Assembly (NCBI GenBank): GCA_037446775.1
Contig: JBBIIA010000010.1
Coordinates: forward strand, 1 to 54,392
From: Deltaproteobacteria bacterium
Lineage (GTDB): Bacteria > Desulfobacterota > Deferrisomatia > Deferrisomatales > JACRMM01
Reading direction: 5' to 3'
Length of the DNA stretch: 54,392 nucleotides
Positions 1 through 54,392 of this stretch are shown here, one piece after another. Below the pieces are notes generated by a model. It was not told the DNA's origin and did not search any database. It was given only the letters and a program-made list of their open reading frames with translations. A program made the translations under genes and the position numbers. Positions within the stretch are counted from its first letter, which is position 1. Each line of letters starts with the position of its first letter.

Positions 1-119
1 GGTCACGGGTCACGGGTCACGGGTCACGGGTCACGGGTCACGGGTGACGGGTGACCGATCACCGATCACCGATCACCGATCACCGATCACCGATCACCAT
101 TCACCGCTCACCGCTCACC
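1..119. repeat. Tandem heptanucleotide array of 17 units (GGTCACG x6, GGTGACG, GGTGACC, GATCACC x6, ATTCACC, GCTCACC x2), truncated by the window edge
   Basis: Read directly. Period 7 is kept exactly over 119 nt. The last unit overlaps the TGA stop (115..117, minus strand) of the polyprenyl synthase gene. Confidence 0.95.
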
Positions 120-1101
120 GACTTCGGGTGACCACGTACTCGGCCACCGCGGCCAGGGCGTCGCGCTCGGGCGCCGGGGCGAAGAGCATCAACTGCTCCT
201 GGGCGATCCGAATCCGCGCCAGGGCCTGCTGGCGGGTGAAGCCGACCCCGTCGTAGCGGCCGATCAAGCCAAAGACAGCGTCGCGCTCGGCCGCGGTGAG
301 CTCCTCGGCCTCCACCGCCGCCTGCACCAGGGCCCGCTCCCCGTCGGTGCAGTGGCGCACCGCGTGGATCAGGGGCAGGGTGATCTTCCCCTCCGCCAGG
401 TCGGCGCCGATGGCCTTGCCGAAGGCCTCGCCCTCCGCCACGTAGTCCAGACAGTCGTCCATCAACTGAAACGCAACCCCCACCTCGAGCCCGAAGCGGC
501 GCAGGGCCCCAACCTGTTCCTCCGGGGCGCCACCTAAGAGCGCCCCGATCTCGCACGCCGCCGCGATCAGCACCGCAGTCTTGTTCACCACCACTTCAAA
601 GTACCGCTCCTCCGAGACCTCGAGGTCGCAGGTGTTGAGGAGCTGGAGCACCTCTCCCTCGGCCATCTGGGTCGTCGCCGCGCTCATCGCCCGCAATACC
701 CGGAGGTCGCCGTCCGCCGCCAGGAGCGAAAACGACTTGGTGAAGAGGAAGTCCCCCACCAGCACGCTCGCCGAGTTGCCCCACACCGCGTTGGCCGCCC
801 GCTGCCCCCGCCGCAGGTTGGCGCTATCCACCACGTCGTCGTGCAGAAGCGTCGCGGTGTGAATGAACTCGACGATGGAGGCCAGCGGCACGCTCCGCTC
901 CCCCCGGTACCCGCACAGCCGCGCGCACAAGAGAAGCAGGAGCGGCCGCAGCCGCTTGCCCCCGCTGCTCAGGATGTAGCGCCCCATGGTGGGGATGAGG
1001 GGGACCTCGGACCGGAGGTGCTCCTCAAACTGCGCCTCCACCTTCTGGAGGTCCTCCTGCACCAGGGCGAGGACGCTCGTCATTTCCATCGGTTGCTCCA
1101 C
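115..1101 (-). CDS. Polyprenyl (long-chain, octaprenyl/heptaprenyl-type) diphosphate synthase
   Basis: 328-aa ORF with both aspartate-rich motifs (LLHDDVVD and FQLMDDCLD) and the GGKRLRP motif typical of trans-isoprenyl diphosphate synthases. Confidence 0.9.
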   Translation of the reverse strand: MEQPMEMTSVLALVQEDLQKVEAQFEEHLRSEVPLIPTMGRYILSSGGKRLRPLLLLLCARLCGYRGERSVPLASIVEFIHTATLLHDDVVDSANLRRGQRAANAVWGNSASVLVGDFLFTKSFSLLAADGDLRVLRAMSAATTQMAEGEVLQLLNTCDLEVSEERYFEVVVNKTAVLIAAACEIGALLGGAPEEQVGALRRFGLEVGVAFQLMDDCLDYVAEGEAFGKAIGADLAEGKITLPLIHAVRHCTDGERALVQAAVEAEELTAAERDAVFGLIGRYDGVGFTRQQALARIRIAQEQLMLFAPAPERDALAAVAEYVVTRSR

Positions 1102-1117
1102 TCCAGCAGCGGCCGCC

Positions 1118-1897
1118 CTAGCCGCGGGCCCCGGTTTCGCCCCGACCCGCCACCAGCCGGCCGAGGGCCTTTTCCACTTCCGCCAGGTCGACCACGGTAT
1201 TGAAGCACGGCCCCCGGGGCCGTTGGTTGAGGATTCCGTACACCGGCAGGGGATGGGCGTCCTGGATGCCGCTCGTCAGGTCGCGCTCGCACGCCACCGC
1301 CAAGATCAACTGGGGGCGCTGCTCGACGATGATGCGCCGGGCGATGGTGCCGCCGGTGGCGACCCGGAGGTGCACTCCGTGCCGCTCCCCCAGCTCCAGA
1401 AGGCCCGCGATGGGGCACTGGCCGCAGCCCCGGCAGTTGGCGATGTCCCCGGTAATGCGCACGTCGCAGGAGTCCACCTGCAAGCAGTGGGGCAGGAGGA
1501 TCAGGATGTCCCGGGGCGGCGCCCGCCACCCCGAGCGGAGCACCAGCTGGTTGTTAACCGCCACGAAGGAGCGCTCCACCCGCTCCTTGGGGATCCCGAA
1601 CAGCCGGGCCACCCCCACCAGGGGCGGGAACACCCCCCGGACCAGCAAGCCCCGGAGCCTTCGGGTGCCCGGCAGATCCCGTTCGAAGAGGGTCGCGAAG
1701 ACCAGGATCCCGATCCCCGCCCACAAGAGGAGCGCCAGCACCCCCAGGACCGCCCCCAACAGCATCGGCAGCCACCGCCCCACGCCCCCGTAAAGCTGGG
1801 GCAGCACCCACACCGCGACCCCTCCGCCCCCGAGCACCAGCCCGGTCCCCAGCAGCAGGCCGAGGAACAAGCGCTTGCCGCCCCCGGCCTCACCCAT
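1118..1897 (-). CDS. DUF116 family membrane protein
   Basis: C-terminal 259 aa of ORF 1118..2326, starting at MGEAGGGKR (ATG at 1897). Has N-terminal TM helices, then a LLPHCLQ...CRGCGQCPI...LAVACERDL pattern typical of DUF116. The start overlaps the fmt stop by 8 nt. Confidence 0.75.
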   Translation of the reverse strand: MGEAGGGKRLFLGLLLGTGLVLGGGGVAVWVLPQLYGGVGRWLPMLLGAVLGVLALLLWAGIGILVFATLFERDLPGTRRLRGLLVRGVFPPLVGVARLFGIPKERVERSFVAVNNQLVLRSGWRAPPRDILILLPHCLQVDSCDVRITGDIANCRGCGQCPIAGLLELGERHGVHLRVATGGTIARRIIVEQRPQLILAVACERDLTSGIQDAHPLPVYGILNQRPRGPCFNTVVDLAEVEKALGRLVAGRGETGARG

Positions 1898-2840
1898 GCC
1901 ACGGCCTCCCGAGCCGATCGCCGACCCGCAGCGCCCCGCCCCGGGCGTAGGCAGCCCCGGCCATGGGCCGCTTCCCCTCGGGGTGGACCTCCAGGAGGGC
2001 GACGGCCCCCGTCCCGCACCCGACGACCGGGCCGTCGGCGGTGAGCGCCAGCACCTCCCCTGGCGCGCCCTCCCCGGCCGCCAAGCGGACCCGCAGGAGC
2101 TTGACCGCCCCCCCCCCGACCCCGCAGACCGCCCCGGGGGTCGGGGCCAGGGCGTGCACCTGGCCCTGGACCGCCGCCGCGGGGCGGCTCCAGTCCACCG
2201 GCCGCTGCTCCCGGGTGAGGAGCTGGGTGAGGGTCGCGGCGGCGGGGTCCTGGGGTCGCGGCTCGATCGCCCCGGCCCGCAGGCCCTGGAGGGTCTCGAC
2301 CAGGAGCCGGGCGCCCGTCCGGGCAAGCAGGTCCTCGAGCTCGCCCCGGGTCGCCTCGGGCGGCCGGGGAAAGGCCTCCTGGAGGAGGACCGGCCCCTCG
2401 TCGAGGCCTTCGTCGAGGAACATGGTGGAGTTGCCCACGGTCGGGTCCCCGGCCAGGATCGCGCCAGCGATGGGGGACGCCCCCCGGTGCCGGGGCAGGA
2501 GGCTCGGATGGAGATTCACCACGCCGCCCCGGGGCAGGGCCAGGAGCCGCCGCTGCAAGAGCCCCCCGTAGGCGACCACGGTTAGGAACTCGGGCTCCAG
2601 GGCGGCGAGGGTGGCCGCCACCGCCTCGGTGTTGACGCTCTCGATCTGGAGCAGCGGCAGCCCGAGCCGGCGCGCCGCCTCGGCCACCGGCGGCGGCTCC
2701 GGATGGCGCCCCCGGCCCCGGGGACGATCGGGCTGGGTAACCACCAGGGCCACCCGTTCGCTTCGGACCACCAGGGCATCGAGGCTCGGCACCGCGAAGG
2801 CCGGGGTGCCGAGAAACACCACCGCCCCCCCGGGGGTCAC
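1890..2840 (-). CDS. fmt: Methionyl-tRNA formyltransferase
   Basis: VVFLGTPAFAVPSLDAL...VVTQPDRPRGRG...NLHPSLLPRHRGASPI motifs. The GTG start at 2840 overlaps the def TGA stop (GTGA). The upstream part of ORF 1890..3464 is an out-of-gene extension. Confidence 0.9.
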   Translation of the reverse strand: MTPGGAVVFLGTPAFAVPSLDALVVRSERVALVVTQPDRPRGRGRHPEPPPVAEAARRLGLPLLQIESVNTEAVAATLAALEPEFLTVVAYGGLLQRRLLALPRGGVVNLHPSLLPRHRGASPIAGAILAGDPTVGNSTMFLDEGLDEGPVLLQEAFPRPPEATRGELEDLLARTGARLLVETLQGLRAGAIEPRPQDPAAATLTQLLTREQRPVDWSRPAAAVQGQVHALAPTPGAVCGVGGGAVKLLRVRLAAGEGAPGEVLALTADGPVVGCGTGAVALLEVHPEGKRPMAGAAYARGGALRVGDRLGRPWHG

Positions 2841-3349
2841 GGGCTGGCGCCTGCGGCCGCCTTGCTTCGGCGCGCCGCGTAGCGGCTCCGCTTGAGCTGG
2901 CTCAAGCGATCGAGGAAGAGGACCCCGTCCAAGTGATCGATCTCGTGCTGGAGGGCCACGGCGAGGAGCTCCTCCCCCGCCACCTCCACGGGCCGACCGT
3001 CGAGGCCCAGGCCCCGCACCACGATGCGGGAGCAGCGGGTGACGTTCTCCCGTAGGTCGGGGACCGACAGGCACCCCTCTTCCATCCGCTGCTGCCCCTC
3101 CTGGCAGACGATCTCGGGGTTGAGGAGCACGACCCGGGCCTCCGGGTCCTCCCCGCCGGAGAGGTCCACCACGATCAAGCGGCTCGGCACCCCCACCTGG
3201 GGAGCGGCGAGACCGATCCCCGGCGCTCGGTACATGGTCTCGAGCATATCGTGGGCGAGTCGGCGCACCGTGTCGTCCACGGCCCGGATCTCTTCGGCCC
3301 GCTGGCGCAGGGTGGGGTGGGGGAACTGCAAGATCTCGAGCACGGCCAT
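2837..3349 (-). CDS. def: Peptide deformylase
   Basis: 170-aa product MAVLEILQFPHPTLR... with GIGLAAPQVG, EGCLSVP and HEIDHLDG metal-binding motifs. ATG at 3349. Confidence 0.95.
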   Translation of the reverse strand: MAVLEILQFPHPTLRQRAEEIRAVDDTVRRLAHDMLETMYRAPGIGLAAPQVGVPSRLIVVDLSGGEDPEARVVLLNPEIVCQEGQQRMEEGCLSVPDLRENVTRCSRIVVRGLGLDGRPVEVAGEELLAVALQHEIDHLDGVLFLDRLSQLKRSRYAARRSKAAAGASP

Positions 3350-3427
3350 GGGATCGCCTCGGGGGCTTGGGAAGGGAGCGCCGAGCCGGGACTGTACCGA
3401 AGGGCTCCGGCCCAAGCAAGCGGGGAG

Positions 3428-3471
3428 AAAACGCGTGGAGGGGTGGCCCGAGCCACCCCTCCACGCGTTTT
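3428..3471 (-). terminator. Intrinsic-terminator-like hairpin downstream of the multiheme cytochrome gene
   Basis: Perfect inverted repeat AAAACGCGTGGAGGGGTGGC / GCCACCCCTCCACGCGTTTT with a CCGA loop. It is flanked by T-runs in both orientations and lies 16 nt after the stop at 3487. Confidence 0.75.
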
Positions 3472-3486
3472 CGGGGCCTAAACCGG

Positions 3487-5706
3487 CTACTTGTACTGGT
3501 CCGCCGGCAGGGTGCGGATGGTGGTGTAGCGCTGGAGCTTCTGGCGGGCCCCGGCGATCAGCACCTTCACCCGTTCCGCGAGCTCCTGGGCGAAGCCGTG
3601 GTTGTGCACCGCGTTCCCCTTCACCAGGAGGATCAGGTTCTTCTCGGCGTTGTTTACGTAGTCCTGGGCGTCGTAGGTGTACTGACCCTTCTGGATGGCC
3701 GCTAGGATCGCCCGCTGCACCGCCTCGAGATCGCTCCGGAGGCTTTCGACCGGGATCGCGGCCGCCTTGGCCTTCCAGTCGGCCACCATGGGCCCGTAGC
3801 TGTCGTCGTGGCACTCCACGCAGGTGGCGGTGACCCCCTCGGTGGTGCTGGCCTTGCCGTCGGCGATCTCCACGTGGCACTCGGCGCAGGAGACCCCCTC
3901 GGCCATGACGTTGGGCGTCCCGCGGACGTCGCAGTTCTCCTCGTCGCAGGCGTTCTGCCCGTTGTACAGGTTGTGGTTCTCCACGTGGCAGTCCGCGCAA
4001 GCGACCGCGCCGGCACCCGACCCGTGGTGGCAGTCGCTGCACCCCTTGAGGAAGGTGAGGCCGTGGCGCTCCCGCGGGGTGTGGCAGTCCTGGCAGCCCA
4101 TCCCCTCGTCGTTGACGTGGATGTCATGGGGGAACTGGACGTTCCCGAAGGGCACCGGGGTGGTCTCGATGCACTCCACACAGGAGTGGCACAGCTGGGT
4201 GCACCCGGAGGGGGAGACCACGGCCGCCATCTTGTAGCCCGAAACCACCAGGCTCCGGGCCTTTTCGGCGCGCTCGCGGCAGTCCGCGAGGACCTTCAGG
4301 GCATAATCCATGTTGTGGAGGCCCCGCCCAGCGCGGACGAAGGCCAGGTTCTTCTCCGCCACGTCGAGGAGCTTGGCCGCCTCGGCGGCCCCGGCGCTCC
4401 CCCGGTTCGCGCCCACCTCGCGGCGGGCCGCCCCCAAGCCGTCCTCGGCCCGCTTGAGCTCCTCGGTCAACAGCTTCTTCCAGTGCTCGGCCATGTCGTC
4501 GTACCCGGCGCCGTGGCAGTCAGAGCACGCCTTAATCACGTCCTCGTACTTATGCCGGAAGGAGGTCTGGGTCGTGCCCCCGCTCTCCGTCAGGTAGATG
4601 TGGCAGCTGCCGCAGTCGGCGTGGGCGGCATACATCGGGCTCGGCAGGTCGGCCACCTCGGCGGCCCCGGTGCCGCGGTACATCTGGCTGATGGCGTCGT
4701 GCTTACCAAAGGAGTGGCACTTCACGCAGTTGTCGTCGTAGTGAAAGCCGCTCAAGCCCGCGGGCCGCCGGGCCTTGGCTGGCTTGTCGCCGTAGCGGGC
4801 GATGCCGGGCCGCAGGATGCCGTGCTCGATCTCGGTGTGGCAACGGAAGCACTCGACCTTGAACTGGGTGACGTGCTCCTGGTGAATGATCTCGCTGGTG
4901 AAACGGCTCAAGAGGATCCTGGGCTCGGCGTGGCACTGGACGCAGGAGTTGTCCTTGAGGTGCCCGTCGCCGAACACCACGTCGAAGTGGCACTGCCCGC
5001 ACACCACGCCCCGGTCGAGGTAGTCCTTGTGGACGAAGGGCATGTGCTCGTTGGCGTTGATGTAGATCTTCGCCTTCATCTGCACGTGGCACAGGTTGCA
5101 GTTGGCCAGGGCCGGGTCCTGCTCCTCGCCGTAAAAGTGGCAGATGAAGCAGGTGCTCTCGGTGACGGTGAGGTGGTCCCCCTGGACGATCTGGGAGTGG
5201 CAGGTGACGCACTTGAGCTTCTTGCCCCGCCGCAGTTCCCCCAGGTGGGTGGCGTGGCTGAAGGTCACCCCCTTGAAGGTGACCGGCTCGACCCCAAGGT
5301 CGGCGGTCGAGTGGCAGCCCTGCCGCAGGCAGCTCGCGTCGCTGATCTGGGTGTGGGGCCGGGAGGGGATCTTGCCGGTGATCACCTGGACGATGTGGGT
5401 CTGGGCCTTCCACTTGCCCTTCAGTTCGCCGAGAACCCCGGGCTCGAAGTGGCACGCCAGGCAGCTCACCTCGCGGTGGCTCGACTGCTCCCAGCTCTCG
5501 ATGTAGGTCTGCATGTTGTGGCAGGAGCCGCAGAACTTGGGCGAGGCGGTGGCCTTGAGGGCGACCACGGTGAGCACGATGAGGCCGAGAAACGCGACCC
5601 CGCAAAACACCAGCAGGCCCTTCCAGTGGGCCCGGGTCCCCCGCATCGCTTCCCGAGAGAAGTCCCGCACGAAGTCCCGCAGGAGTCTCCACATCTCCTT
5701 TAGCAT
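3487..5706 (-). CDS. Membrane-anchored multiheme c-type cytochrome (NapC/NirT-like N-terminus, about 16 CXXCH sites)
   Basis: Start chosen at MLKEMWRLL (ATG 5706, preceded by GGAGGAGCGAGG). Has one N-terminal TM helix followed by FCGSCH...CLACH. I counted 16 CXXCH motifs plus CLRQGCH and CTQLCH variants. The 57-aa extension in the track is probably not translated. Confidence 0.9.
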   Translation of the reverse strand: MLKEMWRLLRDFVRDFSREAMRGTRAHWKGLLVFCGVAFLGLIVLTVVALKATASPKFCGSCHNMQTYIESWEQSSHREVSCLACHFEPGVLGELKGKWKAQTHIVQVITGKIPSRPHTQISDASCLRQGCHSTADLGVEPVTFKGVTFSHATHLGELRRGKKLKCVTCHSQIVQGDHLTVTESTCFICHFYGEEQDPALANCNLCHVQMKAKIYINANEHMPFVHKDYLDRGVVCGQCHFDVVFGDGHLKDNSCVQCHAEPRILLSRFTSEIIHQEHVTQFKVECFRCHTEIEHGILRPGIARYGDKPAKARRPAGLSGFHYDDNCVKCHSFGKHDAISQMYRGTGAAEVADLPSPMYAAHADCGSCHIYLTESGGTTQTSFRHKYEDVIKACSDCHGAGYDDMAEHWKKLLTEELKRAEDGLGAARREVGANRGSAGAAEAAKLLDVAEKNLAFVRAGRGLHNMDYALKVLADCRERAEKARSLVVSGYKMAAVVSPSGCTQLCHSCVECIETTPVPFGNVQFPHDIHVNDEGMGCQDCHTPRERHGLTFLKGCSDCHHGSGAGAVACADCHVENHNLYNGQNACDEENCDVRGTPNVMAEGVSCAECHVEIADGKASTTEGVTATCVECHDDSYGPMVADWKAKAAAIPVESLRSDLEAVQRAILAAIQKGQYTYDAQDYVNNAEKNLILLVKGNAVHNHGFAQELAERVKVLIAGARQKLQRYTTIRTLPADQYK

Positions 5707-5975
5707 CCTCGCTCCTCCGCTCACTAAAAATGGAATGGCTCCAAAAAAGCACAGCCGAAGAGGGAATACCACGAAGCGCCCCAGGATTTCAAGCGCCGAG
5801 CGACCCCGGAGCAGGCCAGGGTGAGCCCCTCGAGTCAGGGGTCGCGGCGATCCCCCGAGCCCCGCTCCTGGGGCCAATTCCCCGTGTCAGTTCGGCCGCT
5901 TGACTCCCCTTTTCCCATGGTCTACGGTACTCCTCCCTGGCCCACCCCTCCCCCGCACCGGGAGTCTCGCCCATC

Positions 5976-6560
5976 GTGAGTCGCCTCATCCTCGCCTCGG
6001 CCTCCCCGCGCCGCCAGGAGCTCCTGGCGGCCCTGGGGATCCCCTTCGACCTCGTCCCGAGCCAGGCCGACGAGACCCTGCGGGAGGGCATCGGCCTGCC
6101 CCAGGCCCTCGAGGAGGTGGCCCTGCGCAAAGCGCGGGCGGTGGCGAAGGGCCAGGGCTCGGACGCCTGGGTGCTCGGCGCCGACACCGAAGTCGCCCTG
6201 GGGAACCAGATCCTGGGGAAGCCCCGGGATCCGGAAGACGCCCGGGCGATGCTGCGGGCCCTCTCGGGGCGGACCCATCGGGTGTTGACGGCGGTCGCCC
6301 TGGTGGGGGGCGACGTGGAACATCGCCTGTCCGTCGCCACCGAGGTGCGCTTTCGGGCCCTCACCGCCGGCGAGATCGCCTGGTACGCCGACCTCGCCGA
6401 GCCCTACGACAAGGCCGGGGGGTATGCGATCCAGGGGCGGGGGGCGTTCCTGGTGGCCGACCTCAAGGGCTCCTACACCAACGTGGTGGGCCTGCCGGTG
6501 GCGGAAACTGCCGCCCTCCTGGCGGAGGTCGGCTTTTGCCCCTGGGCTGGTCATGGCTGA
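5976..6560 (+). CDS. maf: Maf-like nucleoside triphosphate pyrophosphatase / septum formation protein
   Basis: MSRLILASASPRRQELL...GKP...AGGYAIQG pattern. GTG start. Confidence 0.9.
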   Translation: MSRLILASASPRRQELLAALGIPFDLVPSQADETLREGIGLPQALEEVALRKARAVAKGQGSDAWVLGADTEVALGNQILGKPRDPEDARAMLRALSGRTHRVLTAVALVGGDVEHRLSVATEVRFRALTAGEIAWYADLAEPYDKAGGYAIQGRGAFLVADLKGSYTNVVGLPVAETAALLAEVGFCPWAGHG

Positions 6561-7248
6561 CGGCGTCGTCGCCCGCCTCGACCGCGCCAAGGCGGCGGTC
6601 GCCGCCGCCGCCCGCCGCGCGGGGCGAAACCCCGGGGAGGTCGCCGTGGTGGCGGTGACCAAGACCGTGCCGCCCGAGGTCGTGCGGGAGGCGTACGAGG
6701 CCGGCCACCGCTCCTTCGGCGAGAGCTACGTCCAGGAGGCCCTGGGCAAGATCGATCGGCTCCCCCCCGACGCCCGCTGGCATATGATCGGCCACTTGCA
6801 GAGCAACAAGGCCAAGCGCGCCGTCGAGCTCTTCGCCTCGGTGGAGAGCCTCGACCGCGAATCCCTCGCCCGGGCCCTGGAAGCCGCGGCGCGGGCCCGG
6901 GGTGCGCTCCTGGAGGTGCTCTTGCAGGTGCACGTGGGCGACGAAGCTTCGAAGCACGGGGCGACCTTCGAGGGCGCCGAGGCCCTCGCCCGCCGGGCCG
7001 CCGAGTGGCCGAGCCTGCGGCTCCGTGGCCTCATGGCCATTCCGCCCTACCGGGAGGATCCCGAGGCCGCCCGCGCCGACTTTAGGGCCCTGCGGGAGCT
7101 GCGGGACCATTTGCACCGGCTCCGGCTCCCGGGGGTGGAGATGGCGGAGTTGAGCATGGGCATGAGCCACGACTTCGAGGTTGCGGTAGAAGAAGGCGCC
7201 ACCCGGGTGCGCATCGGGACCGCGATCTTTGGCGAGCGCGCCCCGTGA
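6553..7248 (+). CDS. yggS: YggS-family pyridoxal-phosphate homeostasis protein
   Basis: Starts at MADGVVARL (ATG 6553, overlapping the maf stop by 8 nt). VAVTKT (PLP lysine), HMIGHLQSNK and SMGMSHDF motifs. Confidence 0.9.
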   Translation: MADGVVARLDRAKAAVAAAARRAGRNPGEVAVVAVTKTVPPEVVREAYEAGHRSFGESYVQEALGKIDRLPPDARWHMIGHLQSNKAKRAVELFASVESLDRESLARALEAAARARGALLEVLLQVHVGDEASKHGATFEGAEALARRAAEWPSLRLRGLMAIPPYREDPEAARADFRALRELRDHLHRLRLPGVEMAELSMGMSHDFEVAVEEGATRVRIGTAIFGERAP

Positions 7249-7280
7249 CCGGGGGCGCGCCGAGGCGTAGCGAGGAGCGG

Positions 7281-8093
7281 ATGCAGACGCTGCCCCGCCT
7301 GGCCGTGATCGGCCTGGGCAACATGGGAGAAGCCCTGGTGAAAGGCCTCTTGGACCGCGGCGCCGCGGCCCCCACCGCGGTGGTGGGCGCAGAGGTGCTG
7401 GCGCCCCGGGCCGCGGAAGCGAGCGGTCGCCTCGGCATCGCGGTGCACACAGAAGCGACCGAGGCGTGCCGGGGGGCCGGGGCCATCGTCCTGGCGGTGA
7501 AGCCCAAGGACGCCGAGACGATTCTCGGGCAGGTGGGCCCGGTGGCGCCGGGCGCCCTGGTGGTGAGCATCTGCGCGGGGGTGTCCCTGGCCCGCCTGGA
7601 GGCCCAGCTCCCGGCGGGGGCGCCGGTGGTGCGGTGCATGCCCAACACCCCCGCGGTGGTGGGCCTGGGGGCGAGCGTGTACTGCGCCAACCGCCACGTG
7701 GGTGCCGAGGGCCGCCGCACCGTCGAGGCCCTCCTGGGAGCCCTGGGGGAGGTGTACGCGGTGGAGCAGGAACCCCTCCTGGACACGGTGACCGGCTTGT
7801 CCGGCAGCGGCCCCGCCTACGCCTTTGCCTTCCTCGAAGCCCTGGCGGACGGAGGCGTGCTGATGGGGCTCCCCCGCACCCTGGCCCGGGCCCTGGCCGC
7901 CCAAACCGTGCTGGGCGCGGCGCGCCTCGCCCAGGTGTCGGGGGAGCACATCTCCGAGCTCCGGGACCGGGTCACCACCCCGGGGGGGACCACTGCCGCC
8001 GCCCTACGGGAGCTCGAGCTGCGCGGCTTTCGGAGCGCCGTGATCGAAGCCGTCCGGGCGGCGACCCTGCGCTCCCGCGAGCTGGGAGGCTGA
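7281..8093 (+). CDS. proC: Pyrroline-5-carboxylate reductase
   Basis: MQTLPRLAVIGLGNMGEAL Rossmann N-terminus and the C-terminal VTTPGGTTAAAL motif. ATG 7281 is preceded by GAGGAG. The track ORF starts 36 nt earlier. Confidence 0.9.
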   Translation: MQTLPRLAVIGLGNMGEALVKGLLDRGAAAPTAVVGAEVLAPRAAEASGRLGIAVHTEATEACRGAGAIVLAVKPKDAETILGQVGPVAPGALVVSICAGVSLARLEAQLPAGAPVVRCMPNTPAVVGLGASVYCANRHVGAEGRRTVEALLGALGEVYAVEQEPLLDTVTGLSGSGPAYAFAFLEALADGGVLMGLPRTLARALAAQTVLGAARLAQVSGEHISELRDRVTTPGGTTAAALRELELRGFRSAVIEAVRAATLRSRELGG

Positions 8094-8096
8094 GCC

Positions 8097-8396
8097 GTGT
8101 TCATCGTCGCGAACTTCCTCGCCGGGGTCGCCCAGGTCCTGGACCTGGCCCTCAACGTGTACTTCTGGCTGGTGGTGGCCCGGGCCGTTCTCTCCTGGGT
8201 CAACCCCGACCCGTACAACCCCATCGTCCGCTTCCTGTACCGGGCCACCGACCCGGTCCTCCACTGGGTGCGCCGCAAGGTGCCCGCGGCCTTCGGGGGG
8301 GTCGATCTGTCGCCGCTCCTGGTCATCTTGGCGATCTACTTCCTGCGGAGCTTCCTGGTCCAGAGCCTTTTCGACCTCTCCCAACGCCTGCACTGA
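8097..8396 (+). CDS. yggT: YggT-family integral membrane protein
   Basis: 99 aa with two hydrophobic segments and the LSWVNPDPYNPIVRFLYRATDPVL signature of YggT/Ycf19. Confidence 0.85.
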   Translation: MFIVANFLAGVAQVLDLALNVYFWLVVARAVLSWVNPDPYNPIVRFLYRATDPVLHWVRRKVPAAFGGVDLSPLLVILAIYFLRSFLVQSLFDLSQRLH

Positions 8397-8407
8397 GGGG
8401 GAACCCC

Positions 8408-8902
8408 ATGCGCCTGACCGCCCTGGACATCCACGAGCAGACGTTCCGGGTCGCCTTTCGGGGCTTCGACGCCGGGGAGGTGGACGCCTTCCTCCAGCGG
8501 GTGGCCGACGAAATGGCGCGCCTCACCGAGGAGCGGGACGAGGCCCGCACGTCCCTGGAGCAGGAGCTCCGCGCGCGGCGGACCCTGGAGGAGGCCCTGG
8601 CCAGCGCCCGGACCGTGCAGGAGGGCATGCTGGAAAAAGCTCGCCTCGAAGCCGAGGGGATTCGTCTGGCGGCCCAGGTGCGGGCGGAACGGACCCTGGC
8701 CGAGGCCAACGAGGCGGTGGTGAAGGTCCGGCGCGAGGTGCGCGCCCTGGAGGAGCGCCGAGCCCTCGGGCTGGCCGACCTCGGGGCCCTGGCCGAGGCC
8801 CTCGGGGCCTGGGTCGCGGCAAAGGAGCGGGTACCCGCCGAGGCGCTCGCCCTGGCCTCCGGGGGGAGCCCGGCCGACGCCGAGGTGGGCGCGAACGGCT
8901 GA
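8408..8902 (+). CDS. DivIVA-domain protein
   Basis: MRLTALDIHEQTFRVAFRGFDAGEVDAFLQRV N-terminus followed by a coiled coil. Lies at the end of ORF 7466..8902. Sits in the conserved yggS-proC-yggT-divIVA neighbourhood. Confidence 0.85.
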   Translation: MRLTALDIHEQTFRVAFRGFDAGEVDAFLQRVADEMARLTEERDEARTSLEQELRARRTLEEALASARTVQEGMLEKARLEAEGIRLAAQVRAERTLAEANEAVVKVRREVRALEERRALGLADLGALAEALGAWVAAKERVPAEALALASGGSPADAEVGANG

Positions 8903-8952
8903 CGAGGGGACCCTCCTGGTCCGGGGCCTCGCCGCCGCCGTGCGCGCGGCCC

Positions 8953-11223
8953 TCAGGCCCCCGTCGGCTCCGGCGCCTCTTCCTTGTACCCGCAAGCCCG
9001 GTTCGGGCAGCGCAGGGAGACCCCCTGGCGGGTCCCCTTCTCCACCAGGAAGGGGTGGCCGCAGTCCGGACACGCCCGGGGCACCGGCCGGTCCCACAAG
9101 GCGTGGTCGCAGGCAGGGTAACGGTTGCAGGCGTAAAAGACCTTGCCCCGCTTGCTCTGCTTCTCCACCAGCTCCCCGGTGCAGCCGCTCTTGGGGCACC
9201 CGACGCCGGTGCCCACCGGCCGGGTGAAGCGGCACCCCGGGTAGGTGGCGCACGCCAGGAACCGCCCGAACTTCCCTTTCTTCACCACCAGATCGGCCCC
9301 GCACTCGGGGCACGCCTCCCCGGTGCGCTCCCCGTCGTCCACTTCCACGGTGCCGTCGGCCCGGCGCCGGAACTCCTTGGTGGTGCGGCACTCGGGGTAG
9401 CCGGAGCACGCCAAGAAGAAGCCGTTCCGCCCCCACCGGATCACCATGGGGCGGCCGCACACCTCGCACGGGACGTCGGTGGGCTCCTCCCGGGCCTTGA
9501 CGTTTTCCATCTCGTCGGTCGCCTTCTCCAGGGTCTCGGAGAAGGGGACGTAAAACCCCTGGAGCAGGTCTCGCCACTCCCGTTGCCCCTCTTCCACCCG
9601 GTCGAGCTCGGCCTCCATCTGGGCGGTGAACCCCACGTCGAGGACCTGGGGGAAGTTCTCGACCAGGAGCTCGGTCACCAGGGTGCCGAGATCGGTCGGG
9701 GCGAACCTGCGGTCCACGGCGTGTACGTAGCCCTTGTCCCGCAGGGTCGAGAGGATCTGGGCGTAGGTGGAGGGGCGCCCGATCCCCTTCTCCTCGAGCT
9801 CCTTGACCAGGGTGGACTCGGTGAAGCGAGGCGGCGGCTGGGTGAAGTGCTGGCTCGGTTCCAGGCCGAGCAGCCGGAGCTCCTCGCCCTCGGCCAGGTC
9901 GGGAAGCACCCGGCCCTCCTCTCCCGCCGCGTCCTCCGCGGCGGGATCGTCGACCCCCTCCTCGTACACCGCCGTAAACCCCCGGAACTTCAGGATCGAC
10001 CCCGTGGCGCGAAAGCCGCACTCCCCGGCCTCCACGTCCACGGTGGTCTGGTCGTACACGGCCGGTCGCATCTGACACGCCACGAAGCGATCCCAGACCA
10101 GCTTGTACAGTTTGAACTGATCCGCCTCCAGGTACGGCTTGACCCGCTCCGGCGGGTGCTCCAGGGAGGTCGGCCGGATCGCCTCGTGGGCATCCTGGGC
10201 CCCCTTGCGGGCCTTGTACTGCACCGGCTGGTCCGGCAGATGATCGGCCCCGTAGGTGGCCAACACGTGGTCCCGGCACGCCTGGACGGCGTCCGCCGAC
10301 AGCCGGGTGGAGTCGGTGCGCATGTAGGTGATCAACCCCAGGGCCTCGCCCTCCACGTCGGCGCCCTCGTACAGCCCCTGGGCCACCCCCATGGTCCGTT
10401 TGGCCGAGAAGCGCAGCTTGCGGAAGGCGTCCCGTTGGAGCGTCGAGGTGATGAAGGGGGGGGCGGGATGCCGCCGCTTCTCCTTGCGTTCGACCCGGGC
10501 CACGCGATAGGAGCCCGCCCCCAGATCCGCCAGGACCGCCTCGGCGTCCGCCCGGGTCCCCAGGGCTGCCGGCTCCCCCCGCACCCTGCGGAGCCGGGCC
10601 ACGAAGCCGGGCGGGGCGGCGCCGTGGAGCCGAGCGTCCACCGTCCAGTACTCCTCCGCCACGAAGGCACGGACCTCCCGCTCCCGCTCTACCACCAGCC
10701 GCAGGGCCACCGACTGCACCCGCCCCGCGGATAGGCCCCGCTTCACCTTGTCCCACAGGAGCGGACTGATCTGGTAGCCCACCAGCCGGTCCAGGATGCG
10801 GCGGGCCTGCTGGGCGTTGTACCGATCCGCATCCAGCGCGGTCGGGTGGGCGAGGGCTTCGGCCACGCCCTTCTTGGTGATCTCGTGGATCATCACCCGG
10901 TAAATCGGCTTGTCCCCCTTCTTCGGCCGGATCTCCTCGGCCAGGTGCCAGGCGATGGCCTCCCCCTCCCGGTCCGGGTCGGGGGCGAGGTAGATCACGT
11001 CGGCCTCCTGGGCGGCCTGTTTGAGGGCCTGGACCACCTTCCCCTTGCCCCGAATGACGCTGTAGCGGGCCTCGAAGCCGTGGGCCACGTCGACCCCGAG
11101 CTCGTTCTTGGGCAGGTCCTTGACGTGCCCGACGCTGGCTTCCACCCGGAAGTCCTTGCCCAGGTATCCCTTGAGGGTCCGGGCCTTGGCGGGGCTCTCG
11201 ACGACGAGGAGTGATTTCGGCAT
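8953..11223 (-). CDS. topA: DNA topoisomerase I
   Basis: Starts MPKSLLVVESPAKARTLKGYLG (Toprim, ATG 11223). Has a central TopA core (GLITYMRTDS with catalytic Tyr) and repeated C-terminal CxxC zinc-ribbon modules. Confidence 0.95.
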   Translation of the reverse strand: MPKSLLVVESPAKARTLKGYLGKDFRVEASVGHVKDLPKNELGVDVAHGFEARYSVIRGKGKVVQALKQAAQEADVIYLAPDPDREGEAIAWHLAEEIRPKKGDKPIYRVMIHEITKKGVAEALAHPTALDADRYNAQQARRILDRLVGYQISPLLWDKVKRGLSAGRVQSVALRLVVEREREVRAFVAEEYWTVDARLHGAAPPGFVARLRRVRGEPAALGTRADAEAVLADLGAGSYRVARVERKEKRRHPAPPFITSTLQRDAFRKLRFSAKRTMGVAQGLYEGADVEGEALGLITYMRTDSTRLSADAVQACRDHVLATYGADHLPDQPVQYKARKGAQDAHEAIRPTSLEHPPERVKPYLEADQFKLYKLVWDRFVACQMRPAVYDQTTVDVEAGECGFRATGSILKFRGFTAVYEEGVDDPAAEDAAGEEGRVLPDLAEGEELRLLGLEPSQHFTQPPPRFTESTLVKELEEKGIGRPSTYAQILSTLRDKGYVHAVDRRFAPTDLGTLVTELLVENFPQVLDVGFTAQMEAELDRVEEGQREWRDLLQGFYVPFSETLEKATDEMENVKAREEPTDVPCEVCGRPMVIRWGRNGFFLACSGYPECRTTKEFRRRADGTVEVDDGERTGEACPECGADLVVKKGKFGRFLACATYPGCRFTRPVGTGVGCPKSGCTGELVEKQSKRGKVFYACNRYPACDHALWDRPVPRACPDCGHPFLVEKGTRQGVSLRCPNRACGYKEEAPEPTGA

Positions 11224-11264
11224 GGGGATTCGGTTCGTCTCTCGTTCGGGGGCGCCCGGGCCCC

Positions 11265-11735
11265 TCAGTGGTAGAAGCCTTCGAGATCCCCCCGCAGGAT
11301 GCGCTCCGCGAGGTCCTGGTCGGCGCCGGGTCGCGCGCGCAGGAGGAGGGCGGCGAGCACCCGGACCTCCTCTTCCCCGAGTTCCGGAACGTCCAGGGTC
11401 AGGGCCCGCTCGTACACCGCTTCCCGGGTCTCGGGGTCCAACAGCCCGGCCCGCTCCAGGCGCAAAAGGACCCCTCGCCCGGCCGCCGTGAGCTTGCGCC
11501 CCTCCTCGGGGGTGGCGACCCGCAAGGCGTCGGGCGCCGGCGCCATCACCTTCCCCGGGGGCACCCCGCCCCGGGCCAGGCGGCGCAGCCACGCCAGGGC
11601 GCGCTCCACCTCGTCTTCCTCGTAGCCCGCGTCCAGGAGCTCTTCGCGGAGCTCCTGGGGGTCGCGGCCCACCATCTTCGACGGTCCGTACTGGTGCGTC
11701 AGGTACGCCACCGCATCGAACACCCGTCCCTTCAT
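11265..11735 (-). CDS. smg: Smg protein (DUF494)
   Basis: 156 aa, MKGRVFDAVAYLTHQY... Has the typical Smg N-terminus and sits in the conserved dprA-smg-topA order. Confidence 0.8.
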   Translation of the reverse strand: MKGRVFDAVAYLTHQYGPSKMVGRDPQELREELLDAGYEEDEVERALAWLRRLARGGVPPGKVMAPAPDALRVATPEEGRKLTAAGRGVLLRLERAGLLDPETREAVYERALTLDVPELGEEEVRVLAALLLRARPGADQDLAERILRGDLEGFYH

Positions 11736-11748
11736 CGACTCCCTCTCG

Positions 11749-12972
11749 TCACCGGGGCCGCCCCCGGGCGTACCGCCGACCCGCCGTCTCCTCGGCGTGA
11801 CCGCCGAGGGCGAGCTCCATCAAGCCGGCGGCGGCCACGAGCGCCGTCACCCGCGCCTTGGCCGCCACCTCGTCCACCGTCAGGGGCACCTCTTCCAGGG
11901 CCGCCGCCAGGGCCTCCAGCCCCGCCGGCACCGGGCCCGGGGGCGGCCGCGTCGGGCCGGGTACCGGCGGCGCCCAGCCCCGCAGCTCGTCGAGCACGTC
12001 CCGGGCCCCCTCCACGAGCTTCGCCCCCGCCCGCAGGAGGGCGTGGGCCCCCCGGGAGTTGAAGGCCCCGGGGAAGCCCGGCACCGCGAACACCTCGCGC
12101 CCCTGGTCCAGGGCCAGGGACGCGGTGATCAGGGAGCCGCTCCCCTGGGCAGCCTCCACCACCACCACGCCTCGACACAGGCCGCTCAACACGCGGTTGC
12201 GCCGGGGGAAGTGGTGAGCCAGGGGAGGGCTCCCCAGGGGAAGCTCGCTCACCCACGCTCCCGCCCCGAGCACCGCCCGGGCCAGGGCCGCGTTGGCCTC
12301 CGGGTAGACCACGTCCAGGCCCGACCCGAAGACCGCGACCGTCCGGCCGCCGCCGTCCAGGGCCCCCCGGTGGGCGGCGGCGTCGATCCCCTGGGCGAGC
12401 CCGCTCACCACGGTCACCCCGTGGGTCGCGAGGTCCCCGGCCAGGCGGTGGGCGAACCGGGCCCCCTGGGTGCTCGCCCGGCGGCTGCCGACCACGGCCA
12501 CCGCGGGGGTCTCGCCGGAGCCCAGGGCGCCGGCCAGGTACAGGACCGCCGGAGGGTCGGGAATCGCCGCCAGGAGCTCCGGATAGCCCCGCACCCCATA
12601 CGGCACGAGGGCGAACCCGAGAGCCTCGGCCCGCGCCAGCTCTCGGCGGGCCGCGGGGCGTCCGGCCGCCGCAGCCCGCACCGCTTCGGCCAGGGCTGGC
12701 GCCGCGTGGCACCGCGCCGCCAACTCGTCGGCGCCAGCGGCGAGGACCGCACCGGCCGAGCCGAAGGCCTCCACCAGCACCTTGAAGCCCCGGTCGCCCA
12801 CCCCCCGGGCGCCGCGCAGGGTCAAGGCATCCACGATGGTCTCCCGATCCACAGCCCCTCCCGCCTCCCCCCGGGCCCGACGGATCGCATACCTTAGTCG
12901 CTCCCCCCGCTGGATTTCAAGGCCGGGGGATGCCTGGATGCTGGAAGCTGAACGGAAAGGCCCCTCGGGCAT
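11749..12972 (-). CDS. dprA: DNA-processing protein DprA
   Basis: VAVVGSRRAS...GLAQGIDAAAHRGAL...FPRRNRVLSGL...VVVEAAQGSGSLITA motifs. The start is uncertain: the ATG at 12972 is the longest option and lies 8 nt after the priA stop. Confidence 0.85.
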   Translation of the reverse strand: MPEGPFRSASSIQASPGLEIQRGERLRYAIRRARGEAGGAVDRETIVDALTLRGARGVGDRGFKVLVEAFGSAGAVLAAGADELAARCHAAPALAEAVRAAAAGRPAARRELARAEALGFALVPYGVRGYPELLAAIPDPPAVLYLAGALGSGETPAVAVVGSRRASTQGARFAHRLAGDLATHGVTVVSGLAQGIDAAAHRGALDGGGRTVAVFGSGLDVVYPEANAALARAVLGAGAWVSELPLGSPPLAHHFPRRNRVLSGLCRGVVVVEAAQGSGSLITASLALDQGREVFAVPGFPGAFNSRGAHALLRAGAKLVEGARDVLDELRGWAPPVPGPTRPPPGPVPAGLEALAAALEEVPLTVDEVAAKARVTALVAAAGLMELALGGHAEETAGRRYARGRPR

Positions 12973-12979
12973 CCCGGGG

Positions 12980-15403
12980 CTACAGCAGATTCACCGGATC
13001 GAGGTCGACGTGGAGCCGCACCTCCCCGGGGGGCCGCCCGGATGGGCCGGCGAGGAGCGCCCGGATCACCGCGTGGAGGGGGCCGGGCTCGGAACCCGGG
13101 GCCCGCAGCAGGGCCTGCTGCCGCCACCGCCCCCGGAGGCGCTCCAGGGGCGCCGGCGCCGGGCCCAGGACCTGGACCCCCACGGGGGCGCCGAGGCGCT
13201 TGGCGTCCTGGGCGGCCGCCTGGGCGGCCCGCTCCGCCTCCCCCGGGTCCAGCGCCGAGACCCGCAGGAGGGCCAGGCGCCGAAAGGGCGGGAAGCCGGC
13301 CTCCCGCCGGGCCCGAAGCTCCGCGGCGGCAAAGCCCTGGTAGTCCCCGGCGGCAGCGGCCACGAGCGCCGGCTCGTGGGGGCTCCGGGTCTGGAGCAGG
13401 GCAAGCCCCGGTCGCTCCTCCCGGCCGGCTCGGCCCGCCACCTGGGTCAGGAGTTGGAAGGTCCGCTCGGCCGCGCGAAAGTCCGGGAAGTGCAGCGACA
13501 TATCCGCGTCCACCACCCCCACCACGGTGAGCCGGGGGAAGTGGTGCCCCTTGGCCACCATCTGGGTACCCACCAGGAGGTCCGCCTCGCCCCGGTGGAA
13601 CGCCCCCAGGACCTCCGTCCCCGACCCCCGGGCGGTGTCCCGGTCGAGCCGCAGGACGCGGGCCTCGGGCCACTCCTCCCGGGCGGCGTCGACCAGGCGC
13701 TGGGTCCCCGCCCCCGCCGGCCCCAGGGTCGCGCCGCCGCACCCCGGGCACGCGGCGGGCACGCCCTCGCGGTGCCCGCAGTAGTGGCACAGGAGCCGCC
13801 CGCCGCTGCGCCCGCCGTGGAGGGTGAGGGCCACGGAGCACGCCCGGCACCGGACGGCGTCGCCACACGTAGAGCACACCACAGCGGGGCTCAACCCCCG
13901 GCGGTTGAGGAAGAGGAGGGCTTGTTCCCCCCGGCCCAGGGCGTCCGCCACCGCCCGCCGGAGGGGCTCGGAAAAGAGCACCCGCCGTCGGCGCCGGGCC
14001 TCCTCCTGGCGGAGGTCGACGAGGCGGATCTCCGGGGGCCGGGCGGCCACGGCCCGGGCGGGGAGCAACACCCGGGCGTAGCGCCCGGTTTGGACCGCCC
14101 AGGTGGTCTCCACGTCCGGCGTAGCCGACCCCAACAGGGCCACCGCCCCGGCCAGCTGCGCTCGCACCAGGGCCACGTGCTTGCCGTGGTACCGGAGCCC
14201 TTCCTCCTGTTTGTAGGAGGCGTCGTGCTCCTCGTCCACCACCACTAGGCCGAGGTTCGGCACGGGCGCGAAGACCGCCGAGCGGGCGCCGAGGACGACC
14301 GGGGCCTCGCCCCGGCGGACCCGTTCCCAGTGGAGGCGGCGTTCCCGTTCCCCCAACCCGCTGTGCAAGAGCGCCACCCGCGAGCCAAAGGCGGCGAGGA
14401 AGCGGCCGAGCATCTGGGGCGTGAGGGCGATTTCGGGCACCAGGATCACCGCCCCCTTGCCCCGACCGACGGCTTCGGCGGCGACCCGCAGGTACACCTC
14501 GGTCTTGCCGCTCCCGGTCACCCCCTCCACCAGGACGGGCGCGAACGCCCCCTGGTCCAGGCGCTCTACGGCGGCGGCCACCGCCGCCGCCTGGGGCGGC
14601 GTCAGCTGGCGGGGAGCACCTACGCCGTAGGCGGCGGGCGTGCCGACTTCCGGGGCCGACTCCCCCCGCTCCACCCACCCCCGGGCCACGGCCCGCAGGA
14701 GCGCGTCCCGGGGCACCCCCAGGGTCTGGGCCGCCACCGCCTCCCCACCCGCCAGGGCGCGCAAGGCCTCGGCTTGACGGGGGGAGCGGCGCGCGACCTC
14801 GGCGGGCTCCGGCGCCGCCGCGGTGAGGCGAAACCACTCCACGCCCCTCGGCTCCGGGGCGCGCCGCACCCGCCACTCCCGTGCCGCGCGGCCAGCCGCC
14901 ACCAGTTCCGCCAGCGCCTTGGCCTCCCGGGGGGCAACCGCCGACGCCGGCACTTCGCCCCGTGCGCGCAGGCGGGCGAGCAGCCCCTCCGCGGCCGCGG
15001 ACGAGGGCCCGGGCCCGGGCAGGGGGCGGTACACCGCCTCCGCGCTGGCGCGAAAGGCCGGAGGGATCATGGCGGAGAGCGCTTCACCCAGGGGGTGGTG
15101 GTAGTAGCGGGCCATCCACGCCCCGAGGGCCAGCAGGTCCGGGGCAAGGCAAGGGGTCGGGTCGAGGACGTCGATCAGGTCCTTGACGGCCTCCACCGGC
15201 GCCTCGTCCTCCACCGCGACGACCACGGCGGCCGCCCGGGTGCGGCCCAGGGGGACGGCGCAGCGCACCCCGGGAACGACCCAGGGCAGGAGATGCTCGG
15301 GGATCCGGTAGTGGAAGGTCCGGTGGAGGGGCAGGGGGACAGCCACCCGGGCAAACCGGGGAGCACCCCGGGGAGGACCCTCCCCGCCCGGTTCCCGGCT
15401 CAC
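12980..15403 (-). CDS. priA: Primosomal replication restart helicase PriA
   Basis: 807 aa. Walker A (GVTGSGKTEVY), DEEH box (VVVDEEHDASYKQ) and a Cys-rich zinc-binding insert (CSTCGDAVRCRACS...CHYCGH). GTG start at 15403. Confidence 0.93.
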   Translation of the reverse strand: MSREPGGEGPPRGAPRFARVAVPLPLHRTFHYRIPEHLLPWVVPGVRCAVPLGRTRAAAVVVAVEDEAPVEAVKDLIDVLDPTPCLAPDLLALGAWMARYYHHPLGEALSAMIPPAFRASAEAVYRPLPGPGPSSAAAEGLLARLRARGEVPASAVAPREAKALAELVAAGRAAREWRVRRAPEPRGVEWFRLTAAAPEPAEVARRSPRQAEALRALAGGEAVAAQTLGVPRDALLRAVARGWVERGESAPEVGTPAAYGVGAPRQLTPPQAAAVAAAVERLDQGAFAPVLVEGVTGSGKTEVYLRVAAEAVGRGKGAVILVPEIALTPQMLGRFLAAFGSRVALLHSGLGERERRLHWERVRRGEAPVVLGARSAVFAPVPNLGLVVVDEEHDASYKQEEGLRYHGKHVALVRAQLAGAVALLGSATPDVETTWAVQTGRYARVLLPARAVAARPPEIRLVDLRQEEARRRRRVLFSEPLRRAVADALGRGEQALLFLNRRGLSPAVVCSTCGDAVRCRACSVALTLHGGRSGGRLLCHYCGHREGVPAACPGCGGATLGPAGAGTQRLVDAAREEWPEARVLRLDRDTARGSGTEVLGAFHRGEADLLVGTQMVAKGHHFPRLTVVGVVDADMSLHFPDFRAAERTFQLLTQVAGRAGREERPGLALLQTRSPHEPALVAAAAGDYQGFAAAELRARREAGFPPFRRLALLRVSALDPGEAERAAQAAAQDAKRLGAPVGVQVLGPAPAPLERLRGRWRQQALLRAPGSEPGPLHAVIRALLAGPSGRPPGEVRLHVDLDPVNLL

Positions 15404-15464
15404 CGGGAGGGCCCCGGCCGCTGTCCGGCGCGAGCCCCGGGCCGGGTCGGGGGGCAGGGGCGGC

Positions 15465-15824
15465 TCAGGACCCGGTACGCTCCCGGAGCTCCGCCTCGGT
15501 CTTGCAGTCGATGCACTGGGTCGTCACCGGGCGGGCCTCGAGGCGCTTCTCCCCGATCTCGTCGCCGCAGGTCTCGCAGGCGCCGTAGGTTCCGTCCTCG
15601 ACCCGCTGAATCGCCTCCTGGATCTTGATGATCAACCGGCGCTCCCGATCCCGGATGCGCAGCAGGAAGTTCAAGTCGGACTCCGCGGACGCCCGGTCCG
15701 TGGGGTCGGCGAAGTTCTCTTCCCCCTCCGAGAGGTCGGTCATGGTCGAGCGGGCTTCGCCCATCAAAGCATCGAGTCGGCCCTGGAGCAGTTCCCGGAA
15801 ATACTCGAGGCGGTCGGCATCCAT
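15465..15824 (-). CDS. dksA: DksA/TraR-family RNA-polymerase-binding zinc-finger protein
   Basis: 119 aa with a coiled-coil tip carrying DxxDxA (FADPTDRASAESD) and a C4 finger CETCGDEI...CIDC. Confidence 0.9.
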   Translation of the reverse strand: MDADRLEYFRELLQGRLDALMGEARSTMTDLSEGEENFADPTDRASAESDLNFLLRIRDRERRLIIKIQEAIQRVEDGTYGACETCGDEIGEKRLEARPVTTQCIDCKTEAELRERTGS

Positions 15825-15961
15825 GGTGGCACCCTTCCCTCGTCATCGATCGCGTTTCGACGAATCCCTTGGGGTCCCCGCGCACCCATGGTAAGATCCG
15901 CCGTCCGAAAGAGGCGAGGAGTATAGCAACTGGCGAGCTTCGCCCCAACCCCTTTTTGCAC

Positions 15962-16789
15962 ATGAACAAGACGACCCTGATTCTCTGCCTCACCCTCGCG
16001 ACCCCGGCCCTCGGCGCCCCTCCGGGCATCGAGTTCCTGGATGCGCGCGCGCTGAGCATGGGGGGCGCCGTCCGCACCCTGGCCGACCCCACCGCCGCCG
16101 CGCTCCTCAACCCCGCCGCCCTCGGGCCGGTCCGGGGCTTCTTCGGCGGGACGACCTACGCCACGCGGCGAGACGAGGCCTTCGACGGCCTGGCGCTCAC
16201 CCTGGTGGACAACGTCACCTCACCCATGGGGGGATCGCTCCAGTACCTGCGGCTTCGGGGGGCCGAGGAGCGCGAAGACCTGAGTCTCTCCCTGGCGTCC
16301 GGCAAGCGGGGCCTGTGGTGGGGCTTTACCGTCCGGTACGTCCAGGGCCGCAACCCCGACGGGAGCGCCTGGGCGGAGGAGTTCAACGCCGACCTCGGCT
16401 TCCTGTTCGAGCGCCCGGGGAACGTCCGGGTCGCCGTGGTCGGCTCGAACCTCCTGGACACGAGCCTCGATCATCTACCCCGCAAGGTGGCCCTGGCGGC
16501 CTCCCGAACGGGCCTGGGCCGCTGGACCGTGGCCGCCGATCTGGTGCGCAACCTGGAGCACGAGGTGTCCCGGGGGCTCGATCTGCACCTGGGGGCGGAG
16601 TACGCGGCGGGACGCGCCTGGACGCTGCGGGTCGGCCAGCTGTGGCGGGGGGACACGGGGAAGGACTACGCCTCCCTGGGCGTGGGGTGGGCCCACAAGG
16701 ACGCCCTGCGCTTCGGCTACGGCCTCCAGAGGGCGCGCCAGGACGCAGGCGAACTCCTCCACGTCCTGTCCCTGGAGGGGAGTTTCTAG
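15962..16789 (+). CDS. Outer-membrane beta-barrel protein of unknown function (PorV/FadL-like N-terminal motif)
   Basis: Signal peptide [27 protein letters not shown] motif, alternating beta-strand pattern and a terminal ...LSLEGSF (C-terminal Phe). ATG 15962. The track ORF starts 93 nt earlier. Confidence 0.7.
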
Positions 16790-17310
16790 CGAGGTACTAC
16801 CACCGCCGCTTCACCCGGCCGAGCCCCCCTTTCCCGGACCCACAGGCCGCTCTTCCCCCCCTCCTTGCGGAGCAGCCGCAGGTCCCCGATCACCATGCCC
16901 TTGTCCACGGCCTTGCACATGTCGTAGATGGTGAGGCACGCCACGCTCGCCGCGGTGAGGGCCTCCATCTCGACGCCGGTGGGGCCCTGCACCTTGGCCT
17001 CGGCCTCCACGTCGATGCGCGCCGCCGCCTCGTCCAGGGCGAAGTCCACCCGCACCGAGGAGAGCGGCAGGGGGTGGCACAGGGGAATCAGTTCGGCGGT
17101 CCGCTTGGCGGCCATGATCCCCGCCAGGCGCGCCACCTGGAGCACCTCGCCCTTCTCCACGGTCCGGTCGACGATGCGCCGAAAAGTCTCCGGGCCGACC
17201 CAGACGCTCGCCGCCGCCACCGCCCGGCGCTCGGTCCCCGCCTTGGCGGTCACGTCCACCATGCGGGCGTCCCCGGCCTCCCCGAAGTGGGTGAGGCCGC
17301 CCCCCGTCAC
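16786..17310 (-). CDS. moaC: Cyclic pyranopterin monophosphate synthase MoaC
   Basis: [18 protein letters not shown]...[11 protein letters not shown]...[13 protein letters not shown]...IYDMCKA motifs. The GTG start at 17310 overlaps the upstream TGA (GTGA). Confidence 0.9.
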
Positions 17311-17717
17311 TTCGCCGCCCCCACGGCGATGCCGTCCACCACCAGGTAGTTGAAGTCCCCGCCCTGGGAGTCGAAGGTCCCAAACGCCTGGACCCGCTCC
17401 CCCTTCTTCAGGTTGAGCAGCTGGTCGGCCTGGGCGTGATCCTTCTTCAGGTACAGCCGCAAGAGGCTCGTGGGCCCCAGGGCGAAGCAGAAGTAATCCT
17501 TGGTGTTGATCTTGGTCTTGCGGATCTGGTAGCAGAAGTCGCTCCCCGCGAAGACGAAGGTCCCCTCGACCTGGACCTTCTTCCCCGCGTGGGTCGCGTA
17601 CTGGCTCACCAGGTCGGCCTGGCTCCGGGGCGCATAGGCCTCCGGATCGATCTGAGCCAGCGCCGAGGCCGCTAGGACCGCCAGGATGACCACCGAAACA
17701 ACACTCGCTCGCTTCAT
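17307..17717 (-). CDS. Small secreted protein of unknown function
   Basis: 136 aa with signal peptide [24 protein letters not shown] 17717 is preceded by GGAGGAATGGGAG. It is the C-terminal part of track ORF 17307..18386. Confidence 0.65.
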
Positions 17718-17743
17718 CTCCCATTCCTCCCCATCGTCTCGCG

Positions 17744-18580
17744 CTACCGGTCCGCCGGGTCTCCCGGCACCCAGGCCCGCGCCAGGTGCCACTCCTGTTC
17801 CACCCCACCCCCCTCGGCCACAAGCTCCCGGGCCAACTCCCCGACGACCTCCCGCCGCTCGGGGTACGGCATCCCCGGCAAGAGCCCCGCGCTCATCGGC
17901 TCCTGCCCGTAGAAGGCCGCGAAGGCCTGGGGGGTGAGGGGGAGCACGAGCTTCCGGTGCGTCACCCCCCCAAAGAGCCGCGCCAGCGCGTCGGCCACCG
18001 TCTCCCAAGGGGAGAGGGCGTGCCGCCCCGCGGACAGGCCCCGCTGGGCCAGGAGGTCGGGGACCGAGCAACCCCGCCGGGGCAGGAACACCCCCTGGAG
18101 GTGGGAGAGCAGCACCTGCCCGCCTGGCGCCAGCACCTGCCGCGCCGACGCCAGGGAGGCCCCGGCGTCGGGGAGGAGAAAGAGCACGGCGTTGTAGACG
18201 ACGGCGTCGAACTCGGCCCGAAAGAGCGACCCGAAGCGGCAACCGTCCCCCCCCACCAAGAGGCCCCCTCCCCCGAGCCGCCCCCGCGCCTCCCGCAGCA
18301 TCCCCAGGGAGAGATCCAGGCCCACCACCCGGCCGGCCGGCCCCGCGGCCGCGCCGAGCCTCGCCAGGGAAGCCCCGGTCCCACACCCCACGTCGAGCAC
18401 CCGCTGACCAGCCAGCGGCGTGCCGAGCTCCAGGAGGGCCTCTAGGAGGAGCCGAAAGAAGGCCGTCTCGTCTTCGAAGCGTCCGTACGCCTCCGCGCCC
18501 CGGTCGAAGTTCCCGCGGATGCGGTCCCGCACGGCCAGGGTCTTGTCCGCCTTCACCACCCCACCCTCCCTCCGGATCAT
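17744..18580 (-). CDS. Class I SAM-dependent methyltransferase
   Basis: [14 protein letters not shown]-binding motif I followed by VVGLDLS...MLREA. Start taken at MIRREGG (ATG 18580). No clear SD, so the start is uncertain. Confidence 0.75.
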
Positions 18581-18723
18581 CCTACGGCGCCGCCGCGAGG
18601 CAGTTACCCCGCAACTTCCGCGGTTCGGCACCAGTGTAACAGCGTCGCGGGCGCCGACCAAACCTCAGGCGTGACCAAGCACCACCACCCGACCTGCCCG
18701 GGCCCAGGGCTGGCGAGGCTCTG

Positions 18724-18833
18724 CCTCAGACCGTCGAGGTACGAGAGGGAGGTTTTTTGACAGGATGGGCAGGATTCTCCGGGTCTGCCGGCATCTGGCA
18801 TCCTGAACATCCTGTAATCCTGTCCAAAACCCC
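18724..18833 (+). repeat. Intergenic repeat element, copy 1 (full: CTCAGACCGTCGAGGTACGAGAGG module plus inverted TTGACAGGAT... / ...ATCCTGTCCAAAACC arms)
   Basis: Read directly. Shares 25-55 nt blocks with copies at 27251, 30381, 39360 (reverse) and 46402. Track ORF 18604..18873 over it is not credible coding. Confidence 0.85.
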
Positions 18834-19000
18834 CGTTCCCCGAAGCGCCCGCTGAAGACGAAACTTGACGCATCGTCGAAGATCTTCGCCCCTCAAGGGT
18901 TTCTAGTGGAGGGTCGCCCCAGCGGGCGGATCCCGGTTGACCGCGCCCGAGAGCCCCTGCTACAAGGGCCCGGTCCTACGGCCCTCCTGGAGACCCGACC

Positions 19001-20314
19001 GTGCTCGCCGAGCGTATCCTCACCGCTGCCCTTCGCCTGGCCAACCGCCGGATCCTGTCCGTGCGCGTCGGCGAAGACGTCGCCGTGCCTCCCCCCCGGA
19101 CCGGGGGGAAGTATCTCCTCTACGCCCACGTCCCCTTCTGCCAGCGCCTCTGCCCCTACTGCTCCTTCAACCGCTTCCCCTTCGCCGAGGAGCCGGCCCG
19201 GGCCTACTTCCGCCACCTCCGGGACGAGATGCGGCGGGTGGCCGACCTCGGCTACGACTTCCCCGCGGTGTACTTCGGCGGGGGCACCCCCACCATCCTG
19301 GTGGACGAGCTCGCGGCCACCATCGACCTCGCCCGCTCGCTCTTTGCCGTGCGGGAGGTCTCCTGCGAGACCAACCCCAACCACTTGATCCCCGAGGTGC
19401 TGGAGCCCCTGGCCGAGCGGGTCCAGCGCCTCTCGGTGGGAGTCCAGAGTTTCGACGACGCCCTCCTCGTCCAGATGGATCGCCGGGACAAGTACGGCAG
19501 CGGAGAGGAGATCCTGGCGCGGCTCCAGGCCACCGCGGGGCGGTTCCACTCCCTCAACGTCGATATGATCTTCAACTTCCCGAGCCAGACCGCCGCTTCT
19601 CTCGTCCGGGACGCGGCGATGATCCGGGCCTCGGGGGCGAACCAGACCACCTTTTACCCCCTCATGACCTCGGCGGCGGTGCGCCGCTCCCTGGCCCGCA
19701 CCGTGGGCCCCGTGGACTACGCCCGGGAGGCCCGCTACTACGAGCGCCTGTGCGAGGCCCTGGAGGGCGCCTTCGTGCCGGCCACCGCCTGGACCTTCTC
19801 CCGGGCGGCCGGCCAGATGATCGACGAGTACATCGTCGACTACGAGGAGTACCTGGGGATCGGCAGCGGCTCCTTCGGGTACCTCGACGGCTCGATTTAC
19901 GTGAACACCTTCTCCCTGGCGGAGTACGCGGACCGGATCTCCTCGGGGCGGCTCGCGGCGACCGCCCACCGGGCCTTCCCCCGCCGGGAGCAGATGCGCT
20001 ACCGCTTCATGATGGGCCTCTTCGGCCTGCGGCTCGACAAGCATGAGTTCCGCCACCGCTTCGGCGTCAGCCTGGAGCGGGGGCTCCCCCTGGAGATGGC
20101 CTTCTTCGCGGCGGCCGGCGCCTTCGACCGCAACGACCGGGACGAAGTCACCCTCACCCCCCGGGGCCGCTACCTCCTGGTGGCCATGATGCGGGAGTTC
20201 TTCGCCGGGGTGAACCAGTTCCGGGACCAGGCCCGGTCCGCCCTGTCGGCGGCGGAGCAGGCGCTCCTGTTCGGCGACGGGGGGCCCTGCGGGTCCGGGC
20301 CGGGCGAGCCGTGA
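19001..20314 (+). CDS. HemN/HemW/ChuW-like radical SAM protein (coproporphyrinogen-III-oxidase family)
   Basis: 437 aa. YAHVPFCQRLCPYCSF (CX3CX2C radical SAM cluster), GGGTP motif and a HemN-C-like tail. GTG start. Confidence 0.85.
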   Translation: MLAERILTAALRLANRRILSVRVGEDVAVPPPRTGGKYLLYAHVPFCQRLCPYCSFNRFPFAEEPARAYFRHLRDEMRRVADLGYDFPAVYFGGGTPTILVDELAATIDLARSLFAVREVSCETNPNHLIPEVLEPLAERVQRLSVGVQSFDDALLVQMDRRDKYGSGEEILARLQATAGRFHSLNVDMIFNFPSQTAASLVRDAAMIRASGANQTTFYPLMTSAAVRRSLARTVGPVDYAREARYYERLCEALEGAFVPATAWTFSRAAGQMIDEYIVDYEEYLGIGSGSFGYLDGSIYVNTFSLAEYADRISSGRLAATAHRAFPRREQMRYRFMMGLFGLRLDKHEFRHRFGVSLERGLPLEMAFFAAAGAFDRNDRDEVTLTPRGRYLLVAMMREFFAGVNQFRDQARSALSAAEQALLFGDGGPCGSGPGEP

Positions 20315-21075
20315 TCGACGCCGCCATCGCCGCGGCCCGGGCCGCGGGCCGGATTCAGCGGGAGCGGTTCGGCACCGGCGTCCGGGTGGAGCACAAGGGC
20401 GCCATCGACCTGGTCACCGAGGTGGACCTCGCCTGCGAGCGGGCCATCCGCGAGGTGCTCGCCCGCCTCGCCCCGGGCACGGCGGTGCTCGGCGAGGAAG
20501 AGGGGGCCACGGGCGAGGGGGCCGACCGCTGGCTGGTCGACCCCCTGGACGGCACCACCAACTACGCCCACGGCTTCCCGGTGTTTGGCGCCTCGGTGGC
20601 GTGGGAAGCGGGCGGCCGGGTCCGCCTGGGGGCCATTTACGACCCCCTCCGCGACGAGCTCTTCTCGGCCCGGGAAGGCCACGGCGCCTTCCTCAACGGT
20701 CGGCCCCTGCGGTGCTCGGGGACCGGGAGCCTGGGCGACGCCCTCCTGGCCACCGGCTTCCCCTACGACCGGGCCGTCCACCCGCGCAACTACCGGGAGT
20801 TCTGTCACCTCACCCAGCTCACCCGGGGCGTGCGGCGGGCGGGTGCGGCCGCCCTAGACCTCGCCTACGTCGCCGCGGGGCGCCTCGACGGCTTCTGGGA
20901 GCCGGCCCTCAAACCCTGGGACCTGGCGGCCGGCATGCTCCTGGTCACGGAAGCGGGGGGCGCGGTCTCCGGCTACCGGGGGGAGCCCTTCACCCCCTAC
21001 GACCAGGACGTGGTGGCCACCAACGGCCGGCTCCACCCCGCCCTCCTCGCCGCCCTCGCCGACTCCCGGGGGTAG
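20311..21075 (+). CDS. Inositol monophosphatase family protein (SuhB-like)
   Basis: GEEEG...WLVDPLDGTTNY...AAALDLAYVAAGRLDGFWE motifs. The GTG start overlaps the upstream stop (GTGA). Confidence 0.9.
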   Translation: MIDAAIAAARAAGRIQRERFGTGVRVEHKGAIDLVTEVDLACERAIREVLARLAPGTAVLGEEEGATGEGADRWLVDPLDGTTNYAHGFPVFGASVAWEAGGRVRLGAIYDPLRDELFSAREGHGAFLNGRPLRCSGTGSLGDALLATGFPYDRAVHPRNYREFCHLTQLTRGVRRAGAAALDLAYVAAGRLDGFWEPALKPWDLAAGMLLVTEAGGAVSGYRGEPFTPYDQDVVATNGRLHPALLAALADSRG

Positions 21076-21180
21076 CCCGCCCCCCGGGGCGGTGCGTTTC
21101 CCGAAACCCACGGTAGATTCCTCCGCCGGGCCCCGCGCCGCCCCGAAACCTGGCCCGGAGCCCCACCCGGAGGCACCTCC

Positions 21181-23805
21181 ATGGGTCAGCTCCTCACCCG
21201 CCTCGCCGTCGGTCATCCCAGGCTCGTCCTCGTCCTCGCCCTGCTCGCCACCGCCCTCACCCTGGTCCGCATGGACCGCCTCCGGGTCGATACCGACCCC
21301 GAGAACATGCTCTCCCCAACCGAAGCGGTCCGGGTGTTCCACGACGGGGTGAAGCGCGACTTCGCCCTGTCGGACATGATCGTCCTCGGGGTGGTAAACG
21401 AGCGGGACGTGGACGGGGTGTTTACCCCGAGCACCCTCGGCAAGGTGTACCGCATCACCCAGGGGATCCGGGGGATCGAAGGGGTAGTGGTGCCCGACCT
21501 GATCACCCCGAGCACGGTGGACGACATCCTCCAGGCGGGCCTCGGATCGGTCCGCTTCCAGTACCTGATGGAGCCCCCCCCGGCGACGAGGGACGAGGCC
21601 CTGCACTTGCGCGACCGGGCCCTCGCCAACCCCCTGCTCCGGGGCACCCTGGTAAGCGAGGACGGCAAGGCGCTGGCCCTGTATGTGCCGATCGCGGAGA
21701 AGCGCATCGCCCACCGGGTGGGGGAGGACCTGCGGCGGCTCATCGCCGCCGAGCCAGGAGGGCCCGAGGAGTACCACATCACCGGGCTCCCGGTGGCCGA
21801 GGACACCTTCGGCGTGGAGATGTTTCGGCAGATGGCCGGGTCGGCCCCCCTGGCCGGGCTGGTGGTATTCCTGCTGATGCTCTTCTTCTTCCGCCAGCTC
21901 TCCCTGGTCGTCGCGCCCATGGCCGTCGCCGTGCTCACGGTCATCTTCACCATGGGGACCCTGGTCAGCACCGGCAACACCGTGCACATCATGAGTTCGA
22001 TGATCCCGATCTTCTTGATGCCGATCGCGGTGGTGGACTCGGTCCACATCCTGTCGGTGTTCTTCGATCGGTACCAGCTCTACCGCGACCGGGAGAAGAC
22101 CCTTTACGCGGTCATGGACGAGCTCTTCGTCCCCATGCTGTACACCAGCCTGACCACCTTTGCCGGCTTCGCGAGCCTGGCCCTCACCCCGATCCCGCCG
22201 GTGCGGGTCTTCGGCTTGTTCGTCGCCCTGGGGGTAGCCGTCGCCTGGCTGGTCACGGTCACCGTGGTCCCCGCCTACATCCTCCTCTTCATCCCCGAGC
22301 GTAGGCTCGCCAGCTTCGGCGCCACCGCCCACGGCGAAGACGGCCAGGGGCACTCGCCCCTGGCCCGGCTCCTGGTTTGGGGGGGCCGGGTCACCCAAGC
22401 GCACGCCCCGCTGTGGATCGCCGCCACCGGCGTCGTGCTGGCGGTTTCGGCGTACGGCATCGGCCGCATCCAGATCAACGACAACCCGGTGAAATGGTTC
22501 GAACCGAGCCACCCGATCCGGGTGGCCGACCGGGTCCTCAACCGCCACTTCGGCGGCACCTACGAGGCGTACCTGGTCCTGGAGGCGCCAACCACGGCGA
22601 CGTCCGTGGGCGCGGAACTGGCCCGGGTGCGGCAGTTCCTGGCCGGCGAGGCGGCCGCCGCGTCGCCGCCGGCCGCTCCGGTGCTGGCGGCCCTCTCGGC
22701 CCGCCTCGAGGCCCTGGCGGCCGACGGGAAGGTCCTCGACCCCGCCCCCGTGCTCGCCGCGCTGGCCGACGAGCTCGATCGCCGAGCCGCCGAAGCCCCC
22801 ACCGACGACCGGGCCCTGGGCGACGAGCTCGAGCGCCTGGCCGACGGGCTCGAAGACCAGCGCACCGCGCTCCACATCTTCAAGGACCCGGCCGTCCTCG
22901 TCTGGGTGGAGGGCCTGCAACGGCACCTGGTCGCCCAGCGGACCGTCGGCAAGACCAACGGGCTCACGGACGTGGTGAAGAAGGTCCACGGGGAACTCCT
23001 CGAGGGCCAGGCGTTTCGCATCCCCGACTCGGCCGCGGCGGTGGCCCAGACCATCCTGTCCTTCCAGGGAAGCCACGACCCCGAGGACGTCTGGCACCTG
23101 GTCACCCCGGACTTCCGCCGCCTCAACCTGTGGGTGCAGCTCAAGAGCGGCGACAACCGGGACATGGAGTCGGTGATCCGGGCGGTCGAGCGGTACTTCG
23201 GCGACCACCCGCCCCCGCGGGAGCTCCACCACGCCTGGGCCGGTCTCACCTACTTAAACGTGGTGTGGCAGGACAAGATGGTGAAGGGCATGCTCTCGAG
23301 CCTTCTGGGGAGCTTCGGGATCGTCCTCCTGATGATGGTCGTCCTCTTCCGGTCGGTGCTGTGGGGGCTCCTGTCGATGCTCCCCCTGTCGGTCACCATC
23401 GCCTTCATCTACGGCGCGATCGGGCTGGTGGGAAAGGACTACGACATGCCCGTGGCCGTCCTCTCCAGCCTCACCCTCGGCATGAGCGTGGACTTCGCCA
23501 TCCACTTCCTCCAGCGCAGCCGAGACCTGTACCGCGAGACCGGGGCCTGGCCCGAGGCGTCGCGGCGGATGGCCCTGGCCCCGGCCCGGGCCATCGGCCG
23601 CAACGCCATCGTCATCGCGGTCGGCTTCTTGCCCCTGCTCCTGGCGCCCCTGGTGCCCTACCAGACCGTCGGCTTCTTCTTGGCCACCATCCTGGCGGTA
23701 TCGGCCATCGCCACCCTGGTGATCCTGCCCTCCCTGATGCAGGTGCTCCGGGGAAGGCTCTTTCGCCCTGCCCCCCTGGCCGCCGAGAGAGGAGAACACC
23801 CGTGA
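21181..23805 (+). CDS. MMPL/RND-superfamily exporter (two 6-TM bundles, HpnN-like architecture)
   Basis: 874 aa. Has two hydrophobic blocks (about aa 200-380 and 690-860), each preceded by a large soluble loop. The N-terminus (RLVLVLALLATALTLVRMDRLRVDTDPENML) is typical of predicted RND exporters. Confidence 0.85.
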   Translation: MGQLLTRLAVGHPRLVLVLALLATALTLVRMDRLRVDTDPENMLSPTEAVRVFHDGVKRDFALSDMIVLGVVNERDVDGVFTPSTLGKVYRITQGIRGIEGVVVPDLITPSTVDDILQAGLGSVRFQYLMEPPPATRDEALHLRDRALANPLLRGTLVSEDGKALALYVPIAEKRIAHRVGEDLRRLIAAEPGGPEEYHITGLPVAEDTFGVEMFRQMAGSAPLAGLVVFLLMLFFFRQLSLVVAPMAVAVLTVIFTMGTLVSTGNTVHIMSSMIPIFLMPIAVVDSVHILSVFFDRYQLYRDREKTLYAVMDELFVPMLYTSLTTFAGFASLALTPIPPVRVFGLFVALGVAVAWLVTVTVVPAYILLFIPERRLASFGATAHGEDGQGHSPLARLLVWGGRVTQAHAPLWIAATGVVLAVSAYGIGRIQINDNPVKWFEPSHPIRVADRVLNRHFGGTYEAYLVLEAPTTATSVGAELARVRQFLAGEAAAASPPAAPVLAALSARLEALAADGKVLDPAPVLAALADELDRRAAEAPTDDRALGDELERLADGLEDQRTALHIFKDPAVLVWVEGLQRHLVAQRTVGKTNGLTDVVKKVHGELLEGQAFRIPDSAAAVAQTILSFQGSHDPEDVWHLVTPDFRRLNLWVQLKSGDNRDMESVIRAVERYFGDHPPPRELHHAWAGLTYLNVVWQDKMVKGMLSSLLGSFGIVLLMMVVLFRSVLWGLLSMLPLSVTIAFIYGAIGLVGKDYDMPVAVLSSLTLGMSVDFAIHFLQRSRDLYRETGAWPEASRRMALAPARAIGRNAIVIAVGFLPLLLAPLVPYQTVGFFLATILAVSAIATLVILPSLMQVLRGRLFRPAPLAAERGEHP

Positions 23806-24584
23806 GGAGCACCGCTCTGGCCGTAGCCCTCGTCGCGTCCCTCGCCGCCCCGGCCCGGGCCCTGACCGTGGACGAAGTCGTCGCCCGGGCCAACCTGGCG
23901 TCGTACTACGCCGGCGACGACGGAGTGGCCCGGGCCACCCTGGTCATCGCCGACCGGGAAGGCCGGACCCGGGAGCGGGAGTTCACCATCCTGCGCAAGG
24001 ACGTGGCCGACGGGGAGGGGCAGCGCTACTACGTGTACTTCCACAAGCCCGGCGACGTGCGCAAGACCGTGTTCCTGGTGCACAAGTACCTGGATCAGGA
24101 CGACGACCGCTGGCTGTACCTGCCGGCCCTGGACCTGGTGAAGCGGATCGCCGCCTCGGACAAGCGGACGAGCTTCGTCGGGTCCCACTTCTTCTACGAG
24201 GACGTCTCGGGCCGGAGCCCCGCCGAGGACACCCACGTCCTCAAGGAGGAGACTGCACGGCACTACGTGCTCGAGAACACCCCCAAGCACCCGGGGAGCG
24301 TCGAGTTCGCCCGCTACACGGTCTGGGTGGACAAGCAGACCTTCCTGCCGGTGAAGGCCGAGTACCAGGACGCCCGGGGCAAGACCTACCGCCGCCTCGA
24401 GGCCCAGCAGGTCGAGACCATCGGCGGCTTCCCCACGGTGGTCAAGGCGCGGATGGACGACCTCCAGACCGGCGGCCACACGGTCCTCACCTTCGAGAAG
24501 GTCGAGTACGACCAGGGCATCGCCGAAGACACCTTTACCGAGCGCTACCTGCGCAACCCGCCTCGGGAGTACCTCCGGCGATGA
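23802..24584 (+). CDS. Outer-membrane lipoprotein-sorting (LolA-like) protein
   Basis: GTG 23802 overlaps the exporter stop (GTGA) and follows GAGAGAGGAG. Has a signal peptide (VRSTALAVALVASLAAPARA), then LTVDEVVARAN...RTREREFTILRK...YVYFHKPGDVRKTVFLV...DDDRWLYLPAL, typical of the LolA-like family. Confidence 0.8.
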   Translation: MRSTALAVALVASLAAPARALTVDEVVARANLASYYAGDDGVARATLVIADREGRTREREFTILRKDVADGEGQRYYVYFHKPGDVRKTVFLVHKYLDQDDDRWLYLPALDLVKRIAASDKRTSFVGSHFFYEDVSGRSPAEDTHVLKEETARHYVLENTPKHPGSVEFARYTVWVDKQTFLPVKAEYQDARGKTYRRLEAQQVETIGGFPTVVKARMDDLQTGGHTVLTFEKVEYDQGIAEDTFTERYLRNPPREYLRR

Positions 24585-25801
24585 GGGGGCGGTGGCTAGG
24601 GCTCGGGATCCTGCTGCTGGGTGCGGGGGCGCTCCCGGCGGCGGCAGCGGAGCCGCCGATTCACGGCTTTTTCGAGGTCGCCGCGGGAGCCCGGATGGTG
24701 GACGACGACCGGGCGGCGGACCGGTTTCTCCTGGAGGAGGCCCGGTTCCAGGTCGACTTCCTGCGGGACGGAGAGCTCGGGACCCTGGCCTTTCGGGCCG
24801 ACCTGGTGCACGACGGGATCGACGGCGAGAGCCGGGTGGAGGTCCGGGAAGGGAACCTCTTCCTCACCCCCTGGCCCAGGGTCGACCTCAAGGTGGGCCG
24901 CCAGGTGCTCACCTGGGGCACCGGCGACCTGGTGTTCCTCAACGACCTCTTCCCCAAGGACTGGCAGAGCTTCTTTCTCGGCCGGGACGACGAGTACCTC
25001 AAGCAACCGGCCGACGCGGTGCGCGCCACCTGGTACGGCGGGGCCGCCAACCTAGACCTGGCGTGGCAGCCGCTCTTTGCGCCCGACCGCTGCCTCTCGG
25101 GGGAACGGCTCAGCTTCTGGGGGGGCGCTGGCTCCCGGGGCCCCAGGGACGGCGAGCTCCCCACCGAGGAGCCGGCCCGGGGCCTGGGGGGCGGCACCCT
25201 GGCCGGCCGGCTGTACCGGAACCTCGGCGGGTGGGAGGGGGCGCTGTACGGCTTTCGCGGGCGCTGGGGCCAGCCCAGGGGCTTCGATCCCGCCACCGGC
25301 AGCTACACCTTTCCCCGCCTCGAGGCGTGGGGAGCCAGCCTGCGGGGGGCCCTCGGGGGCGGCGTCGCCAACGGGGAGGCGTCCTGGTATCGGAGCCTGG
25401 ACGACCGGGACGAGAAAGACCCGTGGGTGCCCAACTCCCAGGTCCGGGCTCTGGCCGGCTTCGGCCGGGAGGTGTGGCCCGAGCAGAACCTGGGACTCCA
25501 GGCCTACCTGGAGCGGACCCTTTGCACCCCCGACGCCGGCTTCACCGACCAGAACCGCTGGTGGCTCACCGCCCGCTACACCGGCCTCTTCCTCCGGCAG
25601 ACCCTCACCCTCTCCCTCTTCGCCGTCTACTCCCCCTCGGAAGACGACGCCCACCTCCGGCCCCGGGCGAGCTATCAGCTCTCCGACGAGCTCCTCGTCA
25701 CCCTGGGCGCCAACCTCTTCCTCGGCGCCCACCGCGACACCTTCTTCGGGCAGCTCGAAGACAACACCAACGCCTACGCCCGGGTGCGGTACAGCTTTTG
25801 A
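24581..25801 (+). CDS. Outer-membrane beta-barrel protein (DUF1302/alginate-export-like)
   Basis: Signal peptide MRGRWLGLGILLLGAGALPAAAA, amphipathic strand pattern and terminal YARVRYSF. ATGA overlap with the upstream gene. Confidence 0.75.
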   Translation: MRGRWLGLGILLLGAGALPAAAAEPPIHGFFEVAAGARMVDDDRAADRFLLEEARFQVDFLRDGELGTLAFRADLVHDGIDGESRVEVREGNLFLTPWPRVDLKVGRQVLTWGTGDLVFLNDLFPKDWQSFFLGRDDEYLKQPADAVRATWYGGAANLDLAWQPLFAPDRCLSGERLSFWGGAGSRGPRDGELPTEEPARGLGGGTLAGRLYRNLGGWEGALYGFRGRWGQPRGFDPATGSYTFPRLEAWGASLRGALGGGVANGEASWYRSLDDRDEKDPWVPNSQVRALAGFGREVWPEQNLGLQAYLERTLCTPDAGFTDQNRWWLTARYTGLFLRQTLTLSLFAVYSPSEDDAHLRPRASYQLSDELLVTLGANLFLGAHRDTFFGQLEDNTNAYARVRYSF

Positions 25802-25830
25802 GGGGTGGGGTTCGCACAGTGGGACGAAAA

Positions 25831-26217
25831 CTACCGGATCAGCCGCACCTCGACACCCACCCCGGCCCTGGCCCAATCCCCGTCCGCGGTCAGTGCCGGG
25901 CGGCCCGCGAGGCGCGCCAGGGAGAGACACGCCCGGTCCCCGAGGGAGAGCCCGAGGCTGCGGGTGGGCGCCCAGAGGAGGGCCGCTTCTTCCGCGTGGA
26001 CGGCGGCAAACGGGACGATCTCGAGGCCCAGGGCTTCCAAGTCCGCGCGAAGGCCCCGGGTGTCGATGCCCCTCCCCAGGGCCTTTTGGACCACTTCGGA
26101 CCAGTTCACGCTCGACAGCAAGGCTCCGTTGAGCACCGGTTCGACGCGGTCGGCTCCGGGCTCCCCGTGCAACACGGCGAGCAGGGCGGACGCGTCGAGC
26201 ACCACCCCTCCCGTCAC
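25831..26217 (-). CDS. vapC: PIN-domain toxin VapC
   Basis: 128 aa. VLDASALLAVL (first acidic PIN residue), ...SSVNWSEV..., ...LGDRACLSLA. The GTG start overlaps the antitoxin stop (GTGA). Confidence 0.85.
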   Translation of the reverse strand: MTGGVVLDASALLAVLHGEPGADRVEPVLNGALLSSVNWSEVVQKALGRGIDTRGLRADLEALGLEIVPFAAVHAEEAALLWAPTRSLGLSLGDRACLSLARLAGRPALTADGDWARAGVGVEVRLIR

Positions 26218-26477
26218 GGGCCTTCCCCCGCGGCGGCCGCGCGCCGGTCGGCGATGAGTTCCTCGGCCAGGTCCACCCCTGCGGGCACCACGGCAAACCG
26301 GCCCCGCAACCGGGCCAGGATCGCCTCGGGCTTCTCCAGCACCAGACGGGCTCCCTCGGCGCGCACCACCAGGGGCTGGCCGACCTCCAGCTCGAGGGCG
26401 CGCCGCAGGACGGCCGGGATCACCAACCGGCCCTGGGGCCCCAGGCGGACTTCGTGGGCGTCGCTCTGCTGTGCCAT
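26214..26477 (-). CDS. vapB: AbrB/MazE/SpoVT-family antitoxin VapB
   Basis: 87 aa. VRLGPQGRLVIPAVLRRALELEVGQPLVV is a swapped-hairpin AbrB-type DNA-binding motif. Translationally coupled to the PIN gene. Confidence 0.85.
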   Translation of the reverse strand: MAQQSDAHEVRLGPQGRLVIPAVLRRALELEVGQPLVVRAEGARLVLEKPEAILARLRGRFAVVPAGVDLAEELIADRRAAAAGEGP

Positions 26478-26675
26478 GGTTTACGCACTGTGCCACAGTT
26501 GAGAGAACCTGCCAAGAACCAACCTGTCACGCCAGAGAGGCCGGGGGATGCGTTCCCCGCGGCCGCCCCTCCCGCCCGACCCCCCCTCCGCACCGCTGGA
26601 CAGCGGCCGCCCCGTCCGCCACAATGCGCGGCGCCTTCCGGGGGGCGCCCCGGGCCACCCACGAGGAGAGAACCC

Positions 26676-27239
26676 ATGCCCCAGGCTTCTGAACTCAAGC
26701 GCGGCTCCGTCATCCTGCTCGAAGGGGCACCCTGCCGGCTCCTGGAGATCGGCATGCACGCCCCCTCGGCGCGGGGGGCCCACCTGATGGTGAAGGTGCG
26801 CTACCGCAACCTCCTCACCGACCAGGTGCTCGACAAGACCTTCCGGGGGGGCGACAAGATCCAGGAGGCGGATTTCGAGCGCAAGAAGGGCCAGTACCTG
26901 TACGCGTCGGGGGACGGCGGCGTGTTCATGGACCTGGAGACCTACGAGCAGCACGAACTCGGCCCCGAGCTCTTCGACGCGGTGAAGGGGTATCTGCTGG
27001 ACGGCACCGAGGTTCAGCTCGGGGTCTTCGAGGGGCGGGTGGTGAGCGTCGATCCCCCCATGGTGGTGGAGCTGACCGTGCTGGACACCCCTCCGGCGCT
27101 CAAGAACGCCACTGCCCAGGCCCAGCTCAAGGAAGCCACCCTGGAGACCGGCCTCAAGATCCTGGTGCCGCCCTACCTGGCGAGCGGGGAGCGGATCCGG
27201 GTGGACACCCGGGACGGGCACTTCGTCTCCCGGGCCTAG
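26676..27239 (+). CDS. yeiP: Elongation factor P-like protein (EfpL/YeiP type)
   Basis: 187 aa. MPQASELKRGSVILLEG...HAPSARGAHLMVKVRY...GERIRVDTRDGHFVSRA. The loop carries Arg rather than the KPGKG lysine. ATG 26676 follows GAGGAGAG. Confidence 0.85.
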   Translation: MPQASELKRGSVILLEGAPCRLLEIGMHAPSARGAHLMVKVRYRNLLTDQVLDKTFRGGDKIQEADFERKKGQYLYASGDGGVFMDLETYEQHELGPELFDAVKGYLLDGTEVQLGVFEGRVVSVDPPMVVELTVLDTPPALKNATAQAQLKEATLETGLKILVPPYLASGERIRVDTRDGHFVSRA

Positions 27240-27250
27240 TACGAGGCGCC

Positions 27251-27310
27251 GCCTCAGACCGTCGAGCTGCGAGGGGGGGGCTTTGACAGGATGAACAGGA
27301 TGGACAGGGA
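27251..27310 (+). repeat. Intergenic repeat element, copy 2 (left half only)
   Basis: GCCTCAGACCGTCGAGCTGCGAGGGGGGGGCTTTGACAGGATGAACAGGATGGACAGG. Begins 12 nt after the efp-like stop. Confidence 0.8.
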
Positions 27311-27337
27311 CGGTCTTCTCTCCCGGGGGTTGGGCTC

Positions 27338-27363
27338 ACGCAACGGCGCAACGACGCAACGTA
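27338..27363. repeat. Short tandem octamer array (CGCAACGG CGCAACGA CGCAACGT)
   Basis: Read directly. Three units of period 8, between the repeat element and the convergent ATPase gene. Confidence 0.8.
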
Positions 27364-27397
27364 GATCTTGGTCTTGTTGGTTTTGTACCCCCGGACC

Positions 27398-28696
27398 TTA
27401 CGTGGCGTCGTGGCGTGAGACAGTCGTTTCTCCGGGGGTCACGCCGAGCAGAGAGGAGAGGGGCGCCGCGACCAGCCGCTCCCCGAGCACCCGGACCTCT
27501 TCCCCCAGGTAGGCGAGCACTCCCAGCTGGAAGCGAGGGCCCGCGTCCCCCTGGAGGGCCCGCAGCCCGCTGGTGTCGCGGTGGCCCAGGGCGCGGGAGG
27601 CCTTGAACTCGATCGCCACGATCCGGTCCCCCCGCTCGACCACCAGGTCCACCTCGGCCCCGGCCGAGGTGCGCCAGAAGTGGTACCGAGAGGCGCCGGC
27701 CAACCCATCCCAGGCGACCAGGTCGGCGATGGCGAAGGTCTCGAGGAGGGCGCCGTCCCGCCCCGCCGCCACCGCCGCGCGCCAGTCCCAGGCGTTGGCC
27801 GCCCAGGCGGCCGCGCCGCAGTCGACCGCGAAGAGCTTGGGGGACTTGACGAGCCTCTTCCCCACGTTGGGGAAGTAGGGATGCAGGAGGCGGATCTGGT
27901 AGGCCACTTCGAGGAGGCCCAGGTAACGGTCCGCGGTGGTGTGGGAGATCTTGGCGTCGGTCGCCAGCTGGCTCTTGTTGAGCAGGCCGCCGGTCCGCAG
28001 CAACGCGAGGCTCGTGAGCCGCCCGAACTCGGGCACGTTGCTGATCTCGGAGAGTTGGCGGAGGTCGCGCTCCAGGAAGGTGCGGCGGTAACTCTCGTAC
28101 CAGGCGCGCCGATCCTCGGGCTCCAGGGCGTGGACCTCGGGCATCCCGCCCGCCAAGGCGAGCGCCCGCGCCCGCTCTCCGCCGTCCGGCAGCCCCGGGC
28201 CCAGGGCAGCGGCGAAATCGCTCGCGGACGAGGCGGAAAACGCCGCATCGAGGGTCCCGGGCCGGGGGGCACCGACCATCTCCGACCAGGACAGGGGCGG
28301 CAGATCGAGGTACACGGCGCGGCCCGCCAACGACTCGGTGACGGCACGCAGGCCCAGCAGGTTGGCCGACCCGGTGAGGAGGAACCGCCCGGGGGAAGGG
28401 TCGCGGTCCACGGCCAGCTTCACCGCCCGCAGCAGGTCGGGGGCCCGCTGGACCTCGTCGATGACCGTCAACCCGCCCCCCTGGGCCACCAAGCCGTCGG
28501 GGTCCTCCATCGCCTGGGAGAGGGTCAAGGGGTCATCGAGGGTCAGGTAGGTGCCCCCCCGCCGCTGGAGCACCAGGCGGGCCAGGGTGGACTTGCCCAC
28601 CTGCCGCGCACCCGAGACCACCACGACCCGGAAGGTGTCGAGGCGCCGGTGCACGACATCGGTGGCGTGGCGGGGCAGAAGGGACATGCCTTGCAT
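27398..28696 (-). CDS. AAA-type ATPase with C-terminal DUF4143 (PD-(D/E)xK-like) domain
   Basis: Walker A (SGARQVGKSTL), Walker B (LTVIDEVQ) and a C-terminal ...AEVDLVVERGDRIVAIEFKAS nuclease-fold-like motif. Start is ATG 28696 (MQGM) or 28687 (MSLL). The 168-aa upstream extension in the track was rejected. Confidence 0.8.
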   Translation of the reverse strand: MQGMSLLPRHATDVVHRRLDTFRVVVVSGARQVGKSTLARLVLQRRGGTYLTLDDPLTLSQAMEDPDGLVAQGGGLTVIDEVQRAPDLLRAVKLAVDRDPSPGRFLLTGSANLLGLRAVTESLAGRAVYLDLPPLSWSEMVGAPRPGTLDAAFSASSASDFAAALGPGLPDGGERARALALAGGMPEVHALEPEDRRAWYESYRRTFLERDLRQLSEISNVPEFGRLTSLALLRTGGLLNKSQLATDAKISHTTADRYLGLLEVAYQIRLLHPYFPNVGKRLVKSPKLFAVDCGAAAWAANAWDWRAAVAAGRDGALLETFAIADLVAWDGLAGASRYHFWRTSAGAEVDLVVERGDRIVAIEFKASRALGHRDTSGLRALQGDAGPRFQLGVLAYLGEEVRVLGERLVAAPLSSLLGVTPGETTVSRHDAT

Positions 28697-28723
28697 TTTG
28701 CACTCGCCGCGGTGAATTTGCAA
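28695..28723 (-). promoter_or_regulatory. Possible sigma70-type promoter (TTGCAA-17 nt-CAAAAT) directly upstream of the ATPase gene, implying a near-leaderless mRNA
   Basis: Minus-strand read: TTGCAAattcaccgcggcgagtgCAAAATGCAAGGCATG. It is an AT-rich patch in a GC-rich genome. Based on hexamer matches only. Confidence 0.3.
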
Positions 28724-28824
28724 GGTATGCGCGCGCCGGCCAAGTACCCCGCCGAGGGGACCCACGGCCGCCTGAGGCGGTGCCTCGCCAGGGGCAGGAG
28801 GCGGGTAAGCCGGGGGCGGTACGC

Positions 28825-29319
28825 CTACCCCGCCGCCTTGCTCCGCTGAGCCGCGAGCATGGCGATGTGGCGGAGCTCTTCGTCGATCAGGGCGTCGACG
28901 CTGCCGCAGGCTTCGCAGGGGGGCATCAGCTGCTTCATGGCGGTGTAGTAGACCACCGAGTCCTTCTCGAACTGGATGGCGAGGTCGAGAAGGGCCTTGG
29001 GGGTCTGGCACTTCGCCACCAGGGCGGGGATGTCGGTGCCCTTGCGGAAGACGTGGTCGTCGGCCGCCGCCCGCAGGTAGGCGCGCTCCTCGTCGGCGGG
29101 GTCGAAGGCGCCGTCCGCCCGAGCCTCGGGGGGGAGCTCCCGGCGGAGCTTCTCGAAGACCTCCACGTGCCTGGTCTCCCACGCCGCGAGCCCCTCGCAC
29201 AGCTTCTTCACCGCGGGGTCGCCCGTGGCCGCGGCGGCAGCCTGGTAGAAGGCCTGGCCGTTCTTCTCGATCTCGACCCCCACTTGGTACACCTCGTCGA
29301 CGTTCATGTAGTAGGACAT
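28825..29319 (-). CDS. Ferritin-like / rubrerythrin-family diiron protein
   Basis: 164 aa from MSYYMNVDEV (ATG 29319, preceded by AGGAGG). Has paired E...ExxH-type helices (EIEKNGQAFY...WETRHVEVF; QFEKDSVVYY...EELRHIAML). Confidence 0.75.
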   Translation of the reverse strand: MSYYMNVDEVYQVGVEIEKNGQAFYQAAAAATGDPAVKKLCEGLAAWETRHVEVFEKLRRELPPEARADGAFDPADEERAYLRAAADDHVFRKGTDIPALVAKCQTPKALLDLAIQFEKDSVVYYTAMKQLMPPCEACGSVDALIDEELRHIAMLAAQRSKAAG

Positions 29320-29428
29320 GGGGTCCTCCTGGAAGGGCGCGGGGGGAGTGGGACGGGATGGGACCAATGGGACCGGATAGGACGGAGAAGAACCGCCTTC
29401 GGCCGGGCGGCAGGCCTACCCTTCAGGC

Positions 29429-29467
29429 CATCGAGCATCGCGCATCCAGCATCGAGCATCCAGCCAG
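29429..29467. repeat. Tandem heptanucleotide array (CATCGAG CATCGCG CATCCAG CATCGAG CATCCAG ...)
   Basis: Read directly. Five clean units of period 7, starting 10 nt downstream (minus-strand sense) of the stop of gene 29477..30343. Confidence 0.85.
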
Positions 29468-29476
29468 CCCCCCCGG

Positions 29477-30343
29477 TCAGTACTCCGGCGTCAGCGCATC
29501 GAGCTCCGCGAAGGTGAACACCGGGCCGTCTTTGCATACGTACTTGTGGCCTACGTTGCAGCGGCCGCACTTGCCGATGCCGCACTTCATCCGCATCTCC
29601 AGCGAGGTGACGATGTTCTCCTTCGAGAACCCGAGCTCGAAAAAGACCGGCAGGGTGAAGCGGATCATGATGGGCGGGCCGCACAGGACGCAGACGGCGT
29701 TTTCGGCGCTGGGGGCGACCTCCTTGCACACCGTGGGCACGAAGCCCTCCCGGCCGGTCCAGGTGGCGTCGCCCTTGTCCACGGTGACGTGGAGATCGAG
29801 GTCGTCCCGCTCGGCCCACGCCTTCAGCTCGTCCTTGTACAGCAGAAGCCCCGGGTTGCGGGCGCCGTACACCACCGTGATCTTGCCGAACCGGCCCCGG
29901 TTCTCGGGGACGATCATGTAGTTCAGTAGCGACCGCAGGGTGGTGAAGGCGAAGCCGCCCCCCACGATGACGACGTTCTTGCCCTCCAGAAACGCCAGGG
30001 GCCAGGCGTTGCCGAGCGGCCCGCGGATGCCCATCCGCTGGCCCTCCTGCATCTCGTGGAGCGCGGTCGTCACCACCCCGGCCTTCTGGACGGTGAACTC
30101 CACGTACCCCGGCTGGGTGGGGGAGGAAGCGATGCCGATGGGCGACTCCCCCTTGCCGAAGATCGACAGCTCGCCAAACTGCCCCGGGGTGTACCGGAAC
30201 CGCTGCTCGTCCTCGGGGTTCACGAAGGTGAACCGGAAGGTCTTGATGTCCTTGGTGTCCACCTCGGTGATGATCTTGGCGATCTCCACCGGAATGGGCA
30301 AATACGGGTTGTCCCGCTCAGCGCACGCACAGGCCATCGGCAT
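29477..30343 (-). CDS. FAD/NAD(P)H-binding oxidoreductase subunit with C-terminal [2Fe-2S] site (AsrB / HydG / FlxA-like)
   Basis: 288 aa. FNR-like fold motifs (RYTPGQF, GIASSP, VIVGGGFAF, LCGPPIM) and a C-terminal CGIGKCGRCNVG cluster motif. Confidence 0.85.
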   Translation of the reverse strand: MPMACACAERDNPYLPIPVEIAKIITEVDTKDIKTFRFTFVNPEDEQRFRYTPGQFGELSIFGKGESPIGIASSPTQPGYVEFTVQKAGVVTTALHEMQEGQRMGIRGPLGNAWPLAFLEGKNVVIVGGGFAFTTLRSLLNYMIVPENRGRFGKITVVYGARNPGLLLYKDELKAWAERDDLDLHVTVDKGDATWTGREGFVPTVCKEVAPSAENAVCVLCGPPIMIRFTLPVFFELGFSKENIVTSLEMRMKCGIGKCGRCNVGHKYVCKDGPVFTFAELDALTPEY

Positions 30344-30380
30344 CCTCTACTGACTTTCCTGACAGAATCGGTCCGCGTAA

Positions 30381-30516
30381 GGGGTTTTTTGACAGGATAA
30401 CAGGATAAAAGCAGGATAAATCGGATAAAGTCTTTTGTTTGAGGGCGGCGACACTGGTAGCAGCTACATCAGCCCCACCATCCTGAACATCCTGTTATCC
30501 TGTCAAAACCCCCCCG
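30381..30516. repeat. Intergenic inverted-repeat element, copy 3 (arms only: GGGGTTTTTTGACAGGATAACAGGAT ... ATCCTGTTATCCTGTCAAAACCCCC)
   Basis: Near-perfect, roughly 25-nt terminal inverted repeats around a core of about 85 nt that is AT-richer than its surroundings. The arms are themselves made of CAGGATAA-type direct sub-repeats. Lies between two genes of the hdr/flx cluster. Confidence 0.9.
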
Positions 30517-31542
30517 TCAAATCTTAGACACGTCCTGGACGATCTTTCGGATGTCCAGGTTTACTGGGCAGTTCAAGACGCAGCGGCCGCAGCCGACGCA
30601 GCCGATCAGGTCGAAGTTCTCGGGGATGTAGCGGAACTTGTGCATCACCCGCTGGCGCCAGCGCTCTTTTTGGCTCGACCTCGGGTTGTGGCCCGAGGCC
30701 TCCTTGGTGAAGAGCGGGAACATGCAGGAGTCCCAGCTCCGCAGCCGCACCCCGTCGTCCCCCTTCACCTCGTCGCTGATGTCGAAGCAGTGGCAGGTGG
30801 GGCAGAGGTAGGTGCAGGTGCCGCACGCCAGACACTTGCCGTGGAGCCCCGCCCAGAAGGGGTGCTCGAAGTTCTTCTGGAGGATCGGCTTCACCTCGGA
30901 CGCCGGCACCTGGGAGCGGATCGCCGCCCGGGCGGCCTCGCGCACCTGCTCCTTGCGGGCCGCCGCCTCGGCGCCGGCCGCCGGGCCCTCGAAGAACGAC
31001 AGGAGCGCCGCGCCCTTCTCGGTGAGGAACTCGGCCAGGACTTCTTCCCCCAGGTCGGTGACGAGCACGTCCACCCCCTCGGGGGCCCCGGGGACCGGCT
31101 CGCCCCCCACCGAGGTGCAAAAGCACGCGGCGTAGGGGGGCTGGGGGCACGCCAGGGCGACCACGGTGGCCCGCTCCCGGTGGCCGACGTAGTAGGGGTC
31201 GCGGCAGCCCGGCTGGTCGAACACCCGGTCCAGGAGCAAGAAGCTCTGGGCGTCGCACGGCCGCACCAGGAGCACCGTCTCCGCCGGCTCGTCCCCCTCG
31301 CCAACGGCCTCCACCCCCTTGGGGGTGCGGGTGTAGCGCACCAGGGTCTCGGTGTGGGGAAAGAGGGCGTTCTTCGGGGCGTTGCGGGTGTTGGCGAAGC
31401 CGAGCAGGGGCCCCTGCGACCCGGTTACCGGCCCGAAGACCACGTTGTCCCCGTCCTTCACCGGCCCGAGCACCCGCTTGGCGGCGGCGAGGCGCCGAAG
31501 TGCGTCGCCCAGGCCATCCTTCTTGAGCAGTCGCGTTTCCAT
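30517..31542 (-). CDS. 4Fe-4S dicluster oxidoreductase subunit (AsrA / HydB / FlxB-like)
   Basis: 341 aa from METRLLKKDG (ATG 31542 after GAGGAAA). Ferredoxin motifs CLACGTCTYLCPTC and CVGCGRCVLNCP. The 62-aa extension in the track was rejected. Confidence 0.8.
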   Translation of the reverse strand: METRLLKKDGLGDALRRLAAAKRVLGPVKDGDNVVFGPVTGSQGPLLGFANTRNAPKNALFPHTETLVRYTRTPKGVEAVGEGDEPAETVLLVRPCDAQSFLLLDRVFDQPGCRDPYYVGHRERATVVALACPQPPYAACFCTSVGGEPVPGAPEGVDVLVTDLGEEVLAEFLTEKGAALLSFFEGPAAGAEAAARKEQVREAARAAIRSQVPASEVKPILQKNFEHPFWAGLHGKCLACGTCTYLCPTCHCFDISDEVKGDDGVRLRSWDSCMFPLFTKEASGHNPRSSQKERWRQRVMHKFRYIPENFDLIGCVGCGRCVLNCPVNLDIRKIVQDVSKI

Positions 31543-31565
31543 GGGTTTCCTCGCGCTCGCCGGGG

Positions 31566-32411
31566 TCACAGGAAGATGCCCACCTGGCGCAGCAGCGGCA
31601 TGGGGTCGACGTGGTGATACTTGAGCCACTTGCCGGCGTCGGGGGCGCCCATGGCGAGCCCCATCAGCTCGGAGAAGTAAAAGATCGGCATGCCGTGGGT
31701 CGCCCGCATGTCCAGGTTGGCCATGCACTCGGGGCAGGCGGTCACGATGCAGTTGGCCCCGGCCTCCCGGGCCATGGCCACCAACCGGTCCACCAGCCGC
31801 ACCACCTGCTCGGTGCGGGCCACGGTGAGCGCCCCGCCGCAGCAGTCGGTCTTAAACGACCACGGCCGGGCCTCGGCCCCCAGGGCTTCTACCAGGTGGT
31901 CCATGGACATGGGGTTCTCGGGGTCGTCGAACCGGCAGACCTCGGGAGGGCGGACCAGCAGGCACCCGTAGTAGCTCGCCACCTTGAGGCCGGCGAGCTT
32001 GCGGGTCACCTTCTCCCGGATCGCCGGGAGGCCCACCTGGTTGACGTAAAAGTCCACCGAGTTGGTGATCCCCAGGTCGGCCTTGATCCGGCCCTGGAGC
32101 TCGTTCTCGATGCGGGCCTTCAGCTCGGGGTCGGCCTCAAGGTGGTGCTCGGCGGCCTTGAAGCGGTTGAAGCAGGCGGCGCACGGCACCATCACCTCCA
32201 GGCCCCGCTTCTGGGCGGCCATCAGGTTGCGGGCCGGCAGCACCACCCCCAGCTCGAAGTTGGTGGCGTGGCCCGAGGTGGCGCCGCAGCAGGTCCAGCC
32301 GTCCACCTCCACCAGGTTCACCCCCAGGGTCTTGGAGACCGACTGGATGGACTGGTCGTAGCCCTTGGCCGTGCCGTGCATGCAGCAGCCGGGATAGTAC
32401 GAGACGTTCAA
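31566..32411 (-). CDS. hdrB: Heterodisulfide reductase subunit B-like (two CCG domains)
   Basis: YYPGCCMHG...WTCCGATSG and YYGCLLVRP...DCCGGAL CCG-domain signatures. The TTG start overlaps the hdrC stop (TTGA). Confidence 0.88.
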   Translation of the reverse strand: MNVSYYPGCCMHGTAKGYDQSIQSVSKTLGVNLVEVDGWTCCGATSGHATNFELGVVLPARNLMAAQKRGLEVMVPCAACFNRFKAAEHHLEADPELKARIENELQGRIKADLGITNSVDFYVNQVGLPAIREKVTRKLAGLKVASYYGCLLVRPPEVCRFDDPENPMSMDHLVEALGAEARPWSFKTDCCGGALTVARTEQVVRLVDRLVAMAREAGANCIVTACPECMANLDMRATHGMPIFYFSELMGLAMGAPDAGKWLKYHHVDPMPLLRQVGIFL

Positions 32412-32965
32412 CGCGACTCTCCTTTACCGGGGGCGCCGCGGCCCTTGCGGGGGCGGTCGAAGATCTTGCGCACCTCTTGCTTGCCCTCGACCTTGGGGCC
32501 GAGGATCGGCAGCCGGCCCTTGGCGAACATCGAGAGGCCGATGCCCACGTCGGCGAAGAGGTCGCCGCTCTTCATCTTGTAGGCGCACACCATGAGGGCC
32601 TCGTGGATCCGGCCGTTCTTCTTGATGCTGTCGAGGAAGGCCTCGTGGAACGCGACGACCTTCTTCTCCGCCACCCGAACGCCGCTCTCCAGGGCCATCT
32701 GCCGCAGCACGTCCATCATGCGGGCGATGTCCACCTCGTTGGGGCAGCGCATGGTGCAGGTCTCGCAAGAGACGCACAGCCAAATGGTGGAGCTCCCCAG
32801 CACCTGCGGGCGCTGGTTTTGCTGCACCATCCGCACCACGGCGTTGGGCTTGTAGTCCATGGCGACCGCCATGGGGCACCCGGCGGTGCATTTGCGGCAG
32901 TGGAAGCACCGCTGGAGCGGCGCGCCCTTCACCTGGGCGTTCACGTCTTCGAGAAAGGTGGCCAT
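32408..32965 (-). CDS. hdrC: Heterodisulfide reductase subunit C-like
   Basis: 185 aa. CFHCRKCTAGCP and CVSCETCTMRCP 4Fe-4S motifs with the typical HdrC helical tail. Confidence 0.88.
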   Translation of the reverse strand: MATFLEDVNAQVKGAPLQRCFHCRKCTAGCPMAVAMDYKPNAVVRMVQQNQRPQVLGSSTIWLCVSCETCTMRCPNEVDIARMMDVLRQMALESGVRVAEKKVVAFHEAFLDSIKKNGRIHEALMVCAYKMKSGDLFADVGIGLSMFAKGRLPILGPKVEGKQEVRKIFDRPRKGRGAPGKGESR

Positions 32966-32986
32966 CGCTTGTCTCGCCCTTGATCC

Positions 32987-33994
32987 CTACGGGTTGTAAA
33001 TGAACGCCTCGGGGTCGTCTTCCTTGGCCTCGGCCAGCGCCGCCGGGTCCTCCGCCGAGAGCCCCGCCCTGCGGCCGAACAGCTCCAGCACGTCCTTGTC
33101 GAGCTTCTTGAGGAACCGCCGGAGGTCCACCCCCATGGGGCACACCGCGGTGCAGGACCCGCAGTCCACGCACCGCCCCGCCAGGTGGAAGAGCCGCATG
33201 AACTGGAACACCTGCACGTCGGAGGCGGCCTGGCCGATGCCCACCCACTGGGGCTGGCTCTGTTCGGCGAAGCACGTCCGGCAGTAGCAGGAGGGGCAGG
33301 CGTTGCGGCAGGCGTTGCACCGCATGCACTTGGCCATCTCGGCGGCAAAGCCCTGCCAGCGCGCCTCGGCGGAGAGCTTCTCCACCGCCTCCACCGGGGC
33401 GAACTCGCGGCTGGCGTCGTGGGGCGGGGCCGGTTCGCCGAGCATCACGTCGGAGAAGACCGGGTTGTTGAAGGCGCAGGAGGCGCAGCTGTCGGCCAAG
33501 AGCTCCGCCAGGGGCAGCTCCCGGTTGCCGGCGGCGGTCTCGACGGTCACCGCTCTCGCCCCAAAGGACCCGCCCTGGAGCTCCTCGCTGCCGGCGGCCT
33601 TGAGGAGTTTGCGGCGGTCCACCACCCCGGCGCAGGGGACCCCCAAGACCAGCACCTCGTCCCGGCCGTACTGGCGCTCGTTGAGGTGGATCGCCAGGGA
33701 CCGGGTGGTGCAGCCGGGGGCCACCACGGCGACCACCTTCTTCTTGCGGTCCTCGGGCTTGAGGCGCTTCTGGCTGTCCCGGTGGGCCATCACCTGGTCG
33801 TGGACGTACTTGGCCAGGTTCTGGCCGCAGCCCGGGTTCCACACCAGGCGCGCTACGTCCTCGGCCCGGGTGAGGAAGGCCGGGGTGGCGGTCAGGGGCA
33901 GGGTGCCGTCCTCGAACCCGACCACCACCTGGGCCCGGCCCTCGGCCAAGGCCCGGGCCGCTTCTTCTCGCATCTTCGTCACGATCTTGTCCAC
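32987..33994 (-). CDS. Fe-S oxidoreductase subunit, two [4Fe-4S] motifs (FlxC-like / Hdr-associated)
   Basis: 335 aa. CMRCNACRNACPSC and CVDCGSCTAVCP. GTG start 33994 follows AAGAGG. The N-terminal domain could not be assigned by eye. Confidence 0.7.
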   Translation of the reverse strand: MDKIVTKMREEAARALAEGRAQVVVGFEDGTLPLTATPAFLTRAEDVARLVWNPGCGQNLAKYVHDQVMAHRDSQKRLKPEDRKKKVVAVVAPGCTTRSLAIHLNERQYGRDEVLVLGVPCAGVVDRRKLLKAAGSEELQGGSFGARAVTVETAAGNRELPLAELLADSCASCAFNNPVFSDVMLGEPAPPHDASREFAPVEAVEKLSAEARWQGFAAEMAKCMRCNACRNACPSCYCRTCFAEQSQPQWVGIGQAASDVQVFQFMRLFHLAGRCVDCGSCTAVCPMGVDLRRFLKKLDKDVLELFGRRAGLSAEDPAALAEAKEDDPEAFIYNP

Positions 33995-34026
33995 GACTCA
34001 AACCTCTTGGCACTACAGCGGCTGGT

Positions 34027-34182
34027 GGGGGGAAACCCCACGGGATCCGCAGATTACGCAGATTACGCAGATGAAACCGGATGCGTATGGGGTCGGTGGT
34101 TCCAATCCCATGGTCACCCTTGAACAGCAGTGCATTCGGCGTGTCGTCCCGCCCGGAAGAAATCTGCGAAAATCTGCGGACC
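34027..34182. repeat. Intergenic element with inverted tandem 9-10-mers (CGCAGATTA x3 at 34048..34074; AATCTGCG x2 at 34161..34178)
   Basis: Read directly. Same architecture (direct sub-repeats forming inverted arms around a core of about 85 nt) as the element at 30381..30516, but a different sequence. Fills the mvhD / Fe-S gene spacer. Confidence 0.8.
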
Positions 34183-34194
34183 CGTCGCCCTAGT

Positions 34195-34659
34195 TCACAC
34201 GATCGCGGTAACCGGCTCGTCCAGGCGCTTCACCAGGCGGGTGGCGGGCCCGAGCTTTCGCACCTTGTCGGTGACGCCCTTCACCACCTGGGCGAAGCGG
34301 TCGCCCTCGGAGGCCGACACCCAGGTAAACGACGTCCGGTCGGCCTCGACCCCCACGTAGTCGAGAAAGCCCTTCAATAGGGCGAACTTCCGCCGGGCCG
34401 ACAGGTTCCCGGTGAGATAGTGGCACTCCCCGGGGTGGCAGCCCGAGATGAGCACCCCGTCGGCCCCCTCCTGGAGCGCCTTGACCACGTAAAACGGGTT
34501 GATCCGCCCGGTGCACGGCACCCGGACGATCCGCACGTTGGGCGGGTACTGGATGCGGCTGATCCCGGCGAGGTCCGCCCCGGCGTAGGTGCACCAGGTG
34601 CACACGATGGCGAGGATCTTGGGCTCCCAGGGTTCGGTCTTCGCGGCTGGTTCGGCCAT
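34195..34659 (-). CDS. mvhD: MvhD/FlxD-like [2Fe-2S] electron-transfer subunit (methyl-viologen-reducing hydrogenase delta-subunit family)
   Basis: KILAIVCTWCTYAGADLAG...RVPCTGRINP...ISGCHPGECHY signature. Start taken at MAEPAAK (ATG 34659, GAGG 10 nt upstream). The track ORF begins 24 nt earlier. Confidence 0.88.
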   Translation of the reverse strand: MAEPAAKTEPWEPKILAIVCTWCTYAGADLAGISRIQYPPNVRIVRVPCTGRINPFYVVKALQEGADGVLISGCHPGECHYLTGNLSARRKFALLKGFLDYVGVEADRTSFTWVSASEGDRFAQVVKGVTDKVRKLGPATRLVKRLDEPVTAIV

Positions 34660-34718
34660 GTTCGATATACCTCGATGGTGCATGCTCGATGCTCGATCCG
34701 GGAAGCGAGCCCCCCGTT

Positions 34719-34788
34719 CCCTACGCCCTACTCCCTACACCCTACTCACTACTCGCCATTCGCCATTCACCATTCACCATTCCCTACA
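34719..34788. repeat. Tandem heptanucleotide array of 10 units (CCCTACG CCCTACT CCCTACA CCCTACT CACTACT CGCCATT x2 CACCATT x2 CCCTACA)
   Basis: Read directly, exact period 7. The last unit contains the TAG stop (34784..34786) of the HdrL-like gene. A TGCTCGA x2 doublet lies at 34684..34697. Confidence 0.9.
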
Positions 34789-37700
34789 TCGCCCCAATCT
34801 GCGCCAGGATCTCCTCGTTATTAAACCCGTTGAGGTCCACGGCGTTCATGCGGCAGGAGGAGGTGCAGACCCCGCAGCCCTTGCACAGCACGGTGTTGAC
34901 CACTGCGGCGAGCTCCTTGGGGTCGACGGCGATGGCGCTGTAGGGGCAGTTGATCTCGCACAGCCCGCACGCCATGCACCGCTCCTTAATCACGTACGCG
35001 GTCTTGCCCTCGGCTTCGATGTAGGGCTGGGTGAGGACCGTGGCGGCCCGCGAGACGGCGGCGTTGGCCTGGGTGACACTCTCGTCGCTCATCTTCGGCG
35101 AGTGGGCGAGGCCGCAGACGAAGACCCCGTCGGTGGCAAAATCCACCGGCCGCAGCTTCACGTGGGCCTCCAGGAAGAAGCCGTCCTGGTTGGTGGGCAC
35201 CTTGAGCATCTTGCCGATGTCGGCGTTTTCCGGGTTGGGGGCCACCCCCACGCTCAGTACCACCAGGTCGGCCCCCAGGTGCACCGGCTGGTTTAGGACC
35301 GGGTCGAAGGCCCGCACCGCCACCCCACCCCCCTGGGCAAAGACCTCGGGGCGGCGCTCCTCGTCGTAGCGCACGAACTGGATGCCGAGCTCCCGGGCCT
35401 CCCGGTAGAAGTCCTCCTTGAGGCCGTAGGTCCGCACGTCCCGGTACAGGATGGTGATCTCCCGAGCCGGGTCCGCCTTCTTCAGCCGCAGCGCGTTTTT
35501 AATCGCCTCGCTGCAGCAGTAGCGGCTGCAGTAGGGGTGCTCGGCGGTGCGGGAGCCCACGCACTGGATCATCACCACCCGCTTGATCGCCCCCAGGCGC
35601 GGGTCGTCCTCCCCCAGGGCGCCCTCGAGCTCCCGCTGGGTGACCACCCGCTCGGAGTGGCCGTACAGGTAGTCGGTGACCTCCATCTCCTGGCCGCCGG
35701 CGGCCACGATCACCACCCCGTGGTCGAACTGCCGCTCCCCCTCGGGGGTGGCGACGGTGGTCTGGTAGTTGCCGATGAAGCCGTCGATCTTGTCGGCCCG
35801 GGACCCGGTGTAGACGGTGATCCGGGGGTTCTTGGCCACCTGGTCCAAGAGCTTTCGCAGGTGCTTCTGGGTGTCGAAGCCCTCCAGGGTGAAGTGGAGG
35901 TGGCGGTAGTTGCCCCCGAGCTCGGGCTCCTTTTCGACGATGCAGGAGTCAAAGCCCTGGTCGGCGAGCGTCAGGGCCGCGGTGATGCCCGCGAGGCCGC
36001 CCCCGAGGATCAGGGCCGCCGGGGTCACCGGGAGCTGGCCGGGCTTCAAGGGCTTTAAGTACGCGGACTTGGCCACCGCCATCCGCACCAGGTCCTTGGC
36101 CTTGACGGTGGCCGCCTCGGGCTCGTGCATGTGCACCCAGGAGCCCTGGTCCCGGATGTTGGCCATCTCGAAGAGGTAGGGGTTGAGGCCCGCCTTCTCC
36201 AGGTTCTCCTGAAACAGGCCCTCGTGGGTGCGGGGCGAGCAGGAGGCGACCACCACCCGGGTGAGGTCGTGGTCCCGGATCGCCTCGGCCATCTTCACCG
36301 CCGAGTCCTGGGAGCAGGTGAAGAGGTTGTCGCAGACGAAGGAGACGTTGGGCAGGCCCTTGGCGTACTCGGCCACCCCGGGGACGTCGATCACGCCGCC
36401 GATGTTGATGCCGCAGTGGCAGACGAAGACCCCGACCCGGGGGCCAGTGCCCTGGAGGTCCTTCTCGGCGGGGAGCTCCTCCTCCGCCACCAGGGTGCCC
36501 CGCTGGCTCGCCAAGAGGCCCTGGACGCACGCCGCGGCGCCGCTCGCCTCCATGACCGTCTCGGGGATGTCCTTGGGGCCGCCAAAGGCGCCGCAGACGT
36601 AGACCCCGGGGCGGGAGGTGGCCGCCGGGTTTTCGAGCGAGGTCTGGCAAAAGCCGCTGGGGGTCAGCTCGATCCCCAGGGCCCGGGCGAGCTCGGGGGC
36701 CTCCGCCGGGGGGGTGAGGCCCACCGACAGGACCACCATCTCGAACTCCTCCTCCACCGAGGTGCCGTCCTCCTGGACGTAGGTGAGCAAGAGGTTCTTC
36801 GAGCGCTGGAGCTCCTTGACCGTGGAGGGGATCGACCGGATGTAGCGGATGCCGTAATCCTTCTTCGCCCGCTCCACGAAGCGGTCGAAGTCCTTGCCGT
36901 GGGCGCGGATGTCCATGAAGAAGATGGTCGGCTCCAGGGCCTTGGCGTGCTCCTTGCCGATGATCGCCTCCTTGGTGGCGTACATGCAGCACACCGAGGA
37001 GCACCAGGTGTTGCCGCAGCGCACGTCCCGGGAGCCGACGCACTGCAAGAAGGCGATCTTCTTCGGCTCCTTGCCGTCGGAGATCCGCTGGACGTGGCCG
37101 AAGTAGGGCCCCGAGGCCGAGAGGATCCGCTCGAACTGGACGCTCGTCACCACGTTGGGGTAGACCCCGAAGCCGTACTCCCCAAGCGCCGCCGGGTCGA
37201 AGGCCGTAAAGCCGGGGGCGGCGATCACCGCCCCCACCTGGAGCTCGACGGTCCGGGGCGCGTCGTCGTGGACCACCGCCCGGGCGATGCACGCCTCGAC
37301 GCACTGGTAGCACTCGGAGCACAAGCCGCAGGAGAGGCAGCGCTCGGCCTCGGCCCGGGCCTGGGCCTCGGTCATGGGCTGGATGACTTCGCGGAAGTGG
37401 GTGCGCCGCTCCGCGGGGGGCAGGTGGGGCATGTGGAGCCGGGGGGCCTTGGGGGTCGCGCTCACGTCCCCCGGGTCGGCCAGGTTCTCCTCCCAGTTCC
37501 GGGCCCGGCCTGCGGCCAGGTCTTCGCCCCGCAGGAAGCGGTCGATGGAGACCGCGGCCTCCTTGCCGGCGTTGACCGCCTTGACCACCGTGGCCGGGCC
37601 GGTCACCGCGTCGCCGCCGGCGAAGACGCCGGGCAGGCTGGTGGCAAAGGTCACCGGGTCGGCGTCGATCTGGTTCCACCGGTTGACCACCGCGCCGCTG

Positions 37701-39208
37701 CCGTTGGCGAGAAACGACAGGTCGCACTGCTGGCCGATGGCGGGCACCACCGCGTCCACCTCGAGCTGGAACTCCGAGCCCTTCACCGGCACCGGCCGAC
37801 GCCGCCCCGAGGCGTCGGGCTCGCCGAGCGCCATGCGGACGCACTCGATGGCCCGGACCTTGCCGTTTTCGCCGATGACCCGCACCGGCGCCACCAGAAA
37901 CTCCATGCGGACGCCCTCGTCCAGGGCCTCCTCGATCTCCTCGGGGGCGGCGGGCATCTCGGCCCGGCCGCGGCGGTACAGGCAGACCACGTCCTTGGAG
38001 CCGGTGCGCAGCGCCGTGCGCACCGCGTCCATGGCCACGTTGCCGCCCCCCACCACGGCCACCCGGTTGCCCAAAAAGACCTTCTCCCCGAGGTTGATGC
38101 GCTTGAGGTAGTCGACCCCGTGGACGACCCCCTCCAACTCCTCCCCGGGGACGTCCAGCTTGGCGCCCTTTTGGGCCCCCACCGCCACGAAGACCGCGTC
38201 GTAGTCGCGGCGCAGGTCGGCAAAGGCCACGTCGGTGCCCACCGCGGTGTTGAGGCGGATGTCCACCCCCAGGTCGCGGATCGCCTGGATCTCGGCGCCC
38301 AAGACGTCCCGGGGCAGCCGGTACTCGGGGATCCCCGCCCACATCCAGCCCCCCGCCACCGGCAGGGCCTCGAAGACGGTGACGTCGTAGCCCTCGGCGG
38401 CCAAAAAGTACGCCGCGGTGAGCCCGCCGGGGCCGGCCCCGACGATGGCGACCTTCTTGCCCTGCTTCGCCTTCACCTCGGGCACGTAGCGGGTCTCGGC
38501 CTTCAAGTCCAGGTCGGCCACGAAGCGCTTGAGGTGCATGATGTCGATGGGCTCGTCCACCTCGGCCCGCTTGCAGGCGGCCTCGCAGGGGTGGTTGCAG
38601 ACCCGGCCGCACACCGAGGGGAAGGGGTTCTCCTGCTTGATCAGCTTCAAAGCCTCGGCGTACTTGCCCTGGCCGATCAGGGCTACGTACCCCTGGACGC
38701 TGATGTGGGTGGGGCAGGCGGCCTTGCACGGCGAGGTGCCCCGCTTCTCGATGGCGAAGGCGGCGGGGATGGCCTGGGGGAAGTGGCGGTACGCCGCGGT
38801 GCGGGTGGCCAGGCCGCCGTTGAACTCGTCGGGCCGGGGCACCGGGCACACCTTGGCGCAGTCGCCGCAGCCCGTGCACTTGTCCAGGTCGACGAAGCGG
38901 GGGGCCTGGGCGAGCCGCACGGTGAAGCGGCCGGCCGTCCCCTCCACCGCTTCCACGGTGGCCTGGGTAAGGATCTCCACGTTGGGGTGGCGCCCCACCT
39001 CCACGAGCTTCGGCGACAGGATGCACGCCGAGCAGTCGTTGGTGGGGAAGGTCTTGTCCAGCTGGGCCATGACCCCGCCGATCGAGATCCCCTTCTCCAC
39101 CAGGTAGACCTTCATCCCGGAGTTGGCGAGGTCCAAGGACGCCTGGATGCCGGCGATCCCCGCCCCCACCACCATGACTGCGCCTACGTTTGAGCCGTTC
39201 GTCGACAC
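34784..39208 (-). CDS. HdrL-like giant flavoprotein: HdrA module with an inserted GltD/NfnB-like NAD(P)H module, followed by a second HdrA-like module and a 2x[4Fe-4S] ferredoxin tail
   Basis: Uninterrupted 1509-codon ORF. Start chosen at GTG 39208 (AAGGAAG SD 6 nt upstream), giving 1474 aa. Four dinucleotide-binding motifs (VVGAGIAGI, IVGAGPGGL, VVGGGNVAMD, ILGGGLAGI). HdrA signatures: DKTFPTNDCSACIL, QCVGSRD...CSSVCCMY, GVFVCHCGINIGG, QCVGSRT...CSRYCCS. GltD-like signature: GRVCNHPCEAAC. Confidence 0.9.
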   Translation of the reverse strand: MSTNGSNVGAVMVVGAGIAGIQASLDLANSGMKVYLVEKGISIGGVMAQLDKTFPTNDCSACILSPKLVEVGRHPNVEILTQATVEAVEGTAGRFTVRLAQAPRFVDLDKCTGCGDCAKVCPVPRPDEFNGGLATRTAAYRHFPQAIPAAFAIEKRGTSPCKAACPTHISVQGYVALIGQGKYAEALKLIKQENPFPSVCGRVCNHPCEAACKRAEVDEPIDIMHLKRFVADLDLKAETRYVPEVKAKQGKKVAIVGAGPGGLTAAYFLAAEGYDVTVFEALPVAGGWMWAGIPEYRLPRDVLGAEIQAIRDLGVDIRLNTAVGTDVAFADLRRDYDAVFVAVGAQKGAKLDVPGEELEGVVHGVDYLKRINLGEKVFLGNRVAVVGGGNVAMDAVRTALRTGSKDVVCLYRRGRAEMPAAPEEIEEALDEGVRMEFLVAPVRVIGENGKVRAIECVRMALGEPDASGRRRPVPVKGSEFQLEVDAVVPAIGQQCDLSFLANGSGAVVNRWNQIDADPVTFATSLPGVFAGGDAVTGPATVVKAVNAGKEAAVSIDRFLRGEDLAAGRARNWEENLADPGDVSATPKAPRLHMPHLPPAERRTHFREVIQPMTEAQARAEAERCLSCGLCSECYQCVEACIARAVVHDDAPRTVELQVGAVIAAPGFTAFDPAALGEYGFGVYPNVVTSVQFERILSASGPYFGHVQRISDGKEPKKIAFLQCVGSRDVRCGNTWCSSVCCMYATKEAIIGKEHAKALEPTIFFMDIRAHGKDFDRFVERAKKDYGIRYIRSIPSTVKELQRSKNLLLTYVQEDGTSVEEEFEMVVLSVGLTPPAEAPELARALGIELTPSGFCQTSLENPAATSRPGVYVCGAFGGPKDIPETVMEASGAAACVQGLLASQRGTLVAEEELPAEKDLQGTGPRVGVFVCHCGINIGGVIDVPGVAEYAKGLPNVSFVCDNLFTCSQDSAVKMAEAIRDHDLTRVVVASCSPRTHEGLFQENLEKAGLNPYLFEMANIRDQGSWVHMHEPEAATVKAKDLVRMAVAKSAYLKPLKPGQLPVTPAALILGGGLAGITAALTLADQGFDSCIVEKEPELGGNYRHLHFTLEGFDTQKHLRKLLDQVAKNPRITVYTGSRADKIDGFIGNYQTTVATPEGERQFDHGVVIVAAGGQEMEVTDYLYGHSERVVTQRELEGALGEDDPRLGAIKRVVMIQCVGSRTAEHPYCSRYCCSEAIKNALRLKKADPAREITILYRDVRTYGLKEDFYREARELGIQFVRYDEERRPEVFAQGGGVAVRAFDPVLNQPVHLGADLVVLSVGVAPNPENADIGKMLKVPTNQDGFFLEAHVKLRPVDFATDGVFVCGLAHSPKMSDESVTQANAAVSRAATVLTQPYIEAEGKTAYVIKERCMACGLCEINCPYSAIAVDPKELAAVVNTVLCKGCGVCTSSCRMNAVDLNGFNNEEILAQIGAM

Positions 39209-39359
39209 GGGTTCTTCCTTCGGACTCGGCGTGAAGTCGCTACCGTTCGGGTCTTCGCCCGTCGTGCACGGAGGCACAAGGGCGGGCAGGCCCTGCCTTG
39301 TACTAAACGTCACGGGCCGGAGTCAAGGCCCGCGACGGCGGTCGCCCCCGGTATCCGGT

Positions 39360-39416
39360 CCATCCTGTTCATCCTGTCAAAAAAGACCTCCCTCTCGTAC
39401 CTCGACGGGCTGAGGC
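39360..39416 (-). repeat. Intergenic repeat element, copy 4 (left half, reverse orientation)
   Basis: The reverse complement reads GCCTCAGCCCGTCGAGGTACGAGAGGGAGGTCTTTTTTGACAGGATGAACAGGATGG. Begins 3 nt after the stop of gene 39419..39892, in that gene's orientation. Confidence 0.85.
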
Positions 39417-39418
39417 GG

Positions 39419-39892
39419 CTAGAGGGCCCCCCCCCTCTGGCCAAACTGGAGGTGTTCGGTGACCGCCCGGGGGAGTTGGCCGAGGAGGTGTCCGTCCCGC
39501 AGCACTCCCATGCCCACGGCCACCCCCTGGGTTCGCAGGATCACCGGGCCCCTGGGCCCGTCCCAGGGGAGGCTGCGCCCTTCCACCAGGCCGCGCAGGT
39601 CTTCCTCTCCGACGTCCACCACCCGCCGGGTGGCCCAGCGCCCCAGCACCTGGGCGCCCCGGCTGGTCAGCTTGGGGCCCGCCGCGCCGACCTCCTTGAA
39701 CGCCTTGAGGCCGACGGCCGAGGCCGGATACGCCTCGGCCCAGGGCCGGGCCTCCGGGGCGAGGGCGCAGAGGGCCTCCCCCCGGCGCACCCAAGCGTAC
39801 CCCTCGATGACCTCGGGAGGAACGCCAAACCACTCCTCCATGCCCCGGGCCAACCGCCCCACTTCCTCAGGGTCTAGCCAGGCGTGCGACAA
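39419..39892 (-). CDS. Hypothetical protein, possibly a detached RsmF-type C-terminal (PUA-like) domain
   Basis: 157-aa ORF with a TTG start 5 nt after GGAGGG. It overlaps the 3' end of the upstream RNA methyltransferase gene by 26 nt. The function is a guess from position and size. Confidence 0.5.
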   Translation of the reverse strand: MSHAWLDPEEVGRLARGMEEWFGVPPEVIEGYAWVRRGEALCALAPEARPWAEAYPASAVGLKAFKEVGAAGPKLTSRGAQVLGRWATRRVVDVGEEDLRGLVEGRSLPWDGPRGPVILRTQGVAVGMGVLRDGHLLGQLPRAVTEHLQFGQRGGAL

Positions 39893-40805
39893 AGAAGCCC
39901 TCCGAGTCGAAACAGTGGGGGTAGAGGCGCCGGGCCAGGGCGAGCTCTGGGGGGAACTCCTCCCCCTCCCAGCGGGTGAGGCCGGGCTCCGCCGGGAGCT
40001 CCACCCCCAGGGGCTCCAGACGGGCGCCGGTTTCGGCCAGAAACGGCCCGACGACGCCCTCGTTCTCCTCGGGCGCGTAGGTGCAGGTGGAGTAGACCAG
40101 GGTTCCGCCCGGGGCGAGGAGCTCGTAGCCCCGGCGCAACAGCGCGCCCTGCTGGCGGGCGAGGTGGCGCCGCAGCCCCGCGGAGGGGGGCTGGGGGCGG
40201 GCCCGGGGCCCCCGCCAGGTCCCCTCCCCCGAACACGGGGCGTCCACCAGGACCCGGTCGAACTTGCGCCCCAAGGGGAAGTTCTGGCCCGGGTAGCCGG
40301 TGACGACGGCCGCGGTGAGCCCCAGGCGATCCAGGTTGGCCGTAAGGGACTGGAGCCGCCGGGGGTTCGGTTCGTTGGCCACCACCGCTCCCCGATCCCC
40401 CATCGCCTGGGCGAGCAGGGTGGTCTTGGACCCCGGCGCCGCGCACAGGTCGAGGACCGCCTCGCCGGGGCGGGCCCCCAGGGCCAGGGCCGCCACGGCG
40501 GAAGAGGCGCTCTGCAGGTAAATCAACCCGAGGGCGTGGAGGAGGGTCGCCCCCAGGGCCCGGGGTGGCTCCCCTTCGACCCGGAGCAGAAACGGGCACC
40601 ACGGCTCGGGGCGGGTCACCACGCCCTGGGCAGCCAGGGCAGCCGCGACGCCCCCCACCTCGGCCCGCAGGGTATTCACCCGCAGGTGGGCCGGAGAGGG
40701 CCGCGCCACCGCCGCGAGGAACCCGGGGAAGTCGGGGACCAGCCCCTGGTAGCGGGCAAACACCCGCCCGTAGCGCCCGCCCCGATCCGGCGCCTCACCG
40801 GTCAC
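39867..40805 (-). CDS. NOL1/NOP2/Sun-family RNA cytosine-C5 methyltransferase (RsmB/RsmF-like)
   Basis: VLDLCAAPGSKTT (SAM motif), VLVDAPCSGEGTWR and LVYSTCTYAPEENE catalytic Cys motifs. The GTG start 40805 overlaps the upstream TGA (GTGA). Confidence 0.88.
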   Translation of the reverse strand: MTGEAPDRGGRYGRVFARYQGLVPDFPGFLAAVARPSPAHLRVNTLRAEVGGVAAALAAQGVVTRPEPWCPFLLRVEGEPPRALGATLLHALGLIYLQSASSAVAALALGARPGEAVLDLCAAPGSKTTLLAQAMGDRGAVVANEPNPRRLQSLTANLDRLGLTAAVVTGYPGQNFPLGRKFDRVLVDAPCSGEGTWRGPRARPQPPSAGLRRHLARQQGALLRRGYELLAPGGTLVYSTCTYAPEENEGVVGPFLAETGARLEPLGVELPAEPGLTRWEGEEFPPELALARRLYPHCFDSEGFFVARLARP

Positions 40806-41560
40806 CACGCCCCCACCGCCACCGGGGCGAACCCCGCGAAGTCGGCGCTCACCAACAGGTAGGTCACCCCGCCCCGGACCCCGTAGGGGTTGGCGAAGCC
40901 CTCGGCGCCCCGCCCGTGGAGGTGGCCGAACACCGCGCACTCCACCCCGTAGCGCTCTAGGAGCCGGGTGACCGGGGTCTCCTCCAGGGCCGGCGAGGTG
41001 GGGGGGAAGTGCAGGAGGGCGATCCGCCGCCGGGCATCACCGCCGAGGCACCGCAGGCTCGCCTCCAGCCGGTCGAGCTCTCGCCGGTAGATCTTCTCGT
41101 CGTCCTCTCCCCGGATGCCCACCAGGCGATCGGGGCCCTCCTCCGCTTCCGGGGGGCTCGGGCCCAGGGCCCGGAAGTCCAGGGTCGGATCGACCCACCC
41201 CCGGGCGCCGGCGAACCCCACCCCGTCCAAAACCACGGCGTCGTGCTGGAGGGCGTAGGTCTCCGGCGGGAGCGCCCCCCGCACCTTGCCGATGGCGCCC
41301 CACCAGTAGTCGTGGTTCCCCTTCACCAGCACCTTGCGCCCGGGCAGCCGCCCGAGCCACGCCAGGTCGGGCGCCGCCTCGGGGAGCTTGAGCGCCCAGG
41401 AGAGGTCCCCGGGCAGGCACACCACGTCCTCGGGCATTACCCGCTCCCGCCAGGCGGCCTCCACCCGGGCCTCGTGGGCCCGCCAGTGATCCCCAAACAC
41501 GTCCATGGGCTTGGGGCGAGCCAGGGAGAGGTGGAGGTCGGAGATGGCCCAGATGCGCAC
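40802..41560 (-). CDS. Calcineurin-like metallophosphoesterase
   Basis: MRIWAISDLHL...LPGDLSW...VKGNHDYWW...GHLH motifs. GTG start. Confidence 0.85.
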   Translation of the reverse strand: MRIWAISDLHLSLARPKPMDVFGDHWRAHEARVEAAWRERVMPEDVVCLPGDLSWALKLPEAAPDLAWLGRLPGRKVLVKGNHDYWWGAIGKVRGALPPETYALQHDAVVLDGVGFAGARGWVDPTLDFRALGPSPPEAEEGPDRLVGIRGEDDEKIYRRELDRLEASLRCLGGDARRRIALLHFPPTSPALEETPVTRLLERYGVECAVFGHLHGRGAEGFANPYGVRGGVTYLLVSADFAGFAPVAVGAW

Positions 41561-41671
41561 CGGGAAACCCTCGGCTCGAGACAGGGGGTGGCCGCCCTTC
41601 GCCCTGGCGACGGGAGGGCACGCGCCTTTATACTGGCTCGCCCCCCGGTTGCGCGAGGAGAAACCACGCCT

Positions 41672-42352
41672 ATGGCCGCCCTGCCCCCCGGGTACGACGT
41701 CGCCAGGCGCCGCTGGTCCCTGGGGGGGACCGAGGTCGACCTGTACCAGATCGCCGACCCCAACGCCCTCGCCGACGCCGTGGGCCCCGAGGTCTTCGCC
41801 GAGGACGAGCGGTTTCCGTACTGGGCCGAGCTGTGGCCCTCGGCGGTCGCGCTCGGCACCTTCGTCTTGCGCCGGGGCGTGACTCCCGGCACCGCCGCCG
41901 TGGAGCTCGGCTGCGGCCTCGGCCTGGCCGGGGTGGCGGCGGCCCTAGCGGGGGCCGAGGTCCTCTTCACCGACTTCGACCCCGACGCCCTGGCCTTCGC
42001 CCGGGCCAACCACGCCTTGAACCTGGGGCGCCCCGGCGGGACCCGGCTCCTGGACTGGCGCGCCCCGGACCCGGGGCTGTCGGCCCCCCTGGTGCTGGCC
42101 GCCGACGTCTTGTACGAGCGGCGCTTCCTCGACCCCTTCGTCGACACCCTCCGGCGCGTGGTCGCCCCGGGCGGGGTAGCTCTGGTGGCGGAGCCCGGGC
42201 GGACCATCGCCGAAGGCACGGTGGAGCGCCTCGCCGGGGAGGGCTTTCGCCACCTCCTCCACCTGGAAGAGGTCCCCCTCGGGGGGCGCCTCCACGACGT
42301 CTGGATCCACGAACTCCAACGGCCTGCGCTAGGCCAGGAGGGGGCCCCGTGA
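41672..42352 (+). CDS. Class I SAM-dependent methyltransferase (protein-lysine MTase / Methyltransf_16-like)
   Basis: 226 aa from MAALPPGYD (ATG 41672). WPSAVAL...VELGCGLGLAGVAAA...LAADVLYE pattern. Confidence 0.75.
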   Translation: MAALPPGYDVARRRWSLGGTEVDLYQIADPNALADAVGPEVFAEDERFPYWAELWPSAVALGTFVLRRGVTPGTAAVELGCGLGLAGVAAALAGAEVLFTDFDPDALAFARANHALNLGRPGGTRLLDWRAPDPGLSAPLVLAADVLYERRFLDPFVDTLRRVVAPGGVALVAEPGRTIAEGTVERLAGEGFRHLLHLEEVPLGGRLHDVWIHELQRPALGQEGAP

Positions 42353-43431
42353 CCCGATCGCCCCTCGCGACCTCCCTCTGGCTCGCCCTCGGGGGGCTCG
42401 GCGCCCTGTGGCTGGTGGTGCGCCTGGACGCGGTGGTGACGCCGCTCCTCGTCGCCTGGTTCGTCGCCTACGCCCTAGACCCCCTGGTGGACCGGCTGGA
42501 GACCTGGCGGGTGCCCCGGGCGGCCGGAGTGGTCCTGGTCCTGCTGGGGCTCGGGCTCCTCGCGGCGGCCGCCGCCGTGCTGGTGGCCCCGGCCCTGGCC
42601 GAGCAGGTGCGGGGCGCCGCCCGGGCCCTGCCCGGCTACGTCCGCTCGGCCCAGGAGACCCTCCTGCCCCGGGCCGAGGCGTGGCTCGGGCGGCCGCTCT
42701 CCGCCGAGCTCGCGAGCCGCGCCGACGAAGCCGCCCGCCAGCTCCAGGAGGCCCTCCCCGCGGTGGTCTCCTGGGCCGTCGGCGCCGCCCAGGCGGTCTT
42801 CGCGGGCGCCTGGGGCCTGGTGGCGGCCCTTCTCGGGTTCGCCCTCATCCCGGTCTTCGCCGCCTACCTTTTGCTGGACTTCAACGGCCTGGGGCAGCGG
42901 CTGGTGGAGCTCGCCCCGGCCGCTTATCGAGAAGGCGCCCAGCGGTTCTTGGAGCGCGCCGACGGGGTGCTCGGGGCCTTCGTCCGCGGGCAACTGACGG
43001 TGTGCGCCGCCCTGGCGCTCCTGTACTCCCTGGGGCTCACCCTGGTGGGCATCGACATGCCCTGGGTGGTCGGCATCCTGTCGGGGGCGCTCTTCCTGGT
43101 GCCGTACCTGGGGACCGTGGTAGGCATCGTCTTGGGCAGCGTGCTGGCGCTCCTCAAGTTCCACGACCTGGCCCACCTCCTGGGGGTGTGGGGGGTCTTT
43201 GCCGTCGCCCAGCTGCTGGAGGGCTTCCTGCTCACCCCCCGGGTGGTCGGCGACCGGGTGGGCCTCCACCCCCTGGCGGTGATCGTCGCCATCCTCGCGG
43301 GCGGCGAGCTCTTCGGCTTCGTCGGCATCCTCTTGGCGGTGCCCGGCGCGGCGGTGCTGCGGGTAGCGCTGGCCGAGGGACTAGAGGCGTACCGAGGGAC
43401 GGCGGCGTACCGGGGGCCGGGGAGCCCCTAA
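42349..43431 (+). CDS. AI-2E family transporter (PerM/YhhT-like permease)
   Basis: 360 aa with multiple TM segments and a C-terminal GLHPLAVIVAILAGGELFGFVGILLAVP motif. The GTG start overlaps the upstream stop (GTGA). Confidence 0.85.
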   Translation: MTRSPLATSLWLALGGLGALWLVVRLDAVVTPLLVAWFVAYALDPLVDRLETWRVPRAAGVVLVLLGLGLLAAAAAVLVAPALAEQVRGAARALPGYVRSAQETLLPRAEAWLGRPLSAELASRADEAARQLQEALPAVVSWAVGAAQAVFAGAWGLVAALLGFALIPVFAAYLLLDFNGLGQRLVELAPAAYREGAQRFLERADGVLGAFVRGQLTVCAALALLYSLGLTLVGIDMPWVVGILSGALFLVPYLGTVVGIVLGSVLALLKFHDLAHLLGVWGVFAVAQLLEGFLLTPRVVGDRVGLHPLAVIVAILAGGELFGFVGILLAVPGAAVLRVALAEGLEAYRGTAAYRGPGSP

Positions 43432-43467
43432 AGCCGCCGTCCACCTCGTCCACCCCGCCAACCACCC

Positions 43468-44841
43468 CTAGTCCAACCGCGGCACCGCACCCGGGGGGCA
43501 GTCGACCCGGGCCCGGGCTTCCTTGAGCTTGAAGCCGGGGCTCCGGGAGCGGGTGTGGCACCCCCGGCACCCCTCGGCCGCGGCGGCCAGGGAGCGGGGC
43601 ATGGGGGCGGCGGGGTGGAGGCTCCCGGGCCCGTGGCACGCCTCGCACTGGACGCCCCCCAGGTCGACGGTCGCCCCCTCGGCCCAGCCTCCCCACTCCC
43701 CGAACCCGGTCACGTGGCACTCCAGGCACTCGGCCCGCCGCCGGTCCCCCGGCGGCAGCCGCTCCAGGGCCCGGGCGTGAGGCTGGGTCCGCCACTGCCG
43801 GTGGGCGTCCGAATGGCACCGCGCGCACTCCCGGGCCGACACGTACAGGGCCCCGCCCTGGCGGACGTTGACCGCCAGTTCCTCTTCGTCCGAGACGATC
43901 CCGTGGGGCACCCGCAGCTTGGCGACGGCGGCAAAGCGGTAGTAGCGGTCGACCAGCCGGCGGACGGCGGGCTCGTCGGGATACTCGGGCTTCATGGCCA
44001 CGAGCCCATGGGTCAGGGCAGCCCGCCCCCCGGGCAAGCCGGTGACGGTGACGTGGCCGAGGTAGCGCCCCAGGTGGGCGACGCTGCCCACCAGCGCCGA
44101 ACCGATCCGCCACGGCAGGCGGACCTTGTCGTCGGGGTCCCCGGCGACCAGGAGGTCCACCTCGTCCACGGTCTTGGCGGCCAACCGAAGCTTCTTGGGG
44201 TCCACCGCCGACAGGACCACCACCAGGTCACACCCGGCGGCCTTCAGCTCCTGGGCGTACCGCTTGATCGCCCCAAAGGTGGGTTCGAGGCGGAAGTCGT
44301 CGCCGAACTCCCGGACCTGCAGGGTCGAGTCGAGGATCCCCACCAGCCCCACCCGAAACCCTCCGGCCCCCACGATCACCCACGGGCGGAACACCGGGTC
44401 CCCCGAGTTGCGGTCGACGAGGTTGGCACACAGGAAGGGAAATCGGGCCCTCGCCTCCAGGGCACGCAAGAACGGCAAACCGGCGGCGAAATCGTAGGGC
44501 CCCAGTCCCATCGCGGCGACCCCGATCTCGTTGTAGGCGTCGATGATGGTCTCCGCCTTGAACCGGAGCTGCTCGGCTTCGATGGGCCGGAGCTGGCTGC
44601 GACCGAAGAGCGCGTTGCCCCCGTCGAGCGCTAGAACCGCCGCGCCCCGCCGCCGGGCATCCTTGACGAAGTGAGCCTTCTTGGCGAGACCGCCAAGTGG
44701 GTTCTGGGCTCACCCGCAGATGCCGACGGTCCCTCGCACCTCCGAGGTGTACACCAGGTGCACGGCCGCGGTCTCCGTCGGCACGACGGCGACCGCTTCG
44801 GAGATCCCGAGGAGCAGCAGGATCAGCAACAGCCACGCCAT
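43468..44841 (-). CDS. Candidate selenoprotein: secreted degenerate 5'-nucleotidase/metallophosphoesterase-like domain fused to a tetraheme cytochrome c; in-frame TGA (44710..44712) read as Sec
   Basis: The ATG 44841 ORF (MAWLLLILLLLGISEAVA signal peptide) continues in frame through one TGA into track ORF 43468..44511. The junction reads ...VRGTVGICG-[TGA]-AQNPLGGLAKKAHF.... The C-terminus has 4 CXXCH sites (CARCH, CLECH, CEACH, CRGCH). The paralog at 44989..46398 has a TGA at the same aligned position. Confidence 0.7.
44680..44697 (-). other. SECIS-like hairpin downstream of the in-frame TGA of the minus-strand paralog
   Basis: CTTGGCG-GTCT-CGCCAAG, a perfect 7-bp stem starting 13 nt after the TGA. 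GGTCT occupies +19..+23. Confidence 0.5.
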
Positions 44842-44899
44842 GGATTTCCTCTCCCGGAGCCAGGTTTTCCTCCTCGCTCCACCCCACGGGTCAGGACCC

Positions 44900-44929
44900 T
44901 TGAACCCTTTATCACAGGTCTGTTATGGT
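44900..44929 (+). promoter_or_regulatory. Possible sigma70-type promoter for the plus-strand paralog (TTGAAC-18 nt-TATGGT)
   Basis: Hexamer matches only. It lies in the 147-bp divergent spacer and is followed by the palindrome TCCCGCG-GT-CGCGGGA (44940..44955), GAGGAG and ATG 44989. Confidence 0.3.
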
Positions 44930-44988
44930 CAGCACGTTGTCCCGCGGTCGCGGGAGAACGCCTATCGCCTTCCCGCCGAGGAGTCAGC

Positions 44989-46398
44989 ATGCGCTCGATC
45001 GCCATGGCCACCCTACTCGGACTCGCCCTCATCGGCCAGCCCACCCGAGCGACGACAACGCCGCCCGCCGGCTTCACCCTGCTGTACTCCGCGGACGAAC
45101 GGGGCGAGATCGAGCCCTGCGGGTGACAGGACAACCCGCGTGGCGGTCTGGCCAAGCGAGCGACGTACATCCAGGGCGTTCGCGCCGAAGGGCGACCCCA
45201 CCTGGTGGTGTCGGCCGGTAACCTGTTGTTTCGCCGGGAGCGGCTGAAGGCGGAGCACCGGGAGGCGGATCGCCTCAAGGCGGACCTGCTGCTCCGGGGC
45301 TACCACCTCACGGGGATCGACGCCCTCAACGTCGGCGCCTACGACCTCTCCCTGGGCGTCGGCTACCTTCGGGCCAAGCAAGCCGAGCACCGCCTCCCGC
45401 TGCTCTCGGCGAACCTCCGCGACGAGAAGGGGAACCTCTGGTTTCGGCCCCACGTCCTCAAGGAGGTCGGGGGCGTCAAGGTGGGCATCCTCGGCCTCAC
45501 CGATCCCCGACTGAAGGTGGACAAGATCCCCGGGGGAGAGCAGGTGCGGGTTCAGCCCCCCCGGGAGAGCGTGGATGCCGCCGTGCGCGAGCTCAAGGCC
45601 CAGGGCGCCACCTACCTCGTGCTCCTGACCGATATGACCAGCCGATCCCTGCGCCGACTCGCCGCCAAGGGGCTCCCCGTAGACGCCATCATCGCCAGCG
45701 ACGAGCGCAACCAGATCGCCTCCCCCTTCTTCCTCGGTCCTACCTACGTGACCCACCTGGACCGGGGAGGCAAGTGCATCGGCCGCCTCGAGGTGGCCCT
45801 GCTCAAGCCCGGGCAGGAGCCACCGCCGGGCACCCTGCGCACCACCGGGCGCCCCGGAGGGGAAGTGGCCTACCGAAACACCTTCGTCCAACTGCGGCTC
45901 TCGATCCCCGACGACCCGATCCTCGGCCCGCTGGTAGCGGCGGTCGCCCAGCGGGTGGCCGAACTCCAGGAGGAGTCGAGCAAGAAGCTCCAGCCGGTGG
46001 CCGACTCCGACTGCGGCAAGCGGTATCTCGGCGCCGGCGCCTGCGTCTCCTGCCACTCGGACCGCCACCGGGGCTGGTCGGCCACCAGCCACGCCCTGGC
46101 GTACACCACCTTGGTCAAGCGCAAGAAGCAGTTCGACGAGGACTGCCTCGCCTGCCACACCTTGGGTTTCGAGTGTGAAGGGGGGTTCTTCGACCCGGAG
46201 AACCTGGGCGGCTTCGCCCACGTCCAGTGCGAATCCTGCCACGGTCCGGGGCAGGTCCACGTGGAAGCCAAGGGCAAGGCCCCCATGCCCACCCGTCGCC
46301 CCTCGGCCGCCGTGTGTCGCCGTTGCCACACCGAGGAGAAGAGCCCGGATCTAGACCTCGCCCGGGCCCGCCTGACGATCTGCCGCCCCGCTCCCTAG
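44989..46398 (+). CDS. Candidate selenoprotein: secreted degenerate 5'-nucleotidase/metallophosphoesterase-like domain fused to a tetraheme cytochrome c; in-frame TGA (45124..45126) read as Sec
   Basis: ATG 44989 follows GAGGAG. Signal peptide MRSIAMATLLGLALIG. Same frame as track ORF 45205..46398. The junction reads ...ADERGEIEPCG-[TGA]-QDNPRGGLAKRATYI.... The C-terminus has 4 CXXCH sites (CVSCH, CLACH, CESCH, CRRCH). Confidence 0.7.
45137..45158 (+). other. SECIS-like hairpin downstream of the in-frame TGA of the plus-strand paralog
   Basis: CGCGTGGC-GGTCTG-GCCAAGCG, an 8-position stem with one mismatch that starts 11 nt after the TGA. GGTCT occupies +19..+23, the same offset as in the other paralog. 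Confidence 0.45.
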
Positions 46399-46401
46399 GG
46401 A

Positions 46402-46500
46402 GGCTCAGACCGTCGAGGTACGAGAGGGGGGGGCTTCTTGCAGGATGAACAGGATTTCTCGGGTCTGCCTGCCGCTGGCATCCTGAACACCCTGCGAGCA
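46402..46500 (+). repeat. Intergenic repeat element, copy 5 (CTCAGACCGTCGAGGTACGAGAGG module plus degenerate arms)
   Basis: GGCTCAGACCGTCGAGGTACGAGAGGGGGGGGCTTCTTGCAGGATGAACAGGAT...GGCATCCTGAACACCCTG. Starts 4 nt after the TAG stop at 46398. Confidence 0.85.
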
Positions 46501-46532
46501 TCGAGGCCCCGGCGTCGCCGCCGGGGCCTCGA
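46501..46532. terminator. Strong GC hairpin between convergent genes (possible bidirectional terminator)
   Basis: TCGAGGCCCCGGCG-TCGC-CGCCGGGGCCTCGA, a perfect 14-bp stem. It lies 5 nt from the stop of the minus-strand CbcL-like gene. There is no clear U-tract, so the terminator function is inferred. Confidence 0.55.
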
Positions 46533-46536
46533 CTCT

Positions 46537-48372
46537 TCAGTGGGCCAAAAACCCCCAGACGATCAAGCCGATGCACAGGAGGCCGATCCCCAGGGCGGTG
46601 AACCCGAAGAGGTGCCCCAGGAGGTCGGCGAGGGGGTGGGTCGGTTTGGCGCGCATCGACTCCAGGGTGCCCTTGGCGCGGAGCCGCTCCACCCAGGAGG
46701 CCCGTTCCTCCCACAGCTCGTACTTCGGCATCCGTCCCTGGAAGATCACCATGTCCATGGGGAACTTACCGGGCCGGAAGTGGGTGTTGAAGAAGTGCAC
46801 CGTGAAGATGAAGCCGGTCGCCAAGAGGGCCTCGTCGCTGTGGACGATGATGGCGACGTTGAAGATCCACCCGGGGAGGACCGCGCCAAACCACTCGGGG
46901 AACCACAGCAGAAGCCCCGAGCCGCCGATGGCGAACATCCCCCAGAAGACCGCCAGGAAGTCGAACTTCTCCCAGTACGTCCAGCGGTCGAAGGTCGGCT
47001 CCTTCCCGCGGCCGAAGAACCACCGGATCATCGCTCCGATGTCCGTCACGTCCCGCCGGTTGGGGAAGAGGGAGTCGGGCCCAAAGAGCTTCTGCCAGAA
47101 GCTCTCTCCGGTCTTCTTGAACAGCAAGTAGTAACAGACGTAGGCGAGGCAGGCACCGAAGTACACGAAGGTGACCACGGCGCACACCCGGTGCCAATAC
47201 CCCGCCATGTGCGGTCCGCCCAAAAGCTTCATGATCGCCGGCGCCCAGGGGGCGTCGTAAAACTTGAGGGGCAGGCCGGTGATGACCAGGCCCAGGAAGC
47301 TCACCACCATCAGAAGGTGCTGCATCCGATCGAACCCGTTGAACCGCCGGTAGGGCCGCAGGGGCTCGTCCACGTGGGGGTGGGCGTAGTGCCCATCCAG
47401 AAGCTTCTGGCAGCGGGCCCAGTAGGCCTTGCGCCACCACAAGAAGGTGTGGAGCCAGAAGACCGCGAAGACCGCCACCAGGAGGCTCGTCATGGCCACG
47501 AAGGTGTAGTACAGGACGGGGTAGTTTTCCTTGTCCCGGTGGTCGGCGTGGGACAGGAACTGGGCGAAGAGCGGCGTCGCGTGGGGGTGGCAGACGGCGC
47601 AGGTCGCCACCACCCGGTCCGGGTGAATGGTCGACTCGGGATCGTCGGCCCGGCGCACCGCGTGGGCGCTGTGGCAGTCGGCACACCCCGCGGCCAGGGC
47701 CGAGCCGAGGGCCTCGACCTTGCCGTGGTAGCTCTCCTCGTAGGTCCTGGAAGCCACCACAAGAACGTCGTTGCGCGCCATCATGGCGGCGTCGGCGTGG
47801 CAGCGCTGGCAGGTCTCGGTGTGGAACTCCCGGCCGGCGTGGGTGTTCTTGTCGGGCACCGGCTCGATGCGGTGCATGCCGTGGCAGTCCGCACAGGACG
47901 CCGAGTCGTTGTTCCCCGCCGCCACCGCCACCCCGTGGACGCTAGCCAGGTAGGCATCGCCGTCGTGGCAGCCGAGGCACTTGTCCACCACGCTCTGCTT
48001 GTTGCCGTCCCACTTCTGGATGGTGTGCACGTCCGAGTGGCAGTCCGCGCACTTGATGTCGTTGAGCATGTGGGCCGAGGCGAAGTGGTCACGCCCCTGG
48101 TTGGGATGGCAGCGGTGGCAGGTGTCCACCTTGTCCTGGGTCCGGGACCCGCAAGTCTCGTGGTCGGCGATGTCGACCACGTCGTAGTGGCAGCTGTTGC
48201 AGGCGTGGCGGCCGTGGGCAGAAGCGGCGAACGCCGCGTAGTCCATCTCCTCGTGGCACTCGATGCACCGACTGTCGTCGATGGTCGCCCACGCCACCGG
48301 CACGCCCCCCAAGAGCAGCAACGCACCCAGGACCCAACTCCCCAATCGTCCCTCGTCCAAACGGATACGCAT
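46537..48372 (-). CDS. CbcL-like fusion: periplasmic nine-heme cytochrome c domain plus integral-membrane b-type cytochrome (HydC/FdnI-like) domain
   Basis: 611 aa with a signal/anchor sequence. Nine CXXCH sites (CIECH, CNSCH, CHRCH, CADCH, CLGCH, CADCH, CQRCH, CADCH, CAVCH). These are followed by 4-5 TM helices with conserved His (e.g. RMQHLLMV, YWHRVCAV, IIVHSDEAL, FTVHFFNTH). Confidence 0.88.
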   Translation of the reverse strand: MRIRLDEGRLGSWVLGALLLLGGVPVAWATIDDSRCIECHEEMDYAAFAASAHGRHACNSCHYDVVDIADHETCGSRTQDKVDTCHRCHPNQGRDHFASAHMLNDIKCADCHSDVHTIQKWDGNKQSVVDKCLGCHDGDAYLASVHGVAVAAGNNDSASCADCHGMHRIEPVPDKNTHAGREFHTETCQRCHADAAMMARNDVLVVASRTYEESYHGKVEALGSALAAGCADCHSAHAVRRADDPESTIHPDRVVATCAVCHPHATPLFAQFLSHADHRDKENYPVLYYTFVAMTSLLVAVFAVFWLHTFLWWRKAYWARCQKLLDGHYAHPHVDEPLRPYRRFNGFDRMQHLLMVVSFLGLVITGLPLKFYDAPWAPAIMKLLGGPHMAGYWHRVCAVVTFVYFGACLAYVCYYLLFKKTGESFWQKLFGPDSLFPNRRDVTDIGAMIRWFFGRGKEPTFDRWTYWEKFDFLAVFWGMFAIGGSGLLLWFPEWFGAVLPGWIFNVAIIVHSDEALLATGFIFTVHFFNTHFRPGKFPMDMVIFQGRMPKYELWEERASWVERLRAKGTLESMRAKPTHPLADLLGHLFGFTALGIGLLCIGLIVWGFLAH

Positions 48373-48852
48373 GGCAGCACTCCCTCAATCAAGAAGAAGT
48401 CAAATGTACCCCCTGGTTTCCTACTCGGACGGTCTCGTTTCGGTGCCACCTCCTCCCCGGAGCCGCACTGCCCCACTTCGTGAATAAGCGACTTTTCACA
48501 AGCCTAACCCCGCCGGGGGCTCGCCCGCCACGGATCATAGGAGGGTTCCCCGCTCGGATCAAGGCAATTGGCGTGCGGCAGCGCGGGTCGGCCCCGTCGA
48601 GGGGCATCCCGGGGGCCGGGCGAGGGACCGGGAAAGCCCGGTGTGACGCCCCGCGCCCGAGCCTTGACGGCGTTCGTCGCGAGGGGCTACGGTGGAGCCC
48701 CGGGGCAGGGACCCCGGCGAGGGGCGGGCCTGGGTGGCGGGGACGACCACGGCCCCCGAAGGCGTTTCCCCCCTTCACCGTTCCCGCCGGGACGGCGGGT
48801 TGCCCTCGGCCCCGGTCCGGCCACCGCTGCCGGGGCCCGGTAAGGAGACGGC

Positions 48853-50202
48853 ATGGACGACCGGGACGGCCACTACCGCAAGAAGTACCTCGACCTCCTC
48901 TCCGAGCTCGAGCGCAAAGAACGGGACTGGGCCGCGCTCGACGAGCGGTTGCGGCGCATCCTGGCCCACCTCATCCTCCTCGCCGGCACCCCCGGAGCGG
49001 CGGATTTCGCCTCGGACCTCGGCGCCATGCGGGACGCCCTCAAGGGGGGGCTCGACCTTGCCACCCTCGAGGCACGGCTCGAGGACCTAAAGACCCGGGT
49101 CCTCCGCGAGCGCCGCTGGGCCGACGGAGCCCCCGACTTCCCGCCCATCCACCAGATCCTGATCCACCTGGTGGAGCGGCTCCCCCTGCCCCCGGAGTTG
49201 AGCGAAGCGGTTCTAGCAGTGGTGGAGGGCCTGGAGCCGGGCATCCCCCCCGACGGACTCCCGGACGCCATCGAGGCGGTCACCTCCCTGGTGACCCGGG
49301 TTCGCGTCCGGATGCAGGAAGAGAAGCGGGAGCTCGAGGGCCTACTCCTCGAGATCACCAGCCGCCTCAAGGAACTCGGCGACTCCCTGGACGACACCTG
49401 CCAAGAGGTCCGCGCCGGCTCCGCCGCCCATCGGGATCTGGACGAAGCGCTCACCGCCCAGGTGCGAGGGCTCGCCGCCACCACGGAAGGCGCGAAGGAT
49501 CTCGAGTCCCTGCGATCGGTCGTGCGCAGTGCCCTGGCGTCGATCCAGGACCGGCTAGACGCCCGCCAACACGGCGGGGGTAACCGCAGCGAGAAGCTCC
49601 TGGCCGAGATCGAGCGGCTTCGGGGCACGGTGTCGACCCTGGAGGCCGAGGTCTCGGAGCACCGGGAGAATACCCGCCGCGCCCGCGAGGCGAGCCTGCG
49701 CGACCCCTTGACCGGCTGCTTCAACCGCCTCGCCTACGACGAGCGCATGCGCACCGAAGCAGCGCGGTGGCACCGGTACCGCGCGCCCCTGTCCCTGGCG
49801 CTTCTGGACCTGGACCGTTTCAAGGCCATCAACGACACCTACGGGCACCGGGCCGGCGATCAGGTCCTCCGGACGGTGGCCCAGGTGGCGATGAGCCAGG
49901 TACGCCAGGTGGACTTCCTCACCCGCCACGGCGGGGAAGAGTTCGCCATCCTCCTGCCCGAGACCGGCCTGGAGGCCGCCCTGGCCGTGGCCGAAAAGGT
50001 TCGCCGCGCGGTGGCGGGCTTCCGCTTCCACTCCCGGGGTCGGCGGATCCCCATCTCCCTCTCCTGCGGCGTCGCCTCCTTTCGGGAAGGAGACACCGCC
50101 GACACCGTCTTCGAGCGGGCGGACCGCGCCTTGTACCGCGCCAAGGCCGGGGGCCGCAATCGCTGCGTCACCGAGGCCGACGACGCCGAAGGAGGCCGCT
50201 GA
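48853..50202 (+). CDS. Diguanylate cyclase (GGDEF domain) with a long coiled-coil N-terminal region
   Basis: ATG 48853 follows AAGGAG. C-terminal DPLTGCFNR...DLDRFKAINDTYGH..GD...RHGGEEFAILLP (GGEEF active site) and RADRALYRAKAGGRN. Confidence 0.9.
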   Translation: MDDRDGHYRKKYLDLLSELERKERDWAALDERLRRILAHLILLAGTPGAADFASDLGAMRDALKGGLDLATLEARLEDLKTRVLRERRWADGAPDFPPIHQILIHLVERLPLPPELSEAVLAVVEGLEPGIPPDGLPDAIEAVTSLVTRVRVRMQEEKRELEGLLLEITSRLKELGDSLDDTCQEVRAGSAAHRDLDEALTAQVRGLAATTEGAKDLESLRSVVRSALASIQDRLDARQHGGGNRSEKLLAEIERLRGTVSTLEAEVSEHRENTRRAREASLRDPLTGCFNRLAYDERMRTEAARWHRYRAPLSLALLDLDRFKAINDTYGHRAGDQVLRTVAQVAMSQVRQVDFLTRHGGEEFAILLPETGLEAALAVAEKVRRAVAGFRFHSRGRRIPISLSCGVASFREGDTADTVFERADRALYRAKAGGRNRCVTEADDAEGGR

Positions 50203-50228
50203 TCCCCTGGCCACCGCAGGCTTTCTCG

Positions 50229-50257
50229 TTGACACCCGGCGACGCCTCTGCTACCGT
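50229..50257 (+). promoter_or_regulatory. Possible sigma70-type promoter upstream of birA (TTGACA-17 nt-TACCGT)
   Basis: Perfect -35 hexamer, 17-nt spacer and a weak -10, 48 nt upstream of ATG 50306. Based on hexamer match only. Confidence 0.3.
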
Positions 50258-50305
50258 AGCGCCGCCGCCTTCATAGTCGCAACCAGGCGAAATCAAAGGG
50301 TTTTC

Positions 50306-51307
50306 ATGGCGACTCCCCTGGCCGAAGACATCCTCCGGCGCCTCTTGGAAGCCCGTGGGTCGCCCGTATCCGGCCAGGACCTGGCGCGCACCCTGGGGGT
50401 GACCCGAGCCGGGGTCTGGAAGGCGGTCGCCGCCCTGCGGCGCCAGGGACTCGGGATCCAGAGCCTCCCCGCCCGGGGGTACCGGCTGGACTCCTCGGGG
50501 CGGCGCCTGGAGCCCGCGGCCATTGCCGCCGGGCTCGCCACGCGGCGCATCGGCCGGGCCGTTCGCCACTTCGCCCAGACCGCCTCCACCAACCGCGACG
50601 CCGAGGCCTGGGCCCTGGAGGGCGCCCCCGACGGCGCCCTAGTGGTGGCCGACCACCAGACCGCGGGCCGCGGGCGCCTGGGGCGGGCGTGGCTCGACGC
50701 CCCGGGACACAGCCTGCTCTTGAGCCTGGTCCTTCGGCCACCGGTTCCCGCCGCCGATGCTCCCTCCCTCACCTTTGTCGCCGCGGTGGCGCTGGCCGAA
50801 GCCCTGGCGCGGTGGATCCCCCCGAGTGAGGTGACCATCAAGTGGCCCAACGACGTCCTGGTGGCAGGGCGCAAGGTGGCCGGCATCCTCCTGGAGATGC
50901 GCAGCGAAGGGCAGCGGGTGGAGCACGTCATCCTCGGCATCGGCGTCAACGTCGGAAGCCAGGGCGAGGCCCTCCCGCCAGACGTTCGCTCCCTGGCCAC
51001 GGCGGTGGAGACCCACAGCGGCCCCGCCCGCCCGGACCGGCTGGAGCTCCTGTGGGCGCTCCTGGCGTCCTTCGAGGCCACCTACGACGCCTTCCTGGCC
51101 GACGGGTTCCTTCCCATCCAGGCCCGCTGGGACGGCTGGGCGAACCTGGGGGGGCGGTGGCTCGCCGTTTTCACCCCCGGCGGCCCCGTCGAGGGGCGCG
51201 CCCTCGGGCTCACCCCGCGGGGCGCCCTGCTGCTGGAAGACGAGGTCGGAGCCCGGCGGGAGGTCTACGCCGGCGACGTAGCCTGGACGACGACGAGGAA
51301 TCCATGA
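50306..51307 (+). CDS. birA: Bifunctional biotin-[acetyl-CoA-carboxylase] ligase / biotin operon repressor
   Basis: N-terminal winged HTH (SGQDLARTLGVTRAGVWKAVAALR), the GRGRLGRAW biotin-binding loop and KWPNDVLV. Confidence 0.92.
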   Translation: MATPLAEDILRRLLEARGSPVSGQDLARTLGVTRAGVWKAVAALRRQGLGIQSLPARGYRLDSSGRRLEPAAIAAGLATRRIGRAVRHFAQTASTNRDAEAWALEGAPDGALVVADHQTAGRGRLGRAWLDAPGHSLLLSLVLRPPVPAADAPSLTFVAAVALAEALARWIPPSEVTIKWPNDVLVAGRKVAGILLEMRSEGQRVEHVILGIGVNVGSQGEALPPDVRSLATAVETHSGPARPDRLELLWALLASFEATYDAFLADGFLPIQARWDGWANLGGRWLAVFTPGGPVEGRALGLTPRGALLLEDEVGARREVYAGDVAWTTTRNP

Positions 51308-52083
51308 ACGACGCTCCCCTTCTCCTGGTGGTGGACGTGGGCAACACCCACACCGTCCTCGGCGTCTACCGGGGCACGGAGCTTAGGGGCCACTGGCGGG
51401 TGGCCTCCGAGCACCACCGCACCCCCGACGAGCTCGGCGTGGTCCTGCGCAGCCTCTTCGGGCTCAAGGGGATCCGGGTGGAGGAGATCCAGGGCATCGC
51501 CGTGGCGTCGGTGGTCCCGGCCCTCACCCCCACCTTCGAGGAGGTGTGCCTGGAGTACTTCCACCAAAAGCCCCTGGTAGTAGGGCCGGGCATCCGCACC
51601 GGCATGCCCATCCAGTACGAGGACCCCCGGGAGGTCGGCGCCGACCGCATCGTCAACGCCGTCGGCGGGTACGCCAAGTACCAGACGGCCCTGATCATCG
51701 TCGACTTCGGCACGGCGACCACCTTCGACTACGTAAACCCCGAGGGAGCCTACCTGGGCGGCATGATCGCCCCTGGCCTCGCCATCGGCATGGAGGCGCT
51801 GTTCCAGCGCACCAGCAAGCTCCCCAAGGTGACCCTGGCCCGCCCCCCCCGGGTCCTCGGGCGCAACACCGTCCACTCCATGCAGTCGGGGATCTTGTTC
51901 GGATACGCGGCCCTGGTAGACGGCCTGATCGACCGCCTGGTGGCCGAGGTCGGCGGTAAGCCCCTGGTGCTCGCCACCGGGGGCCTCGCCTCCCTGGTGG
52001 CCGGCGAGGCGCGGCGGATCCAGCGGGTGGAGGAGTTCCTGACCCTCGAAGGCTTGAGGATTTTGCACGAGCGAAACGCGTGA
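51304..52083 (+). CDS. coaX: Type III pantothenate kinase
   Basis: LLVVDVGNTHTVLG, GADRIVNAV and IVDFGTATTFD motifs. ATGA overlap with birA. Confidence 0.92.
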   Translation: MNDAPLLLVVDVGNTHTVLGVYRGTELRGHWRVASEHHRTPDELGVVLRSLFGLKGIRVEEIQGIAVASVVPALTPTFEEVCLEYFHQKPLVVGPGIRTGMPIQYEDPREVGADRIVNAVGGYAKYQTALIIVDFGTATTFDYVNPEGAYLGGMIAPGLAIGMEALFQRTSKLPKVTLARPPRVLGRNTVHSMQSGILFGYAALVDGLIDRLVAEVGGKPLVLATGGLASLVAGEARRIQRVEEFLTLEGLRILHERNA

Positions 52084-52098
52084 CGGAAAGGAGCGGGC

Positions 52099-54180
52099 AT
52101 GAAGCGCTACGAGGTGGAGAAGATCCGAAACGTCGCCCTCATCGGCCCCGGGGGGGCCGGCAAGACCAGCCTCGGCGAGGCGATCCTGTACACGACCGGG
52201 GTCTCCTCGCGCCTCGGCCGGGTTGACGACGGCTCCTCGACCCTCGACTTCGAGCCCGAGGAGAAGGCGCACCGCCTCACCATCTCCACCTCCCTGGCCA
52301 GCATCGAGGTCGACAAGCACAAGCTCAACCTCCTCGACACCCCCGGCTACGACGTCTTCCTGTACGACGCCCAGTCGGTCCTCCAGGGGGTCGACGCGGC
52401 GGTCCTGGTGGTGGCCGCCGAACCGGTGGTCAAGTTTGAAGCCAACAAGCTGTGGTCTTACTGCGACGACTACCAGCTGCCGCGGGCGGTGGTCATCAAC
52501 CGCCTGGACAGGGAGAACGCCACCTTCTCCGGGGCCCTCGAGGCGCTCCGGGAGGCCTTTGGGCCCTCCCTGGCCGCCCTCCACCTGCCCCTGGGAGCCG
52601 AGGCCGGGTTTCGGGGCTACGTCGACTTGATCCGCATGGTCGCGGTGAGCTTTCCGGCCGACGGGGCCAAGGGGACCGAGGGGCCGGTGCCGTCCGAGCT
52701 CGCCGCCGAGGCACAAGCCGCGCGGGACGTGCTGGTGGAGCACCTGGTGGAGACCGACGACCAGCTGATGGAGAAGTTCTTCGACGGCCAGGAGATCACC
52801 CTGGCCGAGCTCACCGGGGCCCTGCGCAAGGGGGTGGCCTCGCGCCAGGTGGTACCGGTACTGGCCGCCGCCGCCACCCGCGCCATCGGCGCCACCGCGC
52901 TCTTGGACTTCATCATCCAGGCGTTCCCCTCGCCCCAGGAGCGCCCCCCGGTCACCGGCACCGCCCCGGACGGCTCCGCGGCGGTGCGCGCCCCCAGGGA
53001 GGACGGCCCCTTCGCCGCCCTGGTCTTCAAGACCGTGTCGGACCCCTTCACCGGCCGGCTCAACTTGTTTCGGGTGCTGAGCGGCTCCCTCTCCTCCGAC
53101 TCCACGGTGTGGAACGCAACCCGGGGGGTCGAGGAGCGGGTCGGCCAGCTCTTCACCCTGGTGGGCAAGGAGACCAAGACCGTGCCCGTGGCGGGCCTGG
53201 GGGACATCCTAGCCGTCGCCAAGTTCAAGGAGACCACCACCGGGGACACCCTCACCGACAAGGCCAACCCCTTGCGCCTCCCCCGGGCCCAGCCCCCGGA
53301 GCCCCTGATGACCTTTGCCGTTTACCCCAAGGCCCGGGGGGACGAGGAGAAGATGGGCCAGGGCCTGCGGCGCATGCAGGACGAGGACTCGACCGTGCGC
53401 CTCAGCCGCGAGGAGCAGACCCACGAGCTCCTGGTGTCGGGCATGGGTCGGCTGCACATGGACATTCTGTGCGAGCGGATGAAGCGCAAGTACGGCGCCG
53501 ACGTCGAGCTGCGCCTGCCGAAGGTCCCGTACCGAGAGACCATCAAGGGCACCACCAAGGTCCAGGGCCGCCACAAGAAGCAGAGCGGCGGCCGGGGCCA
53601 GTTCGGCGACACCTGGATCGAGATCCGGCCCCTGCCCCGGGGGGAGGGTTTCCGCTTCGTGGACAAGATCGTGGGGGGTGCCATTCCCCGCCAGTACATC
53701 CCGGCGGTGGAAGACGGCATCCGGGAAGCGACCACCCACGGGATCCTGGCCGGCTACCCGGTGGTCGACCTGGAGGTCACCCTCTTCGACGGCAAGTACC
53801 ACGACGTCGACTCCTCGGAGATGGCATTTAAGATCGCCGGCTCCCTGGGCTTTAAGAAGGGCGCGGTGGAGTGCCGGCCCGTGCTCCTGGAGCCGATCAT
53901 GGAACTGGCCGTGCGCGTCCCCGACGCCTCCATGGGGGACATCATCGGCGACCTCAACTCCCGCCGGGGCCGGGTCCTGGGCATGGATCCCGAGGCGGGC
54001 ACCCAGGTAATCCGGGCCCACGTCCCCCTGTCGGAGGTCCTCGAGTACGCCCCCGACCTGCGGTCGATGACCTCCGGGCGCGGCACCTTCACCATGAAGT
54101 TCGACCACTACGACGAGGTGCCGGGCCACCTCTCCGAGAAGATCGTCGCCACGGCCAGAGCCGAGCGAGGCGACGACTAG
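52099..54180 (+). CDS. Elongation factor G paralog (EF-G-like GTPase with divergent G1 motif)
   Basis: 693 aa with five-domain EF-G organisation. G1 GPGGAGKTS, G3 DTPGY, G4 NRLD. Domain IV/V motifs HDVDSSEMAFKIAG and EPIMELAVRVP. ATG follows AAAGGAG. Confidence 0.9.
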   Translation: MKRYEVEKIRNVALIGPGGAGKTSLGEAILYTTGVSSRLGRVDDGSSTLDFEPEEKAHRLTISTSLASIEVDKHKLNLLDTPGYDVFLYDAQSVLQGVDAAVLVVAAEPVVKFEANKLWSYCDDYQLPRAVVINRLDRENATFSGALEALREAFGPSLAALHLPLGAEAGFRGYVDLIRMVAVSFPADGAKGTEGPVPSELAAEAQAARDVLVEHLVETDDQLMEKFFDGQEITLAELTGALRKGVASRQVVPVLAAAATRAIGATALLDFIIQAFPSPQERPPVTGTAPDGSAAVRAPREDGPFAALVFKTVSDPFTGRLNLFRVLSGSLSSDSTVWNATRGVEERVGQLFTLVGKETKTVPVAGLGDILAVAKFKETTTGDTLTDKANPLRLPRAQPPEPLMTFAVYPKARGDEEKMGQGLRRMQDEDSTVRLSREEQTHELLVSGMGRLHMDILCERMKRKYGADVELRLPKVPYRETIKGTTKVQGRHKKQSGGRGQFGDTWIEIRPLPRGEGFRFVDKIVGGAIPRQYIPAVEDGIREATTHGILAGYPVVDLEVTLFDGKYHDVDSSEMAFKIAGSLGFKKGAVECRPVLLEPIMELAVRVPDASMGDIIGDLNSRRGRVLGMDPEAGTQVIRAHVPLSEVLEYAPDLRSMTSGRGTFTMKFDHYDEVPGHLSEKIVATARAERGDD

Positions 54181-54189
54181 GAGGCCCAG

Positions 54190-54392
54190 GTGGCAGCAGA
54201 GCCCCGGAATCCGGAGCCCCCCCCCCTCGCGGGGGACCCGACTCCCCGCCGCGCCGGCCGGGTGGGCGCCTGGGCGCTGCTGGTCGCGTGCGCCCTCGGC
54301 GCCGCGCTCCAGGGGGCCGGCGTGCTCCTCCGGGACCGGCTGGAGGGCCGACGCCCGCCCCTCGCCGAGGCGCCCCCGGCCGCCCCCCCGGT
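54190..54392 (+). CDS. Hypothetical membrane protein, 5' fragment (runs off the window)
   Basis: GTG 54190 lies 5 nt after AGGAGG. The frame is open to the window end and has one hydrophobic segment (GAWALLVACALGAAL). Not in the ORF track because it is truncated. Confidence 0.35.
   Translation, partial: MAAEPRNPEPPPLAGDPTPRRAGRVGAWALLVACALGAALQGAGVLLRDRLEGRRPPLAEAPPAAPP

Follow-up and report, generated by a model that had tools for sequence, protein, structure and literature searches.

A probable selenocysteine-containing UshA-like tetraheme protein read through an in-frame UGA, and its back-to-back paralog

Reading frames and recoding sites of the two paralogs

The window (the whole stretch of 54 392 nucleotides analysed here) carries on its minus strand a reading frame of 457 codons at 44841..43468, which begins with ATG 44841 (44841..44839) and ends with the stop codon TAG (43470..43468). 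A Shine–Dalgarno-like sequence, GGGAGAGG, was read directly from the DNA 6 nt 5' of the ATG (44848..44855, minus strand). Translation yields MAWLLLILLLLGISEAVAVVPTETAAVHLVYTSEVRGTVGICG, then the TGA at 44712..44710 and then AQNPLGGLAKK..., continuing to the TAG. The first-pass annotation had extended the frame by hand and reported a single internal stop directly after Cys-Gly; the same frame and the same stop, at codon 44, were obtained on retranslation, and the motif which would be read as Cys-Gly-Sec (TGC GGG TGA) occupies 44710..44718 with the putative Sec codon at 44710..44712. A putative hydrophobic N-terminal signal peptide (MAWLLLILLLLGISEAVAVVPT), as read from the translation, is encoded at 44776..44841 (minus strand), exclusively 5' of the TGA. 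The listed open reading frame starts at an internal Met and had been suspected of lacking its N-terminus, which proved correct: read-through of the UGA restores the signal peptide and with it a secreted protein of two domains. Public records of the window contig and of its closest relatives contain only N-truncated 'multiheme c-type cytochromes' without a signal peptide, and the close database homologs are likewise all annotated in N-truncated form.

A paralog of 469 codons lies back to back with this gene on the plus strand (44989..46398), its putative Sec codon (45124..45126) following EPCG in the translation. The divergent intergenic region between the two measures 147 bp (44842..44988) and gave no match to the sigma-70 consensus. 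The paralogs share 37% identity at the protein level and 52% at the DNA level overall, and the N-P-x-G-G-L-A-K stretch present in both is identical at 21 of 24 nt. Folding places the SECIS of the plus-strand copy, CGC-G-UGGC-GGUCUG-GCCA-A-GCG, at 45137..45158, with GGUCU at 45145..45149; its sequence is identical in orthologs L001 and L002, and variants occur in L006 and L069. The earlier argument that both copies had kept the TGA and the hairpin in spite of substantial divergence holds for the divergence, for the TGA and for the presence of a hairpin, but the plus-strand stem is imperfect (4 bp, a G.A mismatch and 3 bp; one to two mismatches) and weaker than that of the minus-strand copy.

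The hairpin 3' of the UGA

The minus-strand hairpin, CUUGGCG-GUCU-CGCCAAG (44697..44680, GGUCU at 44687..44691), is formed by the codons for L-G-G-L-A-K. The perfect 7 bp stem reported for it was recovered on folding, with a spacer of 12 nt so that the stem starts at the 13th nucleotide after the TGA, and the placement of GGTCT at +19..+23 after the TGA was confirmed for both copies (44691..44687 on the minus strand and 45145..45149 on the plus strand). The SECIS of E. coli fdhF is an experimentally defined bacterial Sec insertion element, and the G and U of its loop are contacts of SelB. Both window copies have the fdhF-type geometry, in which the stem starts about 11–13 nt after the UGA and the loop G and U lie about 20 nt 3' of it; the GGUCU offset of +19..+23 is common to fdhF and to the two copies, and in each case the hairpin directly follows the UGA within the coding sequence. 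The window elements differ from that of fdhF in their unrelated stem sequences and, in the minus-strand copy, in a perfect 7 bp stem without a bulged U; moreover, the UshA-like element is made from codons that specify a conserved GG(L)A(K/R) motif, its stem takes one or the other of two registers in different family members, and its binding by SelB is putative. A search of Rfam, both at the gathering threshold and at E ≤ 10, returned no SECIS and no other relevant family.

The perfect hairpin had also been put forward as evidence in itself, and this part of the first-pass annotation did not stand: given the GGLAK peptide and a G+C content of 70%, the hairpin is not thermodynamically significant. 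The 43 nt minus-strand segment gave z = −2.78 against plain dinucleotide shuffles; against synonymous recodings of the same peptide the minimum free energies gave z = −0.54 for the minus-strand copy and z = +0.81 for the plus-strand copy. Because its folding energy is thus no better than that of the synonymous recodings, the hairpin taken alone is weak evidence. The same comparison favours an explanation in which the hairpin is a by-product of L-G-G-L-A-K in DNA of 70% G+C and the UGA is either simply read through or decoded as Sec via another signal, as do the Sec and Cys forms of the family, which do not differ significantly in MFE z-score (Mann–Whitney p = 0.28), and the strong hairpins likewise found in the Cys forms L050 and L068. 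We nevertheless regard a by-product as improbable, since synonymous third positions show compensatory changes, sequences with Ser or Pro in place of Ala keep the stem in a second register, the Sec and Cys forms differ in codon choice exactly at the pairing positions and GGUCU stands at the fdhF offset.

Stem conservation and pairing were analysed in alignments of the family. The hairpins of the TGA-bearing orthologs L081 and L083 are identical to that of the minus-strand copy or wobble-compatible with it, in agreement with the earlier expectation that orthologs with the TGA would keep the stem, and compensatory changes were found in the family alignments, some of them at synonymous third positions. 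In the first register (register A) 84% of cells were paired compared with 74.5% in shuffles, and the covariation score was 0.329 compared with 0.171, a value reached in none of 500 shuffles; these sets consist of related sequences, and their metagenome part was fetched with a pattern that fixes TGA and GGTCT. Pair 18–31 of this register was UA in 27 sequences and GC in 16, and pair 16–33 was CG in 25, UA in nine and GC in five. The second register (register B), which has a 5 nt GGUCU loop, was 93% paired, and its pair 18–30, in which both nucleotides are synonymous third positions, was GC in 34 sequences, AU in 23, GU in six and CG in four. Slid controls paired far less (22–55%, compared with 84–93% in the two registers). 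A model with one 7 bp register for all GGUCU-type members was considered and rejected, as it fails on the Ser- and Pro-containing sequences, which the second register fits. Of 41 Sec forms, 36 use GCC for the Ala codon that takes part in the stem, compared with one of ten Cys forms (Fisher p = 6 × 10−6). The stem as a putative SECIS is therefore supported by covariation and by codon bias, and not by free energy.

Family membership and decoding of the UGA

Both proteins, scored with U written as C, exceed the equivalog cut-off of 275 bits of the NCBIfam model NF041198, 'UshA-like (seleno)protein' (UshA_like_PCGU), with 304.4 bits for the minus-strand copy and 346.1 bits for the plus-strand copy. 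The alignment is continuous across the UGA, residues 5–267 of the minus-strand protein matching profile positions 2–266, and when the domains were scanned separately the N-terminal part matched positions 2–265 and the C-terminal part positions 365–517, as expected for the two-domain architecture. Cys-Gly-Sec falls at the same profile position as in the model, and the combination of a 5'-nucleotidase-like N-terminal domain with a multiheme C-terminal domain is shared. The Pro-Cys-Gly-Sec/Cys motif of the family, placed in the loop that follows the first beta-strand motif, reads EPCG-U in the plus-strand copy and GICG-U in the minus-strand copy, which differs from the model in having Ile in place of Pro (ICGU); the orthologs read ICG-U and MCG-U. 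Both window copies further differ from the profile in lacking about 100 of its central positions (about 267–364), and two Sec-containing copies stand back to back in the window. Membership of NF049981, 'UshA-like (seleno)protein family 2', was rejected: the N-terminal similarity is weak, the scores of 22 and 39 bits lie below the cut-off of 140, and the motif of that family is CxxU while the window proteins have CxU.

The family was entered as 'COG0737, UshA-like, CxU' by Zhang & Gladyshev (2008; PMC2398784) and appears with its CxU motif in two reviews (PMC9312934 and PMC13188914). It is a selenoprotein family already known, catalogued since 2008 and covered by a curated NCBI model, and the window holds an ordinary case of it and not a discovery. 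Literature searches for a biochemical study of the UshA-like selenoprotein family found none.

Family loci were retrieved by an alignment-based search, a single-protein locus search having returned none. The Sec column was compared over 85 homologous sites, which come from the window and 80 genome loci and span many phyla; it contained TGA 56 times, TGC 17 times and TGT 12 times, and never TAA or TAG. At the Sec position, PCGC is found in the full-length homologs P0037, P0045 and P0053. At about 50% identity, orthologs L081 and L083 have kept the TGA, the hairpin and the flanking peptides on both sides of the UGA, and the contigs of the close database homologs read ...GICG-TGA and ...GMCG-TGA, followed by the same hairpin. 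Metagenomes scanned with a DNA pattern yielded 104 distinct sites, in none of which a stop interrupts the available post-TGA codons (up to 150 were checked). Among species-representative genomes of many phyla, over 535 relatives were found, and the family is abundant in marine metagenomes.

The first-pass annotation had taken the diverged paralog as an argument against sequencing error or recent pseudogenization, and the homologs extend that argument to orthologs of about 50% identity and to independent contigs. An error of sequencing or assembly, or a recent pseudogenizing mutation, has nothing in its favour beyond the stop codon itself and is refuted by the same TGA in three independently assembled contigs (L084–L086, from two MAGs and one public-run assembly), in the diverged paralog and these orthologs, and in 54 further genome sites and the 104 metagenome sites.

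The public annotation in effect assumes two products, a 43-residue leader that ends at the TGA and a protein initiated internally, for example at Met 44511, and gene callers have split related loci in the same manner (P0001 has 347 residues, and 43-residue ORFs are found in L082, L084 and L085). Attachment of heme to c-type cytochromes takes place in the periplasm and requires export. A protein with four CXXCH motifs would thus need the signal peptide that is encoded only 5' of the TGA; moreover, the NF041198 profile aligns continuously over the TGA, conservation extends over the 66 codons that separate the TGA from Met 44511 (NPLGGLAKK...DGGN...) and the Cys homologs are single polypeptides. 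Two separate products are extremely unlikely on these grounds.

TGA also ends many other genes of the window as an ordinary stop and has therefore not been reassigned in the genetic code. When the window was crudely scanned for additional in-frame TGA codons with coding-like flanks, only ordinary gene junctions came up, and both of the known sites were missed as well. No tRNA-Sec, SelA, SelB or SelD was found in the 54 kb window, and searches with ARAGORN for tRNA-Sec and with tblastn for SelD (using an approximate E. coli query) gave none in the window and 206 loci (1.77 Mb). This lack of Sec machinery in the window and in every fetched locus would fit decoding of the UGA as something other than Sec, either by a near-cognate Trp or Cys tRNA or as Cys via the Sec pathway, with selenium lacking or under-used. 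Such decoding is very improbable in a recognized selenoprotein family with strict Sec/Cys alternation and a SelB-type loop conserved at the canonical distance, in a window where many other genes end in TGA; moreover, nothing can be concluded from a lack of sel genes in a stretch of only 54 kb.

We therefore consider it very likely that 44841..43468 is one gene, encoding a secreted selenoprotein of the NF041198 family (PCGU motif) in which the UGA is decoded as Sec. At the sequence level, recoding at Cys-Gly-UGA and a SECIS just 3' of it are supported by family membership, by the Sec/Cys pairing, by the TGA and hairpin in orthologs of about 50% identity and by the compensatory changes in the stem. 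A ribosome arriving at UGA 44712..44710 would meet a downstream mRNA hairpin presenting GGUCU at +19..+23; SelB carrying Sec-tRNA(Sec) would bind this loop and Sec would be inserted to give ...G-I-C-G-U-A-Q-N-P-L-G-G-L-A-K.... The plus-strand paralog (44989..46398) would be recoded in the same way. As Sec machinery was not seen, dependence of the insertion on SelB is something that we can only infer.

Domains, genomic neighbourhood and possible function

The N-terminal domain (44041..44772, minus strand) has the calcineurin-like fold of the 5'-nucleotidases, as judged by matches to the PDB sequences of CpdB, SoxB and UshA at E values of about 10−10. The ligands of the dinuclear metal site are replaced. 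In the alignments GD has become GN, GNH has become GPY and GHTH has become GDPD, and DxH was matched to ExR by visual inspection of the motif order; where 5'-nucleotidases have DxH, GD, GNH(E/D) and GH(T/S)H, the aligned segments are SEVRG, GGN, GPYD and GDPD. The C-terminal substrate/nucleotide-binding domain PF02872 is absent, the C-terminal third matching only cytochrome families. The window protein therefore resembles the metallophosphoesterases UshA, CpdB and SoxB in sequence and in its retained fold and differs from them in its missing metal ligands and in the tetraheme domain that takes the place of PF02872. As the phosphoesterase ligands are gone, the domain probably hydrolyses no phosphoesters, and the protein should not be classified among the nucleotidases. 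A model of the Cys homolog P0053 matched 5'-nucleotidases in Foldseek with probability 1.00 over about 310–340 columns. Its PCGC loop and heme domain were modelled at low confidence, and for this reason no Sec-to-heme geometry can be claimed.

The C-terminal domain (43540..43845, minus strand) is cytochrome c554-like (Pfam PF13435, E = 1.1 × 10−12; PDB entries 1bvb/1ft5, E = 3 × 10−9) and contains the motifs CARCH, CLECH, CEACH and CRGCH, all four of which are invariant in alignment A1. With four CXXCH motifs and a hydrophobic N-terminus the protein has the features of a multiheme cytochrome c, and heme attachment is predicted. Cytochrome c554 shares the four CXXCH motifs; it is a free-standing carrier of ammonia oxidizers, whereas the window domain is a fused C-terminal module. 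The tetraheme module is found in relatives fused to redoxin and DsbA-like domains, which hints at a pairing with thiol redox chemistry.

At 46537..48372 (minus strand) Pfam and NCBIfam matches identify a membrane protein of 611 residues with nine CXXCH motifs and a cytochrome b-type membrane domain, which is 69% identical to the product of the gene directly 3' of the ortholog in L081. It presumably resembles CbcL of Geobacter and is a candidate for the electron partner on the quinol side. Clustering of the neighbours of 83 loci showed that no gene accompanies the family universally, the neighbours being lineage-specific.

The functional reading is built solely on the loss of motifs, the fusion of domains and a single conserved neighbour. 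A heme-linked redox centre, either a selenenylsulfide or a chalcogen-binding site, is the more likely role of the Cys-Gly-Sec loop. This centre would exchange electrons with the tetraheme domain fused to it and, in this lineage, with the adjacent nine-heme/cytochrome b protein. Tentatively, and at rather low confidence, the UshA-like/tetraheme selenoproteins may form the periplasmic terminus, with the catalytic site, of a quinol-linked electron chain, in which the former phosphoesterase pocket would have become a Cys-Gly-Sec site for sulfur, selenium or a similar inorganic substrate; the link to the quinol pool in this lineage would then be the adjacent nine-heme/cytochrome b membrane protein. 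The two diverged UshA-like copies could act as a heterodimer.

The UshA-like case leaves the understanding of recoding unchanged. Its immediate consequence is a correction of the annotation, as read-through of the UGA restores a secreted two-domain selenoprotein. For characterization of the family it offers concrete hypotheses, namely the loss of the metal ligands, a SECIS made from GGLA(K/R) codons and the fusion of tetraheme modules to thiol-redox domains. If a quinol-linked Cys-Gly-Sec site were indeed present, these proteins would constitute an enzyme class that nobody has characterized.

Reading frames and family membership

The minus copy was read and translated from ATG 44841 to TAG 43468 (minus strand). 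GGGAGAGG lies six bases 5' of the ATG, and the N-terminus MAWLLLILLLLGISEAVAV... (about the first 20 residues) is that of a typical export signal. The frame is interrupted by a single internal stop, TGA 44712..44710, directly after ...VRGTVGICG. The divergent plus copy (plus strand) runs from ATG 44989 to the stop at 46398, with TGA 45124..45126 after ...EIEPCG; the paralogs share 37% protein and 52% DNA identity. The frame, single TGA, hairpin, GGTCT motif and paralog described in the first-pass annotation were all found where it had placed them.

With the TGA written as Cys, the NCBIfam model NF041198 (UshA_like_PCGU) scored 304 bits against the minus copy and 346 bits against the plus copy (curated cut-off 275), and the profile alignment was continuous across the TGA position. 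When the domains were scanned apart, the N-terminal 269 residues matched profile positions 2–265 and the C-terminal 168 residues positions 365–517; the family model therefore already covers both the nucleotidase-like and the heme domains. The entry 'COG0737, UshA-like, CxU' is among the major marine selenoproteins of Zhang & Gladyshev (2008; PMC2398784), and the UshA-like CxU family appears again in reviews from 2022 and 2026 (PMC9312934, PMC13188914). The window carries two members of this already known, catalogued selenoprotein family.

Probable selenocysteine at the internal TGA

An alignment-based scan of species-representative genomes yielded more than 535 relatives, from which 80 loci were kept. 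Over 85 sites the Sec column contained TGA (56), TGC (17) or TGT (12) and never TAA or TAG; the distant full-length homologs P0037, P0045 and P0053 have PCGC at this position. The close homologs are from Deferrisomatales MAGs (45–57% identity), and every annotation lacks 40 to 70 N-terminal residues. Upstream of the annotated start, the frame reads ...LRGTVGICG-TGA-VKNPLGGLAKK on the L081 contig (hairpin CUUGGCGGUCUCGCCAAG) and ...VRGTVGMCG-TGA-AQNPLGGLAKR on the L083 contig (hairpin CUUGGCGGUCUUGCCAAG), so that the stem is kept in both TGA-bearing orthologs. The same gene, with its TGA, was present on three further contigs (MAG assemblies GCA_964638445.1 and GCA_037439625.1 and one public-run assembly). 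TGA also ends many other well-supported window genes and, as the ordinary terminator there, argues against code reassignment. A protein with four CXXCH motifs requires export, and the sole signal peptide lies 5' of the TGA, which supports reading through it.

Taken jointly, the Sec/Cys pairing, the ortholog frames, the repeat assemblies, the lack of reassignment and the export logic exclude a sequencing error, a recent pseudogene and the annotated model with a start at Met 44511. The first-pass annotation had argued against the first two, as is borne out by the homolog column, the orthologs and the repeat assemblies. Its conclusion of Sec recoding was correct, as judged from the family score, the Sec/Cys column, the orthologs and the stem covariation.

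The only tRNA in the window is tRNA-Pro. SelA, SelB and SelD were not found in family scans of 20 of the larger predicted window genes, and a tblastn search of the whole window with SelD gave no match; the GTPase at 52084..54180 is EF-G. Neither tRNA-Sec nor SelD occurred in any of the 206 fetched loci. The Sec-decoding capacity of the window organism is therefore inferred.

A redox gene cluster at 29477..39322 (minus strand) starts with an open frame of 1512 codons in which a GltD-like and an HdrA-like module are joined, followed by genes for FlpD/MvhD-like, Fe–S, HdrC-like, HdrB-like and AsrA/AsrB-like (sulfhydrogenase beta/gamma-like) proteins. No gene of the cluster contains an in-frame TGA; several have selenoprotein relatives. 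The best NCBIfam matches of the methyltransferase at 17744..18664 (minus strand) include the double-selenoprotein families NF047649, NF041537 and NF041536, of which only the methyltransferase domain matches. Upstream it shares a divergent promoter region with the neighbour starting at 18941, leaving no space for an N-terminal extension.

The predicted SECIS hairpin

The hairpin of the minus copy (44697..44680, minus strand) consists of the stem CTTGGCG/CGCCAAG around GTCT, its first base being the thirteenth past the TGA. GGTCT occupies +19..+23, an offset identical in the plus copy, where the stem is broken (four pairs, a G.A mismatch, three pairs). The eight codons for N-P-x-G-G-L-A-K are identical between the copies at 21 of 24 bases. 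As a folding control, the 16 codons after the TGA were replaced by synonymous ones sampled according to the codon usage of the gene in question. The perfect hairpin noted in the first-pass annotation is present, but its folding energy is unremarkable as evidence (z = -0.54; 35% of recodings fold equally well or better). The plus copy folds below average (z = +0.81), and Sec and Cys forms across the family did not differ significantly by this recoding-based measure (p = 0.28). The GGLAK peptide in 70% G+C DNA tends to form hairpins anyway. Rfam gave no match at either window hairpin. Pairing of UGAGCC, which includes the UGA itself, with GGCUCA 44677..44672 can add a lower stem to the hairpin (44672..44712, minus strand); this pairing is found in the window species only and is absent from L081 and L083.

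For the Ala codon paired to the first Gly codon, Sec forms use GCC in 36 of 41 cases and Cys forms in one of ten (p = 6e-6); the Gly codon in question is GGC in 43/54 Sec forms versus 12/29 Cys forms. Metagenomes were scanned with TGA, AAYCC and GGNGGTCT fixed and the stem left free; the 120 loci contained 104 distinct sites that stayed free of stops over the available codons past the TGA (at most 150 inspected). Beneath the invariant GGUCU the stem takes one of two registers, the choice being decided by the residue after Leu. With Ala, which gives the register of the window (n = 51 sequences), 84% of cells were paired versus 74.5% in shuffles and 31–51% in slid controls; the covariation score was 0.329 versus 0.171 in shuffles (reached by 0/500). 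Pair 18–31 is UA (27) or GC (16), and pair 16–33 is CG (25), UA (9) or GC (5). With Ser or Pro the stem sits one base over, which leaves a loop of precisely GGUCU (n = 68 sequences; 93% of cells paired); here pair 18–30, which joins two synonymous third positions, is GC (34), AU (23), GU (6) or CG (4). Compensatory stem changes, some at synonymous third positions, are seen among these GGUCU members, which are related sequences and include a metagenome set retrieved with the loop fixed. In the experimentally defined element of E. coli fdhF (comparison sequence confirmed in 5,419 genomes) GGUCU is at +19..+23, the very offset of the two window genes; SelB contacts the G at +20 and the U at +21, conventionally numbered G23 and U24. 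Codon choice, the metagenome sites, the covarying registers and the fdhF offset support a predicted SECIS.

The hairpins differ in Krumholzibacteriota, Fibrobacterota and Planctomycetota. Sec forms of the first two (L012, L017, L020, L021, L023, L029, L031 and others) lack GGUCU and carry GGCCC-GGA-GGGCC about 9 nt farther downstream, encoded by Ala-Arg-Arg-Ala codons with an otherwise unusual CGG-AGG pair; this may be a second SECIS style within the family. Tandem paralogs were observed in L005, L007, L010, L022, L035 and L043 (Planctomycetota and unclassified MAGs) and in L036. These pair a Sec copy, PCG-U-PK(R/K)K(I/V)KLGSL, having a CUGGGC-AGUUUG-CCCAG-type hairpin, with a Cys copy, VCGC-K(R/H)K(K/E)VRQGS, lacking it. 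Paired copies thus recur; both members of the window pair are Sec forms.

Gene neighbourhood, domains and proposed role

The neighbouring 611-residue protein (46537..48372, minus strand) combines nine CXXCH motifs with a C-terminal cytochrome b-type membrane domain and is 69% identical to the product of the gene directly 3' of the selenoprotein ortholog in L081. Weak Pfam hints for the membrane domain were DUF4405 (window protein) and Ni_hydr_CYTB (L081 ortholog); the protein resembles the CbcL-type quinol oxidoreductases of Geobacter. When neighbours were clustered for 83 loci, no gene accompanied the UshA-like family across phyla. A multiheme NapC/NirT-like cytochrome (799-codon frame, 3487..5886, minus strand) lies divergently beside maf (5904..6560, plus strand). 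The selenoprotein ortholog itself has maf as its divergent neighbour in L081 and L083, which suggests that a rearrangement split the two in the window genome. Many marine metagenome members (among L087–L206) have a same-strand tRNA-Gly(GCC) about 2.0–2.2 kb 3' of the TGA and an opposite-strand tRNA-Ala(GGC) about 308 nt 5' of it, which looks like conserved synteny of one abundant marine lineage.

The N-domain of the minus copy shows a relationship to CpdB, SoxB and UshA at E about 1e-10; in the modelled Cys homolog P0053 its pLDDT is mostly 80–97, with a 5'-nucleotidase structure match probability of 1.00. In contrast to 5'-nucleotidases, the metal ligands are replaced (GD by GN, GNHE by GPYD, GHTH by GDPD and, read by eye, DxH by E-V-R), at positions also not conserved within the UshA-like family, and the nucleotide-binding C-domain is swapped for a cytochrome c554-like module, in which all four CXXCH motifs are invariant. 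The name 'nucleotidase' is therefore inappropriate. Relatives join the same tetraheme module to a redoxin/AhpC or DsbA-like domain: redoxin/AhpC-TSA in P0048–P0050 and P0054; Cys forms of about 950 residues (L016, L032, L044) extend further at the C-terminus, in a region that gives weak DsbA/thioredoxin-like matches. The Cys-Gly-Sec loop, a region of low confidence in the P0053 model (PCGC), may be a redox or chalcogen-binding centre that would be served by the fused hemes; weak hints of such a role come from these fusions and from the nine-heme neighbour. No biochemical study of the UshA-like family was found in the literature. The minus copy is an instance of a catalogued family whose genes standard gene callers truncate.

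Follow-up and report, generated by a model that had tools for sequence, protein, structure and literature searches.

A divergent pair of UshA-like tetraheme selenoprotein genes with a Cys-Gly-Sec motif on a degenerate phosphoesterase fold: candidates for haem-linked (seleno)thiol redox chemistry

Two adjacent genes of a Deltaproteobacteria bacterium raise the question of what a protein does when it joins a nucleotidase-like domain to a tetraheme cytochrome and places an in-frame TGA within the former. We analysed a 54,392-nt stretch of its genome (GCA_037446775.1, JBBIIA010000010.1:1-54392), hereafter the window, in which the two genes, A and B, lie as divergent paralogues at positions 43468-46398 (35% identity, E 3e-75; Table 1). 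Both proteins consist of a signal peptide, an N-domain of the 5'-nucleotidase (UshA) type with a Cys-Gly-Sec motif whose last residue is encoded by TGA, and a C-domain with four CXXCH motifs. The ATG start codons follow ribosome-binding sites of the GGAG type, GAGGAG in gene B and GGAGAGGAAA in gene A; no sigma-70 consensus was found in the 147-bp intergenic region that separates the two genes.

Table 1. Positions of the gene pair, its parts and two cytochrome genes, counted from the first letter of the window.
Feature	Position	Strand	Remarks
Gene A, UshA-like tetraheme selenoprotein	44841..43468	-	457 codons including Sec; stop codon counted in the coordinates; from translation
Gene B, UshA-like tetraheme selenoprotein	44989..46398	+	469 codons including Sec; stop codon counted in the coordinates; from translation
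Divergent intergenic region common to A and B	44842..44988	.	147 bp; presumed promoters
Gene A, in-frame TGA, read as Sec in I-C-G-U	44712-44710	-	Aligns to the invariant Cys of CGC forms
Gene B, in-frame TGA, read as Sec in P-C-G-U	45124-45126	+	Aligns to the invariant Cys of CGC forms
Gene A, SECIS-like hairpin CUUGGCG-GUCU-CGCCAAG	44680..44697	-	7 bp; begins 15 nt past the U of UGA; minimum-energy fold; z = -0.66
Gene B, SECIS-like hairpin CGC.UGGC-GGUCUG-GCCA.GCG	45137..45158	+	Begins 13 nt past the U of UGA
Gene A, N-domain, predicted degenerate 5'-nucleotidase/metallophosphoesterase fold	44041..44766	-	About residues 26-267; best NF041198 stretch, residues 5-267
Gene B, N-domain, predicted degenerate 5'-nucleotidase/metallophosphoesterase fold	45070..45813	+	About residues 28-275; phmmer against PDB; NF041198 positions 8-269
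Gene A, predicted c554-like tetraheme C-domain	43471..43845	-	CARCH, CLECH, CEACH, CRGCH; ends ...RARVDCPPG
Gene B, predicted c554-like tetraheme C-domain	46021..46395	+	CVSCH, CLACH, CESCH, CRRCH; ends ...RLTICRPAP
Membrane protein, nine CXXCH and FdnI-like cytochrome b domain	46537..48372	-	611 aa; convergent to gene B; Pfam, NCBIfam
NrfH/NapC-type multihaem cytochrome	3487..5886	-	Distant in the window; tblastn, 61% identity at 3493-5706

The first part of the answer is that both genes belong to a family already on record. With U written as C for scoring, they reach 304.4 (A) and 346.1 bits (B) against NF041198, 'UshA-like (seleno)protein' (UshA_like_PCGU), for which the curated cut-off is 275. 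The C-domain of gene B alone matches positions 403-516 of this profile with 112 bits, which thus takes in the haem domain. By score, by the placement of the C-G-U/C motif and by the four-CXXCH C-domain, the window genes are additional members of NF041198 and not a new kind of system. An earlier note, made from the sequence alone, had not recognised the combination as a described selenoprotein family; that view does not hold, because an UshA-like selenoprotein with CxU was catalogued in 2008 (PMC2398784), 2022 (PMC9312934) and 2026 (PMC13188914), and the entry 'COG0737 UshA-like, CxU' has stood in the selenoproteome literature since the first of these. The same note had named, as fatal to its own reading, a characterised family with this exact motif and a known function, of which the family and the motif turned out to be known already and the function did not. 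The 2008 survey put the UshA-like proteins among the families in which no Cys-based redox motif had been recognised (PMC2398784). Assignment to NF041198 gives the genes a name and no explanation of their role.

Membership leaves room for differences. The architecture, the P-C-G-U/C motif and the four-CXXCH C-domain of the family described by Zhang & Gladyshev recur in the window proteins, whereas a middle insert of about 130 profile positions is absent from them (they match 8-269 and 403-516 only), gene A has I-C-G-U instead of P-C-G-U, and both have Cys where the family has a conserved C-terminal His. The family is large, with 6,956 cluster representatives matching at E<=1e-30, and is spread over at least ten phyla and candidate lineages; it is also found in aerobic Planctomycetota, Verrucomicrobiota, Acidobacteriota, Armatimonadota and Myxococcus.

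That the TGAs are read as Sec is indicated foremost by where they fall. As the earlier note had seen, a Cys-Gly-Sec triad follows the first motif: each gene has one in-frame TGA, immediately 3' of Cys-Gly (...VGICG-(TGA)-AQNPLGGLAKK in A and ...IEPCG-(TGA)-QDNPRGGLAKR in B). GC3 is 0.95 (A) and 0.89 (B) on the 5' side of the TGA and 0.92 and 0.90 on the 3' side. In the (P)CG(C/U) context of about 77 loci from other genomes, the equivalent column holds TGA in 18 and Cys in about 59. Because the same position is occupied in this way in related loci, the in-frame TGAs are not chance: Sec and Cys interchange at one column. It is typical of redox-catalytic residues that Sec and Cys replace one another at one invariant position.

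The RNA evidence is slighter. Hairpins with a GGUCU-type loop lie 12-15 nt 3' of the TGA, with fold z-scores that are not significant, and that of gene B is also present in the Deferrisomatales orthologues L001, L004 and L009. Covariation in the SECIS-like element is weak (one compensatory pair, 75.6% of cells paired); RNAalifold failed to bring out the hairpin, an Rfam search returned no match, and no tRNA-Sec or sel genes were found within the 54,392-nt window. Gene calls and a number of database records cover the post-TGA part only: P0001 (397 aa) is the downstream ORF of gene B, called without the CG-U region, and P0049 (356 aa) is named 'multiheme c-type cytochrome [Deferrisoma]'. Such calls and records and the weak SECIS statistics favour genuine stops in pseudogenes or split genes, with only the ORFs 43468-44511 and 45205-46398 expressed, as plain cytochromes, but we find this scarcely credible: the downstream ORFs would have no signal peptide, although the attachment of c-type haems depends on export; the upstream segments, which encode the signal peptides, are in frame, coding-like and conserved; the stop-type codon at the exact Cys column is always TGA and never TAA or TAG in 18 loci from at least four phyla; and the curated selenoprotein model NF041198 matches across the TGA.

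The N-domain retains the shape of a phosphoesterase. The UshA/5'-nucleotidase-type layout proposed in the earlier note is borne out in both paralogues, every motif that it quoted being present (DERG, SAGN, GAYDLS, LSANL and GGLAK in B; SEVRG, DGGN, GPYDFA, LCANL and GGLAK in A), and phmmer aligns the gene B N-domain with the 5'-nucleotidases 2z1a (E 4e-11) and 1ush (E 4e-8) in the PDB. An AF2 model of the Cys homologue P0084 (pLDDT 85.6, pTM 0.83) has UshA, CD73 and 2z1a as its best Foldseek matches (E down to 5e-21, probability 1.00). Together, the phmmer alignment and the homologue's model assign the N-domain a predicted 5'-nucleotidase/calcineurin-like fold. Gene A matches the SoxB, CpdB and UshA models at E 1e-17 to 1e-9, all far under their cut-offs. 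The Pfam and profile check suggested beforehand gave a divided result: neither PF02872 (5_nucleotid_C) nor PF00149 (Metallophos) matched the window proteins at E<1, whereas NCBIfam and PDB sequence searches did bring out the relationship.

The metal site is another matter. In UshA, we take the dimetal ligands to be D41, H43, D84, N116, H217, H252 and Q254, and the catalytic residue to be His117. The first three ligand motifs read D-E-R, S-A-G-N and G-A-Y-D in B and E-V-R, D-G-G-N and G-P-Y-D in A, and the later His positions, aligned to 2z1a, hold Asp and Asp in B and Ala and Asp in A. Among 23 full-length homologues, none of the D-x-H, GD and GNHE columns or of the two later His columns is conserved. 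The alignment thus indicates that both proteins have lost the dimetal phosphoesterase site, as the earlier note had proposed for the metal ligands, and the catalytic His with it. In the N-domains of the same 23 homologues, the only invariant columns are C44-G45-C/U46, G52 and G77. CG-U lies in the loop past the first beta-strand and former metal motif I, ahead of the GGLA(K/R) helix, and is the only conserved candidate active site.

Set beside E. coli UshA and other 5'-nucleotidases (1USH, 2Z1A, CD73), the window proteins are alike in N-domain fold, motif order, the GG(L)A(R/K) helix and the SANL strand, and in being periplasmic or secreted; they differ in having neither metal ligands nor catalytic His, in the CG-U that is new in the loop past motif I, and in carrying a tetraheme cytochrome in place of the C-terminal nucleotide-binding domain. 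Homology and the fold match to UshA, CpdB and CD73 would suit an N-domain that is still a phosphoesterase or nucleotidase, the haem domain being an unrelated add-on, but this is highly improbable when all positions aligned to metal ligands or the catalytic His are replaced, none of them is conserved in the family, the 5_nucleotid_C domain is missing and Pfam Metallophos has no match at E<1.

The C terminus bears out the four-CXXCH, c554-like domain of the earlier note. PF13435 scores 49.1 bits in A (residues 338-404) and 41.7 bits in B, against a gathering threshold of 20.8, and gene B matches the c554 structure 1bvb at E 7.5e-6 (query residues 347-422). Four CXXCH motifs are present in each locus examined, the window proteins included, and their order and the signatures CxxCH...W...HA, CxxCHxxG and CESCHGPG are as in c554; by these features the C terminus is a predicted c554-type tetraheme domain. 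Cytochrome c554 of Nitrosomonas europaea (1BVB, 1FT5; PF13435) carries electrons as a free protein, whereas the domain seen here is part of a fusion; nor is it an orthologue, NF043010 (N. europaea CycA) scoring 32.4 and 35.3 bits against an equivalog cut-off of 400. Of conserved residues that could serve as distal ligands, the four haems have only three (H368, H424 and the C-terminal His/Cys), and the last of these, a conserved His in the family, is Cys in both window proteins.

This count of three for four invites the proposal that one haem, equivalent to the five-coordinate haem II of c554, takes the motif's Cys or Sec as its axial ligand; this residue would tune the potential or reactivity of the haem, and the N-domain would be a mere scaffold. 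In c554 (1FT5/1BVB), one haem is presumably five-coordinate, in keeping with such an arrangement. Selenoprotein multihaem cytochromes, among them ExtKL and the OTR family, are moreover already catalogued (PMC13188914). We nevertheless judge the proposal improbable: one ligand does not need two invariant thiols or selenols (C-G-C), and partners with a DUF1573 CxC or a thioredoxin CxxC point to exchange chemistry.

Those partners come from gene neighbourhoods and fusions. Genes of one clustered family stand immediately downstream in 13 loci of Planctomycetota, Verrucomicrobiota and related lineages, with CxxC in 11 of the 13; a domain scan of four members found a thioredoxin-like domain in L006 and, weakly, in L007, and HEAT repeats only in L024. 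Directly upstream in 13 other loci stands a gene whose DUF1573 product has one conserved CxC motif, and DUF1573 is itself catalogued as a UGC selenoprotein family (PMC13188914). Natural fusions unite DUF1573, UshA-like and tetraheme parts (P0137, P0180, P0255) or run UshA-like, DsbA-like, UshA-like, tetraheme (P0121 and P0122, in which the DsbA-like Pfam matches are weak, at 25.8 and 23.1 bits against a cut-off of 25.6). The same tetraheme module as in the window proteins, with CESCHGPG, is also fused to TlpA-like CPHC thioredoxin domains (P0089, P0110, P0115, P0119). Near the genes in the window and in their closest relatives, no thioredoxin-like or DUF1573 partner was found, so the evidence for thiol partners comes from Cys-form clades in other phyla. 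Acidobacteriota neighbours are housekeeping genes (Maf, DciA, ABC ATPase).

At Deferrisomatales-type loci, the neighbours are NrfH/NapC-type multihaem proteins and nine-haem/FdnI-like cytochrome b proteins, which are quinol oxidase-like. The membrane protein convergent to gene B, a candidate quinol-oxidising electron donor or acceptor, has orthologues that adjoin the UshA-like gene in L009 (68% identity to that copy) and L010 and lie nearby in L004. The NrfH/NapC-type cytochrome gene lies far from the pair in the window; in L001, L009 and L010 its orthologue directly adjoins the UshA-like gene in divergent orientation. Adjacency of multihaem genes may in part be coincidental in cytochrome-rich genomes.

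These neighbours and fusions lend indirect support to the earlier note's idea of a redox site wired to haems. Taking them together with family membership, Sec decoding, fold and the loss of the metal site, we infer, with about an even chance of being right, that the protein is a haem-wired cytochrome c:(seleno)thiol oxidoreductase, an exported NF041198 member with Sec insertion. Translation would begin 5' of the TGA and insert Sec there, yielding an exported protein of some 460 residues, its two domains connected by a linker. The C-domain would bind four c-type haems, and Cys-Gly-Sec would form a redox-active selenenylsulfide/selenol-thiol centre in communication with them; the four haems would link this centre to the respiratory electron-transfer chain, with the neighbouring cytochromes as its partners. 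In this lineage, access to the chain would be by way of quinol-oxidase-like multihaem cytochromes of the membrane, for example the nine-haem/cytochrome b product of 46537-48372. Electrons would pass, in one direction or the other, between the c-type haems and extracytoplasmic thiol/disulfide-type substrates or partner proteins. Counting against this scheme, haems carry one electron, whereas a dithiol/selenenylsulfide couple takes two.

The proposed action would resemble that of DsbD/CcdA-TlpA/ResA-type relays, in which electrons move to or from extracytoplasmic Cys pairs. The likeness is functional only, with no family membership: the window motif is CxC/CxU on a metallophosphoesterase fold, whereas the relays have CxxC on a thioredoxin fold, and the electron source would be haems and not cytoplasmic thioredoxin acting through a membrane protein.

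A different use of the same motif has to be weighed against this oxidoreductase. CG-U/CGC could be a binding or carrier site for polysulfide or persulfide sulfur, selenium, As(III), Cu(I) or Hg, with the haems reducing or oxidising the bound species, so that the protein would be a terminal periplasmic reductase or oxidase; we consider this unlikely, if well short of far-fetched. CxC motifs can chelate soft metals, and His/Cys haems occur in sulfur enzymes; the Cys that replaces the C-terminal His in the window proteins would resemble such haems by analogy, if it is a haem ligand. The Sec forms, too, are concentrated in sulfur-/iron-respiring Desulfobacterota lineages. SoxB (TIGR04486), a periplasmic member of the same 5'-nucleotidase superfamily that acts on cysteine-bound sulfur, counts, after NF041198, among the better-scoring models of enzymes and is one of the nearest enzymatic relatives (E 7e-17 for A, 4e-10 for B). 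Its scores of 61 (A) and 38.6 bits (B) are, however, far under the cut-off of 550; SoxB has retained its dimanganese site and lacks a haem domain, and identity with SoxB is out on those scores and on the absence of metal ligands from the window proteins. The very wide spread of the family, aerobic lineages included, argues against a specialised respiratory substrate; as for the conserved partners, these have a thioredoxin fold or CxC and are not transporters of sulfur or metals.

Gene calls that are cut at the Sec codon, the remainder being labelled 'multiheme c-type cytochrome', hide the N-terminal active-site region of these proteins. The size of the family, its spread over at least ten phyla and candidate lineages and its presence in catalogues since 2008 are grounds for interest. 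More speculatively, and with the balance of probability against it, the family could be an extracytoplasmic redox enzyme of a type not recognised before, in which Cys-Gly-Cys/Sec replaces the dimetal centre of a metallophosphoesterase and a c554-like tetraheme wire connects it directly to the respiratory chain, feeding or draining it. With DUF1573 (C/U-G-C) and thioredoxin-like partners, it might then provide a widespread, DsbD/DsbB-independent route for periplasmic thiol redox homeostasis or peroxide/disulfide detoxification, the Deferrisomatales Sec forms, with Cys for the C-terminal His, being a low-potential variant coupled to CbcL-like/NapC-like quinol oxidases. If the haem-to-(seleno)thiol reading is true, these proteins would represent a new bacterial route by which respiratory electrons reach periplasmic thiol chemistry, and would plainly illustrate how the fold of a hydrolase can be turned into a scaffold for redox chemistry.

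Genes A and B, the two UshA-like tetraheme genes of the window, are divergently transcribed from either side of a 147-bp intergenic region and both look monocistronic. A promoter/terminator scan found no sigma-70-like promoter, and its sole terminator-like site sits within a CDS. Each frame is interrupted once, by a TGA that directly follows a Cys-Gly pair (the CG-U motif, with U for the in-frame TGA). The segments 5′ of the TGA are in frame, begin with an ATG behind a GGAG-type ribosome-binding site and encode hydrophobic signal peptides in both genes. Their third-position G+C is that of real genes (0.95 in A and 0.89 in B, versus 0.92 and 0.90 downstream of the TGA, in a window of about 70% G+C). 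With 35% identity to each other (E 3e-75), the two proteins are old paralogues. All the motifs quoted in the earlier note are present, with exactly four CXXCH motifs per protein, and the architecture that it described, a degenerate 5′-nucleotidase scaffold carrying CG-U and fused to a tetraheme cytochrome, is real and had been read correctly.

Positions of the features discussed, in the window unless another locus is named
Feature	Position	Strand	Remarks
Gene A	44841 to 43468	minus	One in-frame TGA
Gene A TGA	44712-44710	minus	Context ...VGICG-TGA-AQNPLGGLAKK
Gene A C448, Cys at third candidate ligand	43471-43530		
Gene B	44989 to 46398	plus	One in-frame TGA
Gene B TGA	45124-45126	plus	Context ...IEPCG-TGA-QDNPRGGLAKR
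Gene B C465, Cys at third candidate ligand	46381-46383		
611-aa protein, nine CXXCH and FdnI-like cytochrome b membrane domain	46537-48372	minus	Convergent with gene B
NrfH/NapC-type multihaem cytochrome, ~745-799 aa	3487-5886	minus	38 kb from the pair
Heterodisulfide-reductase-like gene cluster	29477-39322	minus	
tRNA-Pro (GGG) called by ARAGORN	37751-37842	minus	Inside the 1512-aa HdrA-like CDS
Small calcineurin-like phosphoesterase	40802-41560	minus	2 kb from gene A
RefSeq Deferrisoma protein P0049	L001:8001-9071		Begins 3′ of the Sec codon
Loci with a DUF1573 gene directly upstream	L030:4768-5817, L031, L036, L054, L073, L075-L078, L084, L086-L088		

Profiling Cys against Sec forms, as the earlier note had suggested, recovered both. 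In a comparative scan of one genome per species, which retained 80 related loci, 18 loci carry TGA at the motif position, never TAA or TAG, and about 59 carry Cys at the same position in the same (P)CG[C/U] context. The TGA loci come from Deferrisomatales, Desulfobulbia/Desulfurivibrionaceae, Myxococcota, Blastocatellia and Eisenbacteria; the Cys-form loci belong to Planctomycetota (Scalindua among them), Verrucomicrobiota, Acidobacteriota, Armatimonadota, Myxococcales, SAR324 and Nitrospinia, and one of them, L049, is from the isolate Myxococcus sp. CA023. This pattern is the strongest evidence that the TGA would be read as selenocysteine. A genuine stop is very unlikely, as it would deprive a haem protein of its signal peptide: the downstream ORFs alone would be without the one that c-type haem attachment needs.

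A candidate SECIS hairpin with a GGUCU-type apical loop, modestly supported, is located 12–15 nt 3′ of the UGA in both window genes and also found in Desulfobacterota and Myxococcota Sec forms. Its single-sequence fold z-scores are not significant, and RNAalifold did not recover it from 13 Sec-form sequences. Covariation is weak: in the best register of a manual pair count, 75.6% of cells are paired and one pair shows a compensatory change. The RNA has limited room to vary here, as its hairpin coincides in part with the conserved GGLA(K/R) codons. Rfam gave no match anywhere in the window at gathering thresholds. Within the window there is no Sec machinery and ARAGORN called no tRNA-Sec; the single tRNA that it did call, a tRNA-Pro, is probably a false positive.

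We then turn to the identity of the family, which the earlier note had taken to be undescribed. That claim was wrong, because the family is already catalogued. Both proteins exceed the curated cut-off (275 bits) of the NCBIfam model NF041198, 'UshA-like (seleno)protein' (UshA_like_PCGU), with 304 bits for A and 346 bits for B. When the two halves were scanned separately, positions 8–269 of this 519-position profile matched the N-domain and positions 403–516 matched the tetraheme C-domain; the whole architecture therefore already lies within the curated model. In the passages that deal with the family, a 2008 paper on the GOS selenoproteome (PMC2398784) lists 'COG0737, UshA-like, CxU', with 76 Sec sequences and 92 Cys homologues, among the few families without a recognised Cys-based redox motif, a 2022 review (PMC9312934) includes it again, and a 2026 review (PMC13188914) cites NF041198 together with a second family, NF049981. 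Those passages assign the family no function and make no mention of a haem domain. Literature searches on Deferrisoma with selenocysteine, or on metallophosphoesterase with c554 and multiheme, returned nothing relevant.

The UshA-like family is very large and widespread: among 1.84 billion cluster representatives, its profile matched 6,956 at E ≤ 1e-30 and, at E ≤ 1e-100, over 150 that were aligned nearly full-length. Many database entries begin 3′ of the Sec codon, including gene B's own copy (P0001) and a RefSeq Deferrisoma protein (P0049), and those with a source name are labelled 'multiheme c-type cytochrome' or 'hypothetical protein'. Public Sec-form annotations that start 3′ of the UGA thus lack both signal peptide and CG-U motif, and these late starts are a systematic mis-annotation.

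As the earlier note had proposed, the N-domain belongs with the 5′-nucleotidases. A sequence search of the PDB matched the 5′-nucleotidases 2z1a (4e-11) and 1ush (4e-8), followed by SoxB and CD73-like enzymes. A structure model of a Cys-form homologue of the window proteins (P0084; pLDDT 85.6, pTM 0.83) had E. coli UshA, CD73 and 2z1a as its best Foldseek matches (E down to 5e-21, probability 1.00, 300–370 columns), and this model confirms the predicted calcineurin-like fold. Of the profile hits that the note had anticipated, those from Pfam did not materialize (no Metallophos, 5_nucleotid or 5_nucleotid_C domain at E < 1 on the window proteins), whereas NCBIfam, the PDB and Foldseek all agreed with it.

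The predicted loss of the phosphoesterase metal ligands also held. In the alignments to 2z1a and 1ush, read with the UshA ligand numbering, protein B has D-E-R for the D-x-H of 5′-nucleotidases, G-N for G-D, G-A-Y-D for G-N-H-E, and Asp at both of the later His ligand positions; protein A has E-V-R, G-N and G-P-Y-D for the first three. The former metal-site columns all vary among 23 full-length homologues, in which C44, G45, C/U46, G52 and G77 alone are invariant in the N-domain. Judged from these alignments, the phosphoesterase site has been lost, and the one candidate active site is C-G-C/U; that the N-domain is still a phosphoesterase, with residual activity on its retained fold, is hardly credible with the ligand positions replaced and none of them conserved in the family. 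The small calcineurin-like phosphoesterase encoded near gene A (Pfam Metallophos, E 2.5e-12) is intact and is unrelated to the pair.

The C-domain scored above the Pfam Cytochrome_C554 gathering threshold and matched the c554 structure 1bvb with an E value of 7.5e-6, bearing out the c554-like, four-CXXCH module that the note had described. Its invariant residues are the four CXXCH motifs, H368, H424 and E415; we take H368 and H424 to be the counterparts of His27 and His102, two distal ligands of c554. About 18–20 residues past the fourth CXXCH lies a third candidate distal ligand. This residue is His in most homologues and Cys in the window proteins, in their Deferrisomatales/Desulfobacterota relatives and in one Cys-form clade. 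The loci that share the His-to-Cys change with the window (L001, L004, L009, L010, L016, L072, L034, L047 and L069) are mostly Desulfobacterota Sec forms, and the replacement may produce a His/Cys-ligated, low-potential haem. With three candidate distal ligands (H368, H424 and the His/Cys), one haem would be without a conserved sixth ligand; c554 likewise has one such haem, and its counterpart here is predicted from the candidate ligands.

Neighbouring ORFs, clustered across all loci, and natural fusions point to thiol-redox partners in other phyla. In Planctomycetota, Verrucomicrobiota and related lineages, 13 loci have as their immediate downstream gene a member of one clustered family; its scanned members have a thioredoxin-like domain (L006, gene at 9383-10147, and weakly L007) or HEAT repeats, and 11 of the 13 contain a CxxC motif. 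Another 13 loci (Scalindua, Planctomycetaceae and Fimbriimonas) encode a DUF1573 Ig-like protein directly upstream, in which the sole conserved Cys pair is a CxC (as in S-C-G-C-T), and the UshA-like proteins paired with it are Cys forms. The L030 copy of DUF1573 scored 91 bits against the NCBIfam OS_HP2 family (seleno)protein model, just under the cut-off of 100, and a passage of the 2026 review catalogues DUF1573 as a UGC selenoprotein family (PMC13188914). The papers searched made no mention of its pairing with UshA-like tetraheme proteins.

The link to thiol-redox proteins is confirmed by natural fusions. DUF1573, the UshA-like domain and the tetraheme module are joined in P0137, P0180 and P0255. 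P0121 (1207 aa) and P0122 combine an UshA-like domain (CEC), a DsbA-like domain, a second UshA-like domain (CGC) and the tetraheme module; their DsbA-like Pfam matches are weak (25.8 and 23.1 bits, cut-off 25.6), and the P0121 domain carries CPYG. In P0089, P0110, P0115 and P0119, a periplasmic TlpA-like thioredoxin (CPHC) is fused to two tandem c554-like tetraheme modules, and a CESCHGPG signature marks the module that these fusions share with window-type proteins. Neither the window nor the Desulfobacterota Sec-form loci contain a DUF1573 or thioredoxin-like partner. Maf, DciA and an ABC ATPase, which adjoin the gene in Acidobacteriota, were set aside as housekeeping-like and uninformative.

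In L006 and L007, a cluster that lies upstream of 8001 and is conserved in Planctomycetota/Verrucomicrobiota has the Cys-form gene as its last member and resembles the Bacteroides aerotolerance (Bat) operon. Its upstream genes include DUF58 (L006) or BatA/VWA (L007) and, at both loci, DUF4159 along with two large unknown proteins; the thioredoxin/HEAT protein follows and then, at eight loci including L007, a further conserved protein, annotated SIMPL in L007.

In the lineage of the window, the conserved neighbours are cytochromes. The gene for the 611-aa protein adjoins the UshA-like gene in L009 and L010 and is nearby in L004. An NrfH/NapC-type protein of 745 aa is the immediate divergent neighbour in L001, L009 and L010, and the window orthologue of the Deferrisoma protein is 61% identical to it (aligned at 3493-5706). 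Equating the 611-aa protein with the 745-aa neighbour of L001/L004 was rejected, as only CXXCH noise aligned; these are two distinct conserved neighbours. In architecture only, they recall the Geobacter menaquinol oxidases CbcL and ImcH (PMC12307469), the 611-aa protein resembling CbcL in its nine CXXCH motifs and cytochrome b domain. The window also holds a heterodisulfide-reductase-like cluster, whose products include an HdrA-like flavoprotein of 1512 aa that contains several Fe-S domains, an Fe-S protein matching the FrhB/FdhB C-terminal domain weakly, an HdrB-like protein with a CCG domain, a 4Fe-4S dicluster protein and an NAD/FAD-binding oxidoreductase.

The best-supported reading, with about an even chance of being right, is a periplasmic haem-wired (seleno)thiol oxidoreductase. 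We favour it because the Cys-x-Cys/Sec pair, with its interchangeable Cys and Sec, is the only conserved N-domain feature and is always joined to a tetraheme electron-transfer module, because this module and the UshA-like protein recur with CxxC and CxC proteins, and because the neighbours in the window's lineage are membrane multihaem, quinol-oxidase-like proteins. On this reading, electrons would pass between the haems and the respiratory chain, and between the CG-U selenenylsulfide/selenol-thiol couple and thiols, disulfides or similar substrates. The fold, the ligand loss, the exchange of Sec and Cys and the neighbour and fusion associations are shown here; we infer the redox activity of CG-U, its communication with the haems, the direction of flow and the substrate. 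One-electron haems must then be matched with a two-electron Cys/Sec couple, and the reading is weakened because no thiol partners occur in the clade of the window itself. It is rather unlikely that CG-U, the sole candidate active site, is instead a binding site for a metal or a substrate, in the manner of reductases that act on sulfur, selenium or metalloids. A role as the axial ligand of the otherwise five-coordinate haem, the one predicted to be without a conserved sixth ligand, is less probable still.

Taken together, the window contributes two further members of a catalogued, functionally uncharacterised selenoprotein family. What is added is a testable hypothesis drawn from neighbours and fusions, and the His-to-Cys substitution in Deferrisomatales-type Sec forms. 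The proteins would come as no surprise to a selenoproteome specialist, yet the family is attractive for characterisation.

Follow-up and report, generated by a model that had tools for sequence, protein, structure and literature searches.

In the window, by which we mean the whole stretch of 54,392 nucleotides analysed here, we have found a locus that probably belongs to a conserved three-component cluster for periplasmic electron transfer in some Thermodesulfobacteriota. The three components would be secreted UshA-like PCGU selenoproteins, which have lost the dinuclear metal site and occur in the window as two diverged paralogs; a CbcL-family cytochrome, in which nine c-type hemes are joined to a dihaem b-type membrane domain; and a 16-heme NrfH-like membrane cytochrome, the gene of which appears to have been relocated in the window. 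A conserved quinol-linked redox module with the selenoprotein as the catalytic partner is plausible, as a lead and not as a demonstrated pathway, and the recurrent cytochrome neighbours suggest a respiratory role for the UshA-like selenoprotein family. The features of the window are as follows.

3487-5706, minus strand: membrane-anchored 16-heme cytochrome with an NrfH/NapC-like N-terminus (16 CXXCH motifs)
43468-44841, minus strand: paralog 1, 457 codons, UshA-like (seleno)protein of family NF041198
44680-44697, minus strand: SECIS-like hairpin of paralog 1 (CUUGGCG-GUCU-CGCCAAG), beginning 15 nt 3' of the UGA
44842-44988: divergent intergenic spacer of 147 bp between paralogs 1 and 2
44989-46398, plus strand: paralog 2, 469 codons, UshA-like (seleno)protein of family NF041198
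45137-45158, plus strand: SECIS-like hairpin of paralog 2 (CGC-G-UGGC / GGUCUG / GCCA-A-GCG), beginning 13 nt 3' of the UGA (RNAfold)
46503-46531: GC-rich inverted repeat (GAGGCCCCGGCG...CGCCGGGGCCTC) between paralog 2 and the CbcL-like gene, read from the sequence
46537-48372, minus strand: CbcL-family cytochrome of the inner membrane, 611 aa, nine CXXCH motifs for periplasmic c-type hemes, C-terminal b-type (FdnI/HydC-like) membrane domain
48373-48852: spacer of 480 bp between the divergent CbcL-like and GGDEF genes
48853-50202, plus strand: DGC-coil and GGDEF diguanylate cyclase (PF00990, E = 3e-43; PF20975)

A preliminary description of this DNA had called two candidate four-heme selenoproteins and a nine-heme protein fused to a b-type cytochrome with likeness to CbcL; these calls hold, with the frames placed as listed, and so does the arrangement of a divergent pair followed by the convergent fusion gene, which is separated from paralog 2 by a 138-bp gap. 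The two paralogs are approximately 34% identical, and each has a single in-frame TGA: at 44710-44712 on the minus strand in paralog 1 (GTVGICG-TGA-AQNPLGGL) and at 45124-45126 on the plus strand in paralog 2 (EIEPCG-TGA-QDNPRGGL). A signal peptide is encoded 5' of the TGA in both, and exactly four CXXCH motifs are found near the C-terminus of each. Paralog 1 is composed of the signal peptide, a degenerate 5'-nucleotidase-fold domain with ICG-Sec and a C-terminal c554-type tetraheme domain, and paralog 2 similarly combines the PCG-Sec motif with a tetraheme C-terminus. The tetraheme module is matched by PF13435 with E-values of 1e-10 to 1e-12 (1e-12 for paralog 1). Orthologs of paralog 1 at the loci L311, L312 and L313 are 48-55% identical and keep the same GICG-TGA motif, and those of paralog 2 are found at no fewer than 15 loci with 42-49% identity. 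A scan of the spacer between the two genes with the sigma-70-like consensus gave no match.

The in-frame TGAs of both paralogs are candidate selenocysteine codons. They align with Cys in full-length homologs, and the PCG[U/C] motif recurs among the relatives; in the first 80 loci, TGA and Cys codons were found at the aligned position 20 and 48 times, respectively. The hairpin of paralog 1 has a 7-bp stem and a GUCU loop, with GGUCU across the stem-loop junction, and that of paralog 2 is kept as the same hairpin in its orthologs (clade A, below). Most of the Sec forms have a hairpin after the TGA, the sequence of which varies by clade with the pairing retained. When the 48 nt 3' of the codon were compared with shuffled sequences in the pooled relatives (distinct downstream sequences: 101 from Sec forms and 107 from Cys forms), furthermore, the mean z was -1.41 for the Sec forms and -0.26 for the Cys forms (Mann-Whitney p = 2e-12). 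Sec-insertion machinery was not seen within the window.

Were the TGAs true stops, the locus would hold N-terminally truncated multiheme cytochrome genes with small upstream ORFs, and public automatic annotation does split each gene in this manner, into an ORF of 43-45 aa and a "multiheme c-type cytochrome" of 347-397 aa. Such truncated products would lack the signal peptide, yet the attachment of c-type hemes is periplasmic, and it is the region 5' of the TGA that encodes the signal peptide and the conserved motif of the family. Also, a coding GC3 signature is present upstream of the TGA in paralog 1 (44710-44922), the only paralog scored, the corresponding stretch of paralog 2 being too short. 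Together with Cys at the TGA position in 48 of the 68 motif instances examined first, a total of 107 distinct Cys-form sequences in the pooled relatives, the conserved hairpin after the TGA, and read-through sequences that exceed the cut-off of NF041198 at full length, these observations leave the true-stop reading very unlikely, with hardly any probability to be given to it.

With scores of 304 bits for paralog 1 and 346 bits for paralog 2 against the curated cut-off of 275 bits, the paralogs are members of an already described and curated family without an assigned function, and not a new family. A COG0737 UshA-like CxU selenoprotein was described in 2008 by Zhang and Gladyshev (PMC2398784), and NF041198 is the curated NCBIfam model named "UshA-like (seleno)protein" (PMC13188914). 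The paralogs share with it the (P/I)CG-Sec motif, the Sec/Cys pairing with homologs, the degenerate 5'-nucleotidase-like N-domain and the tetraheme C-domain, but Pro in the PCGU motif is replaced by Ile in paralog 1. The model is matched over its whole length, with the tetraheme part, by the clade B proteins described below and by a Cys form, P0057; in contrast, the coiled-coil insert of ~60-70 aa that is present in the model and in the clade B proteins is absent from the window paralogs, which hence match in two stretches.

The fold of the N-domain is that of calcineurin-like metallophosphoesterases such as UshA and SoxB. In an AF2 model of P0057 (pLDDT 85.8), this domain superposes on E. coli 5'-nucleotidase and Thermus thermophilus SoxB with a Foldseek probability of 1.0 (rmsd 3-3.6 Å over ~285 columns), and profile E-values against UshA/SoxB are 1e-20 to 1e-27. 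Every one of the dinuclear-metal ligand motifs, nonetheless, is replaced in the family: in the profile alignment to 5'-nucleotidase 2Z1A, DxH has become variable, GD is GN, GNHE is GAYD and GGH is GSS. The Cys-Gly-Sec triad occupies the loop of the former first metal-binding motif, and the tetraheme domain stands in place of the C-terminal nucleotide/substrate domain. With the metal ligands replaced and the C-domain swapped, we do not expect hydrolytic chemistry of the phosphoesterase or SoxB kind. The tetraheme module matches cytochrome c554 of Nitrosomonas europaea (PF13435; PDB 1BVB, E = 1e-19) but is in the paralogs one domain within a larger, enzyme-like protein. As only two His residues are invariant outside the four CXXCH motifs, at least two of the hemes would have no conserved distal His.

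The CbcL-family protein has the same architecture as CbcL (GSU0274) of Geobacter sulfurreducens, namely nine c-type hemes and a b-type membrane domain. The comparison was made with homologs from Geotalea and Trichlorobacter (Geobacteraceae; P0235 and P0239), to which the window protein is 52-53% identical at full length (95% of the length aligned), and not with the G. sulfurreducens sequence itself; the identity to Geobacteraceae-labelled loci in tblastn was 47-53%. The nine CXXCH motifs and six His residues of the membrane domain are invariant in the alignment, the window protein also keeps the residues that correspond to V205 and F525 of CbcL, and its membrane domain gives weak matches to FdnI-gamma (TIGR01583) and DUF4405. 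In Geobacter, experiments support CbcL as a route by which menaquinol is oxidised and electrons reach the periplasm (PMC9129911, PMC5322298), with PpcA as the proposed partner (PMC9129911). The inverted repeat in the convergent gap (46503-46531) is a candidate bidirectional terminator; it has no T run and was not called in a consensus terminator scan.

The 16-heme protein resembles NrfH at its N-terminus (TIGR03153, E = 3e-11, below the family cut-off; PDB 2J7A, E = 4.5e-5), and its orthologs in the relatives are 37-65% identical. While its gene lies 40 kb from the selenoprotein genes in the window, the 16-heme cytochrome is the most constant partner of the selenoprotein in the relatives; it had been missed in the preliminary description. 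A gene for a membrane-anchored quinol dehydrogenase of the NapC/NrfH type next to one for a soluble, catalytic multiheme protein of the periplasm follows the same logic as NrfH-NrfA and also the CymA/NapC/TorC type. The NrfH type has 4-5 hemes, however, as compared with 16 in the candidate quinol dehydrogenase of the window, and NrfA has a CXXCK catalytic heme, whereas the selenoprotein lacks it and has the Cys-Gly-Sec centre on a phosphoesterase scaffold. The cluster of the window type differs from NrfH-NrfA also in including a second quinol-linked cytochrome (CbcL) and in that its genes are not in one operon.

The placement of the selenoprotein genes beside the CbcL-like gene, on which the preliminary description had built its proposal, is conserved in a part of the family, namely in three Sec-containing clades from Deferrisomatales, Syntrophaceae-like and other Thermodesulfobacteriota MAGs. 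Clade A, to which paralog 2 belongs, has the most consistent link to the cytochromes: at 14 of its 15 loci no more than 2.5 kb separates the 16-heme gene from that of the selenoprotein, and CbcL is within 10 kb in nine, adjacent and convergent in L005, L007 and L167 and 2.4-7.9 kb away in the other six. Several clade A loci have housekeeping genes (atpBE, an aminotransferase, a K+ transporter) between CbcL and the selenoprotein gene. Clade B has 27-33% identity to paralog 2; all ten of its informative loci have CbcL directly next to the selenoprotein gene and convergent with it, and the 16-heme gene is 0.26-7.2 kb away in nine of them. In the clade of paralog 1, the three genes are adjacent and co-directional at L311, but neither cytochrome is found within 5-8 kb of the paralog-1-type gene at L312. 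Nor does the association extend to the rest of the family or to Geobacteraceae: in Geobacteraceae and Desulfuromonadales, CbcL has neither an UshA-like nor a 16-heme gene next to it.

Of the 188 unique members of the family that were compared, 26/90 Sec forms and 1/98 Cys forms have a further ORF with four or more CXXCH motifs within 5 kb, and this neighbour is the 9-heme and/or 16-heme protein in 23 of the 27 positive members; outside the three Sec clades, only 4 of ~165 members have another multiheme gene within 5 kb. Most members are in unrelated contexts, among them Cys forms from Planctomycetota, Verrucomicrobiota, Acidobacteriota and Myxococcota, and a MoxR/DUF58/VWA cluster is one of these contexts; the basic chemistry of the family therefore does not depend on these cytochromes. 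Only the three Sec clades show the link, and most CbcL genes are without it. It was not found in the literature searched for a connection of the UshA-like selenoprotein family to CbcL-type or NrfH-type cytochromes; the novelty claimed in the preliminary description thus narrows to the selenoprotein-CbcL link, which appears undescribed, the family itself being known (PMC2398784, NF041198).

The clustering persists through rearrangements. Internal gene order differs among L005, L311 and L223, and the flanks also vary by locus. At L007 the selenoprotein-CbcL pair sits between the 16-heme gene and maf; in the window, these two are direct neighbours and the pair has been displaced together by 40 kb. 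Where the cluster splits, the selenoprotein genes stay with CbcL in the window and with the 16-heme gene in Deferrisoma; in cultured Deferrisoma, CbcL is unlinked from the selenoprotein gene. At L232, CbcL and the 16-heme gene are kept and the selenoprotein gene is a decayed remnant; the cytochromes therefore do not need the selenoprotein. In nearly all loci the three genes do not share a strand, which excludes co-transcription there and makes them separate transcription units; L311 is the sole co-directional case.

If the three components work together, both membrane cytochromes would connect the menaquinone pool with the periplasm by electron exchange, and the tetraheme domain of the selenoprotein may dock on one or both of them and act as a relay, in either direction, for the Cys-Gly-Sec centre at the interdomain interface. 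By analogy with NrfH feeding NrfA, this centre might catalyse the redox conversion of a periplasmic substrate. We infer such physical electron transfer between the proteins, as well as its direction, the catalytic role of Sec and the substrate; what the sequences show directly are the identities of the genes, the Sec/Cys correspondence, the SECIS-like hairpins, the fold, the missing metal ligands and the persistence of the clustering when loci are rearranged. The analysis gave no support for any particular substrate, such as the chalcogen, metalloid or sulfur compound suggested in the preliminary description.

The adjacency might instead reflect gene order handed down in a region that is prone to rearrangement and holds many respiratory genes; the selenoproteins would then use unlinked redox partners, with no direct functional coupling. 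The opposite strands and lack of an operon, the visible shuffling of the def-fmt/maf region among the relatives, the nearby atp, nuo and housekeeping genes, and the missing association for CbcL in Deferrisoma, at L312 and in most of the family are all in line with this explanation. We nonetheless consider it unlikely, given that the same two partners, of exactly 9 and 16 CXXCH motifs, turn up repeatedly next to selenoprotein clades mutually 27-34% identical, across differing flanks, internal orders and orientations, that split clusters keep one partner, and that multiheme genes are so rare near members outside the linked clades. Somewhat less probable still is that the selenoprotein is no respiratory terminal enzyme but a heme-fed periplasmic thiol/selenol redox protein (e.g., a disulfide, peroxide or persulfide reductase), which maintains or protects the envelope or the multiheme cytochromes with electrons from any available quinol-oxidising cytochrome. 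The CxU motif is of a kind known from selenoproteins of the thiol-oxidoreductase type (PMC2398784), the c554-type tetraheme module is fused to TlpA/AhpC/thioredoxin-fold domains in P0089, P0097, P0110, P0112, P0115 and P0119, and the Planctomycetota Cys forms adjoin a thioredoxin-like HEAT-repeat protein inside MoxR/VWA clusters; the family is common, furthermore, in organisms not known as metal or sulfur respirers, and the persistence of the cytochromes at L232 fits as well. A housekeeping role, however, leaves unexplained why just three Sec clades should be associated with these two particular quinol-linked cytochromes, and these selenoproteins have no thioredoxin fold. The electron path would be identical to that of the three-component cluster, the end use alone being different.

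The GGDEF gene, which had been regarded as a neighbouring regulator, is real, but its membership in the module is doubtful: it is absent from the three-gene loci, and its conservation near CbcL in Deferrisoma-type genomes is loose, the orthologs there (L309 and L310; 55-56% identity) being 3.5 kb from CbcL. The spacer between the two genes, given previously as 464 bp, is 480 bp long and contains a single sigma-70-like match, on the minus strand at 48562-48534.

Table. Features of the window, given as coordinates, strand and description.
3487–5706, minus strand: membrane-anchored 16-heme cytochrome of 739 aa with 16 CXXCH motifs, NrfH/NapC-like at its N-terminus
43468–44841, minus strand: paralog 1, a candidate selenoprotein gene
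44710–44712, minus strand: in-frame TGA of paralog 1, the sole interruption of its frame
44989–46398, plus strand: paralog 2, a candidate selenoprotein gene
45124–45126, plus strand: in-frame TGA of paralog 2, the sole interruption of its frame
46537–48372, minus strand: fusion assigned by homology to the CbcL family, 611 aa, hydrophobic in its C-terminal half and bearing nine CXXCH motifs
48853–50202, plus strand: DGC-coil and GGDEF diguanylate cyclase (PF00990, 147.7 bits; TIGR00254, 157 bits; above the Pfam cut-off)

In both paralogs, the translation is conserved on either side of the TGA (GTVGICG-U-AQNPLGGLAKK in paralog 1 and GEIEPCG-U-QDNPRGGLAKR in paralog 2). A segment resembling a signal peptide opens each protein and four CXXCH motifs close it, and the two are ~34% identical to each other. 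When Sec was read as Cys, the whole proteins of paralog 1 and paralog 2 scored 304.4 and 346.1 bits, respectively, against NF041198, the “UshA-like (seleno)protein” family of NCBIfam, for which the curated NCBI cut-off is 275 bits. The CxU motif is present in both (EPCG-TGA in paralog 2 and GICG-TGA in paralog 1), and the Sec codon is aligned with Cys of other members; among the first 80 genome loci, the motif PCG[U/C] was found in 68 instances, 20 with TGA and 48 with Cys in the same column. The fetched loci, when pooled, gave 101 distinct downstream sequences for the Sec form and 107 for the Cys form.

A hairpin furthermore follows the UGA in both genes: CUUGGCG-GUCU-CGCCAAG, 15 nt 3' of the UGA in paralog 1, and CGC-G-UGGC/GGUCUG/GCCA-A-GCG, 13 nt 3' of the UGA in paralog 2. 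GGUCU is placed at the stem-loop junction of these hairpins, as it is in the SECIS element of E. coli fdhF. Most of the relatives with the Sec form have a hairpin in the same place, whose sequence varies by clade while the pairing is kept (e.g., CUGGCCC-GGC-GGGCCAG and ACAGCUC-GGA-GGGCUGU). In a comparison with shuffles, the folding of the 48 nt after the codon was more stable than expected in the Sec forms (mean z -1.41) but not in the Cys forms (-0.26; Mann-Whitney p = 2e-12). A scan of 43000–49000 against Rfam (E <= 1) returned only a chance match to “sar” (22.5 bits versus the gathering score of 43). In the scanned part of the window, no annotated gene matched the sel families, and the sole tRNA call in the window was a doubtful tRNA-Pro. 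This 92-nt tRNA-Pro(GGG), called by ARAGORN at 37751–37842 (minus strand), lies inside a strongly coding ORF of 1512 aa (34784–39322, GC3 0.96), whose multi-domain product, a flavoprotein/ferredoxin oxidoreductase, contains Pyr_redox_2, Fer4_20 and FAD_binding_2; the tRNA call is probably a false positive.

Judged from sequence, the two paralogs are thus well supported as candidate selenoproteins with a predicted insertion of Sec. The preliminary description had reached the same assignment, and the NF041198 scores, the alignment of Sec with Cys and the hairpins all speak for it; the family itself, however, is already known and not new. It was listed as “COG0737, UshA-like, CxU” in the GOS selenoproteome of 2008, where 76 UshA-like sequences placed it among the more abundant selenoproteins of marine metagenomes (PMC2398784), and it appears as NF041198 in a review table of 2026 (PMC13188914); no function is given for the family in either source.

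Public protein entries of close relatives are mostly truncated at the N-terminus and cover ~85% of the query, because the gene callers stopped at the TGA. For the window (44712–44841 and 44989–45123) and for loci L001, L221 and L222, the public calls break each selenoprotein gene into an ORF of 43–45 aa and a “multiheme c-type cytochrome” of 347–397 aa, and a RefSeq-style entry of Deferrisoma (P0049) is truncated likewise. With its genes split at the Sec codon and the rest so named, the family is therefore under-annotated in MAGs, and MAG-based metabolic reconstructions systematically miss it.

The fold was assessed on P0057, a full-length Cys homolog whose AF2 model, built from an alignment of 76 sequences, stands in for the paralogs of the window. 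The model is confident (pLDDT 85.8, pTM 0.82) and matches 1HP1, 1USH and 2WDC with a probability of 1.0, its first ~285 residues being superposed on the 5'-nucleotidase of E. coli and the SoxB of T. thermophilus. While this N-terminal fold is shared with UshA and SoxB, the dinuclear-metal ligand motifs of those proteins, DxH, GD, GNH(E/D), H and GH, are absent from the family. In the profile alignment to the 5'-nucleotidase 2Z1A, NDTHAH is set against variable residues, DAGD against daGn, GNHE against GaYD, SHLG against anld, and GGHSH against gssk; namely, DxH and the motif-IV His are replaced, as are GD by GN, GNHE by GAYD, and GGH by GSS. The members are therefore not functional calcineurin-like metallophosphoesterases. 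Matches to TIGR04486 had prompted us to consider a SoxB-like sulfur chemistry; we have rejected them as evidence, since such similarity is common to the whole 5'-nucleotidase superfamily and these proteins have lost the metal site.

In 5'-nucleotidases, the site of the first metal motif looks onto the cleft that separates the N-terminal from the C-terminal domain. The Cys-Gly-Sec triad of the present family is located in the loop directly after the former first metal motif, and the C-terminal domain is replaced by a tetraheme module of the c554 type (PF13435; PDB 1BVB, E = 1e-19), which the NF041198 model also spans, as seen in P0057 and in proteins of a distant Sec clade (clade B). We therefore infer that the Sec is turned towards the hemes of this domain. 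Beyond the CXXCH motifs, only two His residues are invariant, and at least two hemes are thus without a conserved distal His; these hemes could be open-coordinate or otherwise ligated.

Next to paralog 2, the fusion protein has its CXXCH motifs starting at residues 36, 58, 85, 108, 132, 160, 188, 230 and 258, and these nine motifs and six His residues of the membrane domain are invariant in the alignment with homologs from Geobacteraceae. Its C-terminal half is matched weakly by TIGR01583 (formate-dehydrogenase-gamma; E = 2e-5) and DUF4405, and PF01292 is recorded for many of the homologs, which number in the thousands. The protein is 52–53% identical, end-to-end over 95% of its length, to those of Geotalea and Trichlorobacter, and the tblastn identity to loci labelled as Geobacteraceae, including Geomonas, is 47–53%. 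Where the Geobacteraceae homologs have V at 205 and an F-rich IFTVHFF at about 525, the protein of the window has V203 and the invariant F521, F523, F527 and F528; these positions, V205 and F525 in GSU0274, are thus conserved in both and are functionally important according to a preprint. By sequence, therefore, the fusion is a CbcL-family protein, an assignment made from the homologs in Geotalea, Trichlorobacter and Geomonas, and the preliminary description of a CbcL-like protein is upheld, with nine c-type heme motifs and a putative b-type membrane domain. CbcL is composed of nine c-type hemes and a six-helix dihaem b domain and is required for acceptors at or below -0.1 V; its physiology, menaquinol oxidation for low-potential acceptors, is known for G. 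sulfurreducens only (PMC9129911, PMC5322298).

The ORF of the 16-heme cytochrome runs over 3487–5877 (minus strand), with 5706 as the likely start. No curated family was matched above its cut-off: the score against TIGR03153 (NrfH) was 43.8 bits, below the cut-off of 134, the NrfH match in PDB (E = 4.5e-5) covered residues 32–104, and PF03264 is recorded for the orthologs, weakly in one case. The protein is accordingly similar to the NrfH/NapC/NirT quinol dehydrogenases at the N-terminus only and differs from them in carrying 16 hemes. Its orthologs are 37–65% identical and retain every one of the 16 motifs; in relatives, no other neighbour accompanies the selenoprotein gene as constantly. This cytochrome is hence a third and more constant member of the module, whose linkage was not visible in the preliminary description.

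In the first 80 loci of the family, a CbcL homolog was adjacent in only two close relatives (L005 and L007), and a homolog of the 16-heme ORF adjoined the selenoprotein gene in L005, L006, L007 and L011. After wider sampling, the loci can be categorized by clade as follows.

Table. Clades of the selenoprotein and their cytochrome genes.
Clade A, containing paralog 2 (42–49% identity to paralog 2): 16-heme gene within 2.5 kb in 14/15 loci; CbcL within 10 kb in 9/15 loci, with the adjacent, convergent arrangement of the window in L005, L007 and L167
Clade B, from Syntrophaceae-labelled and other Thermodesulfobacteriota MAGs (27–33% identity to paralog 2; motif NDVMGEVEPCGUFRNPLGG): CbcL adjacent (180–371 bp) and convergent in 10/10 loci; 16-heme gene within 0.26–7.2 kb in 9/10
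Paralog-1 type (48–55% identity to paralog 1): both cytochrome genes in L311, co-directional; neither in L312

For paralog 1, a single-sequence scan found no orthologs, and an alignment including L311 then recovered L312 and L313. The genes of L311 run maf, selenoprotein, CbcL, 16-heme-like, def and fmt, the three of the cluster sharing one strand, and at L312 neither cytochrome gene was found within 5–8 kb of the paralog-1-type gene. The conserved synteny with cbcL-like genes that the preliminary description named as a check is thus seen in clade B, in 9/15 loci of clade A and in L311 but not in L312; the cytochrome link is clade-specific.

The members in cytochrome contexts are all Sec forms. 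Among 188 unique members, another ORF with at least four hemes was present within 5 kb in 26/90 Sec forms and 1/98 Cys forms, and in 23 of these 27 members it was the 9-heme and/or the 16-heme protein. In the reverse test with the 80 closest CbcL loci, the selenoprotein gene was found in 13 and the 16-heme gene in 14; neither occurred in those labelled as Geobacter, Geobacteraceae, Geomonas, Trichlorobacter or Desulfuromonas. On a rough NJ tree, which carries no support values, clades A and B lie apart, with Sec clades without the cytochromes between them.

The association is considered to be more than shared ancestry, because the genes remain together through changes both in what flanks them and in their own order. 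In L007, the 16-heme gene and maf enclose the selenoprotein-CbcL pair; in the window, these two genes directly adjoin each other (3487–6560), and the pair is found 40 kb from them, between the PerM and GGDEF genes. CbcL is separated from the selenoprotein gene by atp genes and an aminotransferase gene in L223 and L225, and the 16-heme gene is on the opposite side next to nuo. In cultured Deferrisoma, the selenoprotein gene, which is of clade A (L226), has remained next to the 16-heme gene, and CbcL occupies another site, close to a GGDEF ortholog. Since the genes are on opposite strands except in L311, they do not form an operon. No direct or inverted repeats flanking the translocated pair pointed to a mobile element.

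Several features of these arrangements are also worth recording. Four arrangements of the same genes occur among the Deferrisomatales-type MAGs, and the junction of the 16-heme gene, maf and def-fmt (5707–6560 in the window, compared with L007, L311 and L312) is a rearrangement hot spot; in L312, the 5.9–12.9 kb and 39.4–43.4 kb segments of the window are joined via the paralog-1-type gene. L246 has two UshA-like genes in tandem (7100–9550), with the 16-heme gene on one side and CbcL on the other, and together with the pair in the window they indicate that the selenoprotein was duplicated in the cluster more than once. A clade A gene, 44% identical to paralog 2, was found on a 3.4-kb contig (L166, QMSR01000145.1) binned as “Thermoplasmata archaeon”; in motif and SECIS it is nearly identical to the genes of bacterial Thermodesulfobacteriota MAGs, and the label is likely a binning error. 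A class III aminotransferase gene near the cluster in 10 loci was considered as a fourth member and rejected, as it varies in both position and strand and has the look of housekeeping synteny.

The best reading of the module, which we regard as reasonably probable, is that it serves quinol-linked periplasmic electron transfer. The preliminary description had placed the two selenoproteins and the CbcL-like protein in a module of this kind, and the recurrent link to CbcL supports that reading in part; on the other hand, the family was known, the link is clade-specific, the GGDEF gene is loosely attached and the 16-heme partner was missed. More tentatively, and with some doubt on our part, the CbcL-type protein, the 16-heme NrfH-type protein and the tetraheme Cys-Gly-Sec protein might constitute an unrecognised respiratory branch of Deferrisomatales/Syntrophales-type Thermodesulfobacteriota, in which the Sec centre, held on a metal-less phosphoesterase scaffold and fed by four hemes, would be the terminal catalytic site for a periplasmic substrate. 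Alternatively, though less probably, the selenoprotein might have a role in thiol/selenol redox maintenance: in other proteins, the c554-type tetraheme module is also fused to TlpA/AhpC/thioredoxin-fold domains (P0089, P0097, P0110, P0112, P0115 and P0119), suggesting that it commonly feeds thiol-based redox centres. In one MAG locus, L232, an example of loss, only a decayed C-terminal remnant of the selenoprotein gene (GVQCEACHGPGKGHP...CRNCHTKDQ) is left between the CbcL and 16-heme genes (11800–13250), and a separate, seemingly DUF1684-like ORF fills its slot; the two cytochromes can therefore do without the selenoprotein.

To our knowledge, CbcL has been studied almost only as a route to extracellular acceptors in Geobacter, and its homologs outside Geobacteraceae may serve a dedicated periplasmic enzyme. 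If the respiratory branch proposed here is real, it would provide the first function for a selenoprotein family known from sequence alone since 2008, and CbcL-type quinol oxidases would gain a dedicated enzymatic partner beyond soluble carrier cytochromes. The rearrangement-resistant link to two quinol-linked membrane cytochromes in any case offers a testable context for NF041198, namely periplasmic respiratory electron transfer. In the literature searched, the coverage of which is incomplete, we found no description of the association among CbcL, NF041198 and the 16-heme protein.

The GGDEF gene, a direct divergent neighbour of CbcL in the window, is real as described before, while the spacer between the two, given there as 464 bp, measures 480 bp. 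Orthologs with 55–56% identity are located 3.5 kb from CbcL in Deferrisoma-type genomes (L309:3189–4517 and L310:2926–4266), separated from it by cobD, an aminotransferase gene and a hypothetical gene, and the association of the GGDEF gene with the module is loose at best. The surroundings are otherwise housekeeping genes: those for a PerM-type permease, methyltransferases and an EF-G-family GTPase as well as birA, coaX, topA, dprA, priA and efp. The window is chromosomal DNA of ~70% G+C from a Deferrisomatales-type bacterium, in which scans for promoter and terminator consensus add little. Occurrences of its sequence were confined to three DNA runs, from a subsurface metagenome, and no RNA run containing the clade B locus L235 was found.

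Most of the family consists mainly of Cys forms in other contexts, from Planctomycetota, Verrucomicrobiota, Acidobacteriota, Myxococcota and Scalindua. Cys forms of Planctomycetota and Verrucomicrobiota are found in a conserved cluster with a MoxR-type AAA ATPase, DUF58 and VWA/BatA-like membrane proteins (L019, L023, L034, L036, L045, L055, L059, L062-L064 and L074-L076, with the match at about 10001). This cluster also holds a DUF4159-like protein and a large thioredoxin-like HEAT-repeat protein, and is wholly unlike the cytochrome cluster.

Follow-up and report, generated by a model that had tools for sequence, protein, structure and literature searches.

The question raised by this locus is whether a TGA triplet lying within a gene for a putative haem protein ends translation or specifies an amino acid. 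The window (the whole 54,392-nucleotide stretch of deltaproteobacterial DNA that was analysed) contains two plus-strand open reading frames, 44671..45126 and 45205..46398, which share the same frame, as their offset is 534 nt, or 3 x 178. An earlier reading based on the sequence alone had proposed that these two frames are split only by the TGA at 45124..45126, and that together they encode a selenoprotein. All of the claims of that reading that could be tested on the sequence held. We conclude that the in-frame TGA almost certainly encodes selenocysteine (Sec) in a periplasmic four-haem protein, which belongs to a selenoprotein family that is already catalogued.

A single reading frame with one internal TGA

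Translation of positions 44989..46398 of the plus strand yielded a single frame of 469 codons, in which TGA 45124-45126 is the sole internal stop. The sequence around this triplet translates as ...EIEPCG-(TGA)-QDNPRGGLAKR..., and the codons TGC GGG TGA (45118..45126) correspond to Cys44-Gly45-Sec46. The sequence-only reading had assigned a ribosome binding site, a start codon and a signal peptide to the upstream piece, and these were found again. A Shine-Dalgarno-like GAGGAG was read from the sequence at 44978..44983, 5 nt upstream of ATG 44989, and the N-terminus MRSIAMATLLGLALIGQPTRA (44989..45051, with an approximate cleavage site) looks by eye like a probable Sec-type signal peptide. Homologues from the same family display comparable N-terminal signal or lipoprotein leaders. 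Meanwhile, the downstream piece carries the four predicted CXXCH motifs (residues 352, 386, 414, and 443; positions 46042-46056, 46144-46158, 46228-46242, and 46315-46329), which imply that the protein is exported, and it has neither a start context nor a signal peptide of its own.

A paralogue that is 34% identical is transcribed divergently from the minus strand (43468..44841, with its ATG at 44841). It reads ...VGICG-(TGA)-AQNPLGGLAKK..., and its TGA (44710-44712), found within an Ile-Cys-Gly-Sec motif, aligns exactly with that of the plus-strand gene, just as had been claimed. A scan of the window for other genes with an in-frame TGA returned this paralogue only, plus two ordinary gene junctions. 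TGA terminates 22 of the 41 genes called in the window, indicating that its genetic code is not reassigned and agreeing with the view that TGA serves here as a normal stop.

None of the genes selA, selB, selD or tRNA-Sec was detected among the 37 larger open reading frames of the window that were scanned (41 genes called), and ARAGORN reported one doubtful tRNA-Pro and no tRNA-Sec in the window. A consensus scan for promoters and terminators gave no match. A perfect 14-bp GC-rich inverted repeat, terminator-like and without a T run, lies between the plus-strand gene and its convergent neighbour (46501..46532), and was not called by the consensus terminator scan.

Family membership and the Sec/Cys column

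Both paralogues were assigned to NF041198, the UshA-like (seleno)protein family with the PCGU motif. With Cys written at the TGA position, the plus-strand gene scored 346.1 bits and the paralogue 304.4 bits, against a curated cut-off of 275. The alignment of the plus-strand protein crosses the TGA uninterrupted (residues 13-273, profile positions 8-269), and its C-terminal tetrahaem part covers profile positions 354-516 of 519. Hence the protein combines a score above the cut-off with a Pro-Cys-Gly-Sec/Cys motif after the first beta-strand, an UshA-like N-domain and a multihaem C-terminal part. Zhang and Gladyshev described the UshA-like CxU selenoprotein family in 2008 (PMC2398784); PMC9312934 places it under COG0737, and a 2026 review (PMC13188914) equates it with NF041198. 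Nothing essential sets the locus apart from this family; its local particularity is a pair of divergent paralogues, both with Sec and one of them with Ile-Cys-Gly-Sec. The finding is, thus, an annotation fix within a known family and not a new kind of system. The related NF049981 (UshA-like (seleno)protein family 2) displayed weak similarity over the first ~85 residues only. Its motif is CxxU instead of CxU (PMC13188914), and the window proteins, which scored 38.6 and 22.3 bits where the cut-off is 140, are not members.

Relatives were found at more than 500 sites in a collection with one genome per species. Across 86 family genes, taken from 78 species-level genomes plus the present window, the column of the Sec codon holds TGA in 47 and TGC or TGT in 39, with no other codon. 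This is the outcome that the sequence-only reading had anticipated for homologues. The 47 TGA genes are spread over many phyla, and the protein is conserved on either side of the column. The Pro-Cys-Gly-Sec/Cys motif occurred in 78 of 80 related loci, a count that partly follows from the construction of the search. Cys-type homologues are single uninterrupted open reading frames, showing that the two halves do not form separate genes, a possibility on which the selenoprotein proposal could have failed. The plus-strand TGA was observed independently in a Logan assembly and in another NCBI assembly, the latter with QENP where the window has QDNP. Assembly GCA_037439625.1 carries this gene as well. 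An orthologue with TGA occurs in the cultured genus Deferrisoma, for which our literature search found no record of Sec use.

Constraint on the RNA downstream of the TGA

A SECIS-type hairpin, CGCGUGGC[GGUCUG]GCCAAGCG, occupies positions 45137..45158 of the plus strand. It starts 11 nt after the UGA, its apical loop is at 45145-45150, and its GGUCU falls at nt 22-26, counted from the U of the UGA, so the predicted hairpin and apex are both present. The fdhF text from Escherichia coli that had been quoted for comparison proved accurate: it matched fdhF at 100% over all 47 nt (three matches listed), with GGTCT at nt 22-26, and 5,420 of 5,426 genomes had a match over 80% or more of its length, nearly all at 99% identity or more. 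The fdhF SECIS likewise has its hairpin about 11 nt after the UGA and GGUCU at nt 22-26. The window hairpin differs from it in its stem sequence and in its location within codons for R-G-G-L-A-K-R, and has a G.A mismatch where the fdhF element has what we take to be a bulged U. Hence, the window element displays the attributes of a bacterial SECIS, namely a stem-loop just 3' of the UGA, a G-containing apical loop, and SelB-compatible spacing. The paralogue has a hairpin of its own, CUUGGCG[GUCU]CGCCAAG (44680-44697, minus strand), within the 52-nt stretch starting at its UGA, which folds at -17.8 kcal/mol (z = -1.7).

The hairpin is the consensus of the 12 closest orthologues, among which it is near-invariant even though the proteins share only about 45% identity. 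The GGC-GGT...GCC-AAG codons are invariant in these orthologues, whereas Gly codons elsewhere have an entropy of 1.5 bits. Clades that bear TGA are the only ones in which synonymous variation is lowered immediately 3' of the codon. In the clade of the 12 orthologues, codon entropy at the hairpin was 0.67 bits versus 1.29 elsewhere (p = 6e-4, ignoring kinship), and in a second Sec clade synonymous entropy after the codon was 0.28 versus 0.94 bits (p = 2e-5, again ignoring kinship). Two more Sec clades displayed a trend in the same direction that was non-significant (p = 0.075 and 0.17, likewise regardless of kinship). In Cys clades, with kinship equally ignored, entropy after the codon was not lowered (1.69 vs 1.27, 0.90 vs 0.91, and 1.39 vs 0.99 bits).

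Base pairing in the hairpin also covaries. In total, 81% of cells were paired, compared to 10-47% in slid controls, with double changes at three pairs, and both the pair counts and the compensatory changes exceeded those of shuffled and slid controls. Short loops beginning with G were found in 37 of 47 Sec genes and in 12 of 39 Cys genes. Different hairpins, with GGC or GGA loops at nt 25-34, are seen in other clades of the family. The hairpin of the plus-strand gene is conserved, with RNA-level constraint only where TGA is present, and its energy is unremarkable. Orthologues with an identical hairpin gave -10.4 kcal/mol, and single-sequence folding of the plus-strand hairpin was thermodynamically ordinary (z = +1.0). 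The energy of the best hairpin failed to separate Sec from Cys genes (p = 0.38). Searches against Rfam returned nothing at gathering thresholds for the whole window, and nothing relevant around the site at E-values up to 10.

These results bear on three alternatives to Sec insertion. The TGA might be a true stop, leaving either a decaying pseudogene or a 45-residue peptide followed by a cytochrome that starts at GTG 45205. Public records are in line with this, as gene callers split the locus into 45 aa and 397 aa and RefSeq names the downstream piece in Deferrisoma a 'multiheme c-type cytochrome', and no stop codon is used more often in the window than TGA. A true stop is nevertheless hard to believe, given that 47 genes of many phyla share a TGA at this column with both flanks conserved, that the NF041198 alignment runs across it, that the RNA 3' of it is constrained, and that the downstream piece has no start context or signal peptide despite its four CXXCH sites. 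Somewhat better placed, and still quite improbable, is a readthrough without Sec, for instance decoding of the UGA as Cys, Trp or Gly by a near-cognate tRNA in a genome that has no Sec machinery or has lost it. The window scan found no genes for this machinery, and 39 homologues make do with Cys at this position. Against it stand the conserved hairpin with its fdhF-like GGUCU loop at a distance compatible with SelB, the synonymous constraint specific to TGA clades, the adjoining of two such genes, and the curation of the family as a selenoprotein (NF041198; PMC13188914). Finally, a sequencing or assembly error could have turned TGC or TGT into TGA, and a one-base difference would suffice. Nothing specific points to such an error, which is barely conceivable considering that the same TGA occurs in two other assemblies, one of them with a different neighbouring codon, as well as in the paralogue and 45 other genes. 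The selenoprotein reading is, in turn, supported by the NF041198 score, by a column of Cys or TGA only, and by hairpin constraint that is linked to TGA.

A degenerate phosphoesterase fold joined to four haems

The N-domain of the plus-strand protein (residues about 28-273; 45070..45807) was identified through NCBIfam and PDB matches as a degenerate metallophosphoesterase domain of the UshA/SoxB-like type. Its homologues include UshA, SoxB and cyclic-nucleotide phosphodiesterases, and it matched the NCBIfam models of SoxB and UshA with E-values of 1e-10 to 1e-17, far under their cut-offs, and 5'-nucleotidases of the PDB with E-values of about 1e-16. Pfam PF00149 (Metallophos) and PF02872 (5'-nucleotidase C-domain) had no match in this protein. 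An alignment with true 5'-nucleotidases (P0108, P0109, and P0118) revealed that all five metal motifs are altered in the plus-strand gene: DxH to DER, GD to GN, GNHE to GAYD, the His of motif IV to Asp, and GHxH to SDER. The fold has been retained, together with the GGLAKRA helix and the SAN motif. Compared to UshA and SoxB, the window protein is devoid of the metal ligands, gains a Cys-Gly-Sec loop after motif I, and has four haems in place of the C-terminal nucleotide-binding domain. The homology of the N-domain would fit a protein that is still active as a 5'-nucleotidase, phosphoesterase or SoxB-type hydrolase, in which Sec is incidental and the haems are accessories. Such an enzyme is scarcely credible in view of the five altered motifs, the missing Pfam domains and the low family scores, and the haem domain that replaces the substrate-binding one.

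The C-terminal part (46021..46368) is a cytochrome c554-like tetrahaem domain, matching Pfam PF13435 (E = 2e-10) and the c554 structures 1bvb and 6i5b of the PDB. All four CXXCH motifs, along with H368 and H424, are invariant in 86 of 86 genes, so that the four haems share only two invariant His outside of the motifs. Other proteins carry this haem module as a fusion with thioredoxin/AhpC-type domains. The convergent neighbour (46537..48372, minus strand) encodes 611 aa with nine CXXCH motifs and about five C-terminal membrane segments, and is CbcL-like by architecture, following the description of CbcL in PMC6295460. It is a candidate link to the quinol pool. Homologues of this neighbour adjoin the family gene in 8 loci, and CbcL-like and NapC/NrfH-like cytochromes recur beside family genes; no neighbour was universal across 81 family loci.

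A point of comparison is provided by MccSep, also known as ExtKL (GSU2937-GSU2936, NF040886), a pentahaem selenoenzyme that acts as a polysulfide reductase in Geobacter sulfurreducens (PMC13510729). Like the window protein, MccSep is a periplasmic selenoprotein with the multiple haems of a c-type cytochrome, and its gene, too, is broken up at the UGA by gene callers. It likewise has a conserved Cys and Sec as the likely catalytic pair, and it too occurs in sulfur- and metal-respiring Thermodesulfobacteriota. The two proteins are unrelated in sequence and fold. In MccSep, an N-terminal cap holds five haems and the Sec belongs to a DGUP motif of a C-terminal Ig-like domain, whereas the window protein has its Sec on the N-terminal side, along with four CXXCH motifs. 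NF040886 was absent among the NCBIfam matches of the window proteins at E-values up to 0.01. We regard the likeness to MccSep as a functional analogy only.

Based on these findings, we postulate how this protein may be made and used. The UGA at 45124-45126 would be read as selenocysteine, with the hairpin at 45137-45158 bringing SelB and Sec-tRNA(Sec) to the ribosome, as is established for bacteria. The product has a 5'-nucleotidase/SoxB-type fold without its two-metal site, an invariant Cys-Gly-Sec/Cys loop directly behind what is left of motif I, and a c554-like four-haem domain where a C-terminal substrate domain is usually found. Cys44 and Sec46 may form a redox-active chalcogen centre that faces the haem domain. 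Electrons would be exchanged with the quinone pool via membrane multihaem cytochromes, and a periplasmic sulfur or selenium compound might be acted on, with the unrelated haem-Sec polysulfide reductase MccSep as the model. The lost metal motifs, the two invariant His for four haems, the thioredoxin/AhpC fusions, the cytochrome neighbours and the MccSep precedent together lead us to infer a haem-wired Cys/Sec redox enzyme, possibly working on sulfur or selenium compounds. We consider it very probable that the locus is, as a whole, one NF041198 gene with UGA as Sec, a dead 5'-nucleotidase fold combined with haems, and a redox role. A more specific proposal is tentative: the PCG-U family might have evolved on its own into a second haem-selenocysteine chalcogen reductase (of polysulfide, selenite or related sulfur or selenium compounds), built on a catalytically dead 5'-nucleotidase scaffold. 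True 5'-nucleotidases have their active site at the interface of two domains; with the tetrahaem domain in place of the second of these, Cys44-Gly-Sec46 would sit at the former metal site facing a haem without a conserved distal His, which the Cys might ligate. CbcL-like or NapC/NrfH-like quinol dehydrogenases would be the electron source.

In public records, both window paralogues and the orthologue from Deferrisoma are split or truncated, indicating that annotation pipelines still miss members of a curated selenoprotein family. The anatomy of the family unites a dead phosphoesterase fold, four haems and the invariant Cys-Gly-Sec/Cys loop in one protein, with respiratory cytochromes as neighbours. 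With the unrelated MccSep shown in 2026 to be the polysulfide reductase of sulfur respiration, a concrete functional hypothesis becomes testable for this family, of which a cultured genus, Deferrisoma, carries an orthologue.

Reading frame, family and the selenocysteine/cysteine column

Translation of the plus-strand gene (44989-46398) gave one frame of 469 codons that opens at ATG 44989 and closes with the stop codon 46396-46398; its sole internal stop is the TGA at 45124-45126, in the context ...YSADERGEIEPCG-TGA-QDNPRGGLAKRATYIQ.... The sequence-only reading had placed the ORFs 44671..45126 and 45205..46398 in the same frame, and the ORF listing bore this out. The parts it had assigned to them were also recovered, namely a GAGGAG Shine-Dalgarno sequence 5 nt 5' of the ATG, residues 1-21 that, on visual inspection alone, resemble a signal peptide, and four CXXCH motifs (residues 352, 386, 414 and 443). 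The divergent paralogue (ATG 44841, stop 43468-43470, minus strand) reads ...VRGTVGICG-TGA-AQNPLGGLAKKAHF... and shares 34% identity with the plus-strand protein and a 147-bp intergenic region with its gene. Its TGA (44710-44712), in an Ile-Cys-Gly-Sec context, does occupy the same aligned position, as had been claimed. Paired family genes of this divergent kind were absent from the other Deferrisomatales loci (L003, L006 and L083); the pair of Sec paralogues is a local curiosity of the window.

TGA terminates 22 of the 41 called genes in the window and is therefore not reassigned, in agreement with the earlier claim against a genome-wide change of code. Besides the pair, the window held no further convincing in-frame-TGA genes, and no sel genes or tRNA-Sec were found within its 54,392 nt. 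ARAGORN called a 92-nt tRNA-Pro(GGG) at 37751-37842 (minus strand), within an HdrA-like ORF. This call is no tRNA-Sec and is probably a false positive; Rfam at its gathering score returned no tRNA there.

With Cys substituted at the TGA, the plus-strand protein and the paralogue scored 346.1 and 304.4 bits against the NCBIfam profile NF041198 ("UshA_like_PCGU, UshA-like (seleno)protein"; curated cut-off 275 bits), both alignments spanning the TGA position. The last 171 residues of the plus-strand protein, alone, align to profile positions 354-516 of 519, so the family as curated already takes in the four-haem part. This UshA-like/COG0737 "CxU" family was described in the GOS selenoproteome paper (PMC2398784) and is listed in reviews of 2022 and 2026 (PMC9312934, PMC13188914), the latter assigning it the accession NF041198 (PMC13188914). 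The literature searched stated no function for it.

Close relatives from the protein search (41-84% identity) were nearly all of ~400 residues with ~85% query coverage, the signature of gene callers halting at the TGA, and distant full-length relatives carried ...EPCGC.... A genome scan restricted to one genome per species supplied 80 loci, 78 of which displayed the motif when the DNA was read in frame. Among 86 family genes (84 in these loci, together with both genes of the window), TGA stands at the column in 47 and TGC/TGT in 39, the two states anticipated by the sequence-only reading. The Cys-type homologues are single genes, so that the two halves are not genes of their own. The same TGA recurs in the NCBI assembly of a near-identical strain, which differs at the next-but-one codon, in a Logan assembly, and in the Deferrisoma locus L083 (7722-9071, GCA_054681715.1). 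The Deferrisoma RefSeq protein 'multiheme c-type cytochrome' (P0049, 356 aa) is the truncated downstream part only; its frame extends upstream through the TGA to MRIFALALLLAC...ILPCG-U-KKNPRGGLAKR, and the hairpin sequence that follows is identical to that of the plus-strand gene.

Taken together, these findings exclude three other explanations of the interrupted frame, namely a sequencing error, a nonsense mutation confined to this lineage, and a reading as two separate genes.

Six Planctomycetota loci (L043, L045, L046, L062, L063 and L068) each contained two tandem paralogues ~1.5 kb apart, with TGA in the upstream copy and TGC/TGT in the downstream copy at the same column, a natural Sec/Cys pair inside one genome. 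A family gene was also carried by a contig labelled as a Thermoplasmata archaeon MAG (L005, QMSR01000145.1). Its N-terminal region is nearly identical to that of L004, from a Thermodesulfobacteriota MAG, and the archaeal label likely reflects mis-binning.

The hairpin downstream of the UGA

The SECIS-type hairpin of the plus-strand gene (45137-45158, plus strand) reads CGCGUGGC[GGUCUG]GCCAAGCG, and that of the paralogue, which is stronger, reads CUUGGCG[GUCU]CGCCAAG (44680-44697). In both genes, counting from the U of UGA, GGUCU covers nt 22-26. The E. coli fdhF sequence quoted in the sequence-only reading proved correct, and its GGUCU has the same offset (nt 22-26). Thermodynamics alone is not convincing for a SECIS: folding of the plus-strand hairpin gave z = +1.0, and best-hairpin energy was no different in genes with TGA than in those with TGY (p = 0.38). 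An Rfam search returned no match for the hairpin.

The comparative sequence evidence for a putative SECIS is convincing. The hairpin is nearly invariant in nucleotides across 12 orthologues sharing ~45% protein identity. We measured codon entropy at conserved residues, comparing the 13 codons after the UGA with those elsewhere. In the closest orthologues (Sec) it was 0.67 vs 1.29 bits (p = 6e-4), and 0.70 vs 1.55 bits at 4- and 6-fold degenerate codons (p = 8e-5). Among the other clades, Sec genes gave 0.28 vs 0.94 bits in Blastocatellia (p = 2e-5), 0.87 vs 1.22 in Acidobacteriota (L014-L027; p = 0.075) and 0.73 vs 0.96 in Planctomycetota (p = 0.17), and Cys genes gave 1.69 vs 1.27 in Gammaproteobacteria (p = 0.98), 0.90 vs 0.91 in Blastocatellia (p = 0.47) and 1.39 vs 0.99 in Planctomycetota (p = 0.98). 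In an 18-sequence alignment, 81% of helix cells were paired (10-47% with slid partners), three helix pairs displayed two-sided changes, and the covariation score was reached by none of 500 shuffles. Short loops beginning with G occurred in 37/47 Sec genes vs 12/39 Cys genes. None of these comparisons is phylogenetically independent; even so, a SECIS would be expected to produce just such a difference between matched Sec and Cys clades.

Protein anatomy and genomic neighbourhood

Homologues of the N-domain include UshA, SoxB and cyclic-nucleotide phosphodiesterases. In an alignment with true 5'-nucleotidases, each metal-binding motif of the plus-strand protein is changed (DxH to DER, GD to GN, GNHE to GAYD, motif IV His to Asp, GHxH to SDER), and the protein has lost the phosphoesterase metal site. 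Pfam detected only Cytochrome_C554 in it, and neither Metallophos nor the 5'-nucleotidase C-domain. Invariant in the 86 genes are G39, C44-G45-C/U46 (imposed by the search pattern, the motif nonetheless being present in 78/80 loci), G52, G77, N142 and the four CXXCH. Outside CXXCH, only H368 and H424 are invariant histidines, so at least one haem lacks a conserved His as distal ligand. No solved structure was found for any family member. The same c554-like tetrahaem module is joined to thioredoxin, AhpC-TSA or Redoxin domains in six other proteins (P0089, P0097, P0110, P0112, P0115 and P0119), which suggests that this haem module is recurrently paired with thiol-based redox domains.

The best protein hits, the taxonomy and the 61% identity of a large cytochrome to its Deferrisoma counterpart probably place the window, of 71% GC, in the Deferrisomatales. 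A convergent gene (46537-48372, minus strand) encodes a CbcL-like protein of 611 residues with nine CXXCH followed by ~5 membrane segments, the layout described for the quinol oxidase CbcL (PMC6295460). Between it and the selenoprotein gene lies a perfect, GC-rich 14-bp inverted repeat with a 4-nt loop (46501-46532), terminator-like and without a T run. In 8 related loci a homologue of the 611-residue protein adjoins the family gene. A membrane-anchored NapC/NrfH-type cytochrome with 16 CXXCH (3487-5877, minus strand; true start probably Met58 of the listed ORF) lies 39 kb from the plus-strand gene. It is 61% identical to the product of Deferrisoma L083 5221-7458, which adjoins the orthologous selenoprotein gene divergently, and its homologues are adjacent to the family gene in 11 related loci. 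No neighbour universal to the family was found across the loci.

The window also contains a heterodisulfide-reductase/Mvh-like cluster (29477-39313, minus strand) with a 1509-residue HdrA-like flavoprotein/ferredoxin fusion, an MvhD/FlpD protein, CCG-domain and 4Fe-4S proteins, and an NAD/FAD-binding subunit. Hdr/Mvh-type proteins in related bacteria are often selenoproteins; no in-frame TGA was found in the proteins of this cluster.

A possible periplasmic redox role

The UGA sits at the Sec/Cys column, and the hairpin is constrained as RNA at SECIS spacing. By what is established for Sec decoding in bacteria, the hairpin would be bound by SelB together with Sec-tRNA(Sec), and Sec would be inserted at codon 46. 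In 5'-nucleotidases the active-site cleft faces the C-domain. By analogy and from the anatomy of the protein, the Cys-Gly-Sec loop would be positioned at the former cleft and, with the haem domain in place of the C-domain, would face the haems. We postulate that the four haems may feed the loop, which would serve as a redox centre for a chalcogen substrate in the periplasm. Among analogues, only MccSep/ExtKL has been characterised by experiment. It is a pentahaem selenoenzyme, unrelated to the window proteins, in which a haem-ligating Cys and a Sec reduce polysulfide and selenite (PMC13510729); in the NCBIfam search the window proteins were not members of that family. The Sec/Cys column, the constrained hairpin and the NF041198 match support the selenoprotein interpretation put forward from the sequence, and the plus-strand gene adds a new member, mis-annotated at present, to a selenoprotein family that is already known.
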